Positions 1 through 64,000 of a DNA stretch of 64,000 nucleotides are shown piece by piece. Source of the stretch: an uncultured Myxococcales bacterium (lineage in GTDB: Bacteria > Myxococcota_A > UBA9042 > CAIXZC01); assembly GCA_964626565.1 (NCBI GenBank), contig CAZVFX010000011.1:15922-79921 (forward strand), in the 5' to 3' direction. A model generated the notes under the pieces. That model worked only from the letters and a program-made list of their open reading frames with translations. It ran no database searches and was not told the origin of the DNA. The translations under genes and the position numbers were made by a program. Each line of letters begins with the position of its first letter. Position 1 is the stretch's first letter.

Positions 1-651
1 GCCAACGCATCTCTTACCGTTCCATTTCTGCCCCTTGGGGCAGTGAGTCGCAGGAGGGGGCGGTGCAACGCATCGCTTGCCGTTCCACTTCGTTCCCGCA
101 GGACAATTCTTCTTCTCGGGGTTGACGCGGATGCACCGCCGGCCGTTCCACCTGAGCCCCTTGGCGCACTTGGCTTTGGCAACCACGCAACGGTCGTTCA
201 TCAACTTGGTCCCCGGGGGACAATTCCCCTCGTAGCGGATGCAGCGCCGCCCGTTCCAGTGGGTGCCCCTGGGACACGGCGCCCGAGTGAGCACGCACCG
301 CTTGCCGTTCCACTTGGTGCCTTTCGGGCATTTGTAGACGCGTTTCTCGCAGAACTTCCCGTTCCAGCGAGAACCGGCGGGGCAAATAACCTCCACTGAG
401 GGCTGGACGCCTACACAGAGGCCGCCCTCGTAAGTAGTGCCGGCCGGGCACAACGGCTGCATGTCCCACTCGACGGCAACACAGTGCATTCCGTCCCACA
501 CGGTGTCAGGGGGGCAGACTACTTCCGACTCTACATAATAGGTCTGCGCCGGCGGGGGCGGTTGCTGGTAGACGTAAGTGGGACCACAAGATGCCGCCAG
601 AAAGGCAACCGCGGCCAGAGCGACAAAGCTGGTGGTGTAGATATTTTTCAT
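1..651 (-). CDS. Partial (C-terminus beyond window) lipoprotein with about seven tandem 20-aa Cys-rich repeats CPxGTxWNG[KR][KR]C
   Basis: Manual translation of the minus strand from ATG at 649-651 (RBS GAGGAGGA 5 nt upstream) gives MKNIYTTSFVALAAVAFLAASCGPT... (lipobox LAASC) and stays open to position 1. It is not in the ORF track because no stop lies in the window. The track ORFs 14..499(-) and 43..399(+) are other frames of the same DNA. Confidence 0.6.
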   Translation of the reverse strand, partial: MKNIYTTSFVALAAVAFLAASCGPTYVYQQPPPPAQTYYVESEVVCPPDTVWDGMHCVAVEWDMQPLCPAGTTYEGGLCVGVQPSVEVICPAGSRWNGKFCEKRVYKCPKGTKWNGKRCVLTRAPCPRGTHWNGRRCIRYEGNCPPGTKLMNDRCVVAKAKCAKGLRWNGRRCIRVNPEKKNCPAGTKWNGKRCVAPPPPATHCPKGQKWNGKRCVG

Positions 652-721
652 GTCATCCTCCTCGTCGTATCAGTCTGCCAATGGTACGAGTACGGGGCAC
701 TATTATTCACCGTAAGAGCTT

Positions 722-2350
722 CTACGACTCCAACAGTCCCACATCTCCTTCCACCATTTCAAGCACTTCCAGACGCCTGGTTGCAGACATCATGTTGTTG
801 TGGTCGGAGAAGAGCGGCCGGTCTTCGTCCAGGTGTTCCACCGTCTTCCGGACCGCCTGCAGCGCGGCCTGCACACCCTTCCCAAAGGTGTGCTCCCGGA
901 AGTCGAGAGCCTGGGCCGCACCGATAAACTCGATTCCGAGGACGCCGTAGGCGTTGTCCATCACTTGCCGGGCTTTCAAGGACGCGTTCATCCCCATGGA
1001 CACGAAATCCTCCTGGTCCGCGGCCGCGGGAATGGACTGGATTGAGGCTGGGTTGGAGAGGATGCGTTGTTCAACAATGAGGGAGTCCGCAGTGTACTGG
1101 CTGAGCATGTGCCCCGACATCATCCCTGCCCCTTTGGTGAGGAAGGGAGGCAAACCTACGCTCAGCGCAGGATTAAGCAGCCGGTTGAGGCGCCGCTCCG
1201 AGAGCACGCTGACCATGGTAATCGCGGCCGTCATGCCATCCACCGGCAGACTCACGGGGCTGCCCTGGAAATTGGCGCCGGTGAGCACGGTTTGATCTTC
1301 GGGCAGGAAGATGGGATTGTCGCCGACGCCGTTGAGCTCGACCTCGATCTGCTTGCGGGTCCAGCGGAACTGGTCCCGGGCCGCACCGATCACCTGAGGA
1401 GTGGAGCGCATGCTGTACGCGTCCTGCACTTTGACCTTCAACTTCCCGGTAAGGAGGTCTGAGCCATCCAGAACACGAATCAGGTTGGCGGCACACGTAA
1501 CCGCGCCGTCAAAACCCCTCAGCTTGTGCAGACGTACGTCGTACGGCTTGAGGTTGGCCAGGAGCGCCTCCAGGCTCATGGCCGCGGCGATCTCCGCCTG
1601 CTTCAGCCACAGCTCGGCGTCGTACAGCACCAACGCGGCGATGGCGGTGAGAAGATTACTGCCGTTGATGGTCGCCAGACCATCCCTGGCCTTCAACTCC
1701 ACCGGGGTGATGCCGGCACGTTTCAGCGCTTCATCGGAAGGCAACCGTTCCCCCTGGAAGAACGCCTCGCTCTCCCCCATCATGGTGAGCGCAATCTGGC
1801 TCATGGGAGAAAGGTCACCGCACGCCCCCACCGAGCCCTTTTCGCACACGACGGGCGTAACCCCCTTGTTGAGCATCTCAACCAGAGTCTGCGGAACCAG
1901 CGCCCGGCATCCGGAGAAGCCGTTGGCAATCACGTTGATGCGGCCAAGTATGCCGGCGCGAACATGGTCTTCAGGCATCGGCTCCCCGATGCCGGCGGCA
2001 TGATTGTAGATGAGCCATTTCTGGAATTGCTGGGTCTGTTCGTCGGAGAGAATCACCTCGGAGAATTCGCCGATGCCGGTGTTGACGCCGTACATTATCT
2101 CCTTGGCTTCAATCCTGTCTTCCAGGAACTCTCGGCAGTGGATGATGCGAGTCAGCGCCTCGGGATGAAGTTCCACTTTTCTGCCGTTGCGCGCCACCGC
2201 AACAACGTCTTCGATAGTCAGGTTTTTTCCGGTAATTGAGAGCGTCAACGCGAACCTCCTGTCTTCGCGGGGATCTTCGGCTTCCGAATCGGAGCGAAAC
2301 CCCCGCACGCTACGGAAAGTCGCTCCCGCCCACCCCGCTGCAACCGGCAA
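722..2350 (-). CDS. Aromatic amino acid/histidine ammonia-lyase family (HAL/PAL/TAL, MIO-type) enzyme; start codon uncertain (TTG at 2350 or an internal start)
   Basis: The N-terminus FALTLSITGKNLTIEDVVAVARNG matches HutH-type N-termini. The GSVGACGDLSP stretch sits at the MIO-forming position (canonical GSVGASGDL), and the rest shows family-wide conservation. Confidence 0.8.
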   Translation of the reverse strand: MPVAAGWAGATFRSVRGFRSDSEAEDPREDRRFALTLSITGKNLTIEDVVAVARNGRKVELHPEALTRIIHCREFLEDRIEAKEIMYGVNTGIGEFSEVILSDEQTQQFQKWLIYNHAAGIGEPMPEDHVRAGILGRINVIANGFSGCRALVPQTLVEMLNKGVTPVVCEKGSVGACGDLSPMSQIALTMMGESEAFFQGERLPSDEALKRAGITPVELKARDGLATINGSNLLTAIAALVLYDAELWLKQAEIAAAMSLEALLANLKPYDVRLHKLRGFDGAVTCAANLIRVLDGSDLLTGKLKVKVQDAYSMRSTPQVIGAARDQFRWTRKQIEVELNGVGDNPIFLPEDQTVLTGANFQGSPVSLPVDGMTAAITMVSVLSERRLNRLLNPALSVGLPPFLTKGAGMMSGHMLSQYTADSLIVEQRILSNPASIQSIPAAADQEDFVSMGMNASLKARQVMDNAYGVLGIEFIGAAQALDFREHTFGKGVQAALQAVRKTVEHLDEDRPLFSDHNNMMSATRRLEVLEMVEGDVGLLES

Positions 2351-2481
2351 AACCCGGTCCGCGTGCCGGCATTATCTTGGGAAACCGGATCGTAAGTCAA
2401 GGGTTTTCGATGCGCTGAATCAGCGCCGCGCGGAGCGGCGCATACTGCGGTTCCCTACCTAGATCGGGTGCGCGAAAGCAC

Positions 2482-2545
2482 GTAGGTATATGACGCATAC
2501 TACCTACTCCATCTTTTCTATGGGAACTAGGTACTATTTCCTAGT
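2482..2545. promoter_or_regulatory. AT-rich divergent promoter region (HAL-family gene <-> hdr operon) with repeated TAGGTA/TACCTA hexamers forming two inverted repeats
   Basis: GTAGGTA (2482-2488) and TACCTAC (2501-2507) form one inverted repeat. ACTAGG (2526-2531) and CCTAGT (2540-2545) form a second. This is the only AT-rich stretch in a GC-rich window, and it sits between divergent genes. Confidence 0.4.
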
Positions 2546-2644
2546 ATACTGAGTGCTCCGACCTATTGGTATGGGGAGTTGGGGAGTGTAGGCTGTTTTT
2601 AGAAGAGGGATTGAAAACACGGGTGTGGACACGGAGGGTTCTTC

Positions 2645-3226
2645 ATGAAACAGATTCAGCAAACCGTTCTTTACGAGGAGGCCATGGACCTCGATTTCCT
2701 CGAGGAGGTCCACGCCATTCCTGGTGGAGAAAAGGTCAAGGAGTGCATCCAATGCGGCACCTGCTCCGGGTCTTGCCCGGTAAGTTGGGCCATGGACCAC
2801 ACGCCCCGCCAGATTATCGCGATGATCCGTGCGGGCATGCGTAAGGAGGTGTTGGACAGTCCCACAATCTGGACATGCGCTTCATGCTATTCGTGTGCGG
2901 TCAACTGCCCCCGGGAAATCAAGCTTACCGACGTGATGTACATCTTGAAGAGGATGGCCATCAAGGATGGGTACGAGGGGAGCAACAACGCCGAGGCTCT
3001 GTCTCAGCACTTTGTTGACCTGGTGAACCAGACCGGGCGCAACAACGAGCGGGTGCTATTGCGACGGTATTTCATGAGCACGCGGCCATTCGGTGCGTTG
3101 AAGGAAGTGGGCCTGGGCTGGAAGCTCTTCCGGCGCGGCCGTCTGCCCTCGCAAACAGAGAAGGTGAAAGACATTGAAGGGTTACGCAAGCTCATTGCCA
3201 AGGCCCTGGAAATGGGAGGTGAATAA
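2645..3226 (+). CDS. hdrC: Heterodisulfide reductase subunit C (two 4Fe-4S ferredoxin motifs)
   Basis: CIQCGTCSGSCP and CASCYSCAVNCP motifs; HdrC-like length; stop overlaps the hdrB start (TAATG). Confidence 0.85.
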   Translation: MKQIQQTVLYEEAMDLDFLEEVHAIPGGEKVKECIQCGTCSGSCPVSWAMDHTPRQIIAMIRAGMRKEVLDSPTIWTCASCYSCAVNCPREIKLTDVMYILKRMAIKDGYEGSNNAEALSQHFVDLVNQTGRNNERVLLRRYFMSTRPFGALKEVGLGWKLFRRGRLPSQTEKVKDIEGLRKLIAKALEMGGE

Positions 3227-4104
3227 TGACCTACACCTATTATCCCGGCTGCTCACTCCACGCGACGTCCCGGGCTTACGACGAGTCCATTCGAGCCATC
3301 GCCGGCACTCTGGGCCTCGAACTCGCTGAGGTAGAGGACTGGAACTGCTGCGGGGCCACCGCGTACATGTCGGTCAACGAGACGTTATCCCACTGCCTTA
3401 CCGCGCGCAATCTGGCGCTGGCAGCGGCCCAGGGTGGCGACATGGTGGCGCCGTGCAGCGCGTGCTACACCAACCTGATGAAGACCAACTCATATCTCAA
3501 GGAATTTCCAGACCTTAAGGAGAAGGTCGACTCGGCTCTCGCCGAGGCGGACCTCACTTATGGCGGTGACGTCAAGGTGCGGCACTTCCTCGAAGTGGTT
3601 GTAAACGACATCGGCCTGGAGAAGATCCGCGGCCTGGTGAAGAAACCTCTGGACGGGTTGAAAATCGCGCCCTATTACGGCTGCCAGATTGTCCGGCCGT
3701 TGAGCGTTGAGGACGACCCCGATGAGCCGGTTCTTCTTGATCATCTGCTGGAAGCCCTTGGGGCCACGGTGGTCACCTATCCCATGAAGACGACCTGCTG
3801 CGGTGGCTCCCTCATGGGAACCAAGGAGGAGGTGGCGCGGCGCCTGACGCGTAATCTGCTGCTGTGCGCCGCACAGTTTGAAGCGGACGTCATCGCAGTA
3901 ACCTGCCCGTTGTGCCAGATGAATCTTGACGGCTACCAGACGCGAATCAACAAGGAGTACGGGACCGCGTTCGAAATCCCGGTGCTCTACTTCCCTCAGT
4001 TGATGGGCATGGCCTTTGGAGAACAGGCGGAGCCCCTTGGACTGCAGCGAGGTGTCGTGCCTTTGGGCGAGACAGTTTCGCGCTACGTGGAGGGTTCGAG
4101 ATGA
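3226..4104 (+). CDS. hdrB: Heterodisulfide reductase subunit B (CCG-domain protein)
   Basis: MTYTYYPGCSL N-terminus, two CCG cysteine-rich domains (NCCG...TCCGG), ATGA overlap with hdrA. Confidence 0.85.
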   Translation: MTYTYYPGCSLHATSRAYDESIRAIAGTLGLELAEVEDWNCCGATAYMSVNETLSHCLTARNLALAAAQGGDMVAPCSACYTNLMKTNSYLKEFPDLKEKVDSALAEADLTYGGDVKVRHFLEVVVNDIGLEKIRGLVKKPLDGLKIAPYYGCQIVRPLSVEDDPDEPVLLDHLLEALGATVVTYPMKTTCCGGSLMGTKEEVARRLTRNLLLCAAQFEADVIAVTCPLCQMNLDGYQTRINKEYGTAFEIPVLYFPQLMGMAFGEQAEPLGLQRGVVPLGETVSRYVEGSR

Positions 4105-7100
4105 GCAGCAAGATCGGAGTGTACATTTGCCACTGCGGCACCAACATCTCGGGCAATGTCGACATCGATGAAGTGGTCGAGTTTGCCCGGACTCTTCCCG
4201 AGGTCTCAATCGTACGGGACTACCGGTTCATGTGCTCTGACCCGGGGCAGAACCTCATCCAGGAGGACATCGACAAGATGGGCCTCGACAGGGTGGTGGT
4301 AGCCTCATGTTCCCCTTTGATGCATGAGCCGACTTTCCGGGGTGCGTGCGAGCGGCAGGGGCTTAACGCCTATCTGTTCACCATGGCCAACATCCGTGAG
4401 CATTGCTCGTGGGTCTCGTTCGATTCCGGCGTGGCCACTGATAAGGCCAAGGCCCTTATCGCCGGTTCTGTGCGGCGAGCCGCCTTCCTGGCCCCTTTGG
4501 AGCAGAAGACTGTTCCGGTGAATCCGAACACTCTGGTGGTAGGCGCCGGCATCGCGGGCATTCAGGCGGCGTTGGACATTGCCGATGCAGGGCACAAGGT
4601 ATACCTGGTGGAGAAAGACAGCTCCATCGGCGGCCACATGGCCAAGTTTGACAAGACCTTCCCCACCCTGGACTGCTCCGCATGTATCCTGACCCCGAAG
4701 ATGGTGCAAGTGGGTCAGCACCCTAACATCGAGTTACTCACCTGTTCTACGGTGGAGGAAGTAACCGGATACGTTGGCAATTTCAAGGCGAAGGTAAAAT
4801 CCACTCCGCGCTTTGTGGACGCGGCCAAGTGCACGTCCTGCGGTGAGTGCACCAAGGTTTGCCCCGTCGATGTCAGCAACGAATTCGAAGAAGGCATGTG
4901 CGACCGGAAGGCGGTGTACCGGAACTTCCCGCAGGCTGTACCGAACACCTTCCTCATCGACCACCCGCAAGCGGCCCCCTGCCAGGCAACCTGCCCGGTG
5001 GGACAGCAGGTGCAGGGCTATGTGGCGCTGGTGGCCCAGGGCAAGTTCAACGAAGCCCACGAACTGATTCGAAAAACCAGCGCGTTGCCTTCGATCTGCG
5101 GACGCGTTTGTTACCATCCCTGCGAAACCAACTGCAAGCGAGAGGCAGTTGATGACCCGGTGGCAGTAAAAGGGTTGAAACGTTTCGTCCTGGACAACTC
5201 GCCGCTGCCCGAAATCGAGCCTCCCCCGAGTTCAGGGAAGAAGGTGGCCATTGTTGGCTCGGGGCCGGCCGGACTTACCGCCGCGCACGACCTGGCCTTG
5301 AAAGGTCACGACGTCACGGTGCTCGAAGCGCAGGCAGAGCTGGGAGGCATGCTGAGGCTCGGCATTCCGGCGTACAGGCTCCCGCGCAACATTATTAAGA
5401 ATGACATTGACTTCATCCGCAAACTGGGGGTGAAATTCCAGACCAACACCCTTGTGGATGCAGCTAGATTCAGCCAACTCCGGGCAACTCACGACGCACT
5501 CTTCCTGGGTGTGGGAGCTCACACGGCTCTGGCCCTGGGGCTCGAGGACGACACGGTGGCGGGCATCGAGTTGGGAATCGACTTTTTGCGCAAGGCCAAC
5601 CTCGGCCTTGACGTTGCGGTGGGGCAGCGGGTCGCAGTCATCGGTGGTGGCAACACCGCGGTGGATGCGGCCCGCACCGCAATCCGTATGGGCTCCCAGC
5701 GGGTCGACATCCTCTATCGCCGCTCGCGGGCTGAAATGCCTGCTGACGACGAGGAGATCGAGGCGCTGCTTGAGGAAGGGCTGAACATAGAGTTCCTGGT
5801 GGCGCCCACCAAGGTACTTCACAAAGACGGCAAATTGACCGGTCTCAAGGTCGTGCAGATGGAATTGGGTGAGCCTGACGCCAGCGGCCGGCGCCGGCCG
5901 ATACCGATTGCAGGCAGCGAAGGGACCGTGGAATACGACATGGTGATCCCCGCAATCAGCCAGAAACCCGATAACGGGTTCGCTGAAAACTCGGGCATGG
6001 AGTTGACCCGGTGGGGCACCATTTCCGTAAACACGGTGAACTGCAGCACAAACATACCCAGGGTCTTTGCCGGCGGCGACAACGTACGAGGCCCGGCCTC
6101 CGTAATCGAAGCGATGGCTGACGGCAAGCGGGCTGCCACCGCCATCCACAACCTGCTTTCCGGCCGCTCTTTGAGTGATGGGCTGACTGCACCCGAACCG
6201 TACGACCTTGAACTGAGCGAAGAAGAACGCCTTACTCTCAAGGTGGATACATCGGTGGAGAAGCGAGTCAAGATGCCGACCCTCGACCCTGCCAAGCGGG
6301 TGACCTCTTTCGACGAGGTCGAACTGGGATACACCGAGGCAATGGCCAGGGACGAGGCGGCGAGATGCCTCAGTTGCGGCGTGTGTTCCGAATGCGGAGA
6401 ATGCGCCCGGGTATGCGAGCCGGGAGCCATCGACTACGACATGAAAGAAACGGTTCATGAAGTGGAAATCGGGTCGGTGATCGTGGCAACGGGGTTTGAA
6501 GCTTTCGACTCGAAGGAGGCGGTGCGTTACGGGTACGGCAAGTTCCCCGATGTTTACACCGGGCTTGAGTTCGAGCGGATGAACAGCGCTTCAGGTCCCA
6601 CCGACGGCCAGTTGCGGCTGAAGAACGGGGAGACCCCCAAGAGTGTGGGCATCATCCATTGCGTCGGCAGCCGCGACAAGCACCACAATGAGTATTGCTC
6701 CCGGGTTTGCTGCATGTACTCCTTGAAGTTTGCTCACCTCGTGGCCGAGAAGACGGGTGCGGAGGTGTACAACTTCTACATTGACATGCGCTGTTTCGGC
6801 AAGGGGTACGAGGAGTTCTACAACCGCTTGCTGGAAGAAGACGTCCGGTTCGTGCGTGGGCGGGCCGCATTTGTCACCGACTTCCCTCTTAACGAAGAGG
6901 AACGGGACAAGTTGGTGATTCGAGTTGAAGACACGCTCATCGGCGAAATGCGGCGCATCCCGGTGGACATGGTAATTCTCTCCACCGGTCTCGAAGCGAG
7001 AAAGGACTCCCAGGACGTGTCCCGGATGTTCAACATCAGCAGGGGGAAGGACGGCTTCTTCCTGGAGAAGCACCCGAAGCTGGCCCCGGTAGCCACGGCT

Positions 7101-7469
7101 ACGGACGGAATCTTCCTCGCCGGCGCGTGCCAGGGTCCAAAGGACATCCCCGACACCGTGGCCCAGGGTTCAGCCGCTGCGGCCCAGGTGCTGTCCATGG
7201 TCGCCAGGGGAGAGATCAGCATCGAGGTTGCCACTTGTACGGTGAACGAGGAGCTGTGCGGGGGATGCCGGGTGTGCAATTCGGCCTGCGCCCTGTCGGC
7301 GATTACGTTCGAAGAAGAAAAGGGCGTTTCAGTGATAAACGACGCTCTGTGCAAGGGTTGCGGGACGTGTGCGGCGGCTTGCCCCAGCGGGGCCATTTCC
7401 GCCAAGCATTTCACGGACGAGCAGATAATCTCTGAAATCGAGGGGGTGCTCCATGACGTACGAGCCTAA
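4101..7469 (+). CDS. hdrA: Large HdrA-like flavoprotein (1122 aa) with an inserted GltD/NADPH-oxidoreductase-like module (HdrL-type)
   Basis: HdrA N-terminal Cys cluster and the FAD fold VVGAGIAGIQAALDIADAGHKVYLVEK. An internal block KKVAIVGSGPAGLTAAHDLALKGHDV...VAVIGGGNTAVDAA (two Rossmann folds) is preceded by a CxxxCP Fe-S region typical of glutamate synthase small subunit. C-terminal CVGSRD plus a 2x[4Fe-4S] region. Confidence 0.8.
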   Translation: MSSKIGVYICHCGTNISGNVDIDEVVEFARTLPEVSIVRDYRFMCSDPGQNLIQEDIDKMGLDRVVVASCSPLMHEPTFRGACERQGLNAYLFTMANIREHCSWVSFDSGVATDKAKALIAGSVRRAAFLAPLEQKTVPVNPNTLVVGAGIAGIQAALDIADAGHKVYLVEKDSSIGGHMAKFDKTFPTLDCSACILTPKMVQVGQHPNIELLTCSTVEEVTGYVGNFKAKVKSTPRFVDAAKCTSCGECTKVCPVDVSNEFEEGMCDRKAVYRNFPQAVPNTFLIDHPQAAPCQATCPVGQQVQGYVALVAQGKFNEAHELIRKTSALPSICGRVCYHPCETNCKREAVDDPVAVKGLKRFVLDNSPLPEIEPPPSSGKKVAIVGSGPAGLTAAHDLALKGHDVTVLEAQAELGGMLRLGIPAYRLPRNIIKNDIDFIRKLGVKFQTNTLVDAARFSQLRATHDALFLGVGAHTALALGLEDDTVAGIELGIDFLRKANLGLDVAVGQRVAVIGGGNTAVDAARTAIRMGSQRVDILYRRSRAEMPADDEEIEALLEEGLNIEFLVAPTKVLHKDGKLTGLKVVQMELGEPDASGRRRPIPIAGSEGTVEYDMVIPAISQKPDNGFAENSGMELTRWGTISVNTVNCSTNIPRVFAGGDNVRGPASVIEAMADGKRAATAIHNLLSGRSLSDGLTAPEPYDLELSEEERLTLKVDTSVEKRVKMPTLDPAKRVTSFDEVELGYTEAMARDEAARCLSCGVCSECGECARVCEPGAIDYDMKETVHEVEIGSVIVATGFEAFDSKEAVRYGYGKFPDVYTGLEFERMNSASGPTDGQLRLKNGETPKSVGIIHCVGSRDKHHNEYCSRVCCMYSLKFAHLVAEKTGAEVYNFYIDMRCFGKGYEEFYNRLLEEDVRFVRGRAAFVTDFPLNEEERDKLVIRVEDTLIGEMRRIPVDMVILSTGLEARKDSQDVSRMFNISRGKDGFFLEKHPKLAPVATATDGIFLAGACQGPKDIPDTVAQGSAAAAQVLSMVARGEISIEVATCTVNEELCGGCRVCNSACALSAITFEEEKGVSVINDALCKGCGTCAAACPSGAISAKHFTDEQIISEIEGVLHDVRA

Positions 7470-7917
7470 AATCGTCGGTTTCCTCTGTAACTGGTGTTCC
7501 TACACCGGCGCTGATCTGGCAGGCATGTCGCGGATGAAATACGCCCACAACGTTCGTATCGTGCGCGTCATGTGTTCCGGCCGGGTAGACCCCACTTTCG
7601 TGGTGAAAGCCTTCGCCAGCGGGGCGGACGGCGTCCTGGTGGCGGGTTGTCACCCCGGGGACTGCCATTACATCGAGGGCAACTACAAAACCATGCGGCG
7701 CATGCCACTCCTGAAGAAGATGTTGAAAGAATATGGAGTGGACGAGCGCAGGTTCCGACTCGAGTGGATCTCGGCCTCCGAAGGCGACCGGTTCGCAGAG
7801 GTGGTCAACGAGATGTCTGCCGAATTAGCTAAGTTGGGCCCGTGCAGTTTGGGGCAGGAAGGCAACGTGCCTGATCAGCCCTCTGATGTGCAACAGCCAG
7901 CAAACCCTGCCGGCTAA
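7453..7917 (+). CDS. mvhD: MvhD-like (methyl-viologen-reducing hydrogenase delta subunit) [2Fe-2S] electron-transfer protein
   Basis: N-terminus KIVGFLCNWCSYTGADLAG...MCSGRVDP...GCHPGDCHY; overlaps the hdrA end by 17 nt. Confidence 0.8.
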   Translation: MTYEPKIVGFLCNWCSYTGADLAGMSRMKYAHNVRIVRVMCSGRVDPTFVVKAFASGADGVLVAGCHPGDCHYIEGNYKTMRRMPLLKKMLKEYGVDERRFRLEWISASEGDRFAEVVNEMSAELAKLGPCSLGQEGNVPDQPSDVQQPANPAG

Positions 7918-7937
7918 GGCGAACGAAAGGAGAGACT

Positions 7938-8894
7938 ATGGCAAAGCTCAAACTCGCTTCGTACTGGGCGGCGGCATGCGGGGGCTGCGACACCGCCATC
8001 CTCGACATTCATGAGAAGATACTGGATCTTGCCGCGGCTGCCGATATTCTGTTCTGGCCCATTGCGGTGGACACCAAGTACAAGGACGTTGAGGCCATGC
8101 CGGACGGTCACATCGATGTCACCTTGTTCCACGGCGCCATTCGCAACTCCGAGAACGAGTACTTGGCCAAGCTGCTCAGAGCCAAGAGCAAAGTACTGGT
8201 GGCATTCGGAAGCTGCTCCCACCTGGGTGGGATCCCCGGCCTGGCCAACATGTTCAACCGTGACGAAATCTTCGAGCGAGTCTATCAAACGACTCCCAGC
8301 ACGGTGAACGAGGCCGGCACGCTGCCTCACATGGTCACCAAGGTGCCGGAAGGCGAACTGGAACTGCCGGAGTTCTACAACACGGTGCGAACTTTGGACC
8401 AGGTGGTGGACGTGGAGTACTATGTTCCCGGTTGCCCTCCGCCCCCGGCACAGATATGGGCTGTGGTGGAGGCCATCGTTTCCGGGAATCTCCCGCCCGC
8501 CGGGTCGATAGTCGGAGCGTCGGACAAGTCGCAGTGCGACGAATGTCCTCGTGAGAAGACCGACATGAAGATGAAAGAGGTGAAGCGTATCGCCACCCAT
8601 CAACCGGACCAGACCCGATGTTTCCTCGAGCAGGGCTTTGTTTGCCTGGGCGCTGCCACACGAGGAGGCTGCGACACCCGCTGCCAGACTTCGGGGGTCG
8701 GTTGCAGGGGATGCTTCGGGCCCACGGCTGAAGTGTTGGACCAGGGGGCCAAGGCTCTCTCCTCCATCGCGTCGGTGCTGGACTCCAACGACCCGCAGGA
8801 AATTGCCCGGATGCTGGAGCAGATAGACGATCCCGTCAGGTTGTTTGATCGTTTCAGTATACCCGCCTCGTTCCTCAGGAGGAAATCGCTATGA
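7938..8894 (+). CDS. mvhG: Group-3 [NiFe]-hydrogenase small subunit (MvhG-like)
   Basis: N-terminal YWAAACGGCDTAIL and a C-terminal Cys-rich Fe-S cluster region (CDECP...C...C...CRGCFGP); ATGA overlap with the large-subunit gene. Confidence 0.8.
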   Translation: MAKLKLASYWAAACGGCDTAILDIHEKILDLAAAADILFWPIAVDTKYKDVEAMPDGHIDVTLFHGAIRNSENEYLAKLLRAKSKVLVAFGSCSHLGGIPGLANMFNRDEIFERVYQTTPSTVNEAGTLPHMVTKVPEGELELPEFYNTVRTLDQVVDVEYYVPGCPPPPAQIWAVVEAIVSGNLPPAGSIVGASDKSQCDECPREKTDMKMKEVKRIATHQPDQTRCFLEQGFVCLGAATRGGCDTRCQTSGVGCRGCFGPTAEVLDQGAKALSSIASVLDSNDPQEIARMLEQIDDPVRLFDRFSIPASFLRRKSL

Positions 8895-10354
8895 AGACCG
8901 TAACCATTGACCCGATCACTCGATTGGAAGGCCATGGGAAGATCACCATCTTCCTCAACGATGCGGGAGGGGTGGAAAACGCCTACTTCCAGGTCCCGGA
9001 ACTGAGGGGCTTCGAGAAGTTCGTTGAGGGTATGCCGGTGGAGGAGGTCCCAAGGGTGGTGCAACGCATCTGCGGGGTCTGACCGGCCGCACACCATCTG
9101 GCCTCGGGTAAGGCCGTAGACGCAGTATACAAAGCAGATCCTCCGGTGGCAGCAAAAAAACTGAGAGAGATGTTCTACAGCGCTCACTACGTGCACAGCC
9201 ACATCGCGCACTTTTACGCTCTGGCCGCGGCCGACTTCGTTGTCGGCCCTGATGCAGACCCGGCAGAGCGGAACATCCTCGGCGTGGTGGGAAAGGTGGG
9301 TGTGGAGATTGGCGGGGAAGTGATCAAGCATCGCGCTATTGCGCAGAACATCCAGATCGCGATCTCAGGACGGTCGACCCACCCTGTATGGTGCGTTCCC
9401 GGTGGGGTAAGCAAGGGGATCACCGAGGAGCAACGCCTGGAAATCATCGAGCAGGCGAAAAGCTGTGTGGAGTTCTCCAAGTTCTCCCTTAAGATCTTCA
9501 ACGATGTGGTGCTGGGCAACAAGGCTTACCTCGACCTGGTGTTGAGCGACACTTACGAGCTGGACTCGTACTACATCGGGACTGTGGATAAGAACAACCA
9601 TGTGAACTTCTACCACGGCGACCACCGGGTAGTGGATCAGGAGTGCAACGAGGTCTTTCGCTATCAGGATCATGAGTACCTGGATTACCTGGCCGAGCAC
9701 GTCGAGAAGTTCACTTATCTAAAGTTCCCGTATCTCAAGAAGATCGGCTGGAAGGGCATGGTGGACGGTAAAGATTCGGGGGTCTACCAGGCCACTCCGC
9801 TCAGTCGCCTCAACGCGGCAGTAGGCATGGCCACGCCGGCCGCCCACGCTGAGTATGAACGCATGTTCGAGACCCTGGGCGGCAAGCCGGTGAAGAAGCT
9901 CCTCGCCACCCACTGGGCGCGTCTGGTGGAGTTGCTCTATGCGGCAGAGCGCCTCCTGGAGCTGGCCCAGGACCCGGAGGTTGCATCTCCCGATGTCCGC
10001 AACCTGCCCACGGAGACTCCGTCCGAAGGTGTCGGCATCGTGGAAGCCCCCCGGGGCATTCTGACTCACCACTACAAAACCGACGAAAGAGGAATCGTTA
10101 CCGCGGCCAACATAATCGTTGGGACGACCAACAACCACGCCCCCATCTCCATGGCCATCAAGAACGCAGCCGAAAAGCTGATTCAGCCAGGCCAGGAGAT
10201 TGGGCAGGGCCTCCTCAACATGGTGGAGATGGCCTTCCGCATTTATGACCCCTGCTTCTCTTGCGCAACTCACACTTTGCCGGGGGAGATGCCCCTTATC
10301 GTTGAGGTGCGTGATCACAATGAAGAGGTGGTCCACCGGGTGGCGCGCTCATGA
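8891..10354 (+). CDS. mvhA: [NiFe]-hydrogenase large subunit (MvhA-like). The in-frame TGA at 9080-9082 falls exactly on the second Cys of the N-terminal RxCGxC Ni-binding motif, so it is a probable selenocysteine. The track splits it into 8891..9082 and 9146..10354.
   Basis: Translation reads ...VVQRICGV[TGA]PAAHHLASGKAVDAVY..., compared with MvhA [20 protein letters not shown]. The same frame stays open across the TGA, with no other stop between 9083 and 9145. The C-terminal DPCFSCATH motif and a 26-aa extension are intact. Confidence 0.75.
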
Positions 10355-10815
10355 AGACCCGGGTCATCGGCCTCGGCAACTCCATCCTCACCGACGACGG
10401 TGTTGGAATTGTGGTTGTATCCGAACTGCAGAAGACTCCGCAGGGCGGGGAGGTCGACGTCATCAGGTCCGAGGTAGCCGGCTTCGCACTGTTGGAGCTG
10501 ATGAGCGGCTGGGACCGTGTCATTCTCGTTGATGCAATCAAGTTCGACGACCTTGAGCCCGGCACCATTGTCCGCATCGATCCTGCCGACTTGCGAACCT
10601 CACTCAGGTTGCGATCGGTTCACGAAATCGACCTTCCTACCGCGCTTGCGTTCGGTCGCAAGCTCAAGATCCCCATGCCTGAGAAGGTAGTGGTCATCGG
10701 CATCCAGGCCGATGACATTCTCACGTTCGGAGAGACGTTAACTCCGGCGCTCGCCAAGGCTGTGCCAGAGGCCGTCAATCTGGTACTGGAGGAGTTGGCC
10801 GAACCCCAGGGGTGA
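10351..10815 (+). CDS. Hydrogenase maturation endopeptidase (HycI/HoxW/FrhD, peptidase A31 family)
   Basis: GLGNSILTDDGVGIVV motif; size 154 aa; ATGA-coupled to the large subunit, whose C-terminal extension it would cleave. Confidence 0.8.
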   Translation: MKTRVIGLGNSILTDDGVGIVVVSELQKTPQGGEVDVIRSEVAGFALLELMSGWDRVILVDAIKFDDLEPGTIVRIDPADLRTSLRLRSVHEIDLPTALAFGRKLKIPMPEKVVVIGIQADDILTFGETLTPALAKAVPEAVNLVLEELAEPQG

Positions 10816-10821
10816 ACCCGC

Positions 10822-11487
10822 CTATTTCATCTGGATAAGCCCGACCTTGATTGCAAATTGCGTGAGCTTTGACCGATTGCGAATACCCAGCTTGTCGGTG
10901 AGATTGAACCTGTGCGCCATGACGGTTTTCACCGCCAGCCCCAACGCCTCGGCCATCTCCTTGTTGCTATAGCCCTCCGCAATGAGTTTCAGGACCTGTC
11001 GCTCCCGGGGCGTGAGCAGGTTATACGCCGCCTCTTCGCTCTCCGGCTGACCGCCGCCGCCGGGCCCCGCGACGAGTTCCTGGGCCAGGCTGGGATCGAT
11101 GTACATTCCCCCGGCCATCACTCCTCGAATCGCGGCGAGCAGTTCCTCGCCGCGCGCGGACTTAAGAATGTACCCGTTGGCCCCCGCCTCAATGAGCCGC
11201 CGCAAGTAGATCGACTCTCCGTATTGGGTGAGTATGAGAATGCGGATTTCCGAGCGCCGTCGGCGCAACTCAAGGGTGGTCTCCAGTCCGCCCATCCCTT
11301 CCATCGACAGGTCGAGAAGCAGGAGGTCCGGATAGAGCCGGTCTACCAACTCGATGGCGCCCTCGCCCGAGGAGGCTTCGCCCACCACTGTAAACCGCGT
11401 TTCGGTCTGCTCTTCAAGGAAGGACTTCAAGCCCACCCGGAGAACCACATGATCATCGGCAAGAACAACCCTTATGGTCGAACCCAT
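10822..11487 (-). CDS. NarL/LuxR-family response regulator (REC + HTH_LuxR)
   Basis: The N-terminal REC domain (VVLADDH..., conserved D/K positions) and the C-terminal LTPRERQVLKLIAEGYSNKEMAEAL helix-turn-helix. Confidence 0.85.
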   Translation of the reverse strand: MGSTIRVVLADDHVVLRVGLKSFLEEQTETRFTVVGEASSGEGAIELVDRLYPDLLLLDLSMEGMGGLETTLELRRRRSEIRILILTQYGESIYLRRLIEAGANGYILKSARGEELLAAIRGVMAGGMYIDPSLAQELVAGPGGGGQPESEEAAYNLLTPRERQVLKLIAEGYSNKEMAEALGLAVKTVMAHRFNLTDKLGIRNRSKLTQFAIKVGLIQMK

Positions 11488-13881
11488 CTACTCTTCCTCC
11501 CCTGCGGACGTTTCATCGACCAGAGCCGTCGGCACCGTAACTCGAATGGTGGTACCCGCGCCCACCGCGGTGTCCACCTCCATGGTGCCGTTGAGGAGTT
11601 TAGCCCGCTCCTCCATGCCCAGTAATCCCAAGCCCCGCCCGGTCGCGGCCGGAGTGGTCAGCGACAGTTTGGCCACGTCGAAACCGTTACCGTCGTCTTC
11701 GATGGTCAAAGTCACGGCGCGGGGCGAGAAGACCACCGTCGCGATAATATGCTCGGCCAATGCATGCTGGACCGTATTCTGCAGACTCTCCTGAAAGATC
11801 CTGAACAACCTGATGGTGGTCTCCGGCGGCAACTCCCGCTCCTCTCCTTCGAGCACGAAGCGGGTCTTGATGCCCCGTTCCCGCTCTACTCGCTCCAGGT
11901 GCCATTGCAAGGCTGGGAGAAACCCCATGCTGTCAAGCACCGAGGGCCTCAAGTCCAGAGTTATCCGGCGCACCGTATCCTGCATCTTGCGGGTCTGCTC
12001 CTCCAGGTCACGGACCCGATTGGCCAACTCGTCTCTAGGGGCCTCTCCGGCCAGCCTTTCCAACTGCAGGCTGAGCGCAGACAGGTCCTGGCTCACCGTA
12101 TCGTGAAGCTCCCGGGCGACCCGTCGCCGTTCTTCCTCTTGTGCGGACAGCACTCTGCGCAGCAGTTCACGCCGCTGGGTCTGCCGAAGCAGCTCCTCAT
12201 CGGCCAATATCCGGTTGGCCGCGCTCATGGCGATATGGTGAAGCAGGGAGTGAAGCCTGCGCTCCTCGAGCACAGCCTCCCCGTCGGGCTGCAGAAGCAC
12301 GCACTTGACCAGAGGCCCCCGGGGAATCGCCAACTCCGCAACCAGCACCGCGTCCGTGCGATCCAACCCGGTACCGTCCCGCTCGTCCCCCGGTATGTCC
12401 TTGATGACAAAGCCGTCTTCTGAAGAAGCAAGCAGCGTACCCCTACGGTCCCTGGGCAACACCGTGCAGAGGTCGAGCGCGGAGTCGACCTGCGCAGGGA
12501 GCAGACCGCGGGATGCTTGCAGTTTCCGATCCCGAAATTGCATGCGCAACGCACCCTGCGAAAACCCCAGCACATCCAGTGTGTGTTCAAGACCGCGGCG
12601 AACAATAGCCTCGGTGTGCGGCACATCCAACGATGACTTGCTGATGCCGTCCAGAGCCAGCACCAACCGGTTGGAAGCCTCGGCCTCTTCCCGCAAGAGC
12701 ACCTGCTGCCGCTCAGTCAGCGAAAGTGCTTCCACCAGCCCGCTGCGCCAGGCATTCAGAACAGACGCGAGCCTCCCCACTTCCCCTTCCCCCAGGGAGG
12801 GCAATTCCCGGTTGGATCCGGAAAGCTGGCCCATTCGTACTGCGTTCTCCAGCCTCTTCACCGGACCAACGACCCGGTGGGCCAGAAATGCGCCGGCCAA
12901 GAGAAACAGCGTCAACACCAGCCCCTCAACAAGGATGAGCTTCCATCTCAATTCGGTGGCCGGGGCCAAAGCCTCCTCTTCCGACTGCCGCACGGCAATC
13001 CCCAGAGGAAACGACGGAAAAGGTGCAAATGCCAGCACGTCTTCGTCACGGCTGACCTCTCCCGCACCCACCTCATGGCAACGGTGGCACCGCCCGGAAA
13101 AGGACCGCCCTTCCGCGATCGCTTCGCTTAGCAAATCGTTGTGCGCAGTAACGGAGCGTCTCCCGCTTTCACGTTCAGGTGCTAGCGACGCGCCGCTCGC
13201 AGTGACCAGGTCGAGCTCCCCAGTCTCCCCGAGTACAAACCCCTCAAACGTGCTGCCCAGTTCCAGGGCTTCCCCGTAAACCAGGCCCCCGACGCAACCG
13301 GGCCGGACCGCGCCGGAGGGTGCCGGAGCCACCGCCTTGACTACGATGACCGAGGGCGTTGCACCTGCGAATCCGGCCGCCTCGGCTCGGCCGGTTTTGC
13401 GCGCCAACTCGCACAGCCGCCCCGCTTTGCCCGGTAGATCGTGTCCGGAGTGGGATGCAACCACCGTGCGCCCCTCGACGTCCACAATGAAGGCGTCGCG
13501 GAAGAAGAGTGACGACTGGCAGGTTCTCTGCAACCCCGCAGCAAGCTGAGAGGAGCCCAGATCGTCGGCACCGGGCAGTTGACCCACCAGCGTGGCGACA
13601 CGGGAGATTTCCGTGCGCAACTCGGCTTCCAGATGCCTGCCGGCTATTCTCGCCAGTTGGACCCGCTCTTCGAGAAGCCGGTGTTCGAACGAATCCCTCA
13701 CCGAACCCGAGTGATAGAAGAGTGCAGCCATGACTGCCACTCCCCCGGCCAGGAGAACAGCGAGGAAGCGCGCATAGAGGCTGGATCGCCAGGGCAGTCG
13801 CTGGACATCCCCGATGAGAGGCCATCCGGGTGACTTGACGCCCGGAATCTCGGGCGGATTATGGGTGTGCTCCTTGTTCAT
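11488..13881 (-). CDS. Sensor histidine kinase (HisKA_3/HATPase, NarX-like) with a large periplasmic sensor domain between two TM helices; the periplasmic domain carries a CXXCH motif
   Basis: TM1 FLAVLLAGGVAVMAALFY and TM2 LILVEGLVLTLFLLAGAFL. HisKA_3 ELHDTVSQDLSAL and a C-terminal ATPase. The start is probably ATG at 13879-13881 (MNKEH, RBS GGAG); the track ORF extends to 13965. GRCHRCHE lies at 13075-13089. Confidence 0.75.
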   Translation of the reverse strand: MNKEHTHNPPEIPGVKSPGWPLIGDVQRLPWRSSLYARFLAVLLAGGVAVMAALFYHSGSVRDSFEHRLLEERVQLARIAGRHLEAELRTEISRVATLVGQLPGADDLGSSQLAAGLQRTCQSSLFFRDAFIVDVEGRTVVASHSGHDLPGKAGRLCELARKTGRAEAAGFAGATPSVIVVKAVAPAPSGAVRPGCVGGLVYGEALELGSTFEGFVLGETGELDLVTASGASLAPERESGRRSVTAHNDLLSEAIAEGRSFSGRCHRCHEVGAGEVSRDEDVLAFAPFPSFPLGIAVRQSEEEALAPATELRWKLILVEGLVLTLFLLAGAFLAHRVVGPVKRLENAVRMGQLSGSNRELPSLGEGEVGRLASVLNAWRSGLVEALSLTERQQVLLREEAEASNRLVLALDGISKSSLDVPHTEAIVRRGLEHTLDVLGFSQGALRMQFRDRKLQASRGLLPAQVDSALDLCTVLPRDRRGTLLASSEDGFVIKDIPGDERDGTGLDRTDAVLVAELAIPRGPLVKCVLLQPDGEAVLEERRLHSLLHHIAMSAANRILADEELLRQTQRRELLRRVLSAQEEERRRVARELHDTVSQDLSALSLQLERLAGEAPRDELANRVRDLEEQTRKMQDTVRRITLDLRPSVLDSMGFLPALQWHLERVERERGIKTRFVLEGEERELPPETTIRLFRIFQESLQNTVQHALAEHIIATVVFSPRAVTLTIEDDGNGFDVAKLSLTTPAATGRGLGLLGMEERAKLLNGTMEVDTAVGAGTTIRVTVPTALVDETSAGEEE

Positions 13882-14053
13882 TGGCTCCGGACCGCCAACG
13901 GGCGAATCAAGCCCGTCTTTGACGCCTCTATCTAAAGCGATGGCAGCGGGATTGTCAACGACCACCGCTCACGGTTGCTGGTCATGGGACAAGCCATTTG
14001 GTATGCTCTTGCCGTATTCTTGTGCAACATCCTGCTTCGTCGAGGTCAGACCT

Positions 14054-15487
14054 TTGAGGAACGTATTACTGCTTCTGCCGACAGTCGCACTGCTGGCCTT
14101 GGGCGCCTGCGAGTCAACCCGTATCCAGGTCAACGACCCGCCCCCCGGGGAAGATGGAGGCCTGCTGCTGCCCGATTTCGGTCCCGTACCACTCCCCGAC
14201 ATCGTCGATATGAGTGCCGCTGACGCGGAAACCGGGGCGCCGCCTGATGTTGGCCGAGGTGAACCTGAACTGCCTGACCCCGACCTCAAGGGGGATCCTC
14301 CCGACCTCTCGACAACCGAGGACGTTGAGGAACTCCCGGACACCGGTTTTCCCCACGAGGTGGACATTACAGACCCTCAGAATCCGCAGGGCTTCCCGGT
14401 GCAGTACGACACTTCGCAAATAGAACTGGTTGAGGAGGGTACTTTCAAGATCGTGGGGGTCGATTTCAGCGGACGCTTCTATCGGAACAAGGCCTACCAT
14501 TGCGGCAAGTCCGGACACTTCACCTTCCTGGTAATCGAACAGCAGGTGTCCGCAGGTCAGAAGCGCGGGCTGTGGGTTTTCATGCACGGCGGGGGGGTTG
14601 GCTACTACGACGCCAGCGGCAAGTACCACGGCGGCGAGGGCGCCAATAATGAAGAGCCGGGAGGCAAACTGCTGGCTGAACTATCCGAGCACGTGATGGA
14701 TGAGGACGACGGAGATTTCAAGCAAACGCTGATCCTCAAGCGGGCCCAGGACGGCTATCGTTTTCTGGCTACCTCAATGTGCGATCATGACCTCCACTCC
14801 GGAATGGGCACCCCCTACCCCAACAACCCCAACTGGCCCGGTACGCCCGACACCGTTGACGGCCTGCTGGCGACCATGGCGGCCATAGACTTCACAGCAC
14901 ATGGCAACGGAAAACTGCCCGGCTATCCCACCGGTATGGTTTTCGTGCACGGGACGAGTGCGGGTTCCGCAGGTGCCTATTCCGTCTCTCACGCATTCGC
15001 GCGCAACGGCATCAAGCTGAACGGAGCGCTGCTGGATGCCTACGTGATCTCGGAAAGGACTGCAGCCGTCATGGGCAAAGGGTGCACCCCGTCGGAAGAC
15101 AGCGACTCGAATTTCGAAGCCCAGGGAGTTATCGACAAGGTGGGCGCATTTGTCACCGATTCACCTCTGTTTCTCGAAAACAACCTGTCCAGCGAATTCT
15201 CCATTCCGTACATGGACATGATCTCGACCGGAGACGAATACTGTTGCGGCGACCACCCTGTAATGCCGGAAGTTGCGGCCGCGGGTTACGACAACAATTG
15301 CCGGTATGTCCACGGGTTGGTCAAGGAGGCCGTGGACGGCTTGGGTCCGGGCAGCCTTCACAAGGTGCTCATCGCCGAGGCCATGGGCCAGCACGCACTT
15401 TCCAAAGTGCAGGGGCCGCATCAGGAGATCCTGGAAGAGTGGTATCAGGGGATTGTGGCGACGAATCCACCGCCGCCCTGGCCGTAG
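14054..15487 (+). CDS. Alpha/beta-hydrolase (esterase/lipase-like, HGGG oxyanion + GTSAG nucleophile elbow) lipoprotein
   Basis: FMHGGGVGYY and VHGTSAGSAG motifs. The start is chosen at TTG 14054 (RBS GAGGT), giving MRNVLLLLPTVALLALGAC (lipobox). ATG 14003 is an alternative. The track start 13814 overlaps the convergent kinase gene. Confidence 0.55.
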   Translation: MRNVLLLLPTVALLALGACESTRIQVNDPPPGEDGGLLLPDFGPVPLPDIVDMSAADAETGAPPDVGRGEPELPDPDLKGDPPDLSTTEDVEELPDTGFPHEVDITDPQNPQGFPVQYDTSQIELVEEGTFKIVGVDFSGRFYRNKAYHCGKSGHFTFLVIEQQVSAGQKRGLWVFMHGGGVGYYDASGKYHGGEGANNEEPGGKLLAELSEHVMDEDDGDFKQTLILKRAQDGYRFLATSMCDHDLHSGMGTPYPNNPNWPGTPDTVDGLLATMAAIDFTAHGNGKLPGYPTGMVFVHGTSAGSAGAYSVSHAFARNGIKLNGALLDAYVISERTAAVMGKGCTPSEDSDSNFEAQGVIDKVGAFVTDSPLFLENNLSSEFSIPYMDMISTGDEYCCGDHPVMPEVAAAGYDNNCRYVHGLVKEAVDGLGPGSLHKVLIAEAMGQHALSKVQGPHQEILEEWYQGIVATNPPPPWP

Positions 15488-15494
15488 GGCGAGG

Positions 15495-16877
15495 CTACTC
15501 CAGAACCACAGCTTTGAACATCTCGAACAGGGCGTTGTGACCGGCGGGGCTTGGATGGATGCATGACTCGTCGAAATAGAGTTCGGCGTCAGGGCCGATG
15601 TAGCACATATTCTCCGGGTCGGCGTTGGCCCCGGCGGCCATGTAGCCGTGGCCGCAGAACGACTCCACCGTCCAGATCATATCCACCTGGTAGTCCACCG
15701 CGATGCGCATGTACTGGTCCAGCATCCAGATGACGATTTCGGCCTGCACTTCCGGCTTCTCCCACTCGCCGTAGCCTGCCAGCAGGGCCACGGGAATGCC
15801 CAACTCAGCCATGTCGATCTCCCCGACGCCGGGGATGTCGAACTTCATCTGGGGGGTGCATGACGAGGTTTGGCCAGTGCCGTCGGTAAACTCAAAACCG
15901 TTTCCATAAACAAGCCAGGAACCGTTGGGGAAGAACTCGGGGTCCTTGATGTGGGCGACACCGTTCTCAAGGTGCTGAACCGTGCTTTCAGCCAACGCCC
16001 AGGCTTCCGGGTAACCCGCCGCAACTTCCTCCGGCGAGGCCTCGGCGCCGACCTGGGTGATTTTGGCAATGTCGTTCCCGCCCAGGGTCATGAGAAACAG
16101 CGTCCGGTCCTCACTGCCCCCGCTGGGCAGGCACTCATATATCTGGCCGCCGCCCTCGATGATGTCATCGGTTCTCGCACCCCAGTAACCGCAGTGCCGG
16201 AAATCGCCGGTGTGCTTATTGCCGCCTTTGCCGCTAAGGTAGTCGTATGTCTTCCAGATCCCCCAATCCAAAAAACCGCCGGTATCCAGGTCGAAATGAC
16301 CGGCTAGCCAGGTAGCCATCTTGTTGCGGTAGAAGTGCTCGTTGTCGAAGCTCAGCAGGTGGGCCAGGTTGGGCGTGCCCACCGTCACCGAATCGCCAAG
16401 AAAGACAACCTCCTCCACGGCAAAGATGTTCTGGTGGTTGGTCCCATAACAATGACTGCCGATGACCGGCTCGAAAGGATCGTAGAAAGGCCCCGGCTCG
16501 CCGGGCTGGTACACGTTGGGAAAACAGATTTGCCCGATGGTGAGAGGCACGTCCTCAACCACGTCCACCTGTTCAGGCTCCAGGTCCAACTGTACCTCCG
16601 GAGATATCTCCACCAGGTCCGGTGCGTCCCCAGGCAGATCCAGGGGAGCAGCGGTGTCGGTGATGTCGGCCGATACGGTGTCGCTGACAACCTCTACCTT
16701 GCCCCCGGTGTCCTTGCTTGCATCAACCGGCGCGGTGACTTCCAGGTCCGCACCAACCGCAATATCGGCGCTGTCGGGGGGCCCGGAGCCAAGGTCACCT
16801 TCCCCCTGCTTATCGTCGGAACCGCAAGCTGTCAGCACCAGCAGTGCCGCGGCAATCAACCAACCGCGTGAATTCAT
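15495..16877 (-). CDS. SGNH/GDSL-family hydrolase lipoprotein
   Basis: Signal and lipobox LLVLTACGS; GDSL block VVFLGDSVTVG; GGND block; C-terminal HPSPAGH. Confidence 0.7.
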   Translation of the reverse strand: MNSRGWLIAAALLVLTACGSDDKQGEGDLGSGPPDSADIAVGADLEVTAPVDASKDTGGKVEVVSDTVSADITDTAAPLDLPGDAPDLVEISPEVQLDLEPEQVDVVEDVPLTIGQICFPNVYQPGEPGPFYDPFEPVIGSHCYGTNHQNIFAVEEVVFLGDSVTVGTPNLAHLLSFDNEHFYRNKMATWLAGHFDLDTGGFLDWGIWKTYDYLSGKGGNKHTGDFRHCGYWGARTDDIIEGGGQIYECLPSGGSEDRTLFLMTLGGNDIAKITQVGAEASPEEVAAGYPEAWALAESTVQHLENGVAHIKDPEFFPNGSWLVYGNGFEFTDGTGQTSSCTPQMKFDIPGVGEIDMAELGIPVALLAGYGEWEKPEVQAEIVIWMLDQYMRIAVDYQVDMIWTVESFCGHGYMAAGANADPENMCYIGPDAELYFDESCIHPSPAGHNALFEMFKAVVLE

Positions 16878-16886
16878 GTCGTCCCC

Positions 16887-18674
16887 CTAAAGAGCCCGGG
16901 TGGCCCGCTCCAGCCATTCCAAATCTGCGCCCTCAAGCAGGGGCGAAAGAGTTTCCTTAACCTTCGCATGGTAGTTGTTGATCTGCTCGACCTCCCTGCG
17001 ACACAACATGCTCTCATCCACCAGGTTCAGGTCGTAAGGACACAGGGTCAATTCATCGAAACCGAGGAATGTACCCGAGTCCGTGGCGGTCTTCTCAACC
17101 ACCAGCACCAGGTTTTCGATGCGAATGCCGTATCCGTCGGTTTCGTAGAAACCAGGTTCGTTGGATAGTATATTGCCCGGTTTCAGCGGGGTGAGGTTCT
17201 TCCGGGGCGAAACGCTGAACGGCCCTTCATGAACACACAGTGCAGCCCCCACTCCGTGACCGGTGCCGTGTCCGTAGTTGAGGCCGAGGTTCCACAGATG
17301 GCACCGAGCCAGAACGTCCAGTTGGTAGCCGTCCGTTCCCGCCGGGAAAAGCGCGCCGCCGAGCTGCAGGTGCCCTTGAAGTACCGCGGTATAGGCGCGC
17401 TTCTGGTCGTCGGTGGCAGGCCCGAGGGCAACGGTCCTGGTTATATCGGTTGTGCCGTCCTCGTACTGGCCCCCCGAATCGATGAGAAGCAGGTTGCCCG
17501 GCGCCACGGCGGCATTGGACTCAGGAGTCGCTGAGTAATGCACGATAGCGCCGTTAGGACCATAGGCCGAGATGGTCGAGAAGCTGGTCCCCACAAACAG
17601 TTCGTTTACGCCGCGCAGACCGGCCAGTTTCTCAGCTATGGAGATCTCCGTCTGCCCGCCGGCCTCCACCGCCCCCTCAAGCCAATTGAGGAAACGAACC
17701 ATGGACGCTCCATCCCGAACGTGACAGTTGCGCATGCCGGCAATTTCGGCGGAGTTCTTCGCAGCTTTCCAGGTAGGCACCACGCCCGTTTTCCGCACAA
17801 CGCGCGGACACGCCTCTGCCAGGATTTCGGCGGCCTGGGAGTTGACCGTTGCAGGGTCGAACCACACCACGGTTCCCCCTTTGCCCAGCTCTCGAAGGTA
17901 CTCCTCCAGGCTCTCGTAGGGCCGTACCGACACGGAATCAGGCAGGCCGTGGAACACCTCTTCGCTGAACTTGTTCCTTTCGGCGAACAGCGATGCTTTG
18001 CCGTGCTCCACCACAGCATAGGCGATGAAGACCGGATTGTGCGCCACGTCACAACCTCTGAGGTTGAACAGCCACGCCACCTCGTCAAGGGCCCCCAACA
18101 GATGGGCGCCGGCCCCCAATCCTTCCATGTATTCGGCAAGGCGCCGCAACTTGTCCGCAGCCGCCTCTCCGGCCCACTCTTCAGGATGCAGCCGGACCTT
18201 CCCGGATGGCATCGGGGGGCGGGCCTCGCCCCACACCTCGTCCACCAGATCCGAAGCCACTGGATGCAGGGCGATGTAACCCTTCTTCATCGCCTTGTCC
18301 AACGCCCGGTATTCTGCGTCGGAAATCACGGCTGGATCAACGCCGACCCTGGCCTTGCGGGGGAGCTGGGCGCACAACCACTCCTGGTGCTCCGGAACTC
18401 CGGGCTGGCCCTGACGAAACAGATCGATTCCGCTGCCCGCCAGTTGCTGTTCCGCTTGAATGAAATACCGGGAATCGGTCCACAGTCCAGCCCCGTCTGC
18501 GGTAACCACCACGGTGCCGGCAGATCCGTTGAACCCGCTGAGGAACGCCCGCCGCTGCCAGTGCCCGGCGACGTACTCACTCTGATGCGGGTCCGCGCTG
18601 GGCACCACGTAGGCGTCCAAATCCTGCTGGGCCATCAGGCTGCGTAACGCTGCTAATCTCTCTTTTGCATCCAT
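16887..18674 (-). CDS. pepP: Xaa-Pro aminopeptidase (M24B family, three-domain aminopeptidase P type)
   Basis: Creatinase_N-like N-terminus and the pita-bread C-terminus HGTGHGVG...NEPGFY...GIRIENLVLV. The start is set at ATG 18672-18674 (MDAKERL, RBS GGAGGA); the track extends 12 codons upstream. Confidence 0.8.
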   Translation of the reverse strand: MDAKERLAALRSLMAQQDLDAYVVPSADPHQSEYVAGHWQRRAFLSGFNGSAGTVVVTADGAGLWTDSRYFIQAEQQLAGSGIDLFRQGQPGVPEHQEWLCAQLPRKARVGVDPAVISDAEYRALDKAMKKGYIALHPVASDLVDEVWGEARPPMPSGKVRLHPEEWAGEAAADKLRRLAEYMEGLGAGAHLLGALDEVAWLFNLRGCDVAHNPVFIAYAVVEHGKASLFAERNKFSEEVFHGLPDSVSVRPYESLEEYLRELGKGGTVVWFDPATVNSQAAEILAEACPRVVRKTGVVPTWKAAKNSAEIAGMRNCHVRDGASMVRFLNWLEGAVEAGGQTEISIAEKLAGLRGVNELFVGTSFSTISAYGPNGAIVHYSATPESNAAVAPGNLLLIDSGGQYEDGTTDITRTVALGPATDDQKRAYTAVLQGHLQLGGALFPAGTDGYQLDVLARCHLWNLGLNYGHGTGHGVGAALCVHEGPFSVSPRKNLTPLKPGNILSNEPGFYETDGYGIRIENLVLVVEKTATDSGTFLGFDELTLCPYDLNLVDESMLCRREVEQINNYHAKVKETLSPLLEGADLEWLERATRAL

Positions 18675-18805
18675 CCTCTTGATCCTCCGCTGGTGACGTC
18701 GACTCAGCAATGATATCGACCCGGGAAACGAAAAGCCAGCGTGTTTGACACCCTAATCGCCACCGGGGTATTCTGGTCTGAGCAGGACTTCCTCGGGAGG
18801 ATCAC

Positions 18806-19981
18806 TTGAATAGCCGCGCTTTTGCCACCCTATTGTTGGCCGGTTTCTGGGCTCTTTTCGTTTCAGCGACGGGGTGCCGGGATGCTCCAAAGCCTGGACA
18901 AGCCGCGCCCGACTCCGGGGTTGAGCCTTCCGGGCCTTCTCAGACTCACCCTAAGAAGCTGCCACACTACGGAATTGAGATCATCGATTCGCACGTTCAT
19001 ATCCGCCCCGATATGATGTCTCTGGCTCAAGCGCTGGAAGTATTCGACAACTCAGGGGTAAAGGAATTTGTGGCCAAGAGCGGCGGCGCATACGGAACGC
19101 CGCGGTACTTCGCTACCCTCGCAATGAAGAGAGTGTTGGGCGATCGCTTCGAGTTCTTCTGCAATATCGATTGGGACAACATCGACAGCCCGTCTTTCGG
19201 CGTAGTCACCGCCGCGGGCCTGGAAAAAGCCGCCGCGACCGGCGCCAAGGGCTTCAAGATATTCAAAGCCCTCGGCCTGCACGTTCGGACCGCTAATGGC
19301 AAACTGGTCCCGGTGGACGACCCCCGCCTGGACCCCATCTTTGAAAAGGCGGGAGAACTGGGCCTCATCGCGGCCATTCATACAGCCGACCCGGTGGCGT
19401 TTTTCGAGCCGGTGAATCCTCAAAATGAGCGCTACGCGGAGTTGTCCATCGCCGACAGTTGGAGCTTCCATGGCAAGGAATTCCCGGGGCATGACGAACT
19501 GCTCGCACAGCGGGATCGCCGTATCGCGCGTCACCCCAAGACCAGGTTTCTATTGATTCACCTGGCCAACTATCCGGAAGACCTGGACTACGTTGACAAG
19601 TTGCTGGACCGCTTCCCCAACGTCTGGGTGGATACCTCGGCCCGCGTTCCCGAGTTCGGGCGCCACCCACCCGAGCAGGTGCGTGCGTTCTTCATCAAGC
19701 ACCAGGACCGCATACTGTTCGGCAGCGACTTCATCTCCAACCCCGGTGGAATGCAACTTGGGTCTGTTTCAGAAAAGGAGCCTACAATCGCAGATGCGAT
19801 CATATTCTTCAACCGTCACTGGAAGTATTTCGAGACCGATGAGCGACAGATGGCACACCCCACGCCCATCCAGGGAGACTGGAAGGTGGACGGGATCAAT
19901 TTACCCCAGAATGTGCTCCTGAAAATCTACCGGACAAATGCAGAGAAACTCATCTTCGCACCGCTTACGCCGCTGAAATAG
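18806..19981 (+). CDS. Amidohydrolase-family (TIM-barrel metal-dependent hydrolase) lipoprotein
   Basis: TTG start with RBS GGGAGG; signal LLLAGFWALFVSATGC; IIDSHVHIRPD metal-binding motif. Confidence 0.6.
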   Translation: MNSRAFATLLLAGFWALFVSATGCRDAPKPGQAAPDSGVEPSGPSQTHPKKLPHYGIEIIDSHVHIRPDMMSLAQALEVFDNSGVKEFVAKSGGAYGTPRYFATLAMKRVLGDRFEFFCNIDWDNIDSPSFGVVTAAGLEKAAATGAKGFKIFKALGLHVRTANGKLVPVDDPRLDPIFEKAGELGLIAAIHTADPVAFFEPVNPQNERYAELSIADSWSFHGKEFPGHDELLAQRDRRIARHPKTRFLLIHLANYPEDLDYVDKLLDRFPNVWVDTSARVPEFGRHPPEQVRAFFIKHQDRILFGSDFISNPGGMQLGSVSEKEPTIADAIIFFNRHWKYFETDERQMAHPTPIQGDWKVDGINLPQNVLLKIYRTNAEKLIFAPLTPLK

Positions 19982-19994
19982 CGCAAGGAACTGG

Positions 19995-20393
19995 CTACCC
20001 ACCGCAGCAGCAGCAACCGGACCCGAGCCAGGCGAAGATGGCAATTATCACGAAGAATACCCAGTGGAACATCTTGGCAAGGGCCTTGTCGATGCCGGAC
20101 TTCAACGCAATGACGATTTCCCAAATTGCGAACAGGGCATAATTGCAGGCGATGAACTTCGCTACGTGAGCTGAGCCCTCACCCCCGACTCCGAACGCGA
20201 TGGCGAACAACGCGGCCGCAGAGAGGAGCAGAAACACCGAGACGTAGTGGAACACCGCCTCAAGCACCTTCTTTGGCACCGCGTCCAGGTCGCTGGCAAG
20301 CATCGGTTTAAGGTACTCTTTCGTGCCTACGAAGAAGTGTCCCATAGTGGTCACCGCCGCGGCGATCGCGGCAATCAAGATCATCCAGTTCAT
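19995..20393 (-). CDS. Small 4-TM membrane protein with C-terminal GSGCCCCGG tail
   Basis: Hydrophobic helices; ATG at 20391-20393 with RBS GAGGAGG; four consecutive Cys codons at the C-terminus. Confidence 0.5.
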   Translation of the reverse strand: MNWMILIAAIAAAVTTMGHFFVGTKEYLKPMLASDLDAVPKKVLEAVFHYVSVFLLLSAAALFAIAFGVGGEGSAHVAKFIACNYALFAIWEIVIALKSGIDKALAKMFHWVFFVIIAIFAWLGSGCCCCGG

Positions 20394-20428
20394 TACTACC
20401 TCCTCTAACAACCGCTGAGTTCAATCAC

Positions 20429-21391
20429 CTAGCGAATCACGTTGAGCTTGTTCCCCACAATCTCCAGCACCTCAACCGGCCCTCCGAAATAGGCGGGATT
20501 CATGCCGGTATCGATCTTCCATATGCCTTCCTCGCAGGAAGTAGAGATGTGGTCGTGGATCGTGTGCCCCACCACCATACGCTTGACCTTCAACAGGTCC
20601 AGGGTCTCCGCGAGCAGCTTGCAATCGCCCGCATCGGGGGCCTTGGCAAAGGCCCTCAGCCAGATGGGGCTTGAACGGTCGGTGAGTTCGGTGGCTACTG
20701 AGTCGGTCTTGCCCGAAAGCCAGTCGGCCATTTCCCGGTTGATCCGGTCTACTCCATAACGGACGTGGTCGGGATGAAGGCCGCCATGGACAAACACCGT
20801 GTCGCCCACGATCAGTACAAAAGGATAGTTGGCCAGCTTCACAGCTAACGGACCGCCCGGCATGAACGCGGCTGCGCGCCAGCGCTGTACCGGCGGGCGC
20901 GACTTCACATCCGGATGGGTCAACTCGACCTTGCCGTCGTATCGCTCCTTGAAAGTGGAGTAGCCCTTGGGAGTGACGGCCCAGAATTGCAAAGTGGCAT
21001 TCATCACTTCATGATTGCCGTTCATGACATGGAGTGCGCCCCCTGCTTTCTTTGCCTCGGGCTGCAGCTTGTCGAACAGATCCACGATAGCCAGCTCGTC
21101 GTCGCCCCGATCGGTGAAATCGCCGGTAATCACCACTACCAGTTTGCCGCCGATCCATTCGTCCTTGTCATTGATGGCGCCGGCCTTCTTGAGCGCGTTG
21201 CGGGCCTGGTCCAGCCGGCCGTGAAGGTCGCCGATAGCCACCAGGCGCTCCGGTGCGGGCAGACGGGTCGCGGCGGGTACAGGTTTGGTTTCGGCAAGCG
21301 CAGGTGAGTATGCCGCTTGAAGGCCAAAGGTGATTGCAAGAACAGGCAGTAAGACTGCGACCGCCATTCGACTGATTCTGTTGCTGATCAT
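20429..21391 (-). CDS. Secreted calcineurin-like metallophosphoesterase
   Basis: GDLHG, GDFTDRG and GNHE motifs; N-terminal signal peptide. Confidence 0.75.
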   Translation of the reverse strand: MISNRISRMAVAVLLPVLAITFGLQAAYSPALAETKPVPAATRLPAPERLVAIGDLHGRLDQARNALKKAGAINDKDEWIGGKLVVVITGDFTDRGDDELAIVDLFDKLQPEAKKAGGALHVMNGNHEVMNATLQFWAVTPKGYSTFKERYDGKVELTHPDVKSRPPVQRWRAAAFMPGGPLAVKLANYPFVLIVGDTVFVHGGLHPDHVRYGVDRINREMADWLSGKTDSVATELTDRSSPIWLRAFAKAPDAGDCKLLAETLDLLKVKRMVVGHTIHDHISTSCEEGIWKIDTGMNPAYFGGPVEVLEIVGNKLNVIR

Positions 21392-21422
21392 AGGACTACG
21401 CCTCTCGTCGGTATGTTTGCAG

Positions 21423-23378
21423 CTACAGCGGAAAGGTCAACTCGCAACCGGTGCCGATGACTCTAAGCCCATCAACAACCCAGCCGCGGAAGCCGTTGTA
21501 ACCGGCGTCTCCGGTTTCGAAGTAGAATCGCACGAACATGACTCCGCTGGCGAGCACTTCGCCCAGCACCGGCTCCTCCAACGCAATGTCGGCCAGGGAC
21601 CAGATCGGAGTCTTGAAGTAGCCGGCGGAAGTGTACGCCTTGTCCGAATCACCGTCGGTATCGATATCCGGATTCAGCGAACCCACCTCGTAGTAGAATA
21701 CCCCATCCGCCGACACTTGCACTTCCATGCGATCATATTCCTGGTTGGGGTCCTGGCCCTCGATCTCGAACCAGTAGGAGAATACGATTCTGACGTCCTC
21801 GAGGCCCCCGCCCACCGGATAGCCGGGAGAAGTATAGTCTCCCCACAACCCGCCGCTGGAGATTCCGCCGTTCTTGTCCTCGCACACAGAGCCTGTGCCC
21901 AGATAGTTGCCCGCCCCCGGCCTCCCGAACCAGATTGTGTGCAGCCCCTCCACCGCCCGGGGTAATGCTGCCGGCTCGGGGATACAGCCCTGCTGAGCCG
22001 CGGTGGCGCAGATCTGACAATCGTCCAGCGGTTCGTCAGGGTCGGGGACGCAGATTTCACTGTCCGAGATGGTGACGCACTCAGGGTAGGCACTGTTGAG
22101 AGTGACGTCATTTACGCGCCGGTGCCAATAGACACCGTGATGGGGGTCGGATGCCGACCACCCGTTGTCCACCTCGAATCCCTCCTCGAAGCAAAGGGTC
22201 GCATCATCCGGCTCGAGGTCGAAGTGCATGAACCTGACCACATTGGGCGTCACTGAAACCGGCCCCTTGGCCTGTGGAAAGTGCCCGCCCGCCATGGCGC
22301 GCCCGTACCATTCTACAGTATCGCCAAGCCACACACCGCCGAAGCAGTATCCACCATGCTCCTCGGTTGAGGTTGATGCCACCAGGTTGAGCACGCTGCT
22401 CGCACCCAGGGTAACCGTTGCGAACGGCAATGCCGCACCGGACACCTGGTCGGTGACGCGGCCGCACATGGACAGGTATTCGTGATCGTTGTCCAGCCCC
22501 TGCATATAGAAGTTCACCAGCAACAGGTCTCCCTCGGCAAGGGAGAAGTCCTCGGTGATCATCTTGTGATACCCTTCGGCAGTCGCCTCGAGGCAAAAAT
22601 CCCCGGCAGGCAATGGCACCAGGTAGGCCCCGTCCAGAGGCGACACATCCGCGGAAATCACTGAACCTTCATCGTCGTCCAGGTCGCACTCCCCCGCGGG
22701 CCGGGCAACAATGGCCACCCCGCCGATCGGTTTGCCGCTAAGTGCGCTGAGTGTCCTTCCAAACACCGATGCGCAGGAAAGGTCCTCATCGATGTCACCA
22801 TCGCAATCGTTATCAACCCCGTCGCACGCCTCAACCTGTGCCCCTTCCAACGGGTCACACTCCTGCTCAACCCCTTCGAGGCAAAAGTCCACAACGTGTT
22901 CGCACAGACCAATGCCGCAGGTCACGGTGCCCAGCTCCTCGTCAATCTCATCGTCGCAGTCGTTGTCCAAGCCGTCGCACACCTCCTCTTCCGGGATACA
23001 CTGCTCAACATCCGTCTCGGCCGCCAGGTCCTCCAGGTCGTCGCCAACGTCAGGAACCAGTGTGTCCTCTACCTCTTCCAGCAGGTCAAGCGGTGTCGCC
23101 TGGTCGGGTGTTTTCGTATCCAATTCCGGGCTTAGATCCAGTTGTACCGCGACTTCAACTTCCTGGGCCAGGTCGCTCTCCGGAATCAGGTCCGGCTCCA
23201 CCACCAGGTCAACAGGGCTGCAGGTGAAGTCCTCCATGCAGTAGGAGCCCGCCGGACACTGCTCGTCCACCAGGCAAGTGGTAGGACTTCCGGTCAGCTC
23301 TATCTTGCCGCCTGAGCAGCCCGCCAGCAGAGCGAGCAACATCAACTGTATTGCTTTCATGAGATTTCCCTTCGTCAT
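21423..23378 (-). CDS. Lipoprotein with CDG(L/V)DNDCD(x)IDE metal-binding-like repeats and a C-terminal beta-sandwich (choice-of-anchor/MAM-like) domain
   Basis: LMLLALLAGCSG lipobox; CDGLDNDCDDEIDE and CDGVDNDCDGDIDE motifs; acidic linker. Confidence 0.55.
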   Translation of the reverse strand: MTKGNLMKAIQLMLLALLAGCSGGKIELTGSPTTCLVDEQCPAGSYCMEDFTCSPVDLVVEPDLIPESDLAQEVEVAVQLDLSPELDTKTPDQATPLDLLEEVEDTLVPDVGDDLEDLAAETDVEQCIPEEEVCDGLDNDCDDEIDEELGTVTCGIGLCEHVVDFCLEGVEQECDPLEGAQVEACDGVDNDCDGDIDEDLSCASVFGRTLSALSGKPIGGVAIVARPAGECDLDDDEGSVISADVSPLDGAYLVPLPAGDFCLEATAEGYHKMITEDFSLAEGDLLLVNFYMQGLDNDHEYLSMCGRVTDQVSGAALPFATVTLGASSVLNLVASTSTEEHGGYCFGGVWLGDTVEWYGRAMAGGHFPQAKGPVSVTPNVVRFMHFDLEPDDATLCFEEGFEVDNGWSASDPHHGVYWHRRVNDVTLNSAYPECVTISDSEICVPDPDEPLDDCQICATAAQQGCIPEPAALPRAVEGLHTIWFGRPGAGNYLGTGSVCEDKNGGISSGGLWGDYTSPGYPVGGGLEDVRIVFSYWFEIEGQDPNQEYDRMEVQVSADGVFYYEVGSLNPDIDTDGDSDKAYTSAGYFKTPIWSLADIALEEPVLGEVLASGVMFVRFYFETGDAGYNGFRGWVVDGLRVIGTGCELTFPL

Positions 23379-23413
23379 GTTCTTTCCTCTCATCAGCGCC
23401 TGCACCTCTGGTG

Positions 23414-25210
23414 CTAATTCTTGTACTTGACCTTGAACTCCACCCGGCGATTGCGCTGCCGGCCTTCTTCTGTGGAGTTGTCATCTATGGGCTGCGTCAA
23501 GCCAAAGCCCTTCGCCTTCAGCCTTCCCGACGCCACACCCATCTGGATGAGGTATTTGCGCACCGCCTTGGCTCTTCGCTTGGAGAGCTGCAGGTTGTGT
23601 GCGGCCGTAAAAGTGTTGTCCGTGTGTCCGCCAACGGTGACAACTGCGATCTCGTCATGCTCAAGAATCACCCTGGCCACCTCGTCCAAGACGGGCTTCC
23701 ACTCGGACAGGATCACGTCATCATCAACGTCAAACTCGATGCGCTGAATGATCACGATCTTCTCTTTGGTGAGTTTGGGAGGCGGACAACCGTTGAGTTT
23801 CACCTGATCCGACGGCTCTCCGGGGGTGTCGGGGCAGGCGTCCCGCGGGTCGATGACTCCGTCCCCGTCGCGGTCGGGGCAGCCGTTCAACGCCGGGTCG
23901 GTGTGAGGCTGGCCGGGCAGGTCGGGACACGCATCGTCACGATCCACAATGCCGTCACCGTCCCGGTCCGGACAACCGTGATCGCCCGGGTTGTCGGAAG
24001 CCGGTCCCGGATCCCGGGGGCAAGCATCCTTCAAGTCGATGATGCCGTCTCCATCTAGGTCCGGACACCCGTGGCTGGCGGCGTCCTGGTTGGGCTTGCC
24101 CGCCTCGTCCGGACACGCGTCCACCTTGTCGATGATTCCATCGCCGTCACGATCGGGACAGCCGTTCATGGAGGGGTCGGAGAAACGCTTGCCCGGAGTA
24201 TCGGGGCAGGCGTCGGTATCATCCGGGATCCCATCGCGGTCCCGGTCGGCAACGGGTTCAGGCTTAATGCCGCAGCTCTCGAACCTCAGCCCGGTAGTCA
24301 GGCGCAGGCTGGTATCCCCGATGCCATCGGTGAAACCGCCCCCGCCCGCCGCGTATAGCCGGGCAAAGTCAGCCAGGCACACGTTGGCGCCGATCTGACC
24401 TTCGAGGGAACTGCCGTTGTCACCCATGAAATCTTCCTGGGAAGAGGCGCTCAGCAACTCCCCGATAATACGAAAACGGTCGTTGCTGAAACTCTGCCTC
24501 AGCCCCAACCCGACCTGGACGTCCGACCCGGTGTCGTAGGGCCCGATCGCCTCGGTATCACGTAGTTTGTAGCCGACGTTCAGCGCGGCCAGCGTTTCCC
24601 CAACTTGCAGGTCGAGCACCAGCCGGGGCGTGAAAGTGATGCTGCCGTCGCCCGCGTACGTGCCGTCGCCAGCGGTGGGCAAGGCGACTCCCGGCTCGAG
24701 CGCGATGCCGAATCCGGCTCCACTTCTCGCCAGCAACAGCCACTTGGCTGCCACCCGCACGTCGCCGAGGCCGAAACCGTCGGCCGGAGGCGTACCCACA
24801 AAGCCGTTGTCGCCGCCTGCATACCCGACTACGGGCACGTTCACGCCGATGGAAAGCTGCTTCCAAAGCGAATAGGCGGCAAACAGATCTCCCACCACCT
24901 GGTGGTCCACAAGCTGGAACGTTAGCTGGTTGGGGTACCGCTTGTCTTCCAGCCGCAACGGATCCTTGCCGTAGGTCAGGAAGAAGCCGCCGGAGAGCCC
25001 GTCGTCAGCCGGTTGCTCGGCGGTGCGGATGGCCATCATGTCCCCGGCGTGGGGGGAAGCCTCGAATCGCTCAACGTTCACTTTGGGTTCCCCGGCTTCG
25101 GCGTCCTGAACCGGAGCCAGCGTCAAGGCAAACAGTCCGGCGATCAGCGCACAGCCCACCAACCGCACAGTGGGTGTCAGTTGAACCAATACGTCGTTAT
25201 GCATCAGCAT
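23414..25210 (-). CDS. OmpA-family outer-membrane protein with thrombospondin type-3 (Ca-binding) repeats
   Basis: N-terminal beta-barrel region; six DxDxDGxxDxxDxCP repeats; C-terminal OmpA domain (GHTDNTF...NRRVEF). Start chosen at ATG 25208-25210 (RBS GAGGAGG). Confidence 0.75.
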   Translation of the reverse strand: MLMHNDVLVQLTPTVRLVGCALIAGLFALTLAPVQDAEAGEPKVNVERFEASPHAGDMMAIRTAEQPADDGLSGGFFLTYGKDPLRLEDKRYPNQLTFQLVDHQVVGDLFAAYSLWKQLSIGVNVPVVGYAGGDNGFVGTPPADGFGLGDVRVAAKWLLLARSGAGFGIALEPGVALPTAGDGTYAGDGSITFTPRLVLDLQVGETLAALNVGYKLRDTEAIGPYDTGSDVQVGLGLRQSFSNDRFRIIGELLSASSQEDFMGDNGSSLEGQIGANVCLADFARLYAAGGGGFTDGIGDTSLRLTTGLRFESCGIKPEPVADRDRDGIPDDTDACPDTPGKRFSDPSMNGCPDRDGDGIIDKVDACPDEAGKPNQDAASHGCPDLDGDGIIDLKDACPRDPGPASDNPGDHGCPDRDGDGIVDRDDACPDLPGQPHTDPALNGCPDRDGDGVIDPRDACPDTPGEPSDQVKLNGCPPPKLTKEKIVIIQRIEFDVDDDVILSEWKPVLDEVARVILEHDEIAVVTVGGHTDNTFTAAHNLQLSKRRAKAVRKYLIQMGVASGRLKAKGFGLTQPIDDNSTEEGRQRNRRVEFKVKYKN

Positions 25211-25348
25211 TTGGAGCCACCTCCTCACGAGAGGGAAAACCAATCCTGTTCGTGTTCTCCAGGTCCTTCAGGGCCGGTAAACCATATTCACGCGCGAAAC
25301 ACAAGTCAAGATCGTATACGTGCGTTCCCGCGAAACAGGGACGGGGGG

Positions 25349-26518
25349 CTATTCCATGCGAGCCATTTCGACGACGGCCTTCACCGCCCACGGCTCTTCC
25401 TTGAGGGTGCCGGGGAGCCACTGGGGCTGGTTATCGTGAGCGTACTTTTCGTTCACGCCGTTGCCCTGCTGCGGCAGATTCACCCTTACCCACGGCACGC
25501 CGCCGTCGACTGCGACGTTGACTATGTCGTTGGTGTGTTTGTTCTGGTACCAGGCAGGTCCCCCACCCGGCCAGCCGCCGGGGTGATCGAAGGATGCAAT
25601 ATCCGCTTCAGTTTCCGGTGGCTGGGCATGATCCCAGGTCGCCTGAAGGCGCAGGTAGCGCCCCTTGAATCCGCCGATGTATTTGACTGCCTCACGCTCC
25701 TTCCAGAATGCAGCCACGTCCGGGTCGTCCGGCTCCTGCCAAACCGCCGGAAACGGGAAGATCCCTTTGACCGTATCGTATTTGTCCATGTCACCGGCGA
25801 GGAAGCGCGGCCCGTGGCAGGTGACGAAGCTGAACGGTGGCCCTTCCCCGTCCACCAGGTACTTCACCCCCAGATCGGGGTAGCGACCGACACAGCCCGC
25901 TCCCATTGTTATGCCGTACGATTGGGTTCGGATCCCCACGTTGCCGGCCGCGACGTAGGGAAGGTCCATGGTCCACTGAACCACTTTGCGCAGGCCGTCC
26001 TGATTGCGAAATCCGTTATAGTCTTCATCCCCTTCCGACTCCTTATCCTTTTCACCGGCTTTGTCGTCAACCCGGCCCTCTGCGTTGAAGCACACCACCA
26101 CCATCCCTGCCCCGGCAATCATCTCTACTTCGTCGGTGTATGCTTCAGTGCGGCCGGGATTGATCCCGCCGGGGACCTTAACCAGACCGGGAAAGCACAA
26201 TCCCGGATACTTCTCCGGGTCCGGTCGCCGGACCAATCCGTACACCGTATTGCCTGAGGGCATCACCAGTTCGAACTCCTCCAGTATCGTCTCGTACTTG
26301 TCCGTGACAGGCCCTTCCTCGGGCAGTGTGGCGGTGCACTCCGGCGCCGGGGTCGAGTCCCCCCGAACATCCACCTCCCCGCGTTCCTCAACATCCACAG
26401 CAACTTCGCTCTCCAACGCGTCCGGTTCTCCTTCCGCGGGGCTCTTGGATTCTGAGCAGTTTGCCCCCAACAGCATCGAGAAAGCCAACATGCATGCAGC
26501 AATCACTGCCCTGGTCAT
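25349..26518 (-). CDS. Hypothetical lipoprotein
   Basis: Signal and lipobox LLGANCSES; no recognisable catalytic motifs. Confidence 0.45.
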   Translation of the reverse strand: MTRAVIAACMLAFSMLLGANCSESKSPAEGEPDALESEVAVDVEERGEVDVRGDSTPAPECTATLPEEGPVTDKYETILEEFELVMPSGNTVYGLVRRPDPEKYPGLCFPGLVKVPGGINPGRTEAYTDEVEMIAGAGMVVVCFNAEGRVDDKAGEKDKESEGDEDYNGFRNQDGLRKVVQWTMDLPYVAAGNVGIRTQSYGITMGAGCVGRYPDLGVKYLVDGEGPPFSFVTCHGPRFLAGDMDKYDTVKGIFPFPAVWQEPDDPDVAAFWKEREAVKYIGGFKGRYLRLQATWDHAQPPETEADIASFDHPGGWPGGGPAWYQNKHTNDIVNVAVDGGVPWVRVNLPQQGNGVNEKYAHDNQPQWLPGTLKEEPWAVKAVVEMARME

Positions 26519-26741
26519 TTCATTCCTCCTGCCGGCTTGTACCTGCCAGTCTCCACTTCCATCGGCGATGGGGCTATTCTAGCATGCATCTCCGGGACCT
26601 CCAGAAAGAAGGTGCGCCAGCCACCGCCCCTCCATTTCTGCAATTCTTGCGGAATTTCATTGACACTTTGTCGCCTTGCGGTACACTTCGAGGATATTTG
26701 ATTTCCCGGAAGCCGACCACTTGCAACCATGGAGGAACGCC

Positions 26742-28073
26742 GTGCCAACCAACAAGAAGGCTGAACTGCTGGCAAGAATGAAGAAAGACGAGGTAAAATT
26801 CCTTCGGCTCCAGTTCACCGACATAATGGGTGTCAACAAGAACATCGAGTTGCCCAAGTCGGAATTTGCAAAGGCGCTGGACGGACAGATGCTGTTCGAC
26901 GGTTCTTCAGTGCAGGGGTTCGTGCGCATCGAGGAATCGGATATGCTGCTGCAGCCCGACCTGGACACCTACACGGTGTATCCGTGGGAGACTCCCGGGG
27001 GGACGATTGCGCGGCTCATCTGCGACATTCATCGTCCCGACGGCTCCCCTTTCGAAGGTTGTCCCCGCCTGGCCTTGAAGCGGATGTGCGCCAAGGCTGC
27101 TAAGATGGGTTACACCATGAGCGCCGGACCCGAGCCGGAGTTCTTCCTGTTTGAGCGCGGCGATCGGGAAGAGCCCACGGTAGTTACCCACGACCGTGGG
27201 GGCTACTTCGACCTGACACCCATCGATCGAGGCGAGGAAGCGCGGCGGGAGATGTGCGATGCACTCGAGGCCCTCGGGTTTGCGGTGGAGGCCGCCCACC
27301 ACGAGGTGTCGCCGGCGCAGCACGAAATCGATTTCAAGCATCGGCCCGCGCTGGAGACTGCAGATAATGTCGCCACCTTCCGTTTCGTGGTGCGCAAAGT
27401 CGCACTTGATTTCGGCCTTCATGCGACATTCATGCCCAAGCCGATCTTCGGTATCAACGGCAGCGGCATGCACATACATCAGTCACTATACAAAGACGGG
27501 ACTAATGCGTTCTACGACCCCGACGACCCCAACGGGCTGTCTCCCGTGGCCCGCGGCTACATTGCCGGGCTTCTACGGCACAGCCGGGCCTACTGTGCCG
27601 TGACCAATCCGCTCGTAAACAGTTACAAGCGATTGGTGCCGGGCTACGAGGCGCCCACGCACATCGCCTGGTCGGAGCAGAACCGCAGCCCGCTGGCCCG
27701 GGTGCCGGCGCGGCGTGGCGACGGCACCAGGATTGAATTGCGCATGCCCGACCCGTCATGCAATCCCTACCTGGCGCTGACGGTGAGCCTGGCCGCCGGA
27801 CTCGACGGCATGGAGCAGGGTTGGGACTGCGGCCCTCCGGTCAACAAGAACATCTTCGAAATGAGCCAGCGGGAACGCCGGCGCTTGAAGATCGACTCCC
27901 TCCCCGGCAACCTGGGTGAGGCAATCGAAATGATGGCCAAGAGCAAGTTCGTACGGGAAGTGCTCGGTGACCACATTTTCAGCAACTTTGTCGACGCCAA
28001 GCGGGCAGAGTGGCACGACTACATCGCGCGGGTCCATAGCTGGGAATTGGACCGCTACCTGGCAACCTACTAA
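26742..28073 (+). CDS. glnA: Glutamine synthetase type I
   Basis: FDGSSVQGF, GSGMHIHQSLY, SYKRLVPGYEAPT and NRSPLARVP motifs. The start is set at GTG 26742 (RBS GGAGGA), 22 codons downstream of the track start. Confidence 0.85.
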   Translation: MPTNKKAELLARMKKDEVKFLRLQFTDIMGVNKNIELPKSEFAKALDGQMLFDGSSVQGFVRIEESDMLLQPDLDTYTVYPWETPGGTIARLICDIHRPDGSPFEGCPRLALKRMCAKAAKMGYTMSAGPEPEFFLFERGDREEPTVVTHDRGGYFDLTPIDRGEEARREMCDALEALGFAVEAAHHEVSPAQHEIDFKHRPALETADNVATFRFVVRKVALDFGLHATFMPKPIFGINGSGMHIHQSLYKDGTNAFYDPDDPNGLSPVARGYIAGLLRHSRAYCAVTNPLVNSYKRLVPGYEAPTHIAWSEQNRSPLARVPARRGDGTRIELRMPDPSCNPYLALTVSLAAGLDGMEQGWDCGPPVNKNIFEMSQRERRRLKIDSLPGNLGEAIEMMAKSKFVREVLGDHIFSNFVDAKRAEWHDYIARVHSWELDRYLATY

Positions 28074-28100
28074 GCAGCCCGCAATCGCCGGGCAAAAGGA

Positions 28101-29159
28101 GTGAAGATGTCCAGAGAAACAAAGAAAACCCGGGTGACCTTGGGAATTCAGCGCATCGAGCCCGTGAACCTGGATGACCCGTTAGTGCTGTCCGCGCTAG
28201 AGCAGGCCCGCAAAGCGCTGGCCAACCCGAAACTGGCCCGGGTTCTCGAAATCCGAACGGCCATCCAGAACTACTTGTGCAACACGCTGGCCGGCGAAGG
28301 GTTCGTTCATCCGCCTATCTACATGTTGGCCGGTTGCACAGACCCGTTGAATCACTGGACCTACCCCGCCCGTATCAACTACTACGGCGAGGAGGTGTCG
28401 GTTACGCAATCGTTGATCCTTCAAAAGATACTTATGGTGATGCTTTCCCCAGCGGACAAGGTGTTCTGGGCCTCCCCGAACATCCGCATGGAAATGCGCA
28501 TCAGCCGCAAGGAGTATAAATACACATCCGAGTTCATGCAGGTGGATTTTGAAAAGCGCAACGGCACCTATGAAGAGATGTTGAAATACATCTCGGACCT
28601 GGTGAGGGGCCTCTACGCTCACCTGAACGAACACCATTCCGAAGCACTCGCCGCGGTGAGAACCGAACCCCTTCCGGCGCTGGACAAAGACCTGCCCATA
28701 CATGACGCCGCAGCGGTAAAGAGCGACAATAATCTCGAAGATGACGACGCAGTGGAGCGCCACCTGTCAGGCCTCAGCGGTGGCAAACCGTTCCTGGTCG
28801 TGAACCTGAAGAGAGAAGCGTACGACTGCTGGGACTCTCAGGCCGGCCGGTTCCTCAACTACGATGTAGTCGTGCCGCCCTATGGCTCCAACCCGCATCC
28901 TATCGAGTGCCTCTCAGGTGCAGAGCGCACCCGCTCGCTCAAGGACCTTGAGCAACGCATGGCGGACCTGCGCTACCCCATGGAGTACTTCGCCCCGTTT
29001 TTCGAGCTGTTCGAGAGCATGGACGATGGGGCCGGAAAAATCCAGTGCGCCGGCGGCGGCTTTGGCATCGAACGCCTCACCTACGCCCTCCTGGGCCTCA
29101 AAGACCTCCACGAAGTTTATCCCTTCCCACGTATGGCAGAATCGAAAATCGCCATCTAG
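28101..29159 (+). CDS. AsnA-like / class-II aminoacyl-tRNA-synthetase-core protein (putative aspartate-ammonia ligase)
   Basis: FMQVDFEKR (compare AsnA VDQWDWE) and a motif-3-like CAGGGFGIERL; 352 aa; RBS AAGGAG 27 nt after the glnA stop, so likely co-transcribed. Confidence 0.45.
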   Translation: MKMSRETKKTRVTLGIQRIEPVNLDDPLVLSALEQARKALANPKLARVLEIRTAIQNYLCNTLAGEGFVHPPIYMLAGCTDPLNHWTYPARINYYGEEVSVTQSLILQKILMVMLSPADKVFWASPNIRMEMRISRKEYKYTSEFMQVDFEKRNGTYEEMLKYISDLVRGLYAHLNEHHSEALAAVRTEPLPALDKDLPIHDAAAVKSDNNLEDDDAVERHLSGLSGGKPFLVVNLKREAYDCWDSQAGRFLNYDVVVPPYGSNPHPIECLSGAERTRSLKDLEQRMADLRYPMEYFAPFFELFESMDDGAGKIQCAGGGFGIERLTYALLGLKDLHEVYPFPRMAESKIAI

Positions 29160-29200
29160 CCGCCCTCTAACCCGCCTCGCAAAACAAATAACAAACCTAT

Positions 29201-29241
29201 CGGTCGATTTCTCTTGACAGCAATCGACCGCCCGGTAGAAT
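29201..29241 (+). promoter_or_regulatory. Sigma70-type promoter TTGACA-N16-TAGAAT embedded in the perfect palindrome CGGTCGATT-N12-AATCGACCG
   Basis: CGGTCGATT 29201-29209, TTGACA 29214-29219, AATCGACCG 29222-29230, TAGAAT 29236-29241; 30 nt upstream of the 29272 start. Confidence 0.55.
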
Positions 29242-29271
29242 GGTCTGTGGATAGAATGGTGGAGGGATGCT

Positions 29272-31431
29272 ATGCGAACCATGGGACCGTTGGTGTTGGT
29301 ACTCGTTGCCTCACTTCTCTGGGCATGCGCTTCGAGCATGGAGGAACAATTGGTCGCGCCGCCGGAGTCCCCCGCTTCCGGCTCCGAGCCGGAGGCAACT
29401 GGAGACAATCCGGCATCACCCGCGGACCCCGCCGAGGAATCTGATGAAGGCCCGGGATTCCAGGTGGAAGGTGGAGAGATCGTTTTGCCTCCGGATGAAG
29501 GTGGAGGATGGGCGGAAGGTGCGGATCTTCCTTCCATATCGTTCGACTCCCCCGGCGACGTAACCACCAACCCGGTAATCCTCTCTGTTCAGGGCGGAGG
29601 CCCGGTGTACAAGGTGAAGTACTTCTCGGACGGGTACCTGCTGGGCACCGCGTACAACCCGCAGGACGGTTTCCGGGTTGCGTACAACTTCAGCCAGGGC
29701 GGGGAGCGGGTTCTAAAGGCACAGGCGTACCTGGAGAACGGCAACCAGGTTGCAGCCGCGGTGCACACCACTTACGTCCTGACAGAGGGTGAGATGGCTT
29801 TTGTCTCACCCGGTGCGGACTCTTTCAACCCTGCCACCCTGATGGTGGCCTTCGACGGCCCCATCGAGCGCGTAGACTATTACGTTAACGGCTCTTTCGC
29901 CGGCGAGGGCGACACCGACTGGGACGGCTTCCCCCTGTCCTACTCCTTCCCCCACATCGGCCAGCATTTCCTCGAGGCCCGGGGGTTCGGCGCCCAGGAC
30001 GAGTTGGTCGCCAGCGCCACCGCCAAGACAGTATCCTGGGAGCAGCCCACCCTGACCTTCATCTCTCCGGCCAACATCAGCCTGAACCCGGTAGCCCTGG
30101 CGGTGAGCGTGAAAGGCCCCATCGCCAGGGTCCGCTATTACGGGGACGGTGCCTACCTGGGCCAGAGCGAGACGTCCGCCGGGGGATTTCCCGTGGCCAC
30201 ATCCGCGCTGACGCCCGGCGGCTACCGCAACCTCGAGGCTCGGGGCTACGATTCCAATGACAACGAGGTGGTTACGGCGACCAAGAAGTTCTACCTGGCC
30301 GGGGTCCCGAAGTTGAAATTCACCGCGCCGGGCTCGGCCTGCACCAACCCGGTGAAGATCTCCGTTGAATCGGCCTGGCCCATAGAGGAGGTCAACTATT
30401 ATGCGGAGGGCACGTTCCTGGGCACCAGTAAGCAGGCAACCAACGGGTTCAAGATCGAGTACACCTTTCAGAATACCGGCCAACGCCAGCTTGAGGCCCG
30501 GGGCTATTCGAAGTACGGCGACGTCCTCAACACGGCGACGCTGACGACTACGGTGAGTGAGCCTGCGCCCCAGGGTTGCCCCGCAGGGACAACCGCCGAT
30601 TGCAACGGCTACTGCGCCAACTCGGAATGGCTGGACGACAGCATCTGCGACAACGGGGTCAGCCACGAGGCGGACTATCACTGCCCACAGTTCGATTTCG
30701 ACGGCGGGGACTGCGATGGCCCAGCCTGTCCCGGGGGCAAGACCGCTGACTGCAACGGGTATTGCGCCAAATCGGAGTGGCTGGACGACGGCTACTGCGA
30801 CAACGGAGAGAACTACCAGGCGGACTACTACTGCGAACAGTTCTCGTTCGACGGCGGTGACTGCGACCCGACTGAGCCGGGTCCCGGCCCGAACCCGGGC
30901 GGTGTGCCCGACGTGCCCTACTTCTACCAGTACGCAAACAGCCTGTACCCGGGGTCGAGCTGCCAGAACACTGCGCTGGCCATGCTGCTGAATTACTACG
31001 GCTGGAACGGCACCCCCGACACCATCACTTCAGCCTGGGGGAAGAACCACGCCCAGACCCCTTCCGGCCTGGCCCAGATCTTCAATTCCTACGCCGAGTC
31101 AGCGGGCATTTCGGAACGTTTGAAGGCCCACACCGACGGCACCATCGGCGAGATGCAGGCGATGCTGGCCCAGGGCAAGCCGGTGATAGTCCACGGATAC
31201 TTCACCACCGCCGGCCACGTGATGGTCACCCTCGGCTATGACGGGTCACACTACACGGCTAACGACCCCGCGGGTAAGTGGAACCAGCAGTTCAAGGGAG
31301 GCTACCCCTACGGCTGGAACACCACAATCGGCGACCACATAAAATACGGCAAGAGCGCCTATGAGCTCGCGCTCGCATCTCTCAACGGCTCCAACTACGC
31401 GCCGCTGTGGTACCACGAGGTACTGGACTAG
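29272..31431 (+). CDS. Secreted lipoprotein: five Ig-like ~90-aa repeats + two LNR (Lin12/Notch-repeat)-like Cys modules + C-terminal peptidase C39-like (papain-fold) domain
   Basis: LLWACASS lipobox; repeats ending ...LEARGY; CNGYC...FDGGDCD twice; SCQNTALAMLLNYYG (Cys) and HGYFTTAGHVMVTLGYD (His). Confidence 0.6.
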   Translation: MRTMGPLVLVLVASLLWACASSMEEQLVAPPESPASGSEPEATGDNPASPADPAEESDEGPGFQVEGGEIVLPPDEGGGWAEGADLPSISFDSPGDVTTNPVILSVQGGGPVYKVKYFSDGYLLGTAYNPQDGFRVAYNFSQGGERVLKAQAYLENGNQVAAAVHTTYVLTEGEMAFVSPGADSFNPATLMVAFDGPIERVDYYVNGSFAGEGDTDWDGFPLSYSFPHIGQHFLEARGFGAQDELVASATAKTVSWEQPTLTFISPANISLNPVALAVSVKGPIARVRYYGDGAYLGQSETSAGGFPVATSALTPGGYRNLEARGYDSNDNEVVTATKKFYLAGVPKLKFTAPGSACTNPVKISVESAWPIEEVNYYAEGTFLGTSKQATNGFKIEYTFQNTGQRQLEARGYSKYGDVLNTATLTTTVSEPAPQGCPAGTTADCNGYCANSEWLDDSICDNGVSHEADYHCPQFDFDGGDCDGPACPGGKTADCNGYCAKSEWLDDGYCDNGENYQADYYCEQFSFDGGDCDPTEPGPGPNPGGVPDVPYFYQYANSLYPGSSCQNTALAMLLNYYGWNGTPDTITSAWGKNHAQTPSGLAQIFNSYAESAGISERLKAHTDGTIGEMQAMLAQGKPVIVHGYFTTAGHVMVTLGYDGSHYTANDPAGKWNQQFKGGYPYGWNTTIGDHIKYGKSAYELALASLNGSNYAPLWYHEVLD

Positions 31432-31456
31432 CCCCACTGGACATGGAAGGTACGAA

Positions 31457-33004
31457 ATGAGAGTTCAACGACTTGTGCTGTTCAATTGCTTCTGCTTCGT
31501 CCTGCTCTGCCTCGGTTGCGGCGAGGAGGGCTCCTCCGGCCCGGAACCGGGAGAAGTCGAGTTCCTCAACCCCGGCAAGGCGGATGAAGCCACCGGCAAC
31601 GATGCCGACACTTCCACCTCCCCCAGCACCGACGGCTTCACCCTCCCCTTCTTCGACGACAGCCACGACGAAAACAACGGGGACGGGGGGCCCGAAACCG
31701 CAGGGGACGGGGGGGCCGAAACGGCAGGGGACGGAGGGCCCGAAACGGCAGGGGACGGAGGGCCCGAAACGGCAGGGGACGGAGGGTCCGAAACGGCAGG
31801 GGACGGAGGGTCCGAAATCTCCGCGGAGAACCCCTACCCCGTCCCCGTTCTATCGGAAGAGCCTTCGCCCCAATGCGCCGCGGCGGCGGCCGATCCGTGG
31901 TACTTCCAGTACCTGGACAACCTGTGCAACGAAAAGGTGCAGCCTTCGGCGCAGGACCGGGACCGGGCGTGCCCGGTGGCGGACGAAAGTCCCTTCGCCA
32001 CCTTGCAGGACGGCAGCGTGGTCCAGTATTTTAACTCCAACACCACCCCCGCTGTTGACGGCGATGCCCTGGCGGGCTTGCTGCCCCAGGGCATGCGCAT
32101 GATCGTAATTCTCATCAAGCGCGTCGACGGAGTCCCCCACTACCGGTATATCAGCAACGGAACTCACGATATTCCGATGCAGCCGTGGAGCACCACCAAA
32201 TTCCTGGCCGCGGCCAACGCGGCGGCGTTCCTGCGGATCGAGAGCAACTACCAGGTGGGGCTCACCGCCAACGTGTCGGGCATCCCCCTGGGTGATCTTG
32301 TGACCAGCGTGCACAACTACGATAGCAGCCCATATGCTTCCAACTCCCTGGGCGCCTACTTCCACGATATCGGCGGGAGAGACCGGGCCAACGACATGAT
32401 TCACGAGGGGTGGCTGTACCGCCCGGCCAACGAGACCTTCGGCGGCAACTACGGTTCTGCTCCGCCGGCACTTGGATACACCTATTCGGAGCCGGGTGGA
32501 GCCACAGTCACGCTCCAGCCGGACCTGAGTTCCGGATACAGCAACCACCTTTCAATGTTCACCCTGGCCGAGGCGCTGAAACGCCTGGTGCTTCATATTG
32601 AGGAGCCTGAGCAACGCCTGCCGGGCATTCAGTGGAAGGACATCCGGGTGCTGCTGTTCGGCGCGGAGAACTCGGCGAAATACGGGGTCTGGGGCGGGAT
32701 GACTGCGGACACTGCCATCTATGTCCAGGCGGGGCACGATATCGACTACATCGAGCAGCGCAGTCACGGGCAGTGGACCATCTTCTCCAAGTTGGGCCTG
32801 GGCAGCCAGGGCCAGTTCATGAACGTCGGGTACGCGTGCTGGCCGGTGCTGGACGGAAACGACGACCCGGTCCCCGGCTGGGGAAGGGAGTTCGTCATTG
32901 CCGCGCACCTGGACCAAGGCGGCGCGAATTGGGATGAGCGGGATCGGCTGATGGCCCAGGCCTACCGCAAGGTGATCTTGAGGATAGTTGACGGCCGCCT
33001 GTAG
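31457..33004 (+). CDS. Hypothetical lipoprotein with a 6x GDGGPETA tandem repeat; possible SxxK/YxN serine-hydrolase-like fold
   Basis: FVLLCLGCG lipobox; start ATG 31457; PWSTTKF and GYSNH motifs (weak). Confidence 0.5.
   Translation: MRVQRLVLFNCFCFVLLCLGCGEEGSSGPEPGEVEFLNPGKADEATGNDADTSTSPSTDGFTLPFFDDSHDENNGDGGPETAGDGGAETAGDGGPETAGDGGPETAGDGGSETAGDGGSEISAENPYPVPVLSEEPSPQCAAAAADPWYFQYLDNLCNEKVQPSAQDRDRACPVADESPFATLQDGSVVQYFNSNTTPAVDGDALAGLLPQGMRMIVILIKRVDGVPHYRYISNGTHDIPMQPWSTTKFLAAANAAAFLRIESNYQVGLTANVSGIPLGDLVTSVHNYDSSPYASNSLGAYFHDIGGRDRANDMIHEGWLYRPANETFGGNYGSAPPALGYTYSEPGGATVTLQPDLSSGYSNHLSMFTLAEALKRLVLHIEEPEQRLPGIQWKDIRVLLFGAENSAKYGVWGGMTADTAIYVQAGHDIDYIEQRSHGQWTIFSKLGLGSQGQFMNVGYACWPVLDGNDDPVPGWGREFVIAAHLDQGGANWDERDRLMAQAYRKVILRIVDGRL
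31679..31822 (+). repeat. Six tandem copies of a 24-bp unit (GGGGACGGAGGGCCCGAAACGGCA-like), coding for (GDGG[PAS]ETA)x6
   Basis: Direct reading; copies are nearly identical and in frame within the 31457..33004 gene. Confidence 0.85.
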
Positions 33005-33054
33005 TTTTGGGCGGCAAACCTATACCGAACACAAATACAGAGAGGAGATGCATC

Positions 33055-33861
33055 ATGAGAACACGCATTGCGGCCGTGTGTATCAGCGCCTGCCTCGGAC
33101 TGTCCCTGCTTCCCGCGCTCGGATGCGAGGGCGCGGATGCGGGCAACGCTGACACCGAGGAACTTGGCTACCCGGACATGACTGAGGCGGCCCAGCCGGA
33201 CTCGACGTCCTCACCGGACGAAGCTTCCTCACCGGAGGCAGGAATCCCGGATGCGGACCCTCCCCTGGACATCATGGCCGAGATTGCGCCGCCGGCACCC
33301 GCTTCGGTGGCGCCGAAGCTGGCGCTCTTTCTGGAAGGGCGCTTCGATTCCACCGGGCAGGCTGCGGAGAACTTCGCCTATTTCGAGGTGCAACTGTGCG
33401 CGTGCCGGGTGCAGGCGCCGAAGTTGGGTGAGTACGTTTTGTATGTAGAGCAGGCTATGATGAGTGCCCTCGGCCAGCCCTACCGGCAGCGCATCTACGT
33501 GGTTGAGGCGCTGGAACCGGCGGAAGTGGCTGCAGTTTCCCGCGTCTTCTCGCTCAAGGACCCCGGCCAGTTCACTGGCTTGTGTGAAACGGGGTTGGAG
33601 AAGGCAGTGACCCCTTCCATGGTTGAGGAACGCAAAGGTTGTGAGGTGCTGGTGGAATGGCAAGACGGAGCCTTCCTCGGCGGCACAGCCGGTCAGAACT
33701 GCGCCAGCTCCCTCAACGGCGCCCAGTACGCCACCAGCCAGGTAGAGATCACCAAGAACCGGATTACATCATGGGATCAGGGCTTCAACGCCCAGGGCGT
33801 GCAGGTGTGGGGCGCAGAAGCCGGCCCGTACGTCTTCGATCGGAAGACCGCTATTCGGTAG
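33055..33861 (+). CDS. Hypothetical lipoprotein
   Basis: ATG 33055 with RBS GAGAGGAG; signal AAVCISACLGLSLLPALGCEG. Confidence 0.5.
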   Translation: MRTRIAAVCISACLGLSLLPALGCEGADAGNADTEELGYPDMTEAAQPDSTSSPDEASSPEAGIPDADPPLDIMAEIAPPAPASVAPKLALFLEGRFDSTGQAAENFAYFEVQLCACRVQAPKLGEYVLYVEQAMMSALGQPYRQRIYVVEALEPAEVAAVSRVFSLKDPGQFTGLCETGLEKAVTPSMVEERKGCEVLVEWQDGAFLGGTAGQNCASSLNGAQYATSQVEITKNRITSWDQGFNAQGVQVWGAEAGPYVFDRKTAIR

Positions 33862-34390
33862 GCCCGTCCACAGATCGCTCCGCCGTCGCGCTCGTCACCG
33901 TTCGCTACCCAGACCGGTGACCGAGGACCCGACATCATCTTCAGGCACAGTCCGTCTTCGAGGCGCGGGCACGAGCTCAGTCATTGGTCGGGGTAATGCA
34001 TGGTGCCGGATGCGGAGGTAGGAGCGGTATGCAGAGTCGACCCCAGGGTGTGCCTGTGGGTCGCCGCATTTATGCAGTGGGAAAGGCGCCATTGTGCCGC
34101 CCACCGTCCCTTTATCTTGGCTTCCCGAGCCAAGGTGCCTTCGAGTCGCTAGTTGCCTATGCGGAGCGTGGTGGCTTCGGGTCTGGGTGGCCGCGGACCA
34201 CCCCTACGTGTGATCCGGTGTGGTGTCTTCGAGACGGCGCGGTATCACATGGTGGTTTGTGCCTTCGGGTTTCCCGTTTCCGAGCACCATGTTCCGGTTA
34301 TCACGAAGCCGGAAGGAACGGACTCCATGGAACACCCGCGCGTGTCGAAGGCTATGGTTACCGACCCCTACCGGGCAACCGTCTTCACCA

Positions 34391-34492
34391 GCGAGCGGGG
34401 GTCCAAAAGTGAGAGGTAAAGGCTGGGGAGGAGGTAATCAGAGAAGATGGTTTCAGGCGAGTTCAGGCCGTCTCATTGAAGGACCCCCGCTC
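34391..34492. other. Perfect 12-bp inverted repeat GAGCGGGGGTCC ... GGACCCCCGCTC flanking about 78 nt, inside a 660-bp convergent non-coding gap (33862-34520). Candidate structured RNA or regulatory element.
   Basis: The two arms are exact reverse complements. The flanking genes converge, so no promoter is needed here, and the gap is unusually long for this gene-dense window. Confidence 0.3.
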
Positions 34493-34520
34493 CGGTAGAC
34501 TGTGTGGGCCGGGCCGCAGT

Positions 34521-36155
34521 TCAGCGACTCAGCCGCGCATACGGTGCCGAGGCAAGGAATGCGTCACCGACGAGGTAGCCCGCGCCGCCGGCGGCCCAGC
34601 CTACCTTCGGGATACGATTACCGGCGCTGACACTCAACGCATCTACTGCGTCCAGCGAGAGGCTGTTTACCCCGAGAGCTTCGAGGCTTGCCAGTTCCCC
34701 TTCCTGGGACTTACCGTCGCTGTTCGCGTCCTTCCAAACCAGCAGGCGGTCGAAACCGGGGTCCCGGGGGGTGACGAAGCCGTCCATGTCTGCGTCCAGC
34801 GTGCTCAGGTGGTGGAAGCCGTCTGCGAAGGTGCGATCGACGTTTCCGAACAGCTCCAGGCCGTTGTCGATGCGGCCGTTGTGGTTGCGATCCAAAACGA
34901 TGAACCCGTCGTCGGGCGCTACCCAGGCCACCGCCTGCTCACCCGTGCCGTACAAGTCGAAATTGACTCCCCGGTGGATAGGCATCAGTTCCAGGCCGTC
35001 GCCGTCGAGGTCGATGACCAGCGGATCGGACACGTTGCACGGGATCACCTGGAACACCTTGACTGAAGCGACGCTGAACTCATCCTCGATACCCTTCTTG
35101 ATGGCTTTGACATAATCGATCTCCGCCAGGGCATACTGTTGCTTCCCTTCCAGGGTGGGCGCTTCGTAACCCTCGCACAGCGGCTGCTGCTGCGCCTTGA
35201 GTTCTATGGTCGCAAGTGCGTCAGCCTTGGCGGGGCCGAGCATGGACACGTCCGCGTTGCACACTACGATGGGCTGAGACATCACCGGGTAGTCAGCCGT
35301 ATAGCCGTTGGCCGCAAGCCAGGCGTTGAACTTCTGTGCGAAGTGCTGGCGACCGATGAGCTGCCCTTTCTCGAACGAGCTCTCTTTCGGCGTGGGTTTC
35401 GCGTTGCAGATCTCTTTCTGCTTCATGTCGAACTTCACTTTCACCCGCTCTTCTTCCACCCCGCTGATGGTGCCCTGCTCGTACCAGAAGTGCGCTTCTT
35501 CAAGGTGCGTCGAGGCCTGCACGTGCTCCGGCAGGTCGTACTGATCGATGATCTGAGTCAGCTCGGAATAGACCTCTACCTTGGCCACGTCCGCGAGGTA
35601 ATCGCAGGTGTCCCCCGAGGGCTCAAAACCGTTGTCGTAGTACTTGGCAAACGGGCAGGGCTCAGGCGGCTCCTCCAGGCCGGCGTATCCACCGGCGACC
35701 TCCTGCTCGTAGTCGAAGGCCAGCCCCTTGGTTTGCAGCGCGATGGATACCGACTCCAGATAGTGGAGGCGGCCCACGTCGAGACCAAAGTCGATGGAAT
35801 CCCTCATTACCTCGACCTTCTCGAGCTCCTGCGGGGTCAGATCATTGACCGTGATTCCAGCGGGTCCGGGAGGAGTCTTTCCTTCGGCCGGATCGGGCAG
35901 GACCACCTTGGCCGGAATCCCGTAGTCGTACCTGGCCGGCTCCGGGTTGACGAAGCTCTCTTCCGGGTCCACCACGGGAATCACCTCCGTCTGCTCCTCC
36001 CCCGGCTCAGCGACCGGTTCTCCCGGGTCCTCCCACGGATATGTAGCCTCCTGACAGTAAGCCCCGGTGCACTCGTCAGTTTCGACGTCGGCGCAACCTG
36101 ACATTAGCGCCAGGACCCCCACCACAGCGAGAATCAAGACCGTTGCGTGTTTCAT
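34521..36155 (-). CDS. Lipoprotein with C-terminal EF-hand/dockerin-like DxDxDG calcium-binding loops
   Basis: Start ATG 36153-36155 (MKHATVLILAVVGVLALMSGC, RBS GGAGGG); DLDGDGLE, DRNHNGRID, DADMDGFV and DANSDGK loops. Confidence 0.55.
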   Translation of the reverse strand: MKHATVLILAVVGVLALMSGCADVETDECTGAYCQEATYPWEDPGEPVAEPGEEQTEVIPVVDPEESFVNPEPARYDYGIPAKVVLPDPAEGKTPPGPAGITVNDLTPQELEKVEVMRDSIDFGLDVGRLHYLESVSIALQTKGLAFDYEQEVAGGYAGLEEPPEPCPFAKYYDNGFEPSGDTCDYLADVAKVEVYSELTQIIDQYDLPEHVQASTHLEEAHFWYEQGTISGVEEERVKVKFDMKQKEICNAKPTPKESSFEKGQLIGRQHFAQKFNAWLAANGYTADYPVMSQPIVVCNADVSMLGPAKADALATIELKAQQQPLCEGYEAPTLEGKQQYALAEIDYVKAIKKGIEDEFSVASVKVFQVIPCNVSDPLVIDLDGDGLELMPIHRGVNFDLYGTGEQAVAWVAPDDGFIVLDRNHNGRIDNGLELFGNVDRTFADGFHHLSTLDADMDGFVTPRDPGFDRLLVWKDANSDGKSQEGELASLEALGVNSLSLDAVDALSVSAGNRIPKVGWAAGGAGYLVGDAFLASAPYARLSR

Positions 36156-36230
36156 GCTGTCCCTCCTTCCGTTGAAAAGAACGTTCCCGGGAGCCGGGCT
36201 TCCCAAAAAGGCAGCCCTTCCCCATCTTCA

Positions 36231-36273
36231 ATTCTAACGGGCGGTCGATTACTGTCAAGCTTAAATCAACCGA
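36231..36273 (-). promoter_or_regulatory. Minus-strand promoter CTTGACA-N17-TAGAAT for the 34521..36155 gene, embedded in the palindrome CGGTCGATT-N14-AATCAACCG
   Basis: Plus-strand ATTCTA 36231-36236, TGTCAA 36254-36259, CGGTCGATT 36242-36250, AATCAACCG 36265-36273. A second copy CGGTTGATTTA lies at 36316-36326 upstream of the TetR gene. Confidence 0.5.
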
Positions 36274-36409
36274 CTGGCCGATATATTTATTTCTCGTCGA
36301 GGGCAACCTGCCGGGCGGTTGATTTATTGTGTTTTTGGTGTACACTGGCCCCAACGCGGTTCTCGGTATATTTCCATACTGCGGCCTGCGCAACAGGAGG
36401 TGAGGCAAG

Positions 36410-37051
36410 ATGAGTGCCGATAGGGAGAAGCGGTCGCCGGGGCGCCCGAAGGAACCGATAAAGCGAGAGACGCTGCTCGACATTGCGCGGGGGGCGTTTG
36501 CCCAGTCAGGATTCGCCGGCGCGAGTATGAACAACATTGCAACCGAGGCGGGGCTGAGAAAATCCTCCTTGTTCCACCACTTCGACAGCAAGAGCAAGCT
36601 GTACGGGGAGGTCGTGCTGAATATCGTGGCTGAGCTCGACAACATCATTCTAGACGCCGGCACCCTTCAGGGGAGCTACCGGGAGCGGCTCGACCGCCTT
36701 AACTCCACGGTGGTGGACTACCTGGGCAGCCATCCCTGGTCTGCGTTGCTGGTGTTACGTGAGGCCCTTGATGAACAGTTGTTCATGGAGGAGGAGGGCA
36801 TGGCCACGGTGGAGAGGGCGCTGGGCCGGCTGGCCGGTTTTCTGGCCGCGGGCATGAAGGACAATGTGTTTGCCAAGTCCGACCCGAGCCAGCTCGCGGT
36901 AAGTATCGTCGCTATCCACTTCCTGCACTTCGCTGCGTCGGGTGTCGTCACCCGTTTCTTGGGCGAGGAGGTATTTGACCCGGCCTCTCTCAGCAAGCGA
37001 AACGAGATCCTGTGCGCACAGGTTCGCCGCCTCTGCGGCCTTCCCGACTGA
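36410..37051 (+). CDS. TetR-family transcriptional regulator
   Basis: N-terminal HTH RPKEPIKRETLLDIARGAFAQSGFAGASMNNIATEAGLRKSSLFHHF; RBS AGGTGAGG. Confidence 0.85.
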   Translation: MSADREKRSPGRPKEPIKRETLLDIARGAFAQSGFAGASMNNIATEAGLRKSSLFHHFDSKSKLYGEVVLNIVAELDNIILDAGTLQGSYRERLDRLNSTVVDYLGSHPWSALLVLREALDEQLFMEEEGMATVERALGRLAGFLAAGMKDNVFAKSDPSQLAVSIVAIHFLHFAASGVVTRFLGEEVFDPASLSKRNEILCAQVRRLCGLPD

Positions 37052-37077
37052 TTTCTCCCCCCTCTTTCTACTTTCTT

Positions 37078-39459
37078 CTAGGGAATTATGTGTTCGGTGT
37101 AGTCGCCGTGGAACAGGACGTGCCCCGGTCCTTCGGCAGGGTATTCTATTGTCGGCTCGCCGAGGCCGATAATCACGTTATTCAGGGGCGTTCCTTCGAG
37201 GGCCGGCAGCGAGGATAGCGCGACTGAGGGAGTGCGGAAATTGCCTATCCGGTCGCTCCCTTTCTGGATGAGGTACCAGCCGATCTCCTCCACCATCGCT
37301 TCAAGCTCCTCGATCATGGGCGGCGGGGGATCGTCGTCGGGATCCGCGAAGAAGATAAGACCTTCGGCGTCGGGCAACAGCTCGAGCCCGTACTCGACGG
37401 CCCACCCCGGCTCTTTGGACACGATGATGGGCACGGTGCCTGCCAGCCAGAGCTGAGCCGCGCTGCCGTCATCGAAAGTGATCTTCACCCGCATGTCGCC
37501 CACGTGCATTACCGGCGGGTCGGCCATCACGGGCGGGTCTGCTGCTTCGATGCCCATGTCGGCCAAGGGCGGTAAGAACGCGTCCGCCTCCACAACCTCG
37601 ATAGAACTGAACGGCGGGCCCGACAGGTCGAAGCCAAGGTTCTCGAGTTCGTCCGGCGTAACCAGGATGTTGCTCATAGCCCCCGCCACCCACGCCTCCA
37701 CCAATACCTGGTTCAGCATATCGTCTGCGACTGCGAAGGCCACGTTGGTGAAGGTGGAGAGCTCCGGCTTCAATCCGTAGGAGATGGGCGCCCCCCTGGT
37801 AGGGTCAACGTTCGCAGCGCATTCAACGTGGGTGCCCAACGCCGCGTTCAAGCCTGCGTTGTCGACTGATATCGATGTGTACTTGTACGCCAGCTCCAGA
37901 CCCGCGGTCGGAAGGTCGCTCAGATCGATAAGATCCGTGATGCTGAGAGAGCTGAGGTAGGCGGCAAGGTGCTCCTCAAGGGAACCCACCAAGAGGTCGC
38001 CGCTGACCCCCGGGAGCTGCTGCTCCAGGTTCTGCTCGAATGCGGCCTGAATATCCGGAGGCAAGGCTCCGTCGTGCTCGACTGCGAACCCCTGTCCGGT
38101 GACGACCACGCCCTCCGCCTCCACCACCGCTTCGCCGTCCGGGCCGGCGGAGACCTGGATGCTACCTTCCATGGTGAGGGAGTCAAAGGTGAGCGTCCCG
38201 GTTGACTCCTGCATGGTCGCAGTCGCCTTGTAGTCGAAGCCCACGTCGGTAAGCAGGAGCGAGAAATAGAAGAAGCCCGGCTGCGCAGCCAGGTCCAGTA
38301 CCGAGGGCTGATTCAGCCAGAAATCCTCAAGCTCGAGGGTGACCGTTACCCCGGTTCCCGGAAGTAGTATTTCGTAAGATGACTCCACGTAGGAGCCCAG
38401 ATCCGTGTTGTCCACCACGGCCTGCAACATCCCTGCCGCATCGTCCGGCACGGGGGTATCGTTGTCGATGGTGTCGAGACCGAAGTGCAACAACACTCCG
38501 TCCGTCCGGGTTTCTCCGCAAGGGACTACCTCACCGTAGACGAACGAAGCCATGGCCGCGTCGGAAAGCCCTTCTTCCGTCTGGGCCTCCAGAAACACCG
38601 TCGTCATCCCGGGCAGAGGGTCCAGTTGGACGGCAAAGCTGCCGTCCGGAAACAACGGCTGCTGCTCACCGTTCGCGGTGAAACTCGCAAGCTGCACATC
38701 GGCCACCACCTTACCCGTGACGGTGACGGTCCCCAACTCCTCGACAAAGGTTCCGTGGGAAGGGTACTCGATGACGATCTTGGGGGCAGAGCTCTCTTCG
38801 CACTGCCCTTCCACACACGCCTCGTTCTCTCCGCAGCACACCCCGTCACACGCCGCGTACTCACACACACACAGCCCGCCTACACACTTGGTCCCTTCCC
38901 CGCACTCCTCGTCAACCTGGCAGCAGTTCGGATCGCAGCCACAATAGGCCTCGCACATGGGCGTCTCATCGCACTCACAGTCCAGGTCGTCGCAAACATC
39001 CCCCAGGCCATCGTCGTCGCTATCCTCCTGCTCAGGGTTGGAGTCCTCGGGGCAGTTGTCCTCGCCGTCGGGTATCCCATCGCCATCGCCGTCCGCGACG
39101 TCACCGTCGACTACGTCACCCTGGGTATCGCTGGACTTCACCAGACCGATAGAAACCGACAACGTCTGGCCGATCCCCACGATCACCACCTTGCCGTTAG
39201 CCTCGTAGCCGTCCCGGGAAACCGTAACGAAATGGGTGCCCGGTGCCACCTCAATCTGCCACGCTCCCGCCTGGTCGGTTATGGCCGATTGCCCGGTCTC
39301 CAGGGAAACAGTGGCGCCGTAAATCCGCACGTCGGTGTCCGGCTCCTCGTAAACCACTCCCTCCAGCGTACCGGTGTCAGCCTTCTCACTTCCACCGCCA
39401 GAACAGGCGCACAGGGCGACCGTTCCGACCAGAACCGCGAGCAGCAAAACATGTCTCAT
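37078..39459 (-). CDS. Large secreted lipoprotein (carboxypeptidase-regulatory-like domain, TSP3-type acidic Ca-binding stretch, Cys-rich module)
   Basis: VGTVALCACSGG lipobox; GDGDGIPDGEDNCPEDSNPEQEDSDDDGLGD; a Cys cluster; a long C-terminal region of unknown fold. Confidence 0.5.
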   Translation of the reverse strand: MRHVLLLAVLVGTVALCACSGGGSEKADTGTLEGVVYEEPDTDVRIYGATVSLETGQSAITDQAGAWQIEVAPGTHFVTVSRDGYEANGKVVIVGIGQTLSVSIGLVKSSDTQGDVVDGDVADGDGDGIPDGEDNCPEDSNPEQEDSDDDGLGDVCDDLDCECDETPMCEAYCGCDPNCCQVDEECGEGTKCVGGLCVCEYAACDGVCCGENEACVEGQCEESSAPKIVIEYPSHGTFVEELGTVTVTGKVVADVQLASFTANGEQQPLFPDGSFAVQLDPLPGMTTVFLEAQTEEGLSDAAMASFVYGEVVPCGETRTDGVLLHFGLDTIDNDTPVPDDAAGMLQAVVDNTDLGSYVESSYEILLPGTGVTVTLELEDFWLNQPSVLDLAAQPGFFYFSLLLTDVGFDYKATATMQESTGTLTFDSLTMEGSIQVSAGPDGEAVVEAEGVVVTGQGFAVEHDGALPPDIQAAFEQNLEQQLPGVSGDLLVGSLEEHLAAYLSSLSITDLIDLSDLPTAGLELAYKYTSISVDNAGLNAALGTHVECAANVDPTRGAPISYGLKPELSTFTNVAFAVADDMLNQVLVEAWVAGAMSNILVTPDELENLGFDLSGPPFSSIEVVEADAFLPPLADMGIEAADPPVMADPPVMHVGDMRVKITFDDGSAAQLWLAGTVPIIVSKEPGWAVEYGLELLPDAEGLIFFADPDDDPPPPMIEELEAMVEEIGWYLIQKGSDRIGNFRTPSVALSSLPALEGTPLNNVIIGLGEPTIEYPAEGPGHVLFHGDYTEHIIP

Positions 39460-39510
39460 TAGCCGTCACCTCCTCGTTGCCGGCTACGACAACCTGTTCC
39501 CCCATGCTCA

Positions 39511-39552
39511 ATTCTACCGCCCGCTAGAATTATGTCAAGGATAAATCGACCG
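39511..39552 (-). promoter_or_regulatory. Minus-strand promoter CTTGACA-N17-TAGAAT preceded by CGGTCGATTTA for the 37078..39459 gene
   Basis: Plus-strand ATTCTA 39511-39516, TGTCAA 39534-39539, AAATCGACCG 39543-39552. Confidence 0.5.
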
Positions 39553-39576
39553 CAGGGTTGACAATCTACCTTGCCG

Positions 39577-40920
39577 CTACCTGGCGCAGTGCCGCTCGCA
39601 TTCGAGCCGGGAGGGGTGAGCTATGTGCCGGCGTTCGGCGGAGGCCTTCTGCACATAGCCGTTCTTCAGGCAGTCGGCCACGCATTCATCGGTACGGGCT
39701 TCATCCTCCGAAGATACCGCTTCGGTCTCCACTCCGCTGCCCGAGGTAGTAGCAGGGCCTGAAGGCCGGTCGAGGTAACCCCAGAGGAACACACCGAGCG
39801 CCACGAGGGCAATGGCGAGAGCCACGGTGAGCAAATCGTACATGCGACGCCGCGAGACCCGCCGGTCCTGAGCCGGTTTCACTGCAACGGTTGGCTGCGC
39901 GTGCTCTCCCAGCCCGATTTGCAAGGTAGCATCGACCGCGCCCGGTGCGCTGAGTCGTGTAGGTTCTTCCGCGTCGCCTTCGCCGCCGCTCTCGCACCGG
40001 TCTTCGGTGTCCGGTGCGTCCCTGTCCAACCTCTCGATCTCCGGTTTGCGATCGGGAAGTCCCCCCATGGTCGCAAAGTGCCTGAGTACCTCGTCGGCGC
40101 TCACCGGGCGCCTTCCCGGGGCCTTATCCAGCATCCTGACGATGAGGTCTTCCAGGGAATCCGGAACCAACTCTGCCACGGGCGGGGGCAGGGGAGGAGG
40201 GGGCTGGTGCACCTGCATCATCACCATGGTGAGAGGGTCGTCTCCCTCAAACGGGGGGCGGCCGGCAAGCATTTCGTAGAGCATTATTCCTACCGAGTAG
40301 ATATCGGTAGCCGGCGAAACCGGATATCCCATCGCCTGCTCCGGCGCCACATACAGGGGCGTGCCGCAAACGAACCCGCGCTTGGTGAGGGTCTCCTTGA
40401 TACGCTCGGAGTCGAGGAACTTGGCGATTCCGAAATCGAGGACTTTCACGTAGTCCGGTTCCCCCATGATGTTGGCGAGGAAGACATTTTCCGGTTTCAG
40501 ATCTCTGTGAATGATCCCGTGCGCGTGAGCTTCTTTCAGCGACTTCAGGGTCTGGGTTACGATGTGCACCGTGGTCGCTGGAGAGAGCGCTCCTTCGTCA
40601 GCAATGCACTGGGCGAGGTTGCGCCCGGACAGGTGCTCCATGGCCAGGTAGAGTTGCCCGTCGTCCGAAGTGCCGTAGTCGAAAATGTGTATGGTGTTGG
40701 GGTGATTGAGTTTCGCGGATGCAGCCGCTTCCCGCTCGAATCGGTCCACGTTGTCGGGATCTTCGGCCACCTCCGGCGCCAGCACCTTGAGTGCGACCCG
40801 CTTCTCCATGGTGAGGTGAGTAGCGCGGTAAACACGGCCCATGCCGCCGCGGCCGATGAGCTTCTCCACACGATAGCGCCCGGCGAAGACTTTCCCGATC
40901 AGTTTTTCCTCGTCTGACAA
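39577..40920 (-). CDS. Eukaryotic-like Ser/Thr protein kinase with a C-terminal TM helix and a small Cys-containing extracytoplasmic tail
   Basis: GRGGMGRVY...ALK, HRDLKPENV and DFGIAK motifs; TM LTVALAIALVALGVFLWGY. Confidence 0.85.
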   Translation of the reverse strand: MSDEEKLIGKVFAGRYRVEKLIGRGGMGRVYRATHLTMEKRVALKVLAPEVAEDPDNVDRFEREAAASAKLNHPNTIHIFDYGTSDDGQLYLAMEHLSGRNLAQCIADEGALSPATTVHIVTQTLKSLKEAHAHGIIHRDLKPENVFLANIMGEPDYVKVLDFGIAKFLDSERIKETLTKRGFVCGTPLYVAPEQAMGYPVSPATDIYSVGIMLYEMLAGRPPFEGDDPLTMVMMQVHQPPPPLPPPVAELVPDSLEDLIVRMLDKAPGRRPVSADEVLRHFATMGGLPDRKPEIERLDRDAPDTEDRCESGGEGDAEEPTRLSAPGAVDATLQIGLGEHAQPTVAVKPAQDRRVSRRRMYDLLTVALAIALVALGVFLWGYLDRPSGPATTSGSGVETEAVSSEDEARTDECVADCLKNGYVQKASAERRHIAHPSRLECERHCAR

Positions 40921-41045
40921 GCCGCCTCCTATCCTCCAAAACTACCATAACGGCCGCCCCTCAGTCACCTGATTTCGTTGGTGGCGGTTGGCGCCTTCCC
41001 TTGGCCTGACCGAACTGCCTGTGATAGCATTTTCGTTAGCCGAGG

Positions 41046-44000
41046 TTGCCAGCGATGGCCGGGAGACGAGGAAAGAGAGTGGGCTCTGCAAACCATAGGC
41101 TCAGCCGTAGTGCCGCCGCTGCGACGGTCTCCGTTTTGGGACTGGCAGCGGCACTATTCTGGGCGCCCTACCCCACCGCTTTCGCACTGGCTCCGGAGCG
41201 TGACACCGGGCAATACGTGCACCGGGTCTGGCGCGCGTCGGAGCGCGGCTTGCCTTCCAACGTCGTGCAGACCGTGCTGCAAACCTCCGACGGCTACCTC
41301 TGGTTGGGAACCGAGAGCGGCCTGGTCCGTTTTGACGGCGTCGCTTTCGTGACCTTCGATACCGACAACACCGAACAGTTGCAGCACAATACCATCCAGT
41401 GCCTGTTCGAGGATCGCGACCGAAATCTGTGGATCGGAACCTGGGGCGGCGGGCTCACCCGCTACCGTGCCGGTACCTTCGTCACCTACACCACTGCCGA
41501 CGGCCTCGCCAACGATCTCATTCGCAACGTAGCCGAGGACCGGGAGGGGTCGATCTGGATCGGCACGTTCGGCGGTGGGGTAAGCCGCCTTAGAAACGGG
41601 GAGTTCACCACCTTCTCTACAGAAGACGGCCTGTCCTCAAACGAGGTCCGCACCTTGTTTGCCGACGGGGAGGGCGATCTTTGGATCGGTACCCGCGACG
41701 GCGGGCTGCAGGTCTACCGGGACGGCCGGTTCCAAACCTACGGGGTCGCCGACGGTCTTCCCAGCGACTACGTCACCTCTCTGTTCGAGGACCGTGAGGG
41801 GACCTTATGGATCGGCACCATCGGCGGCGGTTTGGTCGCGTTCAAGGACGGTAAATTCACCTCATACGGCAAGGAGGACGGGCTGGCAAGTGACCAGGTG
41901 AGTTCGGTGTACGAGGACCGTGACGGCAATCTGTGGGTTGGCACCAGGGGTGGAGGATTGAGTCGCCGCACCAACGGCCGGTTCACCTCGTTCACCACGG
42001 AGCACGGTCTTTCCAACGACTTGATTCGAGCCATTCTGGAGGATCGAGAAGGGAACCTGTGGGTGGGCACTTACGGCGGCGGGTTGAACCAGTTCAGCAA
42101 CGGGGCGGTGGTCACTTATACCACGGACGAAGGGCTGGCGGGCGACCTGGTCTGGCCCATTATCGAAGACCGGGAGGGTGCAGTGTGGCTGGGTACCTGG
42201 ACCGGACTCAGCCGCCTGAAAGACGGTAAGTTCACGACCTTCACGACGGATGACGGTCTTCCGAAGAATGCGGTTTTTGCTCTCGAGGAGGACCGCGACG
42301 GCGCCTTGTGGGTGGGCACCTTTGGCGGCGGATTGGCCCGATACCGCGACGGAGAATTCGAGACGTTCACCACCGAAGACGGTTTGGCCAACGATACGAT
42401 CCTGGCCGTCAAAGAAGACAGTGAGGGGGCCGTCTGGATAGGCAGCAACGGCGGTGGACTGACCAGTTATGCCAACAAGCGGTTCAAGGTGTTCACCACC
42501 GCTGACGGGCTGTCCAACGACATCATCTCCTGTATCCAGCAGGACCGGGAAGGTGCTCTCTGGATCGGCACCCGCACGGGCGGGTTGAATCGCCTGCAAG
42601 ACGGCGTCTTCACGGTTTTCGGGCCGGATCAGGGCCTTCCCAGTCAGGAAGTCAGAGCGATCCACGAGGATTCCGCCGGCTCACTGTGGATCGGCACGCG
42701 GGGCGGCCTTGCACGCATCGTAGACGGCCAACTAAGCGCGATCACTACTCGTCACGGACTCCCGGATCGCATCGTCTATTGGATTCTTGAAGACGACCGC
42801 GGCAACATGTGGATGAGTTCCGGCAAGGGCATCTGGCGGGTGAGTCTCGAGCAACTGAATGCAGTTGCGGATGGCTCCGTTCCTCGCCTGCAGCCGGTGC
42901 TGTACAGCGAGAGCGACGGCATGAAGAGCGCGGAGTGCAACGGCGGCGCCCAACCCGCCGGCTGGCGCACCCGCGAGGGCATCCTCTGGTTCCCAACCAG
43001 CCTCGGGGCGGCAGCCATCGACCCGGGACTTATTCACACTGCGGCGCTCCCGCCGCCGGTCTACCTCGAGTCGGTCATCGCGGACGATCGTGCCTGGAGC
43101 GATCAGTTGATTTCGGCTGCGCCCCTCGAATTGGGTCCGGGCCTGGAGCACCTCGAGATCCACTACACAGCCCTCAGCTTCACTGCACCGGAGAAGAACG
43201 AATTCAGGTACAAGCTGGAGGGATTCGACAGCGAATGGGTCGACGCAGGATCCCGCCGCGCCGCCTACTACACGAGCCTCCCGCCCGGCGAGTACACTTT
43301 CCGCGTCATGGCCAGCAACAACGTGGGCGTCTGGAACGAAACCGGGGCGTCCCTCTCTTTTTCGGTGGCCCCCTACTTCCACGAAACCTACCCATTTTAC
43401 GGTATCTTCGCCCTCACTGCGTTTATGCTTGGCGCAGGAGTCCTCTATCTCCGCATCAGGCGCATGCGCCGGCACCAGGAACAACTTGAAGCTCTGGTGG
43501 ATGCCCGCACCGGCGAGTTGGCCGAAGCCAACGCCCGGCTGCACAAGGCGATGAACCGCCTGGAGGACACCAACGAGCTACTCGAGGACACCAACCTGGA
43601 GTTGGCACGATTGGCGACCTCCGACGCCCTCACCGGAGTAGCCAACCGGCGCTCCTTCGACGACACCCTGGCCATGGAATGGAAGCGCCACGCCCGGTAC
43701 GGCCGCCCCCTGTCCCTGTTGATCCTCGATGTCGACCATTTCAAAGCCTACAACGACACCTACGGCCACCCGGGGGGAGACGCCTGCCTGCAGAAGGTTG
43801 CCGGGGCGCTGGCGCAGTGCGTGAATCGAAGCGAAGACCTGCTAGCCCGCTACGGGGGAGAGGAGTTTGCGGCCCTGCTACCCGAAACTCCCATCAAGGG
43901 CGCCCGGGCCCTGGCGGAAGCGATGTGCGCAGCCCTAACCGCGCTGAAACTCCCGCACAGCGCCTCCCCTACCGGGTCATACGTCACCGCCAGCATCGGC

Positions 44001-44123
44001 GTTGCCTGCCTGATTCCGGAAGCCGATTCAGTGAGCGGGACGTTGGTAGACGCGGCCGATGAAGCCCTCTATCGCGCCAAGGCTGAAGGCCGCAATTGTA
44101 TTCGGCAGTCAGGGGAAAACTAA
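41046..44123 (+). CDS. Sensor diguanylate cyclase: two-component-regulator beta-propeller repeats + Y_Y_Y + TM + GGDEF
   Basis: About 14 repeats of the LW[IV]GT...GGL... motif; TM FALTAFMLGAGVLYL; I-site RSED; active site RYGGEEF. Confidence 0.8.
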   Translation: MPAMAGRRGKRVGSANHRLSRSAAAATVSVLGLAAALFWAPYPTAFALAPERDTGQYVHRVWRASERGLPSNVVQTVLQTSDGYLWLGTESGLVRFDGVAFVTFDTDNTEQLQHNTIQCLFEDRDRNLWIGTWGGGLTRYRAGTFVTYTTADGLANDLIRNVAEDREGSIWIGTFGGGVSRLRNGEFTTFSTEDGLSSNEVRTLFADGEGDLWIGTRDGGLQVYRDGRFQTYGVADGLPSDYVTSLFEDREGTLWIGTIGGGLVAFKDGKFTSYGKEDGLASDQVSSVYEDRDGNLWVGTRGGGLSRRTNGRFTSFTTEHGLSNDLIRAILEDREGNLWVGTYGGGLNQFSNGAVVTYTTDEGLAGDLVWPIIEDREGAVWLGTWTGLSRLKDGKFTTFTTDDGLPKNAVFALEEDRDGALWVGTFGGGLARYRDGEFETFTTEDGLANDTILAVKEDSEGAVWIGSNGGGLTSYANKRFKVFTTADGLSNDIISCIQQDREGALWIGTRTGGLNRLQDGVFTVFGPDQGLPSQEVRAIHEDSAGSLWIGTRGGLARIVDGQLSAITTRHGLPDRIVYWILEDDRGNMWMSSGKGIWRVSLEQLNAVADGSVPRLQPVLYSESDGMKSAECNGGAQPAGWRTREGILWFPTSLGAAAIDPGLIHTAALPPPVYLESVIADDRAWSDQLISAAPLELGPGLEHLEIHYTALSFTAPEKNEFRYKLEGFDSEWVDAGSRRAAYYTSLPPGEYTFRVMASNNVGVWNETGASLSFSVAPYFHETYPFYGIFALTAFMLGAGVLYLRIRRMRRHQEQLEALVDARTGELAEANARLHKAMNRLEDTNELLEDTNLELARLATSDALTGVANRRSFDDTLAMEWKRHARYGRPLSLLILDVDHFKAYNDTYGHPGGDACLQKVAGALAQCVNRSEDLLARYGGEEFAALLPETPIKGARALAEAMCAALTALKLPHSASPTGSYVTASIGVACLIPEADSVSGTLVDAADEALYRAKAEGRNCIRQSGEN

Positions 44124-46147
44124 AAGTCAGAGCTGAATTTCGCCTGAATCTTCTTCACCACCGGTGAATCGAGTTTGTTCTCGGAGTACAGCCACACCCT
44201 GATCTCCAGGAGTTGCCCGTCGAGTCCGGGCAGCCCTTGCAAGTCAAGGGGCATGGTGTCGGGCGGATACGGCCCGAACGGGCCCTGCCATGCCGTCCCT
44301 TCCAGCCCCTGCTTAGACATCGCGGTGCGATACTCCAGTTCGATGGAACTCCCTTCCGGAATCTCCGCGTCGACGTTGATCCCCTCCCACTTCACCCGCC
44401 ACCCTTCCCACCCCCCGATCACCGTGCTGTAGTGCCCCTGCGGCGCGGTGAAGTTGTGCAGGGTGTAGCCGGTCATATCGGAGTAGGTATAGGGCGAGGA
44501 GCCCACCGGATACTCCCCCACCAGGTTCCACGTCTCCGGGTCAATTTTGGTCGCGGAGGAAGAGCTTTGATTGACCGCCCAGACATAGCCTTCGAAATCC
44601 ACGGCCATGCCGACGGGGAAGCGGTTTCCGCCCAACGCTATCTGCCCCAGCACCTGCATGGAGTCGGAATCGACCACTGCCACCGAATTTGTTTCGTGGT
44701 TGCCCACCTCCAGGCGCCCTTCCCCCCTCCCCGCGCGGCCCGGGGGCCGGGCGCCGGGGGCCGCGGCGGCCCACGTCTCGGTCCCCGGGTCGAAACGGTA
44801 CGCCACATGCCAGCAGCAACAGTTGGCGGTCCACACCCTCCCCTTGCTGTCCAAGGTAATGCCGTACGGAGAGAAGGAACCCAGGTCCGGAGTATACTGC
44901 TTCATCTCCCCTGTAACCGGGTCCACCCGCACCAGGGCATTGCCCCCGCGGCCGGCCAACCAGATAATCCCGCTGCCGTCGATAACCAATCCGTACGCGT
45001 TAACCGGTATCCCCATCTCCTGCACCACGTGCCCGTCGTCGGGATGGAGACGCCTGAGCATCTGGCTGTTCCACTCCGCAACCCACGCATGATTGTCTTT
45101 GTCCACCCCGATGGCCCGCTGACAGCTTCCCCCCGGGTTGGTCACAAATTTGACGCACTCGTCTTCGCCGGGGGCGAGCATCTCACCGCCACTGATGTGG
45201 CCGTCGCCGTTGAGGTCCTCAGACGTCTCCACCTCTCCATCTCCATCCTTGTCGGTGCAGAAGTTCTTATCCAACAGGATCTTCGCCACGCCGCCATCGG
45301 CCCGGCACGCCACCCACACATCCCCGTACAGGTCCACAGATGTTCGAGAAGGATTGCCGCAAGTCACGTACCGCCCCAACTCATTGCCGGTGTTGGTATC
45401 CAGCTTAGACACCGTGCCCTCTCCCGAATTGGCAACCCAGATAAAGGCCAGATTCATGTTGCTCGAGTCGAGTACCAGATGACCGTCCAGGTTCAAGCCC
45501 ACACTATCCGAATTCTCCTGGTCGGGAGCAAACTCCTGAATCGTCTCCGGCCCTGCGGCGACCGTGTCACACTGCGAGTCGCAATTGCCGCACGGGGACT
45601 TCACACCTTCGTCGATCTGGCCGTCGCAGTTATTGTCCTTCCCATCGCACTCTTCCGCCGCCGGCTCCACCGCACCCAGGCACGCCTGCCAGTGCCCGTC
45701 GTAGCAGCTCTGCTGCCCCGCCTTGCACTCGCCGACGCCGAGCAATTCGGGGCTGCTCCCCGGGTAACAGTCGATGCTCACGCCTTCATTGAGGCATGCA
45801 CAGCCCGCGTATATTCCGTTGTCGCAGGGCGGGCAGTAGACGTTGAGGTACTTGTTTCCCTCGTCGCAGTCGGGCCCGGCGACGCAACCCTCGCCGAAGC
45901 CGTCCAGGTCGGGATCGTCGCAGTTGGAATCGGGAGGTTCTTCTTCTTCCTCTTCTTCTTCCTCCTCCACCGGGTCAGGGGCAGCCTGCTCCGGCTCCCC
46001 GCCTTCCTCATCCCCCTCACCCCAGCCTGATCCGTTTTTGTCGACAAACCCGGGCCCTTCGCTACCGCCGACCCCTTCTGAAGTCACCGACTGGCAGCCA
46101 GCCAATACAAGAAAAATGATTGTGCACGCGAGAACAAGAGTTTTCAT
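44120..46147 (-). CDS. Lipoprotein with a poly-Glu tract, a CDGKDNNCDGQIDEG motif and a beta-propeller (NHL/YVTN-like) body
   Basis: Start ATG 46145-46147 (MKTLVLACTIIFLVLAGC, RBS GGAGGG); E10 run at 45938-45967. Confidence 0.55.
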   Translation of the reverse strand: MKTLVLACTIIFLVLAGCQSVTSEGVGGSEGPGFVDKNGSGWGEGDEEGGEPEQAAPDPVEEEEEEEEEEPPDSNCDDPDLDGFGEGCVAGPDCDEGNKYLNVYCPPCDNGIYAGCACLNEGVSIDCYPGSSPELLGVGECKAGQQSCYDGHWQACLGAVEPAAEECDGKDNNCDGQIDEGVKSPCGNCDSQCDTVAAGPETIQEFAPDQENSDSVGLNLDGHLVLDSSNMNLAFIWVANSGEGTVSKLDTNTGNELGRYVTCGNPSRTSVDLYGDVWVACRADGGVAKILLDKNFCTDKDGDGEVETSEDLNGDGHISGGEMLAPGEDECVKFVTNPGGSCQRAIGVDKDNHAWVAEWNSQMLRRLHPDDGHVVQEMGIPVNAYGLVIDGSGIIWLAGRGGNALVRVDPVTGEMKQYTPDLGSFSPYGITLDSKGRVWTANCCCWHVAYRFDPGTETWAAAAPGARPPGRAGRGEGRLEVGNHETNSVAVVDSDSMQVLGQIALGGNRFPVGMAVDFEGYVWAVNQSSSSATKIDPETWNLVGEYPVGSSPYTYSDMTGYTLHNFTAPQGHYSTVIGGWEGWRVKWEGINVDAEIPEGSSIELEYRTAMSKQGLEGTAWQGPFGPYPPDTMPLDLQGLPGLDGQLLEIRVWLYSENKLDSPVVKKIQAKFSSDF

Positions 46148-46170
46148 GGCATCCCTCCCTTCCACCCTTT

Positions 46171-46212
46171 ATTCTACCGGCCGATAGGTAGGATGCAAGC
46201 ATAAATCGACCC
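46171..46212 (-). promoter_or_regulatory. Minus-strand promoter CTTGCA-N17-TAGAAT preceded by GGGTCGATTTA for the 44120..46147 gene
   Basis: Plus-strand ATTCTA 46171-46176, TGCAAG 46194-46199, AAATCGACCC 46203-46212. Confidence 0.45.
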
Positions 46213-46470
46213 GTTGGCCGATTTAATGCATTTTGTCGACGCTGACTCGGTCAACCCCGCTCCCACACCCCGAGGTCAGAAGCACTAGTCCGCACAACAT
46301 CGTTCTGAAGCTCGTGCTCGCCATGGCAGAACCTCCTCGCAAGCAAGGTCGAGTACACTCCTACCATAGTTCCAGGCCGTAATCCGCCGGTCGGTTGGTT
46401 GCTTTTTGTTTTCTGTTCCCACCCCACTTTCAGTATCATGGATCCCGTAGGAACCAAAACGAGGGTTTCG

Positions 46471-48297
46471 ATGCGCCCGGGGACCGCCGCCATGGCGACA
46501 ATTTGCAGTTTCGTGGTTCTGCTCGGATGCGGAGGTGCGAGGACCCTTGTGCCGAACGAAGTCGGAAGCGACTCGGGGGACATCCCCGGTCACGATCAGC
46601 TTGCATCCGACTCGACGGTCCCTGCCCCCGACGCAACCGAGACCGGCGCATCCACAGATGCACCGGATTCTGTGAGTGATCTGCAAGATGTGTGCGTCCC
46701 TTCGTGCCAGAATGTGGAGTGTGGGCCCGATGGCTGCGGGGGCGACTGTGGCGACTGCGAGGATGACCTGGAGTGCACCGCCAACGGCTGCGTCGACGGC
46801 TCGTGCGAATACACTCTGGTCCCGGGCCTGTGCTTGGCAGGCGTGCAATGTTGGGAGGACGGGGAGAAGCACCCGGAAAATTCCTGCCTTGTTTGCGAGC
46901 CCTTCGTAACGAATATGGGATGGAGCGTGCTGGACAACGTCCCCTGTGGCGACGGGGGCATCTGCTTTGAAGGCGAGTGCTGTGCAAAAGCGTCCAACTG
47001 CGAGGGCAAGCAATGCGGCGCTGACGACTGCGGTGGGAGCTGTGGCGAATGCCTTGAAGACGAAGTGTGCCACGAAGGAATATGCTGCACTCCCGGCTGC
47101 TGCGGCCAGCATTGGGAGGTAGACGCATGTGGGGACAGTTGCGGTGAATGCCCGGACTGGTCCGAAGGCCTGCCGGACGGACTTTGCCTCGACTCTTGCA
47201 CCGGCGTGTGCGACGACAAAGAGTGTGGGCGGGACGGCTGCGGCGGAGTGTGCGGCATGTGCAGCGATGGTGATGAGTGTACCGACGATGGTTTGTGCGT
47301 CGACCAGTGCAAGATTGACTGCTCGGGCGCCCAATGCGGGCTCAACGGTTGCGGCAAAGCTTGCGGCGCCTGCGATCCTGACTCACCCGAGTCCATCTGT
47401 ATTGATGGAGTGTGTACGGCCGGCTACCCCGACGACTGCGTGCCCGACTGCGACATGAAGGAATGTGGAGCCGACGGTTGCGGAGCCGACTGCGGCCAAT
47501 GTGAAACAGAGGGTCTGTGTACCCTGGCCGGCCGATGCGGAGGACTGTGCTCCGACTGCTCGCTTCACCAGTGGTGCTCCGAACTTGCATTCTGCGAGGG
47601 GAACCTGGCGCAATGGGCGACCACGGGCACCACGTTGGTACTTCCTCATCTGGGTCCCACCCTGGCTCCTACGGGCGGTCACATGCTCTTCCTGAGCACC
47701 GGCTGCCCCATTCCGGGCGTCACCTACGACAGTGTCCCCGGACTGTATGTTTGCGAAACGGAGAAGAGCTCCACCGCGGATTTTCAGACCTGCCTGCCGG
47801 TGGGGACTCACACCATGACCATCGTGTGGCGCATGTATTCGGAGGAGTTCAAGGCGTACTGCGGCTCCTCCTTTCAGGACTCCTTGCTGGCCGAACTCCG
47901 GGACGCCGGAGGCACCGCCACGACTCTGCTGGAGAGATCCATTGACGACTTGTGCCCCAGCGAAGAATGCGCAGTGTGCGGGGACCACTACGAAGGGCTG
48001 GAGCAGTCCGAGCTCTTCCTTGACCAGGGCGGCACGTGGAATACCCCGTGGATCACCACGGTCGTGCCCCTCGAAATTGCGGAGCAAGAGCACCTGACAC
48101 TCCACCTGGAGGTCAACGACGGAGTGGACTCGATCTACGACACCGTGTTCCTCATCGACCGGATATCTTTCACCGACTACGTCCCATGCACGCCCTCGTG
48201 CGCAGGCAAGGAGTGCGGTTCCGACGGCTGCTTCGGGACGTGCGGCCTGTGCCCGGAAGGGCAATGGTGCGAAGACTTCGAGTGCCTGGAAATCTAG
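46471..48297 (+). CDS. Lipoprotein with six Cys-rich modules C..ECG.DGCGG.CG.C and a C-terminal choice-of-anchor-like domain
   Basis: Start ATG 46471 (MRPGTAAMATICSFVVLLGCGG, RBS GAGGG); repeats CQNVECGPDGCGGDCGDC, CEGKQCGADDCGGSCGEC, etc. Confidence 0.55.
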   Translation: MRPGTAAMATICSFVVLLGCGGARTLVPNEVGSDSGDIPGHDQLASDSTVPAPDATETGASTDAPDSVSDLQDVCVPSCQNVECGPDGCGGDCGDCEDDLECTANGCVDGSCEYTLVPGLCLAGVQCWEDGEKHPENSCLVCEPFVTNMGWSVLDNVPCGDGGICFEGECCAKASNCEGKQCGADDCGGSCGECLEDEVCHEGICCTPGCCGQHWEVDACGDSCGECPDWSEGLPDGLCLDSCTGVCDDKECGRDGCGGVCGMCSDGDECTDDGLCVDQCKIDCSGAQCGLNGCGKACGACDPDSPESICIDGVCTAGYPDDCVPDCDMKECGADGCGADCGQCETEGLCTLAGRCGGLCSDCSLHQWCSELAFCEGNLAQWATTGTTLVLPHLGPTLAPTGGHMLFLSTGCPIPGVTYDSVPGLYVCETEKSSTADFQTCLPVGTHTMTIVWRMYSEEFKAYCGSSFQDSLLAELRDAGGTATTLLERSIDDLCPSEECAVCGDHYEGLEQSELFLDQGGTWNTPWITTVVPLEIAEQEHLTLHLEVNDGVDSIYDTVFLIDRISFTDYVPCTPSCAGKECGSDGCFGTCGLCPEGQWCEDFECLEI

Positions 48298-48301
48298 CTT
48301 C

Positions 48302-49993
48302 CTACTCGCCCCACCGAGAAGGGTCGAGGACTATGTCGCAGTCGAGGAGTAGAGCGCCCTTGGGATTGCGGAACGGTGACCAGCAGTACTCGAGAGCAAA
48401 GGTCATTTCGGGCAGACGGACGTGATCGTGGGGATCGCTGTCCGGGTCCTCTGGCTCGGAAGGGCCGGATCGCGGGGGTTTGTAGTTGAACTCGCCATCG
48501 GGAACCGACTCGTCCCACGGGTCCCAGTAGGCGAAGCCCTGGTAGTGCTCGGCTGAGTCGCCGTACTGCTCGGCGACGAGCCGCGCCTCAGCGGAGGTGA
48601 GGGGAAAACCGGTGGCGGCTGAAGCGATTAGGAAACCGGCCAGGTCCGCGTGCCATTCCTTGTGTTCTACAGGGCCCTTCTGGTCGGCCGCGTACCGGTC
48701 CGCCCGTTCGATGAGGCCGATGAGGAGGGTTCTCGCCATATCGTGCTCACCGGCCGTCAGCGCATTCGAAACAGCGGCAATATGGAAATACCGTATTATC
48801 GCGTGGTTAAAATAGTGACCCTCGGTAGCAACGTCCTCGTAAAAATTGTGGTCTGCCAGCCCGCAGTCGTTGTCCTTGGTTTCGCCGTAACCGATGAACG
48901 CGGAGCCCAATTTGGCGGTGCACTCGGCACCCGGTATGGCATCTTCGTACAACACGAAGCTGGCCAGGTCGTTGACCGTGCCGTTTTCGTTCAAGGGCAC
49001 AAACGCGTTGCCGTCCTCGTCCTTGGTTCGGATCTGGTATCCGTTGTCAACGATGTCCTTGGCAAACCCTTCCATGTATTCCACGGCCAGCGCGGCGGCC
49101 TCCCTCACGCTCTCGTCCGCACCCTCCACCGCCACCCGGCGCAGCAGGGGCACAGACCGGTACATGTGGGGGACGTCGTCTTTCGACCGCATGGTGCGCA
49201 CCCAGATCTCTCCCCAATAGGGATTCTCGACATTGGGGATGGTGTGCGCGTTCCAATCGTACTTGTGCTTCTTGACCGGACCGTACTCCAACTTCACCTT
49301 TCGCCCACCCTCCATGGTGTACTCGTGATCGAGCGCGAAAACGGCTCGGGCCTGAAGATACTTGACCGGGTCGTCTTCACCCCACTCCAGGGCGAGAGAA
49401 AGGGCAACGAGCCCCTTGCTGTACTGCTCCACCAGCCGCCCGAATTTCATGTCGCCGGAAGCCAGATACGCAGCTATGGCATTATTGAGTATCTTGGTGG
49501 TTCTCAAGGTCAAGTTGTCCGCACCGCCATGGTGGACAAACCGCAGGGTGTCCCCCTCCTTGACGCTCCCCGTATCCTGCCAGAAAAGCTTGTAGTCCGG
49601 CATGCCGGGGTCGTAGGACGCGTCCATACCATGACACGTCCACCACAGCCAGTCGAAGAAGCCCGACTCCTTGTAAAACGTAGTGATCTTCTTCGTAAAC
49701 TCGGCGATCTCTTCCTCGGTCAACGGCTCTCCAACGTCAGTGCGGTTCAAAACGAACGGAAGCGCCTGGAGGAACTGGGATTGCACTTCCGGCGCCACGT
49801 CTGTCCCTTCCTCCACTTCCACAACCACCTCCTCGGGCTCGGGCAACTCCTTCCCAACGTCCACCGCGCCATCCGCCCGGGCATCCGGCGAAGCGATCGC
49901 ATCCTTCCCTCCGCCTCCCCCTGAATCGCCGCACCCTGCCAACGCCACCAGCCCACTGAGCACCCCCAGAAACATAGTCCGCAAGACTGTCAT
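48302..49993 (-). CDS. Hypothetical lipoprotein (563 aa), translationally coupled to the upstream GH13 gene
   Basis: LVALAGCGDSG lipobox; ATGA overlap at 49990-49993. Confidence 0.45.
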   Translation of the reverse strand: MTVLRTMFLGVLSGLVALAGCGDSGGGGGKDAIASPDARADGAVDVGKELPEPEEVVVEVEEGTDVAPEVQSQFLQALPFVLNRTDVGEPLTEEEIAEFTKKITTFYKESGFFDWLWWTCHGMDASYDPGMPDYKLFWQDTGSVKEGDTLRFVHHGGADNLTLRTTKILNNAIAAYLASGDMKFGRLVEQYSKGLVALSLALEWGEDDPVKYLQARAVFALDHEYTMEGGRKVKLEYGPVKKHKYDWNAHTIPNVENPYWGEIWVRTMRSKDDVPHMYRSVPLLRRVAVEGADESVREAAALAVEYMEGFAKDIVDNGYQIRTKDEDGNAFVPLNENGTVNDLASFVLYEDAIPGAECTAKLGSAFIGYGETKDNDCGLADHNFYEDVATEGHYFNHAIIRYFHIAAVSNALTAGEHDMARTLLIGLIERADRYAADQKGPVEHKEWHADLAGFLIASAATGFPLTSAEARLVAEQYGDSAEHYQGFAYWDPWDESVPDGEFNYKPPRSGPSEPEDPDSDPHDHVRLPEMTFALEYCWSPFRNPKGALLLDCDIVLDPSRWGE

Positions 49994-52610
49994 TCCTCGT
50001 CCCCCTCTTTCTCTTCCAGCTGTGCTGCATCCACGGTTGTTTCTTCCCTCGCAACGTTTTTACTCTTTGCTGTTGAGCATGCCTTGCTCATCTTTTCCTT
50101 GAGGTTATGACTCGTGGTCTCTGCCAGCTCAGGTTGTGCCGGCTCAGGTTGTGCCGGCTCCTCCCGGAAATCCAGGAAAACCTGATACTCGTACGCATGC
50201 AGTTTTACCGATAACCCCTCTTCCGCAAGCTTGTCGGCCTGCAGAGTGAGTTCCCGCCCCGTACGGTGCTCCCGGAAACGGATGACTCGGCCGGGGTCTG
50301 CGGTAAGACCCAGCGCCTCCGTGATCCCTTTCACCACGCCCTCGGTTTCCCGGTAGGCATTGTGGTAGAGCACCAGCGCCCGTTCGTCGCCGATGCGGTT
50401 GGAGTAGGCAAAGACGTTTTCGTCGTACCCGTTGGCTGTCTCAAAATTGTAGAGGACGAAGTTGCCGGCGCCGCTGAAAAGCTGCCGCCGTTGCATAAGG
50501 GGAAAGATCTCGGCCTCATGGCGGCGCACCAGCTCCTCGTCCGGCTGCTCGTCGTAATACGCTCTCCGGTACTCCATGCCGTACTTTTCGGTATATCCTT
50601 CCACCTGGCCATGGCCGAACATAGGCAACCCGGGAAGGGTGACCAGCAAGATCGCAACGCCGACGTACTTGTCCCCTTTGCCGAACTGCTCCACCGCAGT
50701 TCGTTCGTCGGGATTGTTCATGAAATTCACGAACCGTTTCAGAACTTCCGGGCTGAACTCCAGCACGTTGCTCAACGTCTCCCGGAATTTCCCGTTCTCC
50801 TCCATCTTCAGCATGTTCATGAACGCCGAATTGTAGACGCGGTGCATTCCCAACGTCCTCACGAAATACCCTTCCATGAGCCAGAAGGCCTCGGCAAGCA
50901 GCAACGTATCCGGAGCCTCCTCGGCAACCCGGTCAACCACCTCCCTCCAGAACTCCACGGGGAAGTGCGCGTTAAACTCCTGCTTCGACATGCCGTGCTC
51001 CACCCGGGAAGGCACCGCTCCGGCGTCTCCCGGCGCCGGGTACCACAGCCGCTGAAAGTGCTTTTTGGCCAGGGTCATGGCCGCGTCGAAGCGTATGATT
51101 GAGAATCTACGGGCCACATGTAGCACCGCCTGAATCACGGCTTCTCTCACGTCCGACTTCAGGAAGTCGAGCTGTGCCGTATCGTTCCAGGGCATGCTGG
51201 TACCGTCGTTGCCGTGATAGATGTAGCTGGTCTCCCCGGTCGCAGCATCTACCCGCCTAAAAACTACGGCTGCGTCGCTGTGGTCCCAGTATCCGTCTTC
51301 CAGGTGAAGCCGCACCCGGGGGTCTTCGCAAATATTTTCACTCGAAAAACCGTACCCGGGGTATGGAGGTTCGGGGGTTTGCACGAACAGTTCGGGCCGC
51401 TCCACCACCCAGTTGGAATCGATCCCCATGTGGTTGGGGACCATATCCCCGGCCATTCGGATCCCCCTTTGGCCGGCTCTCTCTCTTAGGTTGTTGAAAG
51501 CCTCTTCTCCCCCCAGATCCTCGTTTATCACGTAGTCATCAAGCGAGTATGCGGAGGCCTCCGCTTCCGGATTGCCCATCCTTTGTTTAATCGTACGCGA
51601 CGCGGGAGACCGCCGCCACAAGCCGATGAGCCACAATCCGGTGAACCCCCAGCGGGCGAGCTTGTCCAACTCCTCATCGGGCACCTGGTCCAGGCGATAG
51701 ATGTGTCGCCCGTACTGTTTCGAAAGCTGGTCGAGCCAGACGTAAGTCGACTTGGCCATGAGCACCACGTTGGACATCCAGTCCGCGTCGGGGCTGAATT
51801 TTTCACCCTCTTCGAGTACTGCGCTGCTCTCGAACTCGAGCACCTGCGGCGGGCCCGGCCCCCCTACCCTCGCCGTCTGCTCCTCGTTCACAACATCGGC
51901 CGCCAGCACGAGGCCTCCGAGTAACTCTGGCGGCAAAAAGGAACTCCACTCTCGCCGAATATGGGCAAGCTGACCTTCCAGCGAATCCGGGCTGGCATCC
52001 AACGGGGCGCGCAAGACTCGAAACAACGTCTCACCCGTCGGCTCGAAGGACGGCTGTTGGTCCAGATAAGCCTCCAACTCACGCACCAGGCCGGGATAGT
52101 CTGCCTTCAACTTCCGAGTCCCGTCGCCGATGAGGTCCCCGAATTGCCGCACCGCAGGATTCATGGATTCCAGAAGCATCAGCGAAAGCTCTCTGGTATT
52201 GATGGCACGGTCTTGCTGCCCGCCGAACTGAGTCAGGTATGCGCTTAGCGCTTCATCAACCACAGACTCACCGAGGGTGCTCTCAAGGCTGGTGACCGCC
52301 CGCTCGACAACCCCGGGATTCTGTTCGTCACAATAGGCGATCCAGACACAGCGCATCGCTTCAACAATCCGGTCCAGGGCCATGAGCCCCCCCGCACTCA
52401 CGGAAGCGGTCTCGCCTTCGCCTGTTTCAGCTCGCACATTGTTGACCCTGTCGGCCAACTCCCTGAACTGTCTGACCCCGGGTCTCTCATCGCGGCCGAG
52501 CAACTCCTCGAATCGGTACTTGGCCCAGCTCTCCCGATTGACGTGAAATCCCGGGCCCGAACGCGCCTGCGCCCCCCCCGGCTCCTCATGTCCGTTATTC
52601 CTTTGTTTCA
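49990..52610 (-). CDS. Glycoside hydrolase family 13 (alpha-amylase superfamily) alpha-glucan-active enzyme with a long N-terminal region
   Basis: GFTGLWLIGLW; region I DMVPNH; region II IRFDAAMTLAKKH; region III LLAEAFW; region IV-like FVNFMNNPDE. The start is set at ATG 52608-52610 (MKQRNNG), because the track ORF to 53025 overlaps the next gene. Confidence 0.6.
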
Positions 52611-52759
52611 TCCCGCTTCCCCCGGCAGGCGCAGTCTTACACGCAATCCTGCTCGTTTGCAACCTAAGAAAGGCCTCTTGAAACGCGCTGAGAACGGAGT
52701 ATACTGCTGGCGATTTTGGAACTTGACTGAAAGTGGATATAGAACACAGGAGGCCCATC

Positions 52760-54214
52760 ATGTTCAACAAACTGCTTGTTATTGCCGCCTCATTGGCCCT
52801 CGCCGCCAGCCTCGCCTGCACCAGCCGGGTCGACAGCGACGACGACCCCGGTGGTGACCCCGATGTAGTTGGTGAAGACACTACCGTTACGCCCGACAAG
52901 GACGTCACGCCAGGCACCGACGCCCCGGGCAAAACCGACACGCCGACGCCGGCCGGTAGCGGAATCAAGGCCCTGCAACAGAAAGACGAAGGTTTGAACT
53001 GCCCCGAGGGCAGCGACTTCATCAACCTTGATCAAGGGGTGCCGCTTTCAGGCGTCATCGTGACCGCGCCGGTGCACAGCGTGTCCGACAAACTGGAAGG
53101 TTTCTACGCACAGGACTCAGGCGGTGGAGCGTACTCCGGCATCAAAGTGGTAATGGACAAAGGCACCGCTCCCCAGGTGGCGGTTGGCGACGTTGTGGAC
53201 ATCACCGGTGACCTGAAAGAGTACTACTGCCTGACCGAGTTCGATGCAATCAACGTGACTGCATCCGGGACCCAGCAGGACCCCACCTCCGTAACCGTTG
53301 CCGAAGATGCCATTGCCGCGAAGAGCGCTGCTACCGAGCAGTACGAAGGCGTGCTGGTAACGGTTGAAAATGCAACCGTCGGCTCGGTCAACAATTTCGG
53401 CGGTTTCGAAACCCAGGCCGGCGTAATCGTCGACGATGCCATCTTCGGCGACCTGGAACCGGCCGGCGACGGGTGCGTGTACACTTCGATAACCGGCGTC
53501 ATCGACTTTGGATACGGCGACTATGTTCTGCTCCCGAGAACCGCTGCTGACCTGGTCTTGAGTGGCGGTGACTGCGGACCGGTGGAACCCGACACCACCA
53601 CCATCGAGGCGATCCAGACCGCCAATGAGTCGGTAACTTGCCCGACCCCCGGTGGCGAGAACATCACCAATGTTGAAGACGTAGCCCTTGCCGACGTTGT
53701 GGTGGCTTCGCCCCGCTTCGTTGTTTCCAGCGACAAGCTGCACGGCTTCTTCGGTTACGAAGGTGACGGCGAAGCCAATCAGGGTGTGCTCTTCCTCACG
53801 GACTTCGATAAGGACGTCAACCTGAGCGTTGGCGATATCATTTATGCTGAAGGAAGTTGGACTGAGTTCTATTGCCTTACCGAGATCAAGGTAACGGAGT
53901 ACTCTGTCACCGATCAGGCGGAAGACCAGCCCCCGGTTAACGACATCAGCGTGAGCGATCTGTTGGGCAACGATGCGGAGAAATGGGAAGGTTCGTTAGT
54001 GCGGCTGACCGGCACCTTCAAGGTAACCGAGATCGATGAACATGGCGACATCCTGCTCGACGACGCCGGCGACGAGTTCAAGATGCTCGCCGACTTTGGC
54101 TTCGGCCTGAATCCCCCCGTTGACACGACCTATACCGAAATCGTCGGGTTCGTGACCTACGACTACGGCGAGTACAAGATACTCCCCGCCTCAGCAGACA
54201 ACCTCAAAGAATAG
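52760..54214 (+). CDS. Lipoprotein with two tandem ~170-aa repeats (OB-fold-like)
   Basis: ATG 52760 (MFNKLLVIAASLALAASLACTS, RBS AGGAGG); an internal duplication ...EYYCLTEF... / ...EFYCLTEI.... Confidence 0.5.
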   Translation: MFNKLLVIAASLALAASLACTSRVDSDDDPGGDPDVVGEDTTVTPDKDVTPGTDAPGKTDTPTPAGSGIKALQQKDEGLNCPEGSDFINLDQGVPLSGVIVTAPVHSVSDKLEGFYAQDSGGGAYSGIKVVMDKGTAPQVAVGDVVDITGDLKEYYCLTEFDAINVTASGTQQDPTSVTVAEDAIAAKSAATEQYEGVLVTVENATVGSVNNFGGFETQAGVIVDDAIFGDLEPAGDGCVYTSITGVIDFGYGDYVLLPRTAADLVLSGGDCGPVEPDTTTIEAIQTANESVTCPTPGGENITNVEDVALADVVVASPRFVVSSDKLHGFFGYEGDGEANQGVLFLTDFDKDVNLSVGDIIYAEGSWTEFYCLTEIKVTEYSVTDQAEDQPPVNDISVSDLLGNDAEKWEGSLVRLTGTFKVTEIDEHGDILLDDAGDEFKMLADFGFGLNPPVDTTYTEIVGFVTYDYGEYKILPASADNLKE

Positions 54215-54247
54215 CAGGCTTGCGCCCCGACCCGGCGCCGCGGTACC

Positions 54248-55249
54248 ATGTTCTCAGGTAGCGTGTCGCTGGGAGTGAGTAGTGTGAGAAGCTGTTTCAA
54301 GAAGATGTTGCTACTGGCCTTAAGCCTGGCCATCCCGGCCCAGGCCGTAGAAAAGCCATCCTCCATTCCCTTCATCGCACCTGAGTCCTTCATGCACATT
54401 CCGTGGGGTGACGGGCCCGGCGAGGTGGGCAAGAGAGAGGCCAGGGAGTCTTCTCCCGAAGGGCCCATGAGCTTCGCTTTTTCGTCGTTCGGCGAGCTGT
54501 ACATCCTCGACCAGGTCAACTCCCGAATCCTGGTGTTCGGTCCCGACGGCAGCTTCTCTCACGACATCCCCCTCCCCGGGTCGACTTTTCAGGACCTGGA
54601 GTTCTTCGACGACAACAGCCTCCTCGTCCTGGATCGACTTGTCCGGCGCACGCTGCTGGTTATCAATCTGGTCTCCGGTGACACCGAAGAGTTCAGCATT
54701 ATGGGGGAAGGAGTGCCGGAGGGAGGGGGCGTCACCGCGATTCTGGCCAGGCCGGACGGTGTCTGGCTGGAATATGCACATCTCCATTCGGTACGCGTGT
54801 TGGGACCATCGTTGCAGCCGTGCCCACGACAGATGGTGCCCTTCCGCCCCGCCAGATTCGGGCCCGAAGTGATCGCGGCCGACCTGGATGGCGAAGGGGG
54901 AGCAACCGTAAGAGCTGGAATGGCGGGCGGAAGGGCCACCATGGACCACGTCGTGACCGACTCGCTGCCGGTTGGCCGGATCATCTGGTTGGAGGATGAC
55001 CCCGAGGGCCGAATTTGGATAATCTATCACCTGGTAAAATTCGACGAAAAGGGATTCGACGTCGCGGAAGAGTCGGTGGCAGGGAGACTTCTGCAACGGG
55101 ATGGGACCCCGGCTGCGATGATTCGTTCCCCCTACACCATCAACGACCTGGAGATCTTTCGGGAGTTCAGGGTTGTTGATGATGGTTCCATTGTACAAAT
55201 GGTACTGGAAGGAGACGGGGTCAGCTTCTACCGGTGGGAAGTGCGATGA
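54248..55249 (+). CDS. Secreted hypothetical protein
   Basis: Signal ...KKMLLLALSLAIPAQA; ATGA-coupled to the next gene. Confidence 0.45.
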   Translation: MFSGSVSLGVSSVRSCFKKMLLLALSLAIPAQAVEKPSSIPFIAPESFMHIPWGDGPGEVGKREARESSPEGPMSFAFSSFGELYILDQVNSRILVFGPDGSFSHDIPLPGSTFQDLEFFDDNSLLVLDRLVRRTLLVINLVSGDTEEFSIMGEGVPEGGGVTAILARPDGVWLEYAHLHSVRVLGPSLQPCPRQMVPFRPARFGPEVIAADLDGEGGATVRAGMAGGRATMDHVVTDSLPVGRIIWLEDDPEGRIWIIYHLVKFDEKGFDVAEESVAGRLLQRDGTPAAMIRSPYTINDLEIFREFRVVDDGSIVQMVLEGDGVSFYRWEVR

Positions 55250-57072
55250 ACAGTGCATCCACAAGAATATCTGTTGCGCTGGCCATCGCCCTGGGGGCGT
55301 TGCTGCTCGCAGGCTCCTTCGCACTGGCCATCCCTTCCATGACCAGGGACCAGATCATCTGCCGGGCAAAATCGGGGCTCGGCTATTCGTACTGGTGGGG
55401 AGGATCGTGCTGGTGCAAGTCGGGATGCGGACCGAGTAATTGCGGTAAGGGCAATTGCAGCTGCAGTTGCGGTAGTTGCTGCCCCGGCTGCTGCAGCCAC
55501 TCAGGTAGTAAGGGCGCCGACTGCTCAGGCTATACGTACACCTGCTGGCGCATCGCGGGACTGAGCGACAATAATGTCTGCGGGCCGCACGGTCCGGCCT
55601 CAGGTTCGTACACGGTCTCCGGCTCCAATTGGACCGTCATACCCGACGGCAGCCGCAAGAAGGGCGACTCTGTTGCCAAGAGCGGCCACGTCATGGTGTT
55701 CGACAAGAACGCTTCCTGGGGGAAGATCTGGGTGTATGAGGCCAAGGGTTGTAACTATGGAGTCGTCCACAACACGCGGTCTGTGAGTTGGGGTAGCTGG
55801 ACCGTTGCCAAACGAAAGAGTCTGGTCGAGGGTGAGTGTTCACCCGGCCAGCAGCAGAGTGCGGGATGCGGCAAATGCGGCACCAAGAAGCGCACCTGCA
55901 GTTCGAATGGCAACTGGGGTTCATGGGGCGGTTGTTCCGGCCAGGGGCCGTGCAGCCCCGGGCAGACCCAGAATCAGGCTTGCGGCAATTGCGGCAACAA
56001 GAAACGAACCTGCAAATCCAACTGCCAGTGGGGTGGTTGGGGCGGCTGCGGTGGGCAAGGTGAGTGCAGCCCGGGGCAGACCCAAGAGCAGGGGTGCGGC
56101 AACTGCGGCACCAAGACCCGCGGTTGCGGCGGCAACTGCAAGTGGGGCGGTTGGGGTCAATGCCTGGGTCAGGGCCCGTGCGCACCCGGCCAGTCACAAA
56201 CGGAAGCTTGCGGCGATTGCGGGACCCATTCCAGGGGCTGCGGCGGCAACTGCCAGTGGCAGGGATGGGGCGAATGCGACGGCCCGGACCCAGAAGGCGG
56301 CAACAAGTGGTGCGACTCCGGGGAACTGGGCGTCTGTGCGGAAGGAAGAGTGCGTTGTCTCAAGGGGTGGCTGGCCTGCGTCCGCCTTTATGATCCGTCC
56401 CCGGAGATCTGTGATGGTCTCGACAACGACTGCCAGGGCGAGGTGGACCAGGGGTCGCCGCAGCAGATGGGCGTTCCCCCTCCTCCTTTCGCCGCACAGC
56501 TCGTTGACCTGTCCTACCCGCCCCTGCTGAAACCCGGGGAAAGGGGCAAGGCTTGGGGGCAGTTCCGCAATGTCGGGACCCAACCCTGGCCCGCCGAGGA
56601 GGTTTGGCTGGCTGCAGTGAACCTGAACGAAGAAGCCAGTCCGCTTTACACACCGGGTGGTTGGCCCGCCTGGAACGTACCCGCAACGTTGCAGGACGAA
56701 ATCCAACCGGGGGAGACCGGAGTGCTTGAGTTTGAGATCTGCGCTCCCGAGTCCCTCGGCCCCTTGCCCGACGTACGGTTCCGGTTGCTCGCTCCCGATG
56801 GAACCCCCATCAATTGCCCCAGCCCCGAACTGAACGTGTCTCTCGAAATAATGGGGGCAACGCTCGTAGCATCCGACGCGGGTTCGGTCCTTAGCGACTC
56901 AATTTCCGAACCGCTCCATTCGCTCGGGGCCGGCCACGACCCGGAGGAACCGTCTCCGGGGGGCTGCGGTACCGGGCCGGCAGCCGCGCCAATCGGGGGC
57001 GCCGCGTTCGCACTGCTACTGTTGTGTGCCGCGTTGCGGCGGAAATTATCACGGGATGAAAACAGTCCCTGA
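55246..57072 (+). CDS. Secreted NlpC/P60-like cysteine peptidase with a Cys-rich insertion, five ~40-aa Cys-rich repeats and a MYXO-CTERM-like C-terminal sorting signal
   Basis: YSYWWGG...ADCSGYTYTCW...GHVMVF (NlpC/P60 Cys/His); repeats CSPGQTQxQACGNCGxKxRxCxxNCxWGGWGxC; C-terminal PGGCGTGPAAAPIGGAAFALLLLCAALRRK. Confidence 0.6.
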   Translation: MNSASTRISVALAIALGALLLAGSFALAIPSMTRDQIICRAKSGLGYSYWWGGSCWCKSGCGPSNCGKGNCSCSCGSCCPGCCSHSGSKGADCSGYTYTCWRIAGLSDNNVCGPHGPASGSYTVSGSNWTVIPDGSRKKGDSVAKSGHVMVFDKNASWGKIWVYEAKGCNYGVVHNTRSVSWGSWTVAKRKSLVEGECSPGQQQSAGCGKCGTKKRTCSSNGNWGSWGGCSGQGPCSPGQTQNQACGNCGNKKRTCKSNCQWGGWGGCGGQGECSPGQTQEQGCGNCGTKTRGCGGNCKWGGWGQCLGQGPCAPGQSQTEACGDCGTHSRGCGGNCQWQGWGECDGPDPEGGNKWCDSGELGVCAEGRVRCLKGWLACVRLYDPSPEICDGLDNDCQGEVDQGSPQQMGVPPPPFAAQLVDLSYPPLLKPGERGKAWGQFRNVGTQPWPAEEVWLAAVNLNEEASPLYTPGGWPAWNVPATLQDEIQPGETGVLEFEICAPESLGPLPDVRFRLLAPDGTPINCPSPELNVSLEIMGATLVASDAGSVLSDSISEPLHSLGAGHDPEEPSPGGCGTGPAAAPIGGAAFALLLLCAALRRKLSRDENSP

Positions 57073-57122
57073 CCGGGCCGGTTTCTGCTACCCTTGAACT
57101 GTGACATAGGGCGAGGTAGGCA

Positions 57123-58292
57123 ATGGCAAAATCCGGGGTGTGGGTCGCAACCGTAACCAGGAAGAACGCTCGGCGCACGAGGCCGCTCTACTTCGTGGTC
57201 CTCATGGTTTTCATTTCTTTGGCTTTCGGAGCCAGCCGGTGGGGCGGAGAAGAGCTGGGCTGGCTGCTGTATGTTTGCTACGGAGCTGCTTTTCTCGGCC
57301 TTCTCTATGCGGTCCTTTCCTACAGCAGAGGTCAGACCGGAACCCTTTCCATTGGCGATGGCAAGCTCATCCTGCTGGCGGGGAAGGAACGCAAGGAACT
57401 CAACCTTGAAGGCGTGCGAATGGCTTTCGGCAAGCACTATGCCGCCAAGAACTACGCGTACTTCAGCGGTACCGTGTGCCACCTGACGAGCGTATACAGT
57501 AAGGAGAAGTGGCGGATGCTGGGAGCGGGCGTAGAGTTTCCCGAGAAGCACTACCGCGAGGAAGCAACCTACGGTTCCGATTGCGAGATAGGAATTGCAA
57601 CCGACGCGTTTCACGAACTGCTGGCAGCGATCAAGGAGATCTCGCCGGAGGTGAGTTTTACCGTTCCGGGGGCCCCTGCGGCCGACGGCGAGCAGGTTTC
57701 TTTCGACCGGGAGCAACGTTTCGAGGCTTTCCCCATGCGTGGCGGCGCCATGGTCCCCATAATGATCTGGATGGGCGGCATCTTCGGCGTCACACTTGTA
57801 GCCGCGCTGGCTAGCACTTTTGTGAGCGACGAGACCATACAAAGCCTGGGGCCTTATGCGGCCATGGCCGTTATCGTGCCGATCTTCATCCTGGTCGTCT
57901 ACGTTTCGATACGCAAGAGCCGCCGCCGGGGCGAGATGGTCCTTGGAAGATACTCACTCCAGATGCTGATCAACGGCCGTCCCAAGAGGGAAGTTCGGCT
58001 GCCTCTTTCCATAGTCCGGCCGCTTTACGTGGAGATCACCGGCCGCGGCGGGACGTACTATTCCGGACCCGCGGTGGAGATCCGTGACCAGAGCAAGAAC
58101 AAGGTGAGACTACTCATCGGAGATACGTCAAAGGAATGGGAAGAGGATGCAAAGAAGGTGACTCTGACCGACTTCAGCATCGGCTTGGACGCGGGCCGTA
58201 CCCTCATCGGCTGGCTGGAGAGCTCAGGATATCGAACCGAACCGTACGTTCTCGGAGATCGGGGCACCACCTCCGGGTGGGTGAAACGCTAA
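57123..58292 (+). CDS. Hypothetical membrane protein (two TM pairs, bacterial-PH-like soluble domains)
   Basis: RBS GAGGTAGG; hydrophobic helices at residues ~22-65 and ~210-255. Confidence 0.4.
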   Translation: MAKSGVWVATVTRKNARRTRPLYFVVLMVFISLAFGASRWGGEELGWLLYVCYGAAFLGLLYAVLSYSRGQTGTLSIGDGKLILLAGKERKELNLEGVRMAFGKHYAAKNYAYFSGTVCHLTSVYSKEKWRMLGAGVEFPEKHYREEATYGSDCEIGIATDAFHELLAAIKEISPEVSFTVPGAPAADGEQVSFDREQRFEAFPMRGGAMVPIMIWMGGIFGVTLVAALASTFVSDETIQSLGPYAAMAVIVPIFILVVYVSIRKSRRRGEMVLGRYSLQMLINGRPKREVRLPLSIVRPLYVEITGRGGTYYSGPAVEIRDQSKNKVRLLIGDTSKEWEEDAKKVTLTDFSIGLDAGRTLIGWLESSGYRTEPYVLGDRGTTSGWVKR

Positions 58293-58315
58293 CGGAAGTC
58301 GGCTCCCACCGCTCA

Positions 58316-59968
58316 CTATCCCACTGTCAGGCGCACTGCAGACATGGGCGGGTCTTGCTCTTTCACCCGGACTTCGATTTCCGACGCCGGATAAGCGTCC
58401 ATGAGTCGCTCCAAAGCAACTGGACCGGTTCGTTCGCACACCGCGGCCGACAGGCATACCTGCCCCGGCCCCGCAGAGTCACACATTCGCGCTGCGCGGT
58501 TGACGGGCGCGCCGATGAGTGTGAAGTCCAACCTCGCCTCTTCGCCGATGTCCCCGAGAATAACTTCACCAAAGGCACAGCCTACTCCCACCGGGAGCAT
58601 ACCCTCCGCGGTGACCTGACGCTGGATCTCAACCGCCGTATCTATGCAGTCATCAACTCGAGAGGCAGGAAAATAGGCCAGAATACCGTCCCCCATCAGC
58701 TTGTTTATCCTTCCGCCCCGGCTGCGAATCACGCGCGCTTCCAACGCCAGTTGCCGGTTTAGATGCTCAACCGTTTCCCCGGGGTCACGACCGTCACTCC
58801 AACGGGTGAAGCCACGGATATCAACAAACATCACGGCCAGCGGCGTCCGCACCGAGACAAACCCTTCGCCCATGATTTCGGCGGTTTCGTCGCTCACCGC
58901 GTCCAGGGGAATCCCGAACTGCCGGGTGAGCATGCGCCGCCTCAAGGACTCGACGGTCCTGGCCGAACGTGAGACCTCGATGGAGCTGGATCGGTGGATC
59001 TTGCCGTGCTGAACAGGATTGGCCACGCCCATGCTTCTCGCCTCGCGAGCGATGCGGTCAAGGAGGAGGGACACGCTCGAAACGCTGGTTTCGTGAGCCA
59101 GATGCAACATCTCTTCCAACGACTCGGTCTCCAGATCGGAATCAAGCCAATCGGCCAGCCACGCCCGGACATTGTCCGCAATCCTGGCCGCCTCCCCGGG
59201 GGAAGGCTTGCGCGTCAACTCCTCCAGAGCAAGGGAAGACTCGACCTCGGTAAGCAGCTTCAGATACCGGGGGATGTCACGCTCGATGATCGCCCCGTGC
59301 TGGGGCAATATGCGGCGAATGTCGAGCTCCTTCAGCCGTTCATAGGCAAACGACAGCGCCTCGGTAGAACCGACGTAGTGTTCGATGAAGTAGCGGCACA
59401 TCTCCAGGTACCCGTCTCCTGCATACAGGCTCCACTTCCGGTCGAAAGCCGCGAACAGATCGGAAGAAAACAACGAGCCGGTGCTCTCATCCAGGCTCAC
59501 CGTATTACCGGAAAAATGCAGGTACGGAAGGTGAACGAACTTCAGCCGCCGTCCGGAAGGGAATTCGATCTGATCATCGTCGCCCACCGGCAGAATCGGA
59601 GTGCGCACTCCGTAGTATGGAATGAACAGCGCCGTTCGCGGATGAGCGGCGATTACCAATTCCGGATGCAGGAGGTGCTCAATGAATGGTATCAGGCCGC
59701 AGAGGTCAGGGTCCTGATGGTGCACTATCACATACCGAATCAGTCCCGGATCAATGATCTTCGAGACCTTGCTGAGGACGAGGTCCCTGAAGATCGGATG
59801 GGCCGGGCCCGGGTCCAGCAGAGCAGCCTCCCCGTCATCAACCAGTAGATATGGATTGTTGGAGAAGCCCGCCTCACTGTCGGCAAAGCCCACCCACCAT
59901 ATTCCGTCGGCAACCTCGATTGGGTCCATGTCGTCCAATCTGGGCATTTCCACTTCTCCCTTGTCCAT
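58316..59968 (-). CDS. Fusion protein: N-terminal metallo-beta-lactamase-fold domain + C-terminal class III adenylate/guanylate cyclase domain
   Basis: VIVHHQDPDLCG MBL-type metal motif; cyclase motifs VMFVDIRGFT, KLMGDGILAYF and GAPVNRAARM. Confidence 0.65.
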   Translation of the reverse strand: MDKGEVEMPRLDDMDPIEVADGIWWVGFADSEAGFSNNPYLLVDDGEAALLDPGPAHPIFRDLVLSKVSKIIDPGLIRYVIVHHQDPDLCGLIPFIEHLLHPELVIAAHPRTALFIPYYGVRTPILPVGDDDQIEFPSGRRLKFVHLPYLHFSGNTVSLDESTGSLFSSDLFAAFDRKWSLYAGDGYLEMCRYFIEHYVGSTEALSFAYERLKELDIRRILPQHGAIIERDIPRYLKLLTEVESSLALEELTRKPSPGEAARIADNVRAWLADWLDSDLETESLEEMLHLAHETSVSSVSLLLDRIAREARSMGVANPVQHGKIHRSSSIEVSRSARTVESLRRRMLTRQFGIPLDAVSDETAEIMGEGFVSVRTPLAVMFVDIRGFTRWSDGRDPGETVEHLNRQLALEARVIRSRGGRINKLMGDGILAYFPASRVDDCIDTAVEIQRQVTAEGMLPVGVGCAFGEVILGDIGEEARLDFTLIGAPVNRAARMCDSAGPGQVCLSAAVCERTGPVALERLMDAYPASEIEVRVKEQDPPMSAVRLTVG

Positions 59969-60249
59969 TTAGTATCGAAACACTACCCTTCCGGGCCTGC
60001 CGTTGTGGTCTCCGCCCTTGCGAGTAGTACCCATCGGTCAGCCCGGCGCCGGAACATGCTTCGTCGGAATCGCAAGCCGCCAAAACGGCAGCCAGTCGAC
60101 AGACGATCATCACTCCTCTCTCCGCCACCAGCATGATACATCTTCGCCGGGTTGCTTGCCACAGTAACCTGCCTCTTCAGCCAACTCCTTAAGATCGGTC
60201 GCTTAGAGGCCGTTAAGTTGTCAGGTTTGACCGGATAACGGGGAGAGTC

Positions 60250-61884
60250 ATGGGTGCGTTACGAAGATTTGCGTGGTGCCTGGTAGCAGGGGCCTTGATA
60301 GTCACTATTCATGCCGGCGGCTGCAGTTCGCCTTCAGGGCCAACCGGTTTCACAATAGATGCCGTCGAAGGAGACGAGGCAGGAACGGAACTCAACTCAG
60401 CACCGGGCCAGTCGGACGCAGCCGATCTTGTATCCACTGCCCATTCCGATTCAGCGAACCCAGACGTCCAGGGGAAGGGTGCCGGAGGCCCCCCGTTGTG
60501 CTTCGACGACCTGGATTGTGCAGGCCTGTTCGCGACCCCGCCCCCCTGCTGGACCGGCCGCTGCGTGAACGGGCTGTGCCAATTGGGACACGACGATGAC
60601 GGCACACCGTGCGAGGATGGGATCCCGTGTACCGCCGGCGAAACCTGTGCAGCCGGTTACTGTGTGGGAGGAGACGCCGGCTGCGACGACGCCGACCCCT
60701 GTACGAGCGACTTCTGCGGACTGTCATCCGGCGTGTGCGAACACGAATACAACGGCCTGTGTCCGGAATGTTTCACGCAATCCTCAGCCGAAGATTTCGC
60801 ATCCGGCACATTCATGATCACTCAGCCCGGCCCCGACACGGGCGTGACTCTTCAACAAGACGACGGAGGATTCGCTCCTTCCGGGTCCTACCTGTCCCCC
60901 GTCATCGACGCAGGCATGGAGGCGAGCTGGGAATCGATTCACTGGTCGGCCCAACCCGCACTCACGGAAACTGAGGGCCAGCCGGGACTGCCGGATGGCG
61001 GCGTCATTCTCCTTCTCCACCTGGATGACGGTGGCGAGCCGGTGGCGGATTCCAGCGGCAACGACCATCACGGAATGAACTACGGCGCCGTCCCCAACGC
61101 CACGGGAAAGATGGAGTCGGCGTACGAGTTCATCGATACCGGCGGATATGCCGAAGTACCGCATCACGAAGACTTCCTGCTTGACCAGGGCACCGTATCG
61201 TTCTGGTTCAACGCAACGGACGTGGCGCCACAGCAGGGGCTGTTCTCGAAAGACTCGCTCGGCCTCGACGGCGGAGGCCATCTGACCATCTCAATATCCG
61301 ACTACATCGGGCCCAAGAGCGGCGATAAGACCGACTCCCCCCACGTGTGGGCGAGACTGCAAAGCACCGAGGGTGGAAATTTCATCATTTCCGATGCCGT
61401 AGAGGCAGGCGTCTGGTACCAGGTAGTCTTCACCTGGGGACCCGAGGGGATGAAACTCTATCTCAATGGCGAACTCCAATCGGCAGACGAATATGACGGA
61501 GGGTTGGGAGCAAGTGCCGGTGGTTCAGGCAACCACGAGCCCATAGTGATTGGCGCCTCGACACGGCACAGCGCGGACGGCTCCGCCCAGCCCACCGACG
61601 ACCACTTCCGGGGAGTGCTGGACGAAGTGATCATCTATGACTATCCGCTGGCGCCCGGCGACGTGGCCCACCAGTACGCCCTGTCCTCGGTGGCCTTGGA
61701 ACTGCTGGTGAGAGGCTGTGACAACGCGGCGTGCGAAGACGCAGAATTCCAGCCCCTGTCAGGTCAGTCGCCCCAACCACTGGACCTCTTTCACTCCAGG
61801 TTCTTCCAATACAGATTTGATTTCGTCAGCGAGAACCCCGCCTTCTCCCCGCACCTGCAGGAAGTCGAGGTGTGCCGCAATTGA
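60250..61884 (+). CDS. Lipoprotein with a Cys-rich N-terminal module and a concanavalin-A-like (LamG/pentraxin-type) lectin domain
   Basis: VTIHAGGCSS lipobox; HHGMNYGAV...FDGxxD-type LamG pattern (weak). Confidence 0.45.
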   Translation: MGALRRFAWCLVAGALIVTIHAGGCSSPSGPTGFTIDAVEGDEAGTELNSAPGQSDAADLVSTAHSDSANPDVQGKGAGGPPLCFDDLDCAGLFATPPPCWTGRCVNGLCQLGHDDDGTPCEDGIPCTAGETCAAGYCVGGDAGCDDADPCTSDFCGLSSGVCEHEYNGLCPECFTQSSAEDFASGTFMITQPGPDTGVTLQQDDGGFAPSGSYLSPVIDAGMEASWESIHWSAQPALTETEGQPGLPDGGVILLLHLDDGGEPVADSSGNDHHGMNYGAVPNATGKMESAYEFIDTGGYAEVPHHEDFLLDQGTVSFWFNATDVAPQQGLFSKDSLGLDGGGHLTISISDYIGPKSGDKTDSPHVWARLQSTEGGNFIISDAVEAGVWYQVVFTWGPEGMKLYLNGELQSADEYDGGLGASAGGSGNHEPIVIGASTRHSADGSAQPTDDHFRGVLDEVIIYDYPLAPGDVAHQYALSSVALELLVRGCDNAACEDAEFQPLSGQSPQPLDLFHSRFFQYRFDFVSENPAFSPHLQEVEVCRN

Positions 61885-61887
61885 ACA

Positions 61888-62871
61888 CTATTCTGAGAAA
61901 CGTTTGACGCGCACGTGGCAATAAGGCTGCTTTCCCGTCTTCCGGTAGTAGTCCTGGTGATAGTCTTCGGCCGGCCAGAAAGTTTCGGCAGGCTCCAGAG
62001 TGGTCGCGACGCGAAGGCCCTGCTTTTCCAGCAACCCAACCAACTCCCGAATGGTATTCCGCTCCTCCTCGGTAGCATAGAACACCGCGGAGCGATACTG
62101 CTCTCCGACATCCGGCCCCTGCCGATTCACCTGGGTCGGGTCGTGGATTTCAAAAAAGAGCCTGGCCAGTTCCCGATATGTGATTTTGGATGGGTCGTAG
62201 GCCACACGCACCACTTCAACGTGGCCGGTGTCCTTCGAGCAGACTTCCTCGTAGGTAGGCTTCGCAGTACGCCCCCCCATGTAGCCGGACACCGCTTCCG
62301 ACACGCCGTCCACTTGTTCGAAATGGTGCTCAACACCCCAGAAACACCCTCCTGCAAAATAGGCGGCAGCCTCACCGACCGGCAACGGAGCGAATTCCAG
62401 GGAAACTGAATTCACGCAGTGCCGCGTATCGTTAGCGTTCAGCCCCTCCCCGCGAAAGACGTGGCCCAGGTGCGCACCACACGCCGCGCAAGTGATCTCA
62501 GTGCGAGCGCCGTCCGCGTCCACAGTCTCCTTGACTGCGTCAGGTAGCGCCGAGTCGAAACTGGGCCATCCTGAGCCGGAGTCGAACTTGCTTCCCGATT
62601 CGAACAGAGAAGCGCCGCAACGCCTGCAACTGTAGGTGCCGTCATCGTGATGATTGAGGAACTTGCCCGAAAAGGGCCTCTCGGTGCCCTTGTGAATGAT
62701 CACCCTCTCCTCTTCCGGCGTCAGTTTCTTTTCCATCATTCGTTCCCTTGGAGCTTCCTCCGGTGACGCCAGAGAATAAGCCCCGGCACATAATATCGCG
62801 AACAAGCCGCTGATCAACAGCAGAGTCTGCTCAGTCATGATACGCCTCGGCGGTGTTGCAAGCCGCTTCAC
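61888..62871 (-). CDS. msrAB: Secreted bifunctional methionine sulfoxide reductase MsrB-MsrA fusion
   Basis: MsrB CRRCGASLF...GWPSF...HLGHVF...RHCVNS followed by MsrA GGCFWGVE...EDYHQDY; N-terminal signal peptide. Confidence 0.8.
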   Translation of the reverse strand: MKRLATPPRRIMTEQTLLLISGLFAILCAGAYSLASPEEAPRERMMEKKLTPEEERVIIHKGTERPFSGKFLNHHDDGTYSCRRCGASLFESGSKFDSGSGWPSFDSALPDAVKETVDADGARTEITCAACGAHLGHVFRGEGLNANDTRHCVNSVSLEFAPLPVGEAAAYFAGGCFWGVEHHFEQVDGVSEAVSGYMGGRTAKPTYEEVCSKDTGHVEVVRVAYDPSKITYRELARLFFEIHDPTQVNRQGPDVGEQYRSAVFYATEEERNTIRELVGLLEKQGLRVATTLEPAETFWPAEDYHQDYYRKTGKQPYCHVRVKRFSE

Positions 62872-62925
62872 CTTTGACGCAGCCCGCGATCAGATTCTAA
62901 GCACTGGGTTGTGCGCTGGACAGGG

Positions 62926-63990
62926 CTACTCTTCGTCCGATCCGACCGGCCCATCGAGCCGCGGAGACCGATTCCGCAACACTTCGTATGCAACGCGGTT
63001 GCCGTATTGGGCGTTGCGGGACAGAGACGAATAGGAGAGGAAGGGGATGTCTGCCGCATGCTTCAGGCTATCGGGAACTCGAAGGCGGTGATACTGATTC
63101 GCGGACAGGTCGTGCAACAGCGCGGCCAGCGCAGCGTCCCCGGCGCCGCTGGTGCTGGTCAGCCACTCGGGGCCGCCTCGATAAGGATGAGTGTGACTGA
63201 AGATCCGGCGGGGGGTGCGGCAGTCATCCTTGCGCACCAGCCTGCTGAACTCCCATTCGTTGTAGTTGGGGATCGACTTTGACCGGATCTCCTTCCTGGT
63301 CCTGCGCTTCACGCTGTCATCAGTGTAGCCGCAGATTGTCAGCCCGAGCGCGCCCTCGGTCACCAAGCCCACATCCACCCAATCCAACAACTTGCGGCAG
63401 GCCAGCAGAGTGTCGGCCTCACCGGTGAGCGCCTCCGCTTCCGCGGCGTTCATGGCCGCAATGGAAACGTGGTCCGCAAGCATCTCAATGACCTCTTTCC
63501 GCATGCGACGGACTAGACCTGCCGTGCCTAGTCCCAGCACCACCGGCACACCGGCCTCGGCCGCGGCGGCCATCATCTTTCGGGCCGCACTTGCGATAGG
63601 GCGAGAGGGGTCGGCAAGACAATACAAGGTGGTCACCGCCATGGCCGCGTTGCGCACGTCCTCCACCGGCACGTCGGCTCCGGAATAGTGGCCCGAGACG
63701 CCCGGAGCCACCCCGAATGACCTCTCTCCATCCGGTGTAAAACAGGTGGCAGCCAATCCGATTTCGCCGTCCACCGCCACCAACCGGTCAAGAGAAACCG
63801 CCTTTGGAGTCTGAGCCACGTAGGAAAAGGCTGGCGAACCGGGCGTGATCTTTCGCTGTATCGCACCCAACAACTCGGCAGGCTCGCCGGACAGGTGCGT
63901 GTAGTTGGCCAGGGTGTTGGCGACGGTGCCGCCGGCAGCGTACCGCCAGGCCAGCCCGCTGTCCGCCACACGGGCCAGCAACCGCTGCAT
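62926..63990 (-). CDS. PfkB-family carbohydrate/nucleoside kinase
   Basis: N-terminal GGTVANT di-Gly motif and C-terminal TSGAGDAALAAL; ATG at 63988-63990. Confidence 0.7.
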   Translation of the reverse strand: MQRLLARVADSGLAWRYAAGGTVANTLANYTHLSGEPAELLGAIQRKITPGSPAFSYVAQTPKAVSLDRLVAVDGEIGLAATCFTPDGERSFGVAPGVSGHYSGADVPVEDVRNAAMAVTTLYCLADPSRPIASAARKMMAAAAEAGVPVVLGLGTAGLVRRMRKEVIEMLADHVSIAAMNAAEAEALTGEADTLLACRKLLDWVDVGLVTEGALGLTICGYTDDSVKRRTRKEIRSKSIPNYNEWEFSRLVRKDDCRTPRRIFSHTHPYRGGPEWLTSTSGAGDAALAALLHDLSANQYHRLRVPDSLKHAADIPFLSYSSLSRNAQYGNRVAYEVLRNRSPRLDGPVGSDEE

Positions 63991-64000
63991 CGCGTCGGGC

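Follow-up and report, generated by a model that had tools for sequence, protein, structure and literature searches.

In a stretch of 64,000 nucleotides from an uncultured Myxococcales bacterium (hereafter the window), near-identical promoter-like sequences stand before several genes for predicted lipoproteins, and a gene for a TetR-family regulator lies among them. This arrangement raises the question of what these promoters share besides their -35 and -10 hexamers, and of which protein would bind the shared part.

Four promoter modules share an element upstream of the core promoter

Four promoter-like modules of the form cGGTyGATTT-N2/3-CTTGaCA-N16-TAGAAT are found at 29.2, 36.2, 39.5 and 46.2 kb. 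The element CGGTCGATT is common to all four and lies 5′ of the core promoter; a fifth copy is located on the promoter of the TetR gene. These five sites, numbered s1 to s5, had been listed in a preliminary description of this DNA, and we recovered each of them at its reported position.

29201-29241, + strand: module s1, CGGTCGATTTctCTTGACA-N16-TAGAAT, with the perfect palindrome CGGTCGATT-N12-AATCGACCG; -35 TTGACA at 29214..29219 (sigma-70 consensus match), -10 TAGAAT at 29236-29241
36231-36272, - strand: module s2, CGGTTGATTTaagCTTGACA-N16-TAGAAT, palindrome present at N13 but mismatched at one position; -35 TTGACA at 36253..36258 (sigma-70 consensus match), -10 TAGAAT at 36231-36236
39511-39552, - strand: module s3; -35 TTGACA at 39533..39538 (sigma-70 consensus match), -10 TAGAAT at 39511-39516
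46171-46212, - strand: module s4, TTGCAT-N16-TAGAAT; -35 TTGCAT at 46193-46198, -10 TAGAAT at 46171-46176
36316-36326: s5, the fifth copy of the element, CGGTTGATTTA, on the TetR promoter, 85 nt 5′ of the TetR start codon

With a 16-bp spacer, s1 to s3 match the sigma-70 consensus at 11 of 12 positions and are the sole matches of this quality in the 64-kb window. TTGACA and TATAAT-like hexamers 16-18 bp apart and upstream of a gene are the features of housekeeping (sigma-70-type) promoters, and we treat the modules as putative promoters of this type. The distance between the hexamers, formerly given as 16/17, is 16 bp at all four promoters. The identical -35 and -10 boxes that had been counted as part of the module's signature are not specific to it: they are the housekeeping consensus and are used by other promoters of the window too. 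We also considered an alternative sigma factor and rejected it, since the boxes match the sigma-70-type consensus.

An independent repeat finder recovers the module as repeat family D6 and as the inverted pairs I1/I2. The modules s1 and s2 are 93% identical over 29 nt, and the conserved block of the modules runs from about -60 to about +10 (~55-75 nt). Nine near-identical copies of the locus were available from several samples, all of them metagenome contigs (including ENA SUTE22-1 samples and the 187-kb contig JGI 3300009008), and the modules present in them are all invariant except for one substitution in the -35 of s4. This substitution was seen in L123, a strain variant from another sample, and changes the s4 -35 region (window 46193-46199) from CTTGCA to CTTGCG.

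Two smaller features were noted in the modules. TGG(G/A) is found six nt past the -10 in all four, as invariant columns (e.g. 29248-29250, and 36222-36224 on the - strand), and the stretch to about +10 that contains it is probably the start region. Module s1 contains two copies of the string TAGAATGGT, at 29236-29244 and at 29252-29260 (their starts 16 bp apart), of which the second has no matching -35.

The modules precede seven lipoprotein genes

The genes behind the sites, six of them numbered g1 to g6, and the regulator gene are as follows.

29272..33861, + strand: probable three-gene lipoprotein operon g1-g3, behind s1
29272-31431, + strand: g1, C39-like peptidase with Ig-like repeats
about 31457/31475-33004, + strand: g2, no Pfam domain
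33055-33861, + strand: g3, CpeT-like
34521..36155, - strand: g4, 544-aa lipoprotein with a precomputed Pfam match to SPM, behind s2 and divergent from the TetR gene
36410..37051, + strand: TetR-family regulator of 213 aa (TetR_N and TetR_C_29), the proposed binder
37078..39459, - strand: g5, 793-aa lipoprotein, CarboxypepD_reg-like with a weak TSP_3 match, behind s3
44120..46147, - strand: g6, 675-aa lipoprotein, beta-propeller, SGL/Vgb_lyase-like, behind s4
46471-48297, + strand: seventh lipoprotein gene, behind a further site at 46381-46400

A signal peptide and a lipobox cysteine are found at the start of all seven proteins, in agreement with the earlier proposal of a shared operator/promoter module before lipoprotein genes; that the module controls these genes is a prediction. 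The proteins behind the four modules have no domains in common, and the similarity of the modules is thus not a by-product of gene duplication.

Several features of the coding and intergenic sequences were observed in this region. The interior of g2 (31655-31841) contains six copies of a 24-nt tandem repeat that encodes a Gly/Asp/Pro-rich 8-residue repeat, and the start calls of g2 vary between strains, giving proteins of 491-515 aa. The leader of g4 (~70 nt from s2 to the start codon) carries a GC hairpin with a T run behind it (36184-36209, - strand), which resembles a terminator and may be an attenuator; an Rfam search of the whole window found no known RNA element, including at this hairpin. 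The convergent genes g3 and g4 are separated by 660 bp, in which a 22-nt inverted repeat (34393-34414 and 34471-34492, 82% complementary, 56 nt apart) may act as a bidirectional terminator and a small ORF of 86-88 aa (34153-34419) is called in some strains.

The repeated unit is a 20-bp dyad

The symmetry of the element was examined with a search across the window that combined both arms, both relative orientations and spacings of 0-20. Convergent arms with four bases between 8-nt arms, equivalent to two bases between 9-nt arms, stood out. The repeated unit is thus a 20-bp dyad, AATCGACCG-N2-CGGTCGATT (9-N2-9), with the core ACCG-NN-CGGT. A half-site matrix finds eight dyads of at least 16 bits at N2 in the 64 kb, all of them inside the four promoter regions of the cluster, against 0-3 dyads at each other spacing within 0-12 and one in total in twenty shuffled windows; the matrix was trained on the arms of these same sites, for which the comparison between spacings controls and the absolute scores do not. 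Moreover, the weak outer arms, which lie outside the definition of the consensus, agree with AATCGACCG in 47 of 72 positions (p about 7e-10, binomial). The dyads and the positions equivalent to them are listed below.

29190..29209, + strand: s1 upstream dyad, AACAAACCT-at-CGGTCGATT; 4 nt between its end and the -35, right arm strong, left arm 5/9
29222..29241, + strand: s1 downstream dyad, AATCGACCG-cc-CGGTAGAAT; -10 in the right arm
36231..36250, - strand: s2 downstream dyad, AATCGACCG-cc-CGTTAGAAT; includes the -10
36264..36283, - strand: s2 upstream dyad, TATCGGCCA-gt-CGGTTGATT
36305..36324, + strand: single dyad of the TetR promoter, AACCTGCCG-gg-CGGTTGATT; right arm overlaps the putative -35
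36319-36324 and 36341-36346, + strand: putative TetR promoter, -35 TTGATT and -10 TACACT with an N16 spacer
39511..39530, - strand: s3 downstream dyad, ATTCTAGCG-gg-CGGTAGAAT; low consensus score (10 bits) yet self-complementary, includes the -10
39544..39563, - strand: s3 upstream dyad, TGTCAACCC-tg-CGGTCGATT
46171..46190, - strand: s4 downstream position, TACCTATCG-gc-CGGTAGAAT; low-scoring dyad (about 7.5 bits), includes the -10
46204..46223, - strand: s4 upstream dyad, AATCGGCCA-ac-GGGTCGATT; highest score in the window (24 bits)
46381..46400, + strand: additional dyad, AATCCGCCG-gt-CGGTTGGTT; one of the eight, absent from the preliminary description

Each strong promoter carries two dyads, which are 32-33 bp apart from centre to centre. 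Between the end of the upstream one and the -35 there are 4-5 nt; the downstream one spans the spacer and the -10, its right arm (CGGTAGAAT) containing the -10, which provides a second cause for the conservation of this arm. Most dyads are lopsided, with one arm near-perfect and the other matching at 5-7 of 9 positions. The additional dyad at 46381..46400 is located about 70-90 nt 5′ of the start of the seventh lipoprotein gene, for which a possible -10, TATCAT, is found at 46434-46439. The dyads are of the size of short palindromic operators (about 15-30 bp) and, like these, overlap or abut the -35 and -10 of the promoters concerned. Their position relative to the core promoter varies: they lie 5′ of the -35, over the -10, or, at the TetR promoter, over the -35. 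This fits an operator and not an element read by RNA polymerase.

These results also modify the palindrome that was first described. The 9-N12-9 arrangement is real at s1 and s2, but it occurs at only two of the four promoters and is better read as the inner arms of two adjacent 20-bp dyads. At s2 the palindrome is likewise present, but its upstream arm, read on the promoter strand, has to be corrected to CGGTTGATT.

Within the 84 kb surveyed, the element is restricted to one gene cluster

The element is absent from the other sigma-70-like promoters of the window (18745, 26660 (glnA) and 52678), as well as from its other probable lipoprotein or MopE-motif genes (15495, 18806, 21423, 48302 and 60250). 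A further ~19-20 kb of flanking DNA from the same organism contains no dyad above 13 bits, and within the 84 kb surveyed (window and flanks) no copies were found outside 29.2-46.4 kb. As negative controls we used ~189 kb of unrelated GC-rich DNA, in which just two sites reach 12.4 bits. This DNA came from a search for orthologues of the C-terminal domain of the C39 peptidase, which returned only short stand-alone YvpB-like proteins in unrelated contexts, and consists of their loci. Within the window, the region between the kinase and GGDEF genes, which is a dyad site in relatives, has no dyad (best score -3.4).

The preliminary description had named a generic UP-like element as the outcome that would speak against a regulon. 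As judged on these 84 kb, the element is not a generic upstream promoter element, because it is absent from the other promoters, lipoprotein genes and flanks surveyed. UP elements are A/T-rich sites for the alpha-CTD at -40 to -60 and are generic to strong promoters. Such an element was ruled out for CGGTCGATT, which is GC-rich in its 5′ half and varies in position relative to the core promoter, and which the other sigma-70-like promoters lack. A mobile promoter or MITE-like repeat was also ruled out: there are no terminal repeats, nor dispersed copies in the 84 kb surveyed.

Metagenome contigs were scanned with the strict pattern GGTYGATTT-N2/3-CTTG-N19-TAGAAT, which gave 72 stretches, none from the source organism. 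About 35 of these contigs represent one highly conserved promoter of a human-gut organism (about 44% GC); the remaining matches are scattered promoters, including a few of unrelated GC-rich bacteria. No TetR orthologue was found near these matches. In the literature, the half-site string was met in primers only.

The dyad accompanies the TetR gene in other organisms

The TetR protein contains PF00440 TetR_N (4e-12) and PF17938 TetR_C_29 (2e-11) and has the N-terminal helix-turn-helix and all-helical C-terminal ligand domain of TetR-type regulators. Its PDB and NCBIfam matches are generic for the TetR family, with no close characterised or solved relative among them, and a literature search on TetR_C_29/PF17938 found nothing relevant. 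It is the sole one-component regulator encoded in the 17-kb cluster. Among nine orthologues with 45-61% identity, the helix-turn-helix segment GLRK(S/A)SLFHHF is invariant except for the one S/A position, and a conserved operator is therefore expected. An N-terminal arm, RSPGRPxNP (residues 8-16, window 36431-36457), was noted in the same alignment, with R8, G11, R12, P13 and P16 invariant in the nine orthologues. The arm resembles the core of an AT-hook, and we may speculate that it makes contact with the ATTT flanks of the half-sites.

TetR orthologues with an invariant recognition helix, 51-61% identical in the aligned part, were found in six loci from other organisms. In all six, the best or second-best dyad of the 8-21-kb locus sits 5′ of the TetR gene or of a GGDEF-TetR operon. 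The per-locus p is about 0.01-0.03, giving a Fisher's combined p of about 3e-6 for the six loci, a value to be read with the facts that the upstream region was chosen after the matches in L204 and L212 had been seen and that these two loci are not mutually independent. With the source organism, the motif is thus 5′ of the regulator in 7/7 organisms. Where the TetR gene directly follows a Reg_prop/Y_Y_Y-GGDEF gene, the dyad is found 5′ of that operon. The linkage of the TetR gene with those for the C39 peptidase, a ~800-aa lipoprotein, a Ser/Thr kinase and a GGDEF protein is kept despite rearrangements.

Alignments of the upstream regions point to the same sequence. In five aligned TetR upstream regions the sole conserved block is CG-NN-CGGTTGATT; this arm contains a -35-like TTGATT, and its conservation at TetR promoters may partly reflect promoter function. 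In the intergenic alignment of L204 and L212, the longest invariant run is the dyad ACCGGCCGTTCGGTTGAAT. Half-sites are also found at zero spacing in L203 (ATCGACCGGCCGAT). Target genes can keep the site as well: in L208, the g6 orthologue that adjoins the TetR gene has the dyad AACCTACCG-at-CGGTATTTT, placed with respect to its -35 as in s4, and in L212 the top dyad of the locus sits 5′ of the g5 orthologue. No dyad was found at the promoter of the g4 orthologue in L202.

The view that the TetR protein is the best candidate binder, put forward in the preliminary description, is strengthened by these data, as the same dyad lies on its own -35 in the window and is the top or second dyad 5′ of its gene or operon in six of six other loci. 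The second part of that proposal, autoregulation together with control of the divergent g4, fares unevenly. An operator on the regulator's own promoter that is conserved in orthologous loci is the mark of autoregulation, and a putative operator of this kind was found here (36305-36324, and six of six loci). As for g4, direct targets of TetR-family proteins are reliably predicted from divergent neighbours at less than 200 bp and less so above (PMC3511530); the start codons of g4 and the TetR gene are 254 bp apart (36156-36409), which weakens that predictor only.

An unlikely alternative is that the dyads are operators of another transcription factor encoded elsewhere, the TetR gene being merely one of its targets. 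Binding by the TetR protein is deduced from sequence, 84 kb of the genome were covered, and a higher-level regulator would likewise place a dyad 5′ of the regulator gene. Against this, the motif follows the TetR orthologue through rearrangements in six organisms, including moves before the GGDEF-TetR operon, the recognition helix is invariant except for the S/A position, and no other DNA-binding protein is conserved in these clusters.

Some of the related loci show features of their own. On the - strand of L210 (3299-3565), an 'orphan' promoter with a dyad over its spacer and -10 (CTTGACAaACCGACCGttCGGTATATT) lies between the convergent genes for the ~800-aa lipoprotein and the kinase; it is followed by two GC-rich hairpins with no gene called, and may represent a small RNA or an inversion relic. 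In L202, the region 9600-9870 between an 1830-aa gene and the TetR orthologue contains two copies of the 22-nt direct repeat ggatgcggtgcgacggcacatt, together with two inverted repeats of about 25 nt at ~115 nt from each other, an arrangement that looks like a small MITE-type insertion.

A predicted autorepressor with paired operators

Taken together, we consider it reasonably probable that the cluster is governed by a TetR-family autorepressor with paired 20-bp operators on the lipoprotein promoters. As read from sequence, the pattern is the one by which comparative genomics usually recognises a local autoregulated repressor. In this model, a dimer of the TetR protein (36410-37051) would bind the operator AATCGACCG-NN-CGGTCGATT. 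The two operators of each strong promoter, at 32-33 bp or about three helical turns, would probably present their dimers on the same face of the DNA, possibly allowing cooperative binding. With both occupied, RNA polymerase would be excluded and the lipoprotein genes would be off; a ligand at the C-terminal domain would then release the repressor and let the near-consensus promoters fire. Autoregulation would come from the single dyad that overlaps the -35 of the TetR promoter, and the further copy 5′ of the seventh lipoprotein gene would bring that gene under the same putative control.

This model can be compared with known systems. In the TetR paradigm, each regulated region has two palindromic operators (PMC3511530). 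As in tetR-tetA, a regulator with a TetR_N helix-turn-helix adjoins its putative targets here; each regulated region has a pair of short palindromes, putative operators that overlap parts of the core promoter, another such site lies on the regulator's own promoter, and g4 is divergently transcribed. The locus differs from TetR/tetO in its targets, which are secreted lipoproteins whereas tetA encodes an efflux pump, and in having at least five transcription units with operators over 17 kb instead of one divergent pair. Its operators are also longer (20 bp, 9-N2-9, against 15 bp), 254 bp separate the TetR gene from the divergent gene, and the protein is without a close characterised or solved relative. 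The locus likewise resembles the cases in which the regulons of local autoregulated repressors are inferred from a motif on the regulator's promoter and on clustered targets, conserved in orthologous loci; it differs from them in that the organisms are all uncultured and represented by metagenome contigs only, and in that the regulon is read within the cluster.

Long operators bound by two TetR-family dimers exist as well, QacR IR1 being an example. The inner arms of s1 and s2 do form a ~30-bp palindrome over the promoter, and two dimers per promoter are expected here too. The difference is that we favour two distinct 20-bp dyads, one on either side of the -35 and centred 32-33 bp from each other, and that the long palindrome is present at two of the four promoters. 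That the functional unit would nevertheless be this palindrome, CGGTCGATT-N12/13-AATCGACCG centred on the -35 and acting as one ~30-bp operator (e.g. for two TetR dimers), with the weak outer arms irrelevant, has in our opinion only a small chance of being correct. It is perfect at s1 (16/16 over 8-nt arms) and nearly so at s2 (15/16), and no part of the module is better conserved than the inner arms. However, s3 and s4 reach only 13/16 and 12/16 at N12/13, with no convincing downstream inner arm. Moreover, the single site of the TetR promoter, the site at 46381 and those of the other organisms are left unexplained by it, all of which fit 9-N2-9, and arm centres about 21-22 bp apart are too far for one dimer.

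Repression by the TetR protein can also be set against activation. If the sites bound an activator, TetR or other, that recruits RNA polymerase from -40 to -60, the best-conserved arm would be where it should be, since about -47 to -39 is a classical activator position, and the dyad at 46381 would lie at about -64 to -45 of a promoter that has no good -35. Some TetR-family proteins do activate, AtrA being mentioned (PMC3511530). This is nonetheless improbable: three promoters that match the consensus at 11/12 positions with a 16-bp spacer should need no activator, and a protein on the second dyad, over the -10, or on the TetR-promoter dyad, over the -35, would block polymerase. Finally, copying of a strong promoter cassette by promoter duplication or gene conversion, with no regulator and with the extra bases as passengers or an unusual upstream promoter element, would account for the 93% identity of s1 and s2 over 29 nt and for a conserved block from about -60 to +10 that includes the TGG after the -10, but it is very improbable, as it predicts neither dyad symmetry at one fixed spacing nor the motif at non-homologous TetR promoters in six organisms, and as the element is GC-rich, unlike an UP element, is missing from the other sigma-70-like promoters of the window, and has no terminal repeats or further copies in 84 kb.

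Significance of the cluster

By domain content and operator logic, the system would be a member of the TetR-family repressor/operator class, and the locus most probably represents a gene cluster of an uncultured bacterium under ordinary repressor control. The concept is the standard TetR paradigm and opens no new question. It does offer a regulon that is concrete and open to testing, for a TetR subfamily that is uncharacterised and a lineage that is uncultured, with a defined 20-bp putative operator, five or six target promoters, seven lipoprotein genes and a conserved linkage to a kinase and a c-di-GMP cyclase. Furthermore, a promoter with an 11/12 consensus match between two operators could be put to use as a tight inducible switch, provided that the ligand is identified first.

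A wider interpretation is possible though doubtful. The cluster could represent a previously undescribed conserved module of uncultured bacteria, in which a TetR protein with an AT-hook-like RSPGRPxNP arm would clamp near-consensus promoters between two operators three helical turns apart. It would thereby switch a set of surface lipoproteins (C39-like peptidase, beta-propeller, CpeT-like and others) and, being linked to a Ser/Thr kinase and a Reg_prop/Y_Y_Y diguanylate cyclase, would form a ligand-gated programme of cell-surface remodelling.

Elsewhere in the window (2645-10815), we noted a heterodisulfide-reductase-like / MvhD / [NiFe]-hydrogenase gene cluster with a maturation protease, which suggests an anaerobic, hydrogen-metabolising lifestyle of the source organism.
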